From NCBI GenBank assembly GCA_038208905.1, contig JBBQYG010000092.1, forward strand, positions 1-15,397: a stretch of DNA of 15,397 bases, in the 5' to 3' direction. Shown piece after piece: positions 1-15,397 of this stretch. Numbering within the stretch: position 1 is the stretch's first letter; each line of letters begins with the position of its first letter. Under the pieces are notes generated by a model that saw only the letters and a list, made by a program, of their open reading frames with translations, searched no databases and was not told where the DNA came from. The translations under genes were made by a program, and so were the position numbers. This stretch comes from Candidatus Sumerlaeia bacterium. GTDB taxonomy: Bacteria; Sumerlaeota; Sumerlaeia; SLMS01.

Positions 1-1
1 T

Positions 2-574
2 GGTTTCATGGGGCTGCGCGATCTGCTGCCGGCGCTCTCCGATGCGGGGCGCGACGACTTGGCCTACGACCTCGCGCTGCGCGAGCGGTTCCCCGGCTGG
101 GGATATCAGATCGCCAACGGCGCCACAACGATCTGGGAACGGTGGGACGGTTGGACGCGCGAGATGGGCCTTCAGGATCCGGGAATGAACTCATTCAACC
201 ACTATTCACTCGGAGCAGTCGGTCAGTGGATGATGGGCTACATGGGGGGGATCGATGCGGTCACTCCGGGGTACCGGAAATTGCGCATCCGCCCGCGGCT
301 TGATGATCGCCTTTCCCACGTGAAGGCGCGCGTGGAGACGATCCACGGCGCCGCGTCCTGTGCGTGGTCGCAGCGCGGTGGTCCGTTCGAGATGATCTGT
401 CGCATTCCGCCCAATACCACGGCGGAGGTCTGGGTGCCGCGAACGGGCGGTGCATCGCTGCTTGAATCGGGTCTGCCTGTCGAGCAGGCAGAGGGACTGC
501 GGGTGCTGCCGGGCAACGACTCCCACTGGATCGTGGAAGCCGTGCCCGGCCACTACAAGTTCACCTCACACTGA
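2..574 (+). CDS. alpha-L-rhamnosidase (GH78), C-terminal fragment, truncated at the left window edge
   Basis: Frame is open from the edge (GFMGL...). Contains GH78 motifs GATTIWERWD and MNSFNHYSLGAVGQW, then a C-terminal beta-sandwich (IRP...IPPNTTAEV...GHYKF). rhaM lies nearby. Confidence 0.92.
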   Translation, partial: GFMGLRDLLPALSDAGRDDLAYDLALRERFPGWGYQIANGATTIWERWDGWTREMGLQDPGMNSFNHYSLGAVGQWMMGYMGGIDAVTPGYRKLRIRPRLDDRLSHVKARVETIHGAASCAWSQRGGPFEMICRIPPNTTAEVWVPRTGGASLLESGLPVEQAEGLRVLPGNDSHWIVEAVPGHYKFTSH

Positions 575-1564
575 TTTCCCCGCGAAGAGATCGCGTCCCG
601 CGACGAGCGACCTGAGCTTGCCGTTGGCCGAGCCGCGCGGCAGGTGTTGCAGGCCGCAGTCGGGATTCGCGTAGGCAATGCGCTCCGCGCCGAAGAGCCC
701 GGCGAGTTCCTCCAGGCGCGAGGCCACCTGGGCGGGGCTCTCGATCTGCAGGTCCTTCACGTCGATGACGCCAAAGCCGAAGCGCTTGGGCTTCTCGACC
801 TCGCGGAGCCAGCCGAGTTCGCTCTTGGGGCGGCGCGTGGTCTCGAGCACCAGATGGTCGCAGCGCAGCATATTGAAGTAGGTGATCAGCTTGTCATACT
901 CGCCGTGCTGAATCATCTGTCCGCCGTAGTTTCCGAAGCAGAGGTGCACGGCCTTTCCGGCGCTCTCCAGCGCGTCCAGCACCAGGTTGGTGGCGCGGGC
1001 GGCGATCTCGGACTCGTGGGGGAATCCGGGAAGCGTGGGCTCGTCGATCTGGATCGCTTGGGCATCGATGCCGACGACCTGCTCCGCGAGTGTTGCCGCG
1101 AAGGCCATCGCGAGCGCCTCCAAATCGTTGTAGTGATCGTCGATCACCACCTTGGCCATCATGTAGGGGCTGGTGAGCGTGAACTTGAGCGGCGCCGTGG
1201 TGAGGGCCCGGACGCGGTCCCATTCGGCGCGCAGATTCAGGGTGCCGGAGCCGACCGGCCCAGTGACAACACCGGGGGGCGCCTTGCGGTACTTCGTGTT
1301 GGACTTGGCATAGAAGGCGTCGAGCTGGCGCTTGGTCAGCTCGCAGCTCACGCCCGCCATCGGGCGGACGAATCGCTCCACCATGCCGCCGGGGGCGTTG
1401 CGTTCCAAATCCCAGCGGCCGATCTCGCCGTCGGAAATCAAGTCGATCCCCGCCAGCTCCTGAGCCTTAATCGCCACGGTCACGGCATCCACCAAGGAAT
1501 CGGGGGTGGGAAGGGCTTGCAGCCAAACGGGGACGGGATAGCTACCCACAACGGTGGTCTTCAT
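566..1564 (-). CDS. Cobalamin-independent methionine synthase II family protein (single catalytic barrel, MetE C-terminal-like), 332 aa
   Basis: Begins MKTTVVGSYP, typical of the family; DLISDGE; IQIDEP; Zn ligands HLC (938-946), E of LETT and NPDCGL (PDCGL at 650-664). No N-terminal MetE barrel. Start placed at ATG 1564 rather than 1804, which would overlap rhaM. Confidence 0.88.
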   Translation of the reverse strand: MKTTVVGSYPVPVWLQALPTPDSLVDAVTVAIKAQELAGIDLISDGEIGRWDLERNAPGGMVERFVRPMAGVSCELTKRQLDAFYAKSNTKYRKAPPGVVTGPVGSGTLNLRAEWDRVRALTTAPLKFTLTSPYMMAKVVIDDHYNDLEALAMAFAATLAEQVVGIDAQAIQIDEPTLPGFPHESEIAARATNLVLDALESAGKAVHLCFGNYGGQMIQHGEYDKLITYFNMLRCDHLVLETTRRPKSELGWLREVEKPKRFGFGVIDVKDLQIESPAQVASRLEELAGLFGAERIAYANPDCGLQHLPRGSANGKLRSLVAGRDLFAGKSV

Positions 1565-1647
1565 GATTGGAGGGTCCAAGGAAAGGAGTGGATGATGATC
1601 GTTCGCGATTGATTTCGCTTGAGTCACTCCCCCGGGCTCAAGTGAAT

Positions 1648-1665
1648 ATTTATACCGTACTGCAT
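1648..1665. promoter_or_regulatory. Putative LacI-type operator, copy 1 (ATTTATACCGTACTGCAT), in the divergent metE-like/rhaM gap
   Basis: AT-rich island with a central CG. Positions 1646-1659 match 6127-6140 at 13/14. Right half is degenerate. Confidence 0.5.
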
Positions 1666-1714
1666 TCCGGTTTCGAGACGGAGTGAGGCCAATTTTGCGC
1701 CGAAGGAAGCCATC

Positions 1715-2029
1715 ATGTTGCGTAGCGCGTTCAAAATGAAGCTCAAGCCGGGCTTCGAGGCTGAGTACAAGAGGCGCCACGACAAGATCTGGCCGGAACT
1801 CCACGCCGAACTGGTGGCGGCGGGAATCTGCGACTACTCCATTTTTCTCGACCGGGAGACGCTAACTCTCTTTGCAGTCCATAAGCTGACCGTGGACCAT
1901 ACGGCCCACAAGCTTTCCGGAACGGAAATAGTACGCAAGTGGTGGGACCATATGGCCGACATCATGGATGTGAATTCGGATAACTCTCCGGTCGTGCTAA
2001 CCCTCGAAGAAGTGTTCCACATGGAATGA
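1715..2029 (+). CDS. rhaM: L-rhamnose mutarotase
   Basis: 104 aa with RhaM signatures AFKMKLKPG, EYKRRHDKIWPEL, YSIFLD, KWWDHMADIM and LEEVFHM. SD-like GAAGGAAG upstream. Confidence 0.95.
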   Translation: MLRSAFKMKLKPGFEAEYKRRHDKIWPELHAELVAAGICDYSIFLDRETLTLFAVHKLTVDHTAHKLSGTEIVRKWWDHMADIMDVNSDNSPVVLTLEEVFHME

Positions 2030-3195
2030 AATACAATACGAAACAGCCCCCAAGCGCCATGAAGGAAGTCAAGGGCATCACCCACAAGGACATCGCCAAG
2101 TTCGTGGGTGTCAGCCAAGCCACCGTGTCCAAGGTGCTCAACAACAGGTCCAATAGCATCGGCATCAGCCAGAAGACCCGCCAGGCGGTGATCGAGGCGG
2201 CCAAGGAACTGGGCTATAACAAGGACAAGGTGGCGTCGGGCCTCATCCAGCTTGTGGAGAAGAGCATCGGCATCCTGCTGGAGCACATCGCGAATCCGTT
2301 CTGCAGCGTGATTATGAACGGGATCGAGCACGAGCTGAGTGGGAGCGAGTACCAGTACCTTTTCGCGTCGTCCAACGGCGTTCCCGACCGTTCGCTGAAG
2401 TGCATCCAGTCGATGTCGCGCCGGTTCACCTCGGGCTTCATCCTGATGCCCTTCTACGAGTCCAACACCAGCCAGTCGGTCCACCGATTCCTGAAGGGGC
2501 GAGGCATCCCGTTCGTTCGCACAAACTACCATAACCTGCCCAATGAGTACAACGCGCCGTTGGTGGCGTCCAACAACTATGAGATTTTTCGCGCACTGAC
2601 GGAGCACCTGATTGCACAGGGGCACCGGCGCATCGCGGTCGTTCACCCCACGGCGGAGTATTCCAGCATCGCCGATCGCATCAGGGGGTTTCGCGACGCG
2701 ATGCAGGCCGCCGGGCTGGAGGTTCCAGCCTCGTACCTGGTGGAGCATGCGCGTCAGGACTATTTCCAGATCGAGCCGAAGGAGCAGTTGCTGAGTGGGT
2801 GGATGCGGCAGAAAAATCGTCCCACGGCGATCATGACGCTGAAGGACGACTGCGCGATCCAGTTCATTCTCTTGCTCCGCAAGATGGGGCTGTCCGTCCC
2901 CGGGGACATGGCGGTGACGGGGTTCGACGACTATCTGCATTTCCTTCCGAAGTTCTATCACGAGGCCTATCGCGACCTGACGACCGTCCGCCAGAACCTT
3001 CCGGAGATTGGGCGACAGGCGGTGAAGCGCCTGCTGGCGGAGATCGAGTCGGAATTCCCCAAGGATCTCCCGATGGAAGTGGCCGTTCCGGCAGAGTTGA
3101 TGATCCGCGGGTCCTGCGGTGCCACGCTGGCGCAGGCCAAGGACGACTACAAGTTGGAGCTAAAGGGGCTGGGGCTGGGGTACCTGACGCATTGA
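2026..3195 (+). CDS. LacI-family transcriptional regulator
   Basis: N-terminal HTH ITHKDIAKFVGVSQATVSKVLN with hinge ELGY...VASGL. Sugar-binding domain motifs NPF, GHRRIA, RIRGF, VPGDMAVTGFDD, LTTVRQ, LMIRGS. ATGA overlap with the rhaM stop; alternative start at ATG 2059. Confidence 0.95.
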   Translation: MKYNTKQPPSAMKEVKGITHKDIAKFVGVSQATVSKVLNNRSNSIGISQKTRQAVIEAAKELGYNKDKVASGLIQLVEKSIGILLEHIANPFCSVIMNGIEHELSGSEYQYLFASSNGVPDRSLKCIQSMSRRFTSGFILMPFYESNTSQSVHRFLKGRGIPFVRTNYHNLPNEYNAPLVASNNYEIFRALTEHLIAQGHRRIAVVHPTAEYSSIADRIRGFRDAMQAAGLEVPASYLVEHARQDYFQIEPKEQLLSGWMRQKNRPTAIMTLKDDCAIQFILLLRKMGLSVPGDMAVTGFDDYLHFLPKFYHEAYRDLTTVRQNLPEIGRQAVKRLLAEIESEFPKDLPMEVAVPAELMIRGSCGATLAQAKDDYKLELKGLGLGYLTH

Positions 3196-3244
3196 GGCCG
3201 GCATCTGGATCGCTCCAAATATTTGCGTTGCGACATGCACTGGG

Positions 3245-3262
3245 AATTATGACGCTATAATT
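3245..3262. promoter_or_regulatory. Putative LacI-type operator, copy 2 (AATTATGACGCTATAATT), overlapping a TATAAT -10-like hexamer at 3256-3261
   Basis: 18-bp inverted repeat, 14/18 symmetric, CG centre, ending 22 bp before the GTG at 3285. Confidence 0.6.
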
Positions 3263-3284
3263 ATTCCTTGGGCGTGGGGCCGCC

Positions 3285-6032
3285 GTGATCTTGCGAAATC
3301 TCCTCCTTACGGTACTCCTCTTTGCTGCGCTTGGCGGCACAGCGCAATCCGAGGTCATCGACGGGTTTGAGGGACCGGAACTGGCCGCGCAATGGCTCCC
3401 CCCCGCCAGCGTCGGGAACGAGACGCCCGCGACCCTGGCGTTCGACCTTGCCCACGCGCCGGGCAAGTTGGCGGCGAGCGGCGTCGTGACTCTGGGCGAG
3501 CAGGTACAGTTCCTTATGCTTCGCCCAAACCGGCCACTTGCCGTGGGTGACACGATCCGCCTGCTGATGGGGATGGACGGCGTGGGGCAGAGGTCGGTCG
3601 GCAGCGACTCGGTCTCCGCGGGGTTTGGAATCTTCGACGACCCGATCTCGCCTCGCCGATACGTTCGCCTCAACGTGAACGACGACACGCGGCTGATCCA
3701 TTCCAACGGCAATTCCAGCGTGCTGCCGGGCATCTGGAACGTGGACCAGAGCATCGAGCTTTTCATCCAGCGCGCCGCCCAGTATGAGTACCGCCTTGGC
3801 TACCGTGTGGAGGGTAAGGCGTTTGTGGAACTGGAGGACCGCTATCAGATCCCCGGTCTGGACACTGGGCTTGGCGCGGCGGTCGGGTTGTTCGTCATCT
3901 GGGACGAACGCTCAGGTACGGCGGACGGTAGAATCCTGTTCGACGAGTTGGATTTCGTGGCGAACCCGGGGTTCGCCGCGATCCCCGTGGCGGTCGATGC
4001 GGGGCCGGATCGGTTCTCCTATCCGGGCGAGGTTGTCTATACGAACGGCACGGGGACGACGGGGATAGTGGAGTCCTTTGCGTGGGACTTTGGCGATGCG
4101 GCGAAGCCCAACGACCGCGCCGGCGAGGCCGTGGGCGCGCATGTGTACGATCAGGTTGGTGTCTATACAGCGGCGCTGACCGTGCAGTACGAGGGGGGCG
4201 AGACCGCCACGGATACGGCCACGGTCACGATTGCAGAGAAGCCCGCGGTGACGACGTTGCCGCTGAGGGGGTTTCTTCTGGGCGGTAACAACAACATCCC
4301 GCTGTTCAATGACATCGCCAACTGGGATCGCCAGTTCACGTGGATGGAGGAAGAGGGATACAACATGGGGGTACACCTGCACTTTCACCCCTACCCCTAC
4401 TTTATCCGGATTCCGGGGTATCCCGAGGCCAACAGCAGCGTCAGCGACGCGGAGCTGGCGACGCGGCGCGCGAACTTCGAGACCGTGATCCGAATGGCGG
4501 AAAGCCGGGGAATCGAGACGTGGTTCCTAGTGTACAACATCCACGTGAGCCCGGACTTTGCCGCGTTTCACGGAATCCCCGAGTCGGGGGATTCATTCGA
4601 CGACAGGGGAATGGATAGCGAGCTGGTGCGCGGATATACAACCGCGGCGATCACGGCATTCACGGCGGAGTTTCCGCAAGTCCGCATGAATGTGACCATC
4701 GGCGAATCGCCGATTTCGCCGGTGGAGTTCAACGATGCGGCAGTGTTCAATGCGTTGCGCCAAATGAACCCGCCGCGCGCCACAATCATTCGCGACCAGG
4801 TGGTGCTCCCCTTCGAGATCGAGCGGCTGGCCACGGGGCTCCCGGCACCGTGGCATGTGATGAGCAAGATCACCGAGGAGCAATTTCTGGAGGGGCGCGG
4901 CTATCGAGGACGCCTGTTTCAGGAGGCGCTGGGCAAGCCCACGTTCTACCTCCAGTCGCGCACCTCCGACGGCATGTTCTTTGGCAGCTATCGCATCGCC
5001 CAGGAACAGATCCGCGCGATTGCGGATTCGGGAGGTGCCGGTATTCTGGTCGCCGCCGACGCCAGCATCGAGTGGATGCTGAGAGAGGCATATGGCCGCT
5101 ACATGAACGATCCGCTGCTGGTGGGTTCCGGCGAGGAAACCTTCTGGCAAGGTCGTATCGCCGAGCGCTACGGCATGGGCGTTCCCGCTGCCGACTTCCT
5201 GGAGGCGGGAGAGCATAGCACGCGGATCCTTCCGCTCGTGCGTTCACAGCTGTTCTATCGCAACTGGAACTACCGCACTCAATGGGGCATCCCGCTTATC
5301 TCATTCCTCGGCATGCCGACGGTGACCAGCTATCAGCATGGGAACGCGCATCGACTGGCCGAGGAGGAGGCTTTCTCCTGGTGGTATCCTCGCGAAGCCC
5401 GCAACAGGCGCGACCTGTTGACGGTGCGCGAGTACGTTGACGAGTCCTACGTGAGCCGCGGCGAGGCTTGGACGACGCCGCCACAGATCGCGGGTGAGCT
5501 GGCGTCGCACGCGGCACAGACGTTGGCGCTGATTCCTGCTCTGCGCGGCTTCAATCCGTCCAACAATGTATCGGCCTATCGAAACGAAGTGAACATGATG
5601 GAGGCGGCGGCGCACCTGGGGAACTTCTACGCGTCGAAGCTCCGCGCGGCGATGGCATGGCATCGCTATGCGAGCGGCAAGCAGACCGCCGACGAAGCGC
5701 GTCCGGAGATTCTGACGGGCCTCGCCGATTCGCATCGCCACTTCCGCAAGGCTCGCCTGCTGACTGAGCTGGTGTATGGCGCGGGACATCCGCGGAGCAC
5801 TTTTCGGATGGCTGCGGATGCCGTGCAGCCTCCGTGGCCATCGATCGACCAAAACTATCGTGGGACGATTACCGGCGGGATGGCGGAGGTGGAGAAGGTC
5901 CTCTGCCGCGAGCTCGGCGTGATCGAGCAGTATCTGGCCGACGGAATCAAGACCCTGCCGATCTTTGAAGATATGCAAGCGGGGGCATTGCCGGGTTGCC
6001 CGGATGTTCTGGAGGACTGGACGATTCGGTAA
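3285..6032 (+). CDS. Secreted multidomain protein: signal peptide, beta-rich N-domain, PKD domain, putative glycoside-hydrolase-like barrel and helical C-domain (915 aa)
   Basis: Sec signal MILRNLLLTVLLFAALGGTAQS. PKD signature DAGPD...WDFGD (4083-4097)...HVY...GVYTAALTV at ~3987-4238. Then an alpha/beta segment LRGF...GYN...HPYPYFIRIPGYPEA...AESRGIE...VTIGE resembling uncharacterised GH-type TIM barrels. Function is inferred. Confidence 0.7.
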   Translation: MILRNLLLTVLLFAALGGTAQSEVIDGFEGPELAAQWLPPASVGNETPATLAFDLAHAPGKLAASGVVTLGEQVQFLMLRPNRPLAVGDTIRLLMGMDGVGQRSVGSDSVSAGFGIFDDPISPRRYVRLNVNDDTRLIHSNGNSSVLPGIWNVDQSIELFIQRAAQYEYRLGYRVEGKAFVELEDRYQIPGLDTGLGAAVGLFVIWDERSGTADGRILFDELDFVANPGFAAIPVAVDAGPDRFSYPGEVVYTNGTGTTGIVESFAWDFGDAAKPNDRAGEAVGAHVYDQVGVYTAALTVQYEGGETATDTATVTIAEKPAVTTLPLRGFLLGGNNNIPLFNDIANWDRQFTWMEEEGYNMGVHLHFHPYPYFIRIPGYPEANSSVSDAELATRRANFETVIRMAESRGIETWFLVYNIHVSPDFAAFHGIPESGDSFDDRGMDSELVRGYTTAAITAFTAEFPQVRMNVTIGESPISPVEFNDAAVFNALRQMNPPRATIIRDQVVLPFEIERLATGLPAPWHVMSKITEEQFLEGRGYRGRLFQEALGKPTFYLQSRTSDGMFFGSYRIAQEQIRAIADSGGAGILVAADASIEWMLREAYGRYMNDPLLVGSGEETFWQGRIAERYGMGVPAADFLEAGEHSTRILPLVRSQLFYRNWNYRTQWGIPLISFLGMPTVTSYQHGNAHRLAEEEAFSWWYPREARNRRDLLTVREYVDESYVSRGEAWTTPPQIAGELASHAAQTLALIPALRGFNPSNNVSAYRNEVNMMEAAAHLGNFYASKLRAAMAWHRYASGKQTADEARPEILTGLADSHRHFRKARLLTELVYGAGHPRSTFRMAADAVQPPWPSIDQNYRGTITGGMAEVEKVLCRELGVIEQYLADGIKTLPIFEDMQAGALPGCPDVLEDWTIR

Positions 6033-6128
6033 GAGGGGGACCCATTCGGCCCGGGGGAGGATACCCCGTTGCCGATCCGGCGGATTTTGCCGAGATTGCG
6101 GTTGCGCGCTTGGACCGGTTCGAGGCAT

Positions 6129-6146
6129 ATTTATTCCGTATTAATT
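6129..6146. promoter_or_regulatory. Putative LacI-type operator, copy 3 (ATTTATTCCGTATTAATT)
   Basis: 12/18 symmetric, CG centre, ending 15 bp before ATG 6162. A possible promoter TTGCGC (6102-6107)-N18-CATATT (6126-6131) overlaps it. Confidence 0.55.
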
Positions 6147-6161
6147 AGTCACAGGTGAACG

Positions 6162-7208
6162 ATGAGCAACCGCACCCTCGATATCAACTGCCATTTCCTT
6201 CCCCCGCCCTTCGTGGAATGGGTGCAGAAGACTGGCCTTGTGATGCCCCACATGCTGGAGCGAGCGCGCCGGATTCCAACGATGGTGGACCTGTCGGCGA
6301 GGCTGGCGGCGATGGACGAGTTTCCCGGATACGCGCAGATCCCCTGCCTGGCAGCGCCGCCGATCGAGAGCTATGCGAGCCCGGCCCAGTCGCCCGATGT
6401 AGCCCGCGCGGCGAACGAGAGCCTGGCGGAACTATGCGCCGCCCATCCCCAGCGATTCCCCTCCTTCGTCGCGTCACTCCCCATGAACAACCGGGAGGCG
6501 ATCCTGAAGGAGGCGCGCCACGCGGTTGAGGAACTGAACGCCGCAGGGGTTCAGATCTTCACAAACATCAACGGGCGGCCGGTGGATGGGTCTGATTGCT
6601 TCGACCTGTACGAACTGATGAACAAGCTGGATCGACCGGTGTGGCTGCACCCCTACCGCGACGAGAAGTTTTCCGACTATGCCAGCGAGAAGGAATCGCT
6701 CTACGAAATCTGGTGGGCTTTCGGCTGGCCCTACGAATCGGCGGCGGCAATGGCGCGGCTGGTCTTTGCGGGGTTGTTTGACCGATTTCCCGACATCAAG
6801 GTGATCACGCACCACGCCGGTGGCTTTGTGCCGATGCTGGAGAATCGCCTGAGTCCGGGCCTTGATGTGATCGGCAACAGAACGGCGACCACGCCGAAGC
6901 GGCCACGCGGCCCGCAGCGCGAATCAATCAAGGACGCCTTCCGTCGGTTCTATGCCGATACCGCGACGTTTGGGTCGGCGCTGGCCATCGACTCGGCAGT
7001 GAGATTTTTCCCCGGCAACCGGTTGCTTTTTGCGACGGATATGCCGTTTAGCGGCGTGGCGGAGGCGGGCATTCGCGCGACATACGAAGCGATGGATAGT
7101 CTGGGATTGGGCGAGGCGGAACGCGACGCAATCCTGATCGGCAACGCGGAGCGCCTCTTGCGCCCCGCTCTAACGCACAAAACGACGGAGGAATCGGCGG
7201 CGGGATGA
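6162..7208 (+). CDS. Amidohydrolase-2 family protein (ACMSD/LigW-like decarboxylase/hydratase/lactonase superfamily)
   Basis: N-terminal DINCH metal motif, AN..LAE, VWLHP, GLFDRFPDIKVITHHAGG, FYADTA, LLFATDMPF (catalytic Asp) and ILIGNAERLL. Confidence 0.9.
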   Translation: MSNRTLDINCHFLPPPFVEWVQKTGLVMPHMLERARRIPTMVDLSARLAAMDEFPGYAQIPCLAAPPIESYASPAQSPDVARAANESLAELCAAHPQRFPSFVASLPMNNREAILKEARHAVEELNAAGVQIFTNINGRPVDGSDCFDLYELMNKLDRPVWLHPYRDEKFSDYASEKESLYEIWWAFGWPYESAAAMARLVFAGLFDRFPDIKVITHHAGGFVPMLENRLSPGLDVIGNRTATTPKRPRGPQRESIKDAFRRFYADTATFGSALAIDSAVRFFPGNRLLFATDMPFSGVAEAGIRATYEAMDSLGLGEAERDAILIGNAERLLRPALTHKTTEESAAG

Positions 7209-8074
7209 ACACGCGAATCGACTGCGTACTGGACGAGATGAGCTGGAATGTGGCAGCGGCGCTGTCAGGCGCCAATCAGGTTGGCCTGCGATTTGGCGTG
7301 GTGCGCATGTGTGGCGAAACGCGCTTTCCCGAAGTGTCGGAGAGCGACTGGACGCTTCTGGATTCAGCGGTGGAATCCGGTCGATTGGTGGTGAAGAACG
7401 TCTCGCCGGGTCTTTACAAGGAGGACTTCACGGCAACCGATCTGAATGCGCGAATCGCGCGCGACGTGGCTCAGACGTCGATCGGCGCGCGGCGGCTGGG
7501 AGCCTCTGCGGTGTCGCTTTTCTCCTGGAAAAAATCGCCGGGTGCCGCCGCCCCGCCGATTGGAGAACCCAGCCCCGCGATGCCGGGCGAGTTGCCGAAG
7601 TACGTTCGCCTCCTTGCAGATGGGCTGCACGCGGAGGGGATGACTCCCCTGCTTGAGAATTGCTACTGGCAGTGGGGCGATTCAGGTGCCGCCACGGCGG
7701 AGTTGATTCGCCGCTCGGGAAGTGCCAATCTGCGCCTACTGTGGGATCCCGCCAATTCGATCGCGGCGCGCTGGGACTGGCACCGCGAGGTTGGCGCCGG
7801 CGAGTTTGCTGCCACGGAATTGCTCCTTGGGGAGCTACGTGACGCGTCGAGCTTGGTGGGTGGCGTCCATGTGCGCGATATCGCGCTGGATGCGAACGGG
7901 TGGAAGTGGGTGCCGCTTGGCGATGGAGTGATCGATTGGAATCGCATCCTGCGGGCGCTTGACGAAATTGGATACGAGGGGCCGCTCACGATCGAGCATC
8001 ACCTTCCCAACAAGATCGAGGCAACGCGCCACGCGTTCAACTTCCTCAGCATCCACGCGATGCAGCTTCAATGA
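7205..8074 (+). CDS. Xylose-isomerase-like (AP endonuclease 2) TIM-barrel sugar isomerase/epimerase/lyase family protein
   Basis: Metal-ligand pattern LLEN / WDPAN / VHVRD / LTIEH plus PLGDGVIDW...GYEG. ATGA overlap with the upstream gene. Confidence 0.88.
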   Translation: MNTRIDCVLDEMSWNVAAALSGANQVGLRFGVVRMCGETRFPEVSESDWTLLDSAVESGRLVVKNVSPGLYKEDFTATDLNARIARDVAQTSIGARRLGASAVSLFSWKKSPGAAAPPIGEPSPAMPGELPKYVRLLADGLHAEGMTPLLENCYWQWGDSGAATAELIRRSGSANLRLLWDPANSIAARWDWHREVGAGEFAATELLLGELRDASSLVGGVHVRDIALDANGWKWVPLGDGVIDWNRILRALDEIGYEGPLTIEHHLPNKIEATRHAFNFLSIHAMQLQ

Positions 8075-9078
8075 CCAAGCGGCTTCGCATCGGTTTCCTT
8101 GGGACTGGCCAGTGGGCCAACTATGTCGCGCGCGCCATTGGCGGAGTCGCTGACTTCGAGATGGCAGCCTGCTATTCAGTGGACGAAGCCGAGCGTGCAA
8201 GCTTCGCGGCTGCTACGGGATGTGCCATCTGTCGGTCGGAGGAGGAGTTGCTTCGCGACTCCTCGCTCGACGCCGTGTGCATCCTGACACCCAACGATCT
8301 CCACCACGATCAGGCGCTTCGCTCGATGGCGCAGGGCCTGAACGTCTTCGTGGAAAAGCCGATCGCATCGACCAGCGGCGAGGCCGCCTCCATGATCGCC
8401 GCCGCGAGTAAGGCGAATGTTCGACTATTCGTGGGACACAACACGCGGCGCGGGGCGCGATTCCGTCGGATGAAGGAGATGATCGACGCGGGAGAGATCG
8501 GGAAACCGATCATCTCGCATGTTTCCTTCACTTCCTCGGCGGGGCTCGGGCAGCAGCTCGGGTCGTGGCGCTATGATCCGAAGCGCACGCGCGCGGTGGC
8601 ACTTGCCCAGATAGGAATCCACGCAATCGATCTGCTGAACTACTTTTTCGGAGAACCTGAGGCAGTCAGCGCGGATATACGTTCCAGCGGGGCGGCGGGC
8701 CAGATCGAGGACCTCTGCATGGCGCGGATTCGCTTCGCCAGCGGCGTGATCGCAACATTCGACAATGCCTACAGCGTAACGCGCAATCGCAGCCTCTCGA
8801 TCATGGGGACGGCGGGGGCGCTGTTCACGCCGCACGAAAGGCTGCTGATCCATCGCGATGCGAAGGGCGTGGATCGCCAGATCGAGACCCCTGACAACGA
8901 CACCGTCGGCGAAGAATTCGAGGAGTTCGCCGCCGCCATTCGCGGCAATCGCGAGCTCGAGACGACGGGCGAGGTTGGCGCGCTCGCGATGGCGGTGATG
9001 GAGGCGATGATTTGCTCGAGCGAATCGCGGATCGAAGTTGGCGTGAACAGAATCAGCGCGGGAAACGCGGTCGAATGA
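8071..9078 (+). CDS. Gfo/Idh/MocA family NAD(P)-dependent oxidoreductase
   Basis: Rossmann IGFLGTGQWA, DAVCILTPNDLH, VFVEKP, VGHNTRR, GEIG and IGIHAID. ATGA overlap with the upstream gene. Confidence 0.93.
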   Translation: MTKRLRIGFLGTGQWANYVARAIGGVADFEMAACYSVDEAERASFAAATGCAICRSEEELLRDSSLDAVCILTPNDLHHDQALRSMAQGLNVFVEKPIASTSGEAASMIAAASKANVRLFVGHNTRRGARFRRMKEMIDAGEIGKPIISHVSFTSSAGLGQQLGSWRYDPKRTRAVALAQIGIHAIDLLNYFFGEPEAVSADIRSSGAAGQIEDLCMARIRFASGVIATFDNAYSVTRNRSLSIMGTAGALFTPHERLLIHRDAKGVDRQIETPDNDTVGEEFEEFAAAIRGNRELETTGEVGALAMAVMEAMICSSESRIEVGVNRISAGNAVE

Positions 9079-10424
9079 GGCGGCGCCTACTCGCCGCGGG
9101 AGTCCTCTCGCTTGCCCTTGCCGGGCCGGCGGCGGCGGTCAGCGCTGTCGATCATGAATCCATACAGGCGGCACTCGATGCGAATCCCGGCGAGCTCGTC
9201 TACGTCCCGCCCGGGAGGTACGAGATCGACAGGACGCTCTTCGTTCGGACAGCCAACTCGGGGCTCTATGGTTCCGGCACAATCGTCCAGACGAACAGGG
9301 ACGAGTCCATCGTCCGAATTGAGGGCGACGGGGCCCGCGTTTCGGGCGTGACGCTGACTCGTAGCGAGTCGGGCCTCGGCGGCACGCAGGAGGGCATCGT
9401 CGCGGTCAGCTCGCGCAACGTGGTGATCGATGGGATTCGCGTCCTGAACAACCGCAGCAAGGGTGGCGCGATCACACTTCGCAACAGCAACGCCGGCACC
9501 ATTCGCAACTGCGTGGTGGAGAACTACAAGTGCGTGACCATCGAGAACCGCATGGCCGACCCGAACTCGGGCTACTCGTTCCGCTGCCTCGACGGCACGG
9601 GGATTGTGGCAGCGGGATCGAGCAGTTCCATGATCACCGGCAATCGGGTGGTCGAGCACGAGTTCCTTCCGACGCGCGAGATCCGGGACAGGTACAAGCT
9701 CGGCGATCTGACAGAGAAGCAGGAGAAGCCGGGACTGCTCGTCGATCAGGAGATTTGGGGACTCAACTATACGCGCAACTGGCACCAGGGGTCGGGGATT
9801 ATCGTCTCGGCGCTGGGGCGATCAAACTGCACCATCCTGACCGACAACGTCGTGGAGAACCCGGCGCAGGGATTCGACCTGCACACCGACAACGCGATCG
9901 TGGCGAGCAACATCGTCCATCACGCGCTGATGGGCATAAAGGCGATCCACGGATCGACGCACACGCTGATCGAGGGGAACCAGTTCATCGCCGTGGACAT
10001 ATACGGCGTCCTGCTGGGGCCGGGAAATGTATCCTACGCGGCGCGGAAGCCCGCCGATTTCCCCGATGCCTACACCGCGAACGTGGACGGCGGCACAGTC
10101 GTCGCCAACAACATCGTCTCGGAATTTGGCTTTGGCGGTCAGGAGTGGAATTGGCCCTGGGATGGAGCAGCGTTCAACGTGGCGAGCGGACCATTCCCAG
10201 AGAATTCGCCCGTTCGTGATGTGTTGATCCGGCAGAACATCGCCTATGACGCGGGACGCGATGGGATCATCGTGGACGTCGAGCCAAAGGTGGTGGAGCC
10301 CCACTTCTCCTACGCATTTTACCAGGAACTGGAACGCGAGCCACTCCCGACGAACATCCAGGTATTGGACAACCTGTTTCACCCGGGCTTGAAGGGCATT
10401 GCGAATACCGACAGCGTCAAGTAG
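9075..10424 (+). CDS. Secreted right-handed parallel beta-helix protein, paralog 1 (449 aa)
   Basis: Signal peptide MRRRLLAAGVLSLALAGPAAA. N-cap SIQAALDA...YVPPGRYEI. Repeated I-x-x-N-x-[VI] rungs. ATG 9075 overlaps the oxidoreductase TGA. Confidence 0.88.
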   Translation: MRRRLLAAGVLSLALAGPAAAVSAVDHESIQAALDANPGELVYVPPGRYEIDRTLFVRTANSGLYGSGTIVQTNRDESIVRIEGDGARVSGVTLTRSESGLGGTQEGIVAVSSRNVVIDGIRVLNNRSKGGAITLRNSNAGTIRNCVVENYKCVTIENRMADPNSGYSFRCLDGTGIVAAGSSSSMITGNRVVEHEFLPTREIRDRYKLGDLTEKQEKPGLLVDQEIWGLNYTRNWHQGSGIIVSALGRSNCTILTDNVVENPAQGFDLHTDNAIVASNIVHHALMGIKAIHGSTHTLIEGNQFIAVDIYGVLLGPGNVSYAARKPADFPDAYTANVDGGTVVANNIVSEFGFGGQEWNWPWDGAAFNVASGPFPENSPVRDVLIRQNIAYDAGRDGIIVDVEPKVVEPHFSYAFYQELEREPLPTNIQVLDNLFHPGLKGIANTDSVK

Positions 10425-10452
10425 GCCAAAATCCCATCGAGGAGTAGTTGCC

Positions 10453-11841
10453 ATGCGAGTGACCAAGTTTGCCGTTGCAGGATTCCTGATCGCGGCGGGA
10501 ACTGCGCTCGCGGCGAAGGCCGGCCAGATCAGCTCCGCCGACTACGCCTCGATTCAGGCCGCCATCGACGCCAACCCCGGCGAGATGATCTTTGTTGCTA
10601 ACGGTAGGCACGAGATCGACAAGTCGTTGATGATCACGACGGCGAATGCCGGCCTCTATGGCCCCGGCACTATCGTCCAGAAGAACGTGAACGAATGCCT
10701 ATTGAGAATCATGCAGACCGAGGGCGTTCGGATTGAGGGCCTGACCTTCACCCGGCCCGAAGGGGCCACTGATACCACGCAGGAGGGTGTGTTCATCCGC
10801 GAATCCAGCAACGTCACCCTCGATGGAATCCGCATTATCGACAATCGCGGACCCGGCGGATCGATCTCCGCCTACAAGTGCGCGAACCTCACGATCCGCG
10901 ACAGCTTCATCGAGAACTACAAGTCGCTCTTCATCGACGACCGCATGAAGCCGGAGGACCTCTATGGGTACGCGTTCCAGTCGATCGACGGCACGGGGAT
11001 CAAGGCGTTTCACAACACGGGCATCGTGATCCGCGGCAACCGCGTGGTCGAATCCCACTTCATCCCCAGCAAGGAGAACGTGGAGAAGCTGGGGCTGGGG
11101 AAGATCACCAAGGTTGCGGAAAAGCTGGGCCGCCTGGCGCCCGTTCAGGATATCAAGGCTGGCTATACCTCCAACTGGCACCAGGGTTCGGCGATCATCG
11201 TCGGCGGGCTCGGCCACTCGAACTTCACCATCATCGCCGAGAACTACATCGAGAACGCCGCCCAGGGAATCGACATCCACGCCGACAACGTGACCATCAG
11301 CAACAATATCGTCAACGGCGGCATCATGGGGATGAAGGCGATGCATGGTTCCCGCAACGTATTGATCGAGGGGAACCAGTTCCTGAACGTGGACCTGTGG
11401 GGGATCATGCTGATGCCGGGGGCGGGTTCGCATCCCGCGCGTTCGCAGAAGGAGAATCCCGAGAAGTTCGAGGCCAACAACGATGGCGGCACGATCATCG
11501 CCAACAACATTATCAGCAACTTTGGCTATGGACCCCAGCGCTGGAACTGGGGCGGCAAGGATGGCGGCACCACGACACAATCGCCCATCGCGCTGATGGG
11601 CGGCCAGCTCGCGGAAAATCCCCCACTCAAGGACGTGCTCATCATGGGCAATATCGTCTATGACACGGGCCGCGATGGAGTGATCGAGAACGGAGAGCCC
11701 ACGGTGGAGGGTCCGCGATATCAGTATGCCCTGTATGTGGAGCAGACAAAGGAGCCCAAGCCCCAGAACGTGATCGTGCGTGGGAACATCTTCAACGCAG
11801 GTAGCAAGGGTGTGGCGAATTTCGAGCTTCCCGCCCAGTAG
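10453..11841 (+). CDS. Secreted right-handed parallel beta-helix protein, paralog 2 (462 aa)
   Basis: SD GAGGAG at 10439-10444. Signal peptide MRVTKFAVAGFLIAAGTALA. SIQAAIDANPG cap and Asn-ladder rungs. Collinear with paralogs 1 and 3. Confidence 0.9.
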   Translation: MRVTKFAVAGFLIAAGTALAAKAGQISSADYASIQAAIDANPGEMIFVANGRHEIDKSLMITTANAGLYGPGTIVQKNVNECLLRIMQTEGVRIEGLTFTRPEGATDTTQEGVFIRESSNVTLDGIRIIDNRGPGGSISAYKCANLTIRDSFIENYKSLFIDDRMKPEDLYGYAFQSIDGTGIKAFHNTGIVIRGNRVVESHFIPSKENVEKLGLGKITKVAEKLGRLAPVQDIKAGYTSNWHQGSAIIVGGLGHSNFTIIAENYIENAAQGIDIHADNVTISNNIVNGGIMGMKAMHGSRNVLIEGNQFLNVDLWGIMLMPGAGSHPARSQKENPEKFEANNDGGTIIANNIISNFGYGPQRWNWGGKDGGTTTQSPIALMGGQLAENPPLKDVLIMGNIVYDTGRDGVIENGEPTVEGPRYQYALYVEQTKEPKPQNVIVRGNIFNAGSKGVANFELPAQ

Positions 11842-11869
11842 CTGGGTGGATACATACGAGGAGGAAGCG

Positions 11870-13255
11870 ATGAGAAAGACATTGATTGCGATCGCGGGCA
11901 TCATGCTCTCGGCAGGAACGGCCTTTGCCGCCAAGGGCATGATCAGCAGCGCGGACTACGATTCCATTCAGGCCGCCATCGACGCGAACCCGGGCGAGAT
12001 GGTTTTCGTTCCCAATGGCCGCCACGAGATCGAGAAGTCGCTCATGATCACGACCAAGAACTCCGGCCTCTACGGCCCCGGCACCATCGTTCAGAAGAAC
12101 ACGGAGGAGTGTCTTCTACGGATCACCGACACCGACGGCGTTCGCATCGAGGGGCTGACCTTCACCCGGCCCGAAGGTGCCACCGACACCACGCAGGCAG
12201 GCATCTTCATCGGCGACGCCAGCAACATCACAGTCGATGGCGTCCGCGTGATCGACAATCGTGGGCCTGGCGGATCGATCGATTGCCACCTGACCGAGAG
12301 TGTCACTATTCGCGACTGCTACATCGAGAACTACAAGTCGCTCTTTGTCGACGACCGGATGGAGCCGGCAGACCTCTACGGATATGCCTTTCAGTCGATC
12401 GATGGCACGGGAATCAAGGCACTCAACAACAATGGGATCATGATCCGCGGAAATCGGGTAGTGGAGAAACACTTCATCCCGACAAAAGAGAACGTGGAAA
12501 GGCTTGGACTCGGCAAGATCACCAAGGTGGGGGAGAAGCTGGGCCGACTCGCGCCGCTCGAAGACATCAAGGCTGGATATACGTCGAACTGGCACCAAGG
12601 GTCGGCCATCGTGGTTGCTGGATTGGGGCACGCGCGCCTCGCTATTGTCGCGGATAACCATGTGGAGAACGCGGCCCAGGGCATCGACGTTCACGCAGAC
12701 AATGTGATACTGAGTAATAACATCGTCGATGGCGCCATTCTGGGTATGAAGGCGATGCACGGCTCGCGCCATGTACTGATCGAGGGAAACCAGTTCATCA
12801 ATGTGGATATGTGGGGGATCATGCTGATGCCGGGGGCGGGTTCGCATCCAGCGCGGTCACAAAAAGACAATCCGGAGAAGTTCGAGGCTAACACCGACGG
12901 CGGCACCATCATCGCCAACAACATCATCAGCAACTTTGGCTATGGCGCGCAGCGGTGGAACAGCAAGGGCGGGATGGAGGGTCTTCCCCACCATTGCCCG
13001 ATCACGATCCGCGGCGGCCAACTTCCCGAAAACCCGTCGCTCAAGGACGTGCTCATTACTGGCAACATCGTGTACGATTCCGGTCGCGATGGCGTGATCG
13101 AGAATGGCGAGGCGAAGGTTGCGGCACCGCGGTATCATCACGCCCTGTATATCGAGCAGACAAGGGAGCCACTCCCCCAGAACGAGATCGTCCGCGGGAA
13201 CATCTTCAACACGGGCAACAAGGGCGTCGCGAACTTCGATCTGCCGCCGCAGTAG
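11870..13255 (+). CDS. Secreted right-handed parallel beta-helix protein, paralog 3 (461 aa)
   Basis: SD GAGGAGG upstream. Signal peptide MRKTLIAIAGIMLSAGTAFA. Aligns almost without gaps to paralog 2. Confidence 0.9.
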   Translation: MRKTLIAIAGIMLSAGTAFAAKGMISSADYDSIQAAIDANPGEMVFVPNGRHEIEKSLMITTKNSGLYGPGTIVQKNTEECLLRITDTDGVRIEGLTFTRPEGATDTTQAGIFIGDASNITVDGVRVIDNRGPGGSIDCHLTESVTIRDCYIENYKSLFVDDRMEPADLYGYAFQSIDGTGIKALNNNGIMIRGNRVVEKHFIPTKENVERLGLGKITKVGEKLGRLAPLEDIKAGYTSNWHQGSAIVVAGLGHARLAIVADNHVENAAQGIDVHADNVILSNNIVDGAILGMKAMHGSRHVLIEGNQFINVDMWGIMLMPGAGSHPARSQKDNPEKFEANTDGGTIIANNIISNFGYGAQRWNSKGGMEGLPHHCPITIRGGQLPENPSLKDVLITGNIVYDSGRDGVIENGEAKVAAPRYHHALYIEQTREPLPQNEIVRGNIFNTGNKGVANFDLPPQ

Positions 13256-13269
13256 CTCCACGACAGCAA

Positions 13270-14739
13270 TCAGGGGGGTGTCCCGATGTAGTTGTTCATG
13301 TAGGTCGGGCTATCGACGGCGGGGTGGATGAACTTGGCTCGCCGGGCATAGTCGCCATTGATGTCGGCGTAGATCGCCTTCATTTCCTCGAGCATCGAAT
13401 CGGCGATATCGGAGTGCTTTGTGGCGAGGTTCCATTTCTCCGCCGCGTCCATGTCGAGGTTGTAGAGCTCGACGCGCTTCCAGCCAAGATCGCACATCAA
13501 CTTCCACGGACCGCGGCGCATGGCGAGCTGGGGGCTTGCGAATTCGGGGCCCTCGGGGAGGAGCGAGCGCGCCATTTCGTACTGCCAGTAGAGTGCGTGG
13601 GGTCGCGTGATCGGCTCGCCCTCCAGCGCGGGGCGGAAATCCGCCCCATCGTAGGGAATTCCACCGGGCACCTCCGCACCAGCGGCGGCGCAGAGCGTCG
13701 GCATCACATCGAGGAGCGAGACGGCCTGATGCACGACCAACCCGGCGGGTGCTACGCCGGGCCAGCGAACGATCCCGGGCACACGGATCCCGGCCTCGTA
13801 GATATTATGCTTTCCTCCGCGGAACGGTCCCGAGTTGCCGCGCGAATTCTCCATCCATGGAATCGTGTGCGGATCACAGCCATTGTCACTGGAGTAGATG
13901 ACGATGGTATTGTCGGCGAGACCCTTCTCGTCGAGGTAGTCGAGGAGTCGAGAGTACTGATCCTCCTGCTGTGTGATGGTGCCGAGGTAGATCTGCTCCT
14001 GCTTCGTGCGGTCGGGATAGCGAGCCATATACTCTTCGGAGCACTGGGCCTCCCCGTGTGGGGAGAAGCTCCACAGGTTGATAAAGAAAGGCTCTCCGTC
14101 GCCGGCCTCGATGAACTTGATCGCTTCGTCCACATAGACCTCCGCGGTCCATCGCCCCTCGGTCCTGGTTTGGCCAGTCGCGAGATGCCAACCCGAGCTG
14201 AAGTAGGAAGTCGTCCTGCCGGCGCCGAGAATCATCCAATGGTCGAAGCCGTAGTCTGTGGGAGTAGCGACTCCGAGATGGCTGCGCTCGACCAGGCTGA
14301 CGTGCCACTTGCCGATGTGGGCCGTACGGTAGCCAACACCTTTGAGTAGGCGGGCAAGCGATGGCTCCTCCAGCGGAATTTGATGGAAAGGCGGAATGCT
14401 TGTCTTATCGCCCTCGTTGAGGATATGCTTCATCCCGAAACGGTTGGGATCGCGACCCGTTAGCAACGCGGCCCGGGATGGCGAGCAGACGGGAAATGCC
14501 GCCGTCATATCGGTGAAGCGCACGCCCTCCCGCGCGAGTCGATCCGCGGCGGGAGTCTGGATGACAGGGTGCCCGGCGCATGCAATATCCATCCATCCTT
14601 GGTCGTCGTTCAGCAGAATCACGACGTTGGGGCGTGTCTTCTCGGCGGCGCTAGACTTCGATATGCTGATGAAGCCCGCTACCAACGCCGCCGCGAGCAG
14701 TCCGATCGAATGTTGAGTCTTGGCGTGCAGCAATTGCAT
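13270..14739 (-). CDS. Secreted formylglycine-dependent (S1, Cys-type) sulfatase
   Basis: RPNVVILLNDDQG; CSPSR (14473-14487) followed by AALLTG; GYRTAHIGKWH; SPH; YSSDNG; GGKHNIYEAGIRVP; ELYNL. Signal-like N-terminus. ATG 14739 chosen for an upstream AAGGGG; 14760 is an alternative. Confidence 0.94.
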   Translation of the reverse strand: MQLLHAKTQHSIGLLAAALVAGFISISKSSAAEKTRPNVVILLNDDQGWMDIACAGHPVIQTPAADRLAREGVRFTDMTAAFPVCSPSRAALLTGRDPNRFGMKHILNEGDKTSIPPFHQIPLEEPSLARLLKGVGYRTAHIGKWHVSLVERSHLGVATPTDYGFDHWMILGAGRTTSYFSSGWHLATGQTRTEGRWTAEVYVDEAIKFIEAGDGEPFFINLWSFSPHGEAQCSEEYMARYPDRTKQEQIYLGTITQQEDQYSRLLDYLDEKGLADNTIVIYSSDNGCDPHTIPWMENSRGNSGPFRGGKHNIYEAGIRVPGIVRWPGVAPAGLVVHQAVSLLDVMPTLCAAAGAEVPGGIPYDGADFRPALEGEPITRPHALYWQYEMARSLLPEGPEFASPQLAMRRGPWKLMCDLGWKRVELYNLDMDAAEKWNLATKHSDIADSMLEEMKAIYADINGDYARRAKFIHPAVDSPTYMNNYIGTPP

Positions 14740-14791
14740 GTGTGAAGCGCCCCTTAGCATGACGGTCGGCGAGTCTGTGTGGCAAACGGTG

Positions 14792-15397
14792 CTACTCGAT
14801 CGTCATGGCCGTTGTGAAGATATTGTCGGACACTAGATTGTCGGTGCCGTTATTTCGCACGCCAGCCTGCGTGGTCTTCACCGTCTGGGTATCCGCGATG
14901 ACATTGTCGGTAACAACGTTGAATCGGCAGGTGGCATCGTGGAGCTCGATGCCGTAGGGCGCGCTGAAGTTGACGCGACCGGGACCGGGCACGCCGAAGG
15001 ATCCGGGGGAGCCGATGTCGCGGATCACGTTGCCGTTGATGGTGTTTCCAGAGGCCTCGGCATTCTGAGCCCGATGGGTCACGAGGCCGATCCCCTGATA
15101 GCAGTCAGAGATGAAGTTCTCGCTGACGGTGGTGAAGGACACGCCGAGCATCTTGACGCCTTGGAACCAGATATCTGATATGACGTTATTGCTCACGGTG
15201 CAGTTTTTGGAGAGGAGCATATCGACCCCTTCCCCCGACGTGGTCAGCAGGTTGCCACTCACGACGATGTGATCACTCTGCATGATCGTCATGTTGTCAG
15301 ACTGGTAGCCTTGGGGCCCGTACGTGGGAACAATAGGTGAAACGCTGACGAGACCGGTGGTCCCCACCTGAATATTGATGACCCGGTTGTTAGAGAC
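14792..15397 (-). CDS. Right-handed beta-helix (NosD/pectin-lyase-like fold) protein, C-terminal fragment, truncated at the right edge
   Basis: Frame is open to the edge (VSNNRVINIQVGT...). Regular rungs VVSGNLL, TVSNNVI, TVSENFI, TINGNVI, VVTDNVI, LVSDNIF. Ends 52 bp upstream of the sulfatase start on the same strand. Confidence 0.85.
   Translation of the reverse strand, partial: VSNNRVINIQVGTTGLVSVSPIVPTYGPQGYQSDNMTIMQSDHIVVSGNLLTTSGEGVDMLLSKNCTVSNNVISDIWFQGVKMLGVSFTTVSENFISDCYQGIGLVTHRAQNAEASGNTINGNVIRDIGSPGSFGVPGPGRVNFSAPYGIELHDATCRFNVVTDNVIADTQTVKTTQAGVRNNGTDNLVSDNIFTTAMTIE

Follow-up and report, generated by a model that had tools for sequence, protein, structure and literature searches.

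Three tandem genes for secreted beta-helix proteins in a glycan-utilization locus: a candidate new family of carbohydrate enzymes

What do three adjacent genes for secreted beta-helix proteins contribute to a glycan-utilization locus: a glycosidase, a polysaccharide lyase, a polysaccharide modifier, or no enzyme at all? In soil, groundwater, lakes, and wastewater, a major part in breaking down recalcitrant glycans falls to Verrucomicrobiota, Planctomycetota, Hydrogenedentota, and Omnitrophota, and many proteins that these bacteria secrete lack annotation. We analyzed a stretch of DNA of 15,397 nucleotides (here, the window) for which the original prediction was a candidate new lyase or epimerase family.

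The predicted array at 9075..13255 consists of three same-strand open reading frames that together begin and end exactly where predicted.</find><why>c, d, w: broken junction and stray token removed; 'fill' ignores the spacers; run reworded</why></edit>
<edit><find>BH1 departs from the family consensus at D162E, D163N, and W316Y; the set of invariant residues described below is retained in all three.</find><replace>Three substitutions (D162E, D163N, and W316Y) set BH1 apart from the consensus of the family; the set of invariant residues described below is retained in all three paralogs. Their products, BH1, BH2, and BH3, are listed in Table 1 with coordinates that reflect the most plausible start codons. 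The ATG of BH1 overlaps the stop codon of the upstream oxidoreductase (GFO) gene in the sequence ATGA, and the 28-nt spacer upstream of the BH2 ATG contains GAGGAG. The three proteins are paralogs, with pairwise identities (47% for BH1/BH2, 49% for BH1/BH3, and 77% for BH2/BH3) far above chance, and two tandem duplications would have produced the three copies. Both young copies, BH2 and BH3, are under purifying selection (dN/dS = 0.14), and their divergence is greatest in alignment columns 361 to 380, a loop. BH1 departs from the family consensus at D162E, D163N, and W316Y; the set of invariant residues described below is retained in all three. Secretion had also been predicted correctly, as each protein has a Sec-type signal peptide (basic n-region, hydrophobic core, AxA-like site). 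A hydrophobicity heuristic, used here in place of SignalP, found a signal-peptide-like N terminus in 64 of 65 aligned family members. From their sequences, BH1, BH2, and BH3 are predicted to be Sec-exported, single-domain proteins.

Table 1. Features of the window (positions in nucleotides)
Feature	Position	Strand	Remarks
GH78 alpha-L-rhamnosidase, C-terminal end	2..574	+	cut by window edge
MetE-like gene (Meth_synt_2, 'core' size)	566..1804	-	likely start 1561
LacI-family regulator	2026..3195	+	head of + strand gene row
915-aa secreted protein with PKD domain	3285..6032	+	
Amidohydro_2 protein	6162..7208	+	closest solved: uncharacterized hydrolase 3ij6, then metal-dependent decarboxylases
Xylose-isomerase-like TIM-barrel protein	7205..8074	+	overlaps both neighboring genes
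Cytoplasmic Gfo/Idh/MocA oxidoreductase (GFO)	8071..9078	+	closest solved relative 1,5-anhydro-D-fructose reductase
BH1, 449 aa	9075..10424	+	secreted beta-helix paralog, older lineage of array
BH2, 462 aa	10453..11841	+	secreted beta-helix paralog; protein used for structure model
BH2 candidate catalytic motif NWHQGS	11173-11190	+	
BH2 candidate catalytic motif ENAAQGIDIHADN	11251-11289	+	
BH2 candidate catalytic motif GMKAMHGS	11329-11352	+	
BH3, 461 aa	11870..13255	+	lineage-specific BH2 duplicate
Secreted S1 sulfatase	13270..14760	-	convergent with BH3; closest solved relative S1_16 kappa-carrageenan sulfatase
Different beta-helix protein, C-terminal 201 aa	14792..15397	-	NosD/Beta_helix Pfam matches

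Judged by its predicted gene content, the window is a LacI-headed glycan-utilization locus. Its other genes include the GH78 fragment, the sulfatase gene, a gene for a protein with weak likeness to GH138, and genes for three cytoplasmic enzymes that process sugars. The amidohydrolase, TIM-barrel, GFO, and BH1 genes form a chain of overlapping genes. We call the PKD protein weakly GH138-like on the basis of residues 337 to 475, which weakly resemble PDB chain BPa0997 (E 3e-7), presumably a GH138 enzyme. The beta-helix fragment at the window's end is 78% identical to a region of another family locus (L001). A promoter and terminator scan was uninformative, returning fewer sites than in shuffled sequence.

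The family to which the three proteins belong (the BH family) comprises more than 1270 protein clusters and 355 genomic loci, mainly in the four lineages named above. It is compact, with scores falling sharply beyond approximately 30 full-length 50%-identity clusters. Source names are "hypothetical" or generic, save for a few unsupported automatic labels (NosD, polygalacturonase). Literature searches returned no mention of locus tag CfE428DRAFT_6043, only unrelated GH9 work for the motif strings, and nothing on the family among papers on beta-helix proteins with sulfatase, rhamnosidase, or MocA or on new Verrucomicrobia glycoside hydrolases. Tandem amplification is frequent and reaches nine copies on a single Opitutaceae contig; a single copy was called in 62 of 72 loci, counting the window as one, and we therefore set aside a heterotrimer of BH1, BH2, and BH3. 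Members are abundant and tightly conserved, and they lie in glycan-utilization loci. Characterizing one member would provide annotation for hundreds of "hypothetical" genes and define a new beta-helix catalytic motif; the gain would be incremental if the activity turned out to be that of a common glycosidase on a polymer already known.

Each of the ten motifs listed in the original prediction is present once in each paralog, and invariant polar residues outside the Asn ladder, as it had described, were confirmed in an alignment of 65 family sequences at approximately 45% identity. The motifs do not merely reflect recent common ancestry of the three copies. There are 28 invariant columns, and the invariant polar residues are R101, R164, D179, W242, Q244, Q271, D274, H276, D278, K295, and H298. 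In addition, N155, Y156, N241, H243, and E267 are conserved in at least 90% of the sequences, with H243 present in 60 of the 65. Conservation peaks in the hairpin at residues 155 to 182 (0.73), coil 6 (0.70), and coil 7 (0.71). The long loop insertions are likewise conserved across the family (gap fraction ≤2%); the interval between GNRVVE and NWHQGS, put at approximately 45 aa in the prediction, counts as 40 aa. We assigned residues to coils from the DSSP strands of the BH2 model and from their register, counted from the conserved Gly that precedes each PB1 strand. By these measures, the invariant residues fall on four consecutive coils (4 to 7) around PB1. Two conserved loop insertions lie next to them, and an acidic i/i+4 pair adjoins a Lys on the adjacent coil. 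Consecutive coils bearing invariant residues with flanking insertions look like an active-site cleft.

The beta-helix fold itself was borne out. Pfam Beta_helix PF13229 exceeds its gathering score in all three paralogs (38.4, 55.9, and 52.0 bits versus a cut-off of 25.9), the AlphaFold (AF2) model of BH2 is a confident right-handed beta-helix with regular strand triplets (pLDDT 93, pTM 0.91), and all Foldseek matches are beta-helices. These matches are largely carbohydrate enzymes and tailspikes at 9 to 14% identity, the best of them at TM 0.4 to 0.55; Foldseek against BFVD returned generic tailspikes (TM ≤0.55), and ESM Atlas matches were limited to generic beta-helix clusters. PDB sequence searches with 3-sequence and 65-sequence profiles returned nothing below E 0.0096, the weak profile matches being to ebulin, ferredoxin, enoyl-CoA hydratase, the uncharacterized 4mxn, and an inulin fructotransferase cap. 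The NCBIfam scan returned only sub-threshold NosD and generic beta-helix models, and tblastn against plasmids returned no match. No Pfam family of the PL1, PL3, PL6, or PL9 type is listed for BH1-3, nor did these families give a PDB sequence match. In BH1, the N-terminal cap scores 35.3 bits for Pfam Pect-lyase_RHGA_epim, above the cut-off of 27. A precomputed table assigned PF22842 (Pel9A-like_beta_helix) to BH2 and BH3, which our own Pfam scan did not reproduce. In keeping with the original prediction, which could not assign the motifs to GH28, PL1, PL6, PL9, GH110, or GH120, no characterized family could be assigned by Pfam, NCBIfam, PDB sequence search, or Foldseek; the Foldseek likeness is at the level of the fold. 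The BH family is a reasonable candidate for a new carbohydrate-enzyme family when compared with families that have a Pfam model or a solved structure.

A secreted beta-helix need not be catalytic, and the weak Pfam NosD and NCBIfam NosD_copper_fam matches, together with the PfbA adhesin among the Foldseek matches, would suit a role in glycan binding or adhesion, or as an accessory protein of the NosD kind. We consider such a role extremely unlikely. The NosD_copper_fam model (TIGR04247) scores 25 to 36 bits versus a cut-off of 300, no ABC partner is encoded in the window, and no NosF or NosY partners were found among the scanned neighbors of family members. Invariant Asp, His, Lys, Arg, and Gln residues cluster on consecutive coils rather than forming a repetitive surface. 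As weaker evidence, the proteins are short and single-domain, and a search of the family for longer, fused forms found none and no anchor domain either. On these grounds, we rejected the adhesin and NosD readings.

An enzyme on this fold might modify a polysaccharide rather than cleave it, as an AlgE/AlgG-type C5-epimerase or a CE8-like Gln/Asp esterase would. The mannuronan C5-epimerases and bifunctional lyases AlgE4, AlgE7, and AlgG (PDB 2pyg, 5lw3) share the beta-helix (Foldseek E 6e-7), and AlgE4 and AlgE6 are among the best Foldseek matches. The stacked invariant Q244 and Q271 beside Asp may also recall the CE8 oxyanion hole. The D-x-H on PB1 (D274-I-H276) recalls the DPH(D/E) motif of AlgG and AlgE, the His of which abstracts H-5 (PMC4444821, PMC8824271). 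The AlgE-type catalytic residues are Y149, D152, and H154 in one motif plus D178 on the next coil (PMC8824271); the BH family likewise has an Asp-x-His pair within a strand and another candidate catalytic residue on the coil that follows. However, when matched by motif spacing, the Tyr position of AlgE (three residues before Asp) is the invariant Gln271 in the BH family, and the next-coil Asp is replaced by K295/H298. The BH family also lacks R-modules, shows 12 to 14% identity with no HMM-level match, has no sequence match to 2pyg or CE8 Pfam models, and is encoded in catabolic rather than biosynthetic loci. We regard a non-cleaving modifier as very unlikely.

A polysaccharide lyase is a more serious alternative, if a doubtful one. 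It would act by beta-elimination on a uronate-containing, possibly sulfated glycan, with K295 or H276 as Brønsted base and the carboxylate neutralized either by Ca2+ on D274/D278/Q244 or by R101/R164. The top Foldseek match is RbmB, a Vibrio cholerae VPS lyase (PDB 9ozl/9ozd; E 7e-8, TM 0.53/0.67), followed by AlgE4, PL6 AlyF, and chondroitinase B. RbmB is likewise a single-domain right-handed beta-helix with a substrate groove. PL6 enzymes (chondroitinase B 1ofm, AlyF 7bz0, Pedsa0632 7o7a; beta-helices with Foldseek E 8e-7 to 3e-6) have acidic residues on one strand and basic catalytic residues nearby. The BH invariants, which include a Lys, two Arg, two His, and the acidic pair, resemble the Lys-carboxylate-Ca2+ logic of RbmB, where K227 acts with E253 and Ca2+ and the carboxylate that partners the catalytic Lys sits one coil away (PMC12993940). 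A review states that Ca2+, Lys, and Arg serve in PL6 catalysis (PMC4444821). In contrast to these likenesses, RbmB shares 13% identity and no sequence-level relationship with the BH family, is approximately 100 aa shorter, and has the reverse order of Lys and carboxylate along the coils, and its description does not include the H/Q/D-x-H-x-D set. The PL6 enzymes show no sequence similarity, a TMq of 0.28 to 0.48, and different residue identities, and there is no sequence-level match to any PL structure. Moreover, Foldseek scores for RbmB, AlgE4, and PL6 are about equal to those for GH28, GH91, GH110, and tailspikes.

Gene neighborhoods elsewhere in the family also bear on the lyase. Overall they are weakly conserved, with 29 of 71 loci lacking a predicted operon partner and many neighbors being housekeeping genes. 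GFO orthologs adjoin family members in four loci across three subclades (L001, L012, L028, L064), and MetE-like homologs lie directly upstream in two (L015, L028). A sulfatase is the immediate neighbor in five loci, GH106, GH2, GH16, and SASA esterases also occur nearby, and a PL10-type Pec_lyase gene lies approximately 4 kb upstream in one locus (L038). Unsaturated uronates are processed through an isomerase and a reductase step, which the TIM barrel (isomerase-like) and GFO (keto-reductase-like) might supply as non-orthologous substitutes. However, no Glyco_hydro_88-type (unsaturated-uronate hydrolase) family was seen among 299 scanned neighbor proteins; scanning took in all but 118 of 251 further ORFs within 6 kb. 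In four loci, a family member lies between GH32 genes (L004, L024, L025, L042), with an MFS sugar transporter alongside in three (L004, L024, L042) and a PfkB kinase in one (L024); the proteins of L004 and L025 (P0036, P0071) retain the invariant residues. Because this association is confined to one verrucomicrobial clade, we count it as one event. No uronate is expected in such GH32/fructokinase operons, which argues against a uronate-specific lyase. Of the original prediction, then, the uncharacterized family stands; with Foldseek evenly divided, no unsaturated-uronate hydrolase seen, and the GH32 clade, its lyase or epimerase chemistry is not established.

We favor instead, tentatively and at somewhat less than even confidence, a glycosidase-type enzyme (hydrolase or transglycosylase) that cleaves glycans, with both chemistry and substrate putative. 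Its active site would be a cleft on sheet PB1 of coils 4 to 7, with D274, H276, and D278 (coil 6) and K295 and H298 (coil 7) at the center. W242, H243, and Q244 (coil 5), Q271, and D179 with R164 from the conserved hairpin would form the wall, and the conserved 45-residue insertion (residues 200 to 245) would flank the cleft. Most likely, the D274 and D278 carboxylates would serve as acid/base while His, Lys, and Arg position or polarize the substrate. The three copies may be cotranscribed with the cytoplasmic oxidoreductase, isomerase-like, and amidohydrolase genes. Given the rhamnosidase and sulfatase in the locus, the copies probably attack different linkages of one glycan, which would be complex, partly sulfated, and rhamnose-containing. 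Cleavage would take place extracellularly or in the periplasm, followed by import and processing of the sugars set free.

Several observations count against a glycosidase. The invariant Lys, two Arg, and His with D-x-H also suit a beta-elimination or epimerase site, and the Foldseek matches with the lowest E-values are a lyase and an epimerase. The weak conservation of gene neighborhoods, the PL10-type gene of L038, and the confinement of the GH32 association to one clade also weigh against it.

Among known glycosidases, the GH28 exo-polygalacturonases and rhamnogalacturonases (3jur, 5olp, 4c2l) are beta-helices (TMq 0.50 to 0.54) that occur beside rhamnosidases in pectin-type loci, and loops close the cleft in exo-acting members. 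Unlike them, the BH family lacks the NTD/DD/GHG/RIK motif set; PF00295 is absent at E ≤10 and no GH28 chain appears in the PDB profile search, the likeness being at fold level with 9 to 12% identity. GH91 inulin fructotransferase/DFA-III hydrolase (2inu, 9j4l; Foldseek E 5e-6) is, to our knowledge, the only fructan-active beta-helix family, and it is found beside GH32 enzymes, like the verrucomicrobial BH clade. It works as a trimer with the active site at the interface. The best GH91 sequence match, however, is not significant (E 0.13) and covers only residues 30 to 73, in the N-terminal cap, and TMq is 0.37 to 0.46. An unlikely alternative is a new CAZy-level family with a catalytic constellation not described before on a beta-helix (stacked Gln244/Gln271, Asp274-x-His276-x-Asp278, and Lys295-x-x-His298), in which GH91-like elimination or intramolecular transfer, instead of simple hydrolysis, would give anhydro- or keto-sugars. 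Such chemistry would tie together two otherwise unrelated contexts of the family: the GH32/fructokinase operons of Verrucomicrobiota and, in the window's half of the tree, the repeated pairing of family members with GFO (the relative of 1,5-anhydro-D-fructose reductase) and a xylose-isomerase-like TIM barrel.

The three paralogous genes that the original prediction placed side by side are present as three consecutive plus-strand ORFs (BH1, BH2, and BH3; see the table), and each motif it listed occurs once in each protein; the gap between GNRVVE and NWHQGS, put at approximately 45 residues, is 40. We set each start at the first ATG that was preceded by a purine-rich site or was translationally coupled. 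The ATG of BH1 shares bases with the stop codon of the gene before it (ATGA), and the BH1-BH2 and BH2-BH3 spacers are 28 nt each, both with GAGGAG. BH1 shares 47% identity with BH2 and 49% with BH3, and BH2 and BH3 are 77% identical. All three N-termini have a basic n-region followed by a hydrophobic core and an AxA-like site, and a simple hydrophobicity heuristic (not SignalP) found a signal-peptide-like N-terminus in 64 of 65 aligned family members.

Coordinates of features in the window and in loci elsewhere that encode relatives (L numbers)
Feature	Location	Coordinates	Strand	Length
GH78 rhamnosidase C-terminus	window	2-574	+	
MetE-like protein	window	566-1804	-	
LacI regulator	window	2026-3195	+	
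Secreted PKD protein	window	3285-6032	+	915 aa
Amidohydro_2	window	6162-7208	+	
Xylose-isomerase-like TIM barrel	window	7205-8074	+	
Gfo/Idh/MocA oxidoreductase (GFO)	window	8071-9078	+	
BH1, BH2, BH3 together	window	9075-13255	+	
BH1	window	9075-10424	+	449 aa
BH2	window	10453-11841	+	462 aa
BH3	window	11870-13255	+	461 aa
Sulfatase, convergent	window	13270-14760	-	
End of different beta-helix protein	window	14792-15397	-	201 aa
Relative grouping with BH1	L001	4317-5672		
Relative grouping with BH2 and BH3	L001	5705-7087		
Match to different beta-helix protein (tblastn)	L001	7192-7794	-	
Separate beta-helix ORF	L001	8396-10546		717 aa
Fructan-type operon	L004, L024, L025, L042	about 5000-17000 in each		
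MetE-like	L015	81-1091		
Methyltransferase-like	L028	8746-9762		
Methyltransferase-like	L028	5834-6898		
Methyltransferase-like	L035	11343-12470		
Methyltransferase-like	L045	11379-12512		
Methyltransferase-like	L058	11344-12477		
Methyltransferase-like	L046	7041-8477		
PhyH-like dioxygenase	L028	6944-7741		
PhyH-like dioxygenase	L038	9173-9985		

An AlphaFold2 model of BH2 built on the 65-sequence alignment (pLDDT 93.0, pTM 0.91) is a right-handed beta-helix with its strands in regular triplets. Foldseek returned 188 PDB matches at E ≤ 0.001, and the approximately 40 listed were all beta-helices, at 9 to 14% identity and TM of approximately 0.3 to 0.55. They included RbmB lyase (E 7e-8), AlgE4 epimerase (6e-7), PL6 AlyF (8e-7), and GH28 exo-polygalacturonase (1.3e-6), with tailspikes, GH91, GH110, PfbA, and NosD lower among those listed; a search of BFVD gave tailspikes and depolymerases at the same level of similarity. 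The array had been read beforehand as a candidate new lyase/epimerase family. Both activities are among the top matches, and E-values are marginally better for lyases and epimerases, but the ranking does not single out lyases. An epimerase or esterase activity seems to us quite improbable.

In Pfam, all three proteins passed the Beta_helix cut-off; the NosD cut-off of 23.6 bits was passed by BH1 and BH2 and missed by BH3 (20.3 bits), and Pect-lyase_RHGA_epim matched the N-terminal cap and exceeded its cut-off in BH1 only. An NCBIfam scan of the BH proteins gave only sub-threshold models. The protein collection's precomputed domain table assigns PF22842 (Pel9A-like_beta_helix in the atlas output) to BH2 and BH3; our own hmmscan against Pfam did not list it for either, even at E ≤ 10. 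Because profile searches of PDB sequences returned nothing under E 0.0096 and the Foldseek matches are generic beta-helices, we found no strong match to a characterised family in Pfam, NCBIfam, the PDB profile searches, or Foldseek; such a match had been named in advance as counting against the original prediction. Membership of the BH family in GH28, PL1/3/6/9, GH91, the AlgE/AlgG epimerases, or NosD was not demonstrable, and literature searches found nothing on the family. It is a probable new family inside the well-known class of beta-helix carbohydrate enzymes, set apart from those CAZy families that have a Pfam model or solved structure, and it probably resembles beta-helix glycan depolymerases in its mode of working.

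A BH2 search (8,000 candidates scored) matched more than 1,270 clusters at E ≤ 0.001. These are alike in length (approximately 430 to 510 aa) and approximately 45% identical. A few bear the automatic labels "NosD" or "polygalacturonase"; the others are named "hypothetical" or "right-handed parallel beta-helix repeat-containing protein." A 65-member profile searched against 1.84 billion representatives gave 1,865 matches at E ≤ 0.001 and just 118 at ≤ 1e-30, of which approximately 30 are full-length clusters and the remainder fragments; given this steep drop, the family is compact and well apart from other beta-helix proteins. Relatives are encoded in 355 stretches of species-representative genomes. 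The best 80 of these 355 loci come from Verrucomicrobiota, Planctomycetota, Hydrogenedentota, Omnitrophota, and a few other phyla, and nearly all are MAGs; the sole records among them not titled MAG or "uncultured" are Chthoniobacter flavus Ellin428 (homolog CfE428DRAFT_6043) and Tundrisphaera sp. TA3. A search for longer fused forms found none, which we treat as weak evidence, and no plasmid copy was found. Tandem arrays are a repeated feature of the family: members were called in 72 loci, with the window taken as a single locus, and the gene is single in 62 and present in two to four copies in 10. In the nine loci without a called member, the crude ORF caller had chosen an overlapping frame. 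The largest expansion seen is on an Opitutaceae MAG contig (SXSC01000256.1), where nine copies in three clusters (L016, L052, and L079) span approximately 75 kb and adjoin two GH106 rhamnosidases, SASA esterases, and a xylose-isomerase-like barrel.

The 65-sequence alignment has 28 invariant columns, several of which are Gly or the ladder Asn of x-G/N-N-x-I/F turns (N264, N285, N308, N352, N400, and N445; BH2 numbering). Other invariant residues are R101, R164, F175, D179, W242, Q244, Q271, D274, H276, D278, K295, and H298, and at least 90% conservation is seen at N155, Y156, D162, D163, E200, N241, H243 (60 of 65), E267, D314, W316, and D408. We derived the coil register from the model's DSSP strands and the conserved Gly before each first strand (G182, G245, G272, and G293). 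By this register, the conserved residues would occupy consecutive coils round one sheet: D179 in the loop that leads into coil 4; N241, W242, H243, and Q244 just ahead of coil 5; Q271, followed along coil 6 by D274, H276, and D278; in coil 7, K295, which would stack on D274, and H298, which would be close to H276/D278; and D314 and W316 ahead of coil 8. The WHQ, DxH, and KAxH motifs thus appear to share a face, in agreement with what had been expected of them. Two loop insertions flank it. One is a hairpin at 155-182 that bears N155, Y156, D162, D163, R164, and F175; the other, at 200-245, is a helix-strand-helix insert. The whole family has both (gap fraction ≤ 2%), and few segments are better conserved than the hairpin, with a column mean of 0.73 versus 0.47 to 0.59 for coils 1 to 5. 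This face is the usual active-site position in beta-helix enzymes. The predicted cluster supports an enzyme rather than an adhesin. We rate a non-catalytic role as very improbable.

The invariant Lys, two Arg, and two His (H276 and H298), together with H243, would suit a uronate lyase acting by beta-elimination. Also in favour of beta-elimination are the D274-x-H276 pair, comparable to the Asp-x-His pair of AlgE/AlgG (PMC8824271, PMC4444821), the Lys beside a carboxylate of the adjacent coil, an arrangement likewise described for RbmB (PMC12993940), and the slightly better Foldseek E-values of lyases and epimerases.

Successive genes from 6162 to 10424 in the window are joined by 4-nt overlaps and are therefore most likely co-translated; they include an unusual cytoplasmic trio of Amidohydro_2, TIM barrel, and GFO. 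The nearest solved relative of the oxidoreductase is 1,5-anhydro-D-fructose reductase (E 7e-32), and that of the sulfatase is an S1_16 kappa-carrageenan sulfatase (E 2e-61). For Amidohydro_2 the nearest are an uncharacterised hydrolase and then decarboxylases; the protein is closer to decarboxylases than to lactonases. Solved structures related to the barrel are all but lacking (best E 0.0017). In the secreted PKD protein, residues 337-475 have a weak match (E 3e-7) to PDB chain BPa0997, which we take to be a GH138 alpha-galacturonidase. The C-terminal region of the PKD protein, approximately 600 aa, has no Pfam family, and the protein may be another unclassified glycosidase. The window is a glycan-utilisation locus, and its substrate is probably a complex polymer, sulfated and rhamnose-containing. 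Considering the secreted single-domain beta-helix, the enzyme-like invariant cluster, and the catabolic glycan loci, we are fairly confident that the BH family comprises carbohydrate-active enzymes of an uncharacterised family.

We called ORFs in the 80 loci crudely (longest non-overlapping, at least 100 aa). Family members have 133 immediate neighbours, of which we scanned 132, leaving out one ORF of 1,862 aa because of its size. Fuller scans covered 34 proteins of L001, L012, L016, L028, and L064 and 104 + 29 of 251 further ORFs within 6 kb. Recurrent among the immediate neighbours were sulfatases (five proteins in five loci), GH32 with a LamG-like domain (five proteins in L004, L024, L025, and L042), GFO orthologs at 44 to 58% identity (L001, L012, L028, and L064), URO-D-like proteins (L035, L045, and L058), and MetE-like proteins (L015 and L028). 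MttB-like (L046) and GH106 and SASA esterase (L016) neighbours also occurred, as did single cases of GH123_N-like, GHL10, GxGYxYP, GH67N-like, and BT_1020-like proteins. The remaining immediate neighbours were mostly unrelated, and 29 of 71 loci had no predicted operon partner. GFO adjacency occurs in three subclades of the FastTree phylogeny. The Omnitrophota locus L028 repeats much of the window's gene set: LacI, URO-D-like, PhyH-like, TIM barrel, MetE-like, family member, sulfatase, second family member, GFO, SSF transporter, sulfatase, and another beta-helix protein.

A fructan-type operon surrounds the family member at four verrucomicrobial loci (L004, L024, L025, and L042), which we count as one event because they form one tight clade. 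An MFS sugar transporter lies immediately upstream in L004, L024, and L042, and in L024 a PfkB kinase separates this transporter from the first GH32; the gene order in L024 and L042 is then GH32, family member, GH-like protein, GH32. Between the beta-helix gene and the last GH32, these operons carry either a sulfatase or a GH123_N/GHL6-like protein. The invariant residues are retained in P0036 (from L004) and P0071 (from L025), the latter with Arg at 243.

We tentatively prefer glycosidase-type chemistry, either hydrolysis or transglycosylation, over uronate lyase, epimerase/esterase, or non-catalytic roles. In our judgement the GH base rate is higher among beta-helix enzymes in such loci. In addition, unsaturated-uronate processing genes were absent near any scanned member (no Glyco_hydro_88-type family among 299 scanned neighbour proteins; a PL10-type Pec_lyase lies approximately 4 kb upstream in L038, one case). 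Above all, the GH32/fructokinase operons point to a substrate without uronate, yet their family members have the same putative catalytic residues. The last two observations also speak against the uronate lyase, which we rate as unlikely but a serious alternative. A small but appreciable share of the probability we leave unassigned. Within the glycosidase reading, a GH91-like, anhydro-sugar-forming reaction has a small probability; if true, it would tie the fructan operons to the anhydrofructose-reductase-like neighbour.

Three methyltransferase-like kinds recur beside family members (core MetE-like, Meth_synt_2; URO-D-like; MttB-like) and may hint at handling of methylated sugars. The MetE-like gene of L015 abuts the beta-helix gene, and the window's MetE-like protein contains H-x-C and D-C-G, presumably the Zn-ligand motifs of MetE. 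Genes for PhyH-like Fe(II)/2-oxoglutarate dioxygenases lie near family members of different clades, directly upstream in L038 and, in L028, approximately 2.2 kb upstream, where the gene is on the opposite strand and two others intervene. Several distinct beta-helix families share these loci (further examples are L064 and L028). The different beta-helix protein in the window, represented by its C-terminal 201 aa with NosD/Beta_helix matches, is 78% identical over all 201 aa to a region of L001 and matches a separate ORF there weakly (40% over 75 aa).

We built a FastTree phylogeny from 84 family ORFs of the loci retrieved. In it, one L001 member groups with BH1 (56% identity, support 100), the other is the partner (support 100) of the sister pair BH2 and BH3 (support 98), and all five form a single clade (support 95). 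These pairings indicate that the split between BH1 and BH2/BH3 is older than the divergence from the L001 organism and that the duplication giving BH2 and BH3 occurred only in the window's lineage. This duplication is not recent (dS approximately 1.0), and purifying selection acts on each copy (dN/dS 0.14). Their divergence peaks at alignment columns 361-380, the loop after coil 8 (40% identity versus 70 to 95% elsewhere), a sequence pattern that would fit diversification of substrate subsites round a fixed catalytic core. Among the 65 aligned members, BH1 alone has Glu for Asp162; it shares Asn for Asp163 with one other member and Tyr for Trp316 with two others. These deviations map to the conserved hairpin and the coil-8 loop.
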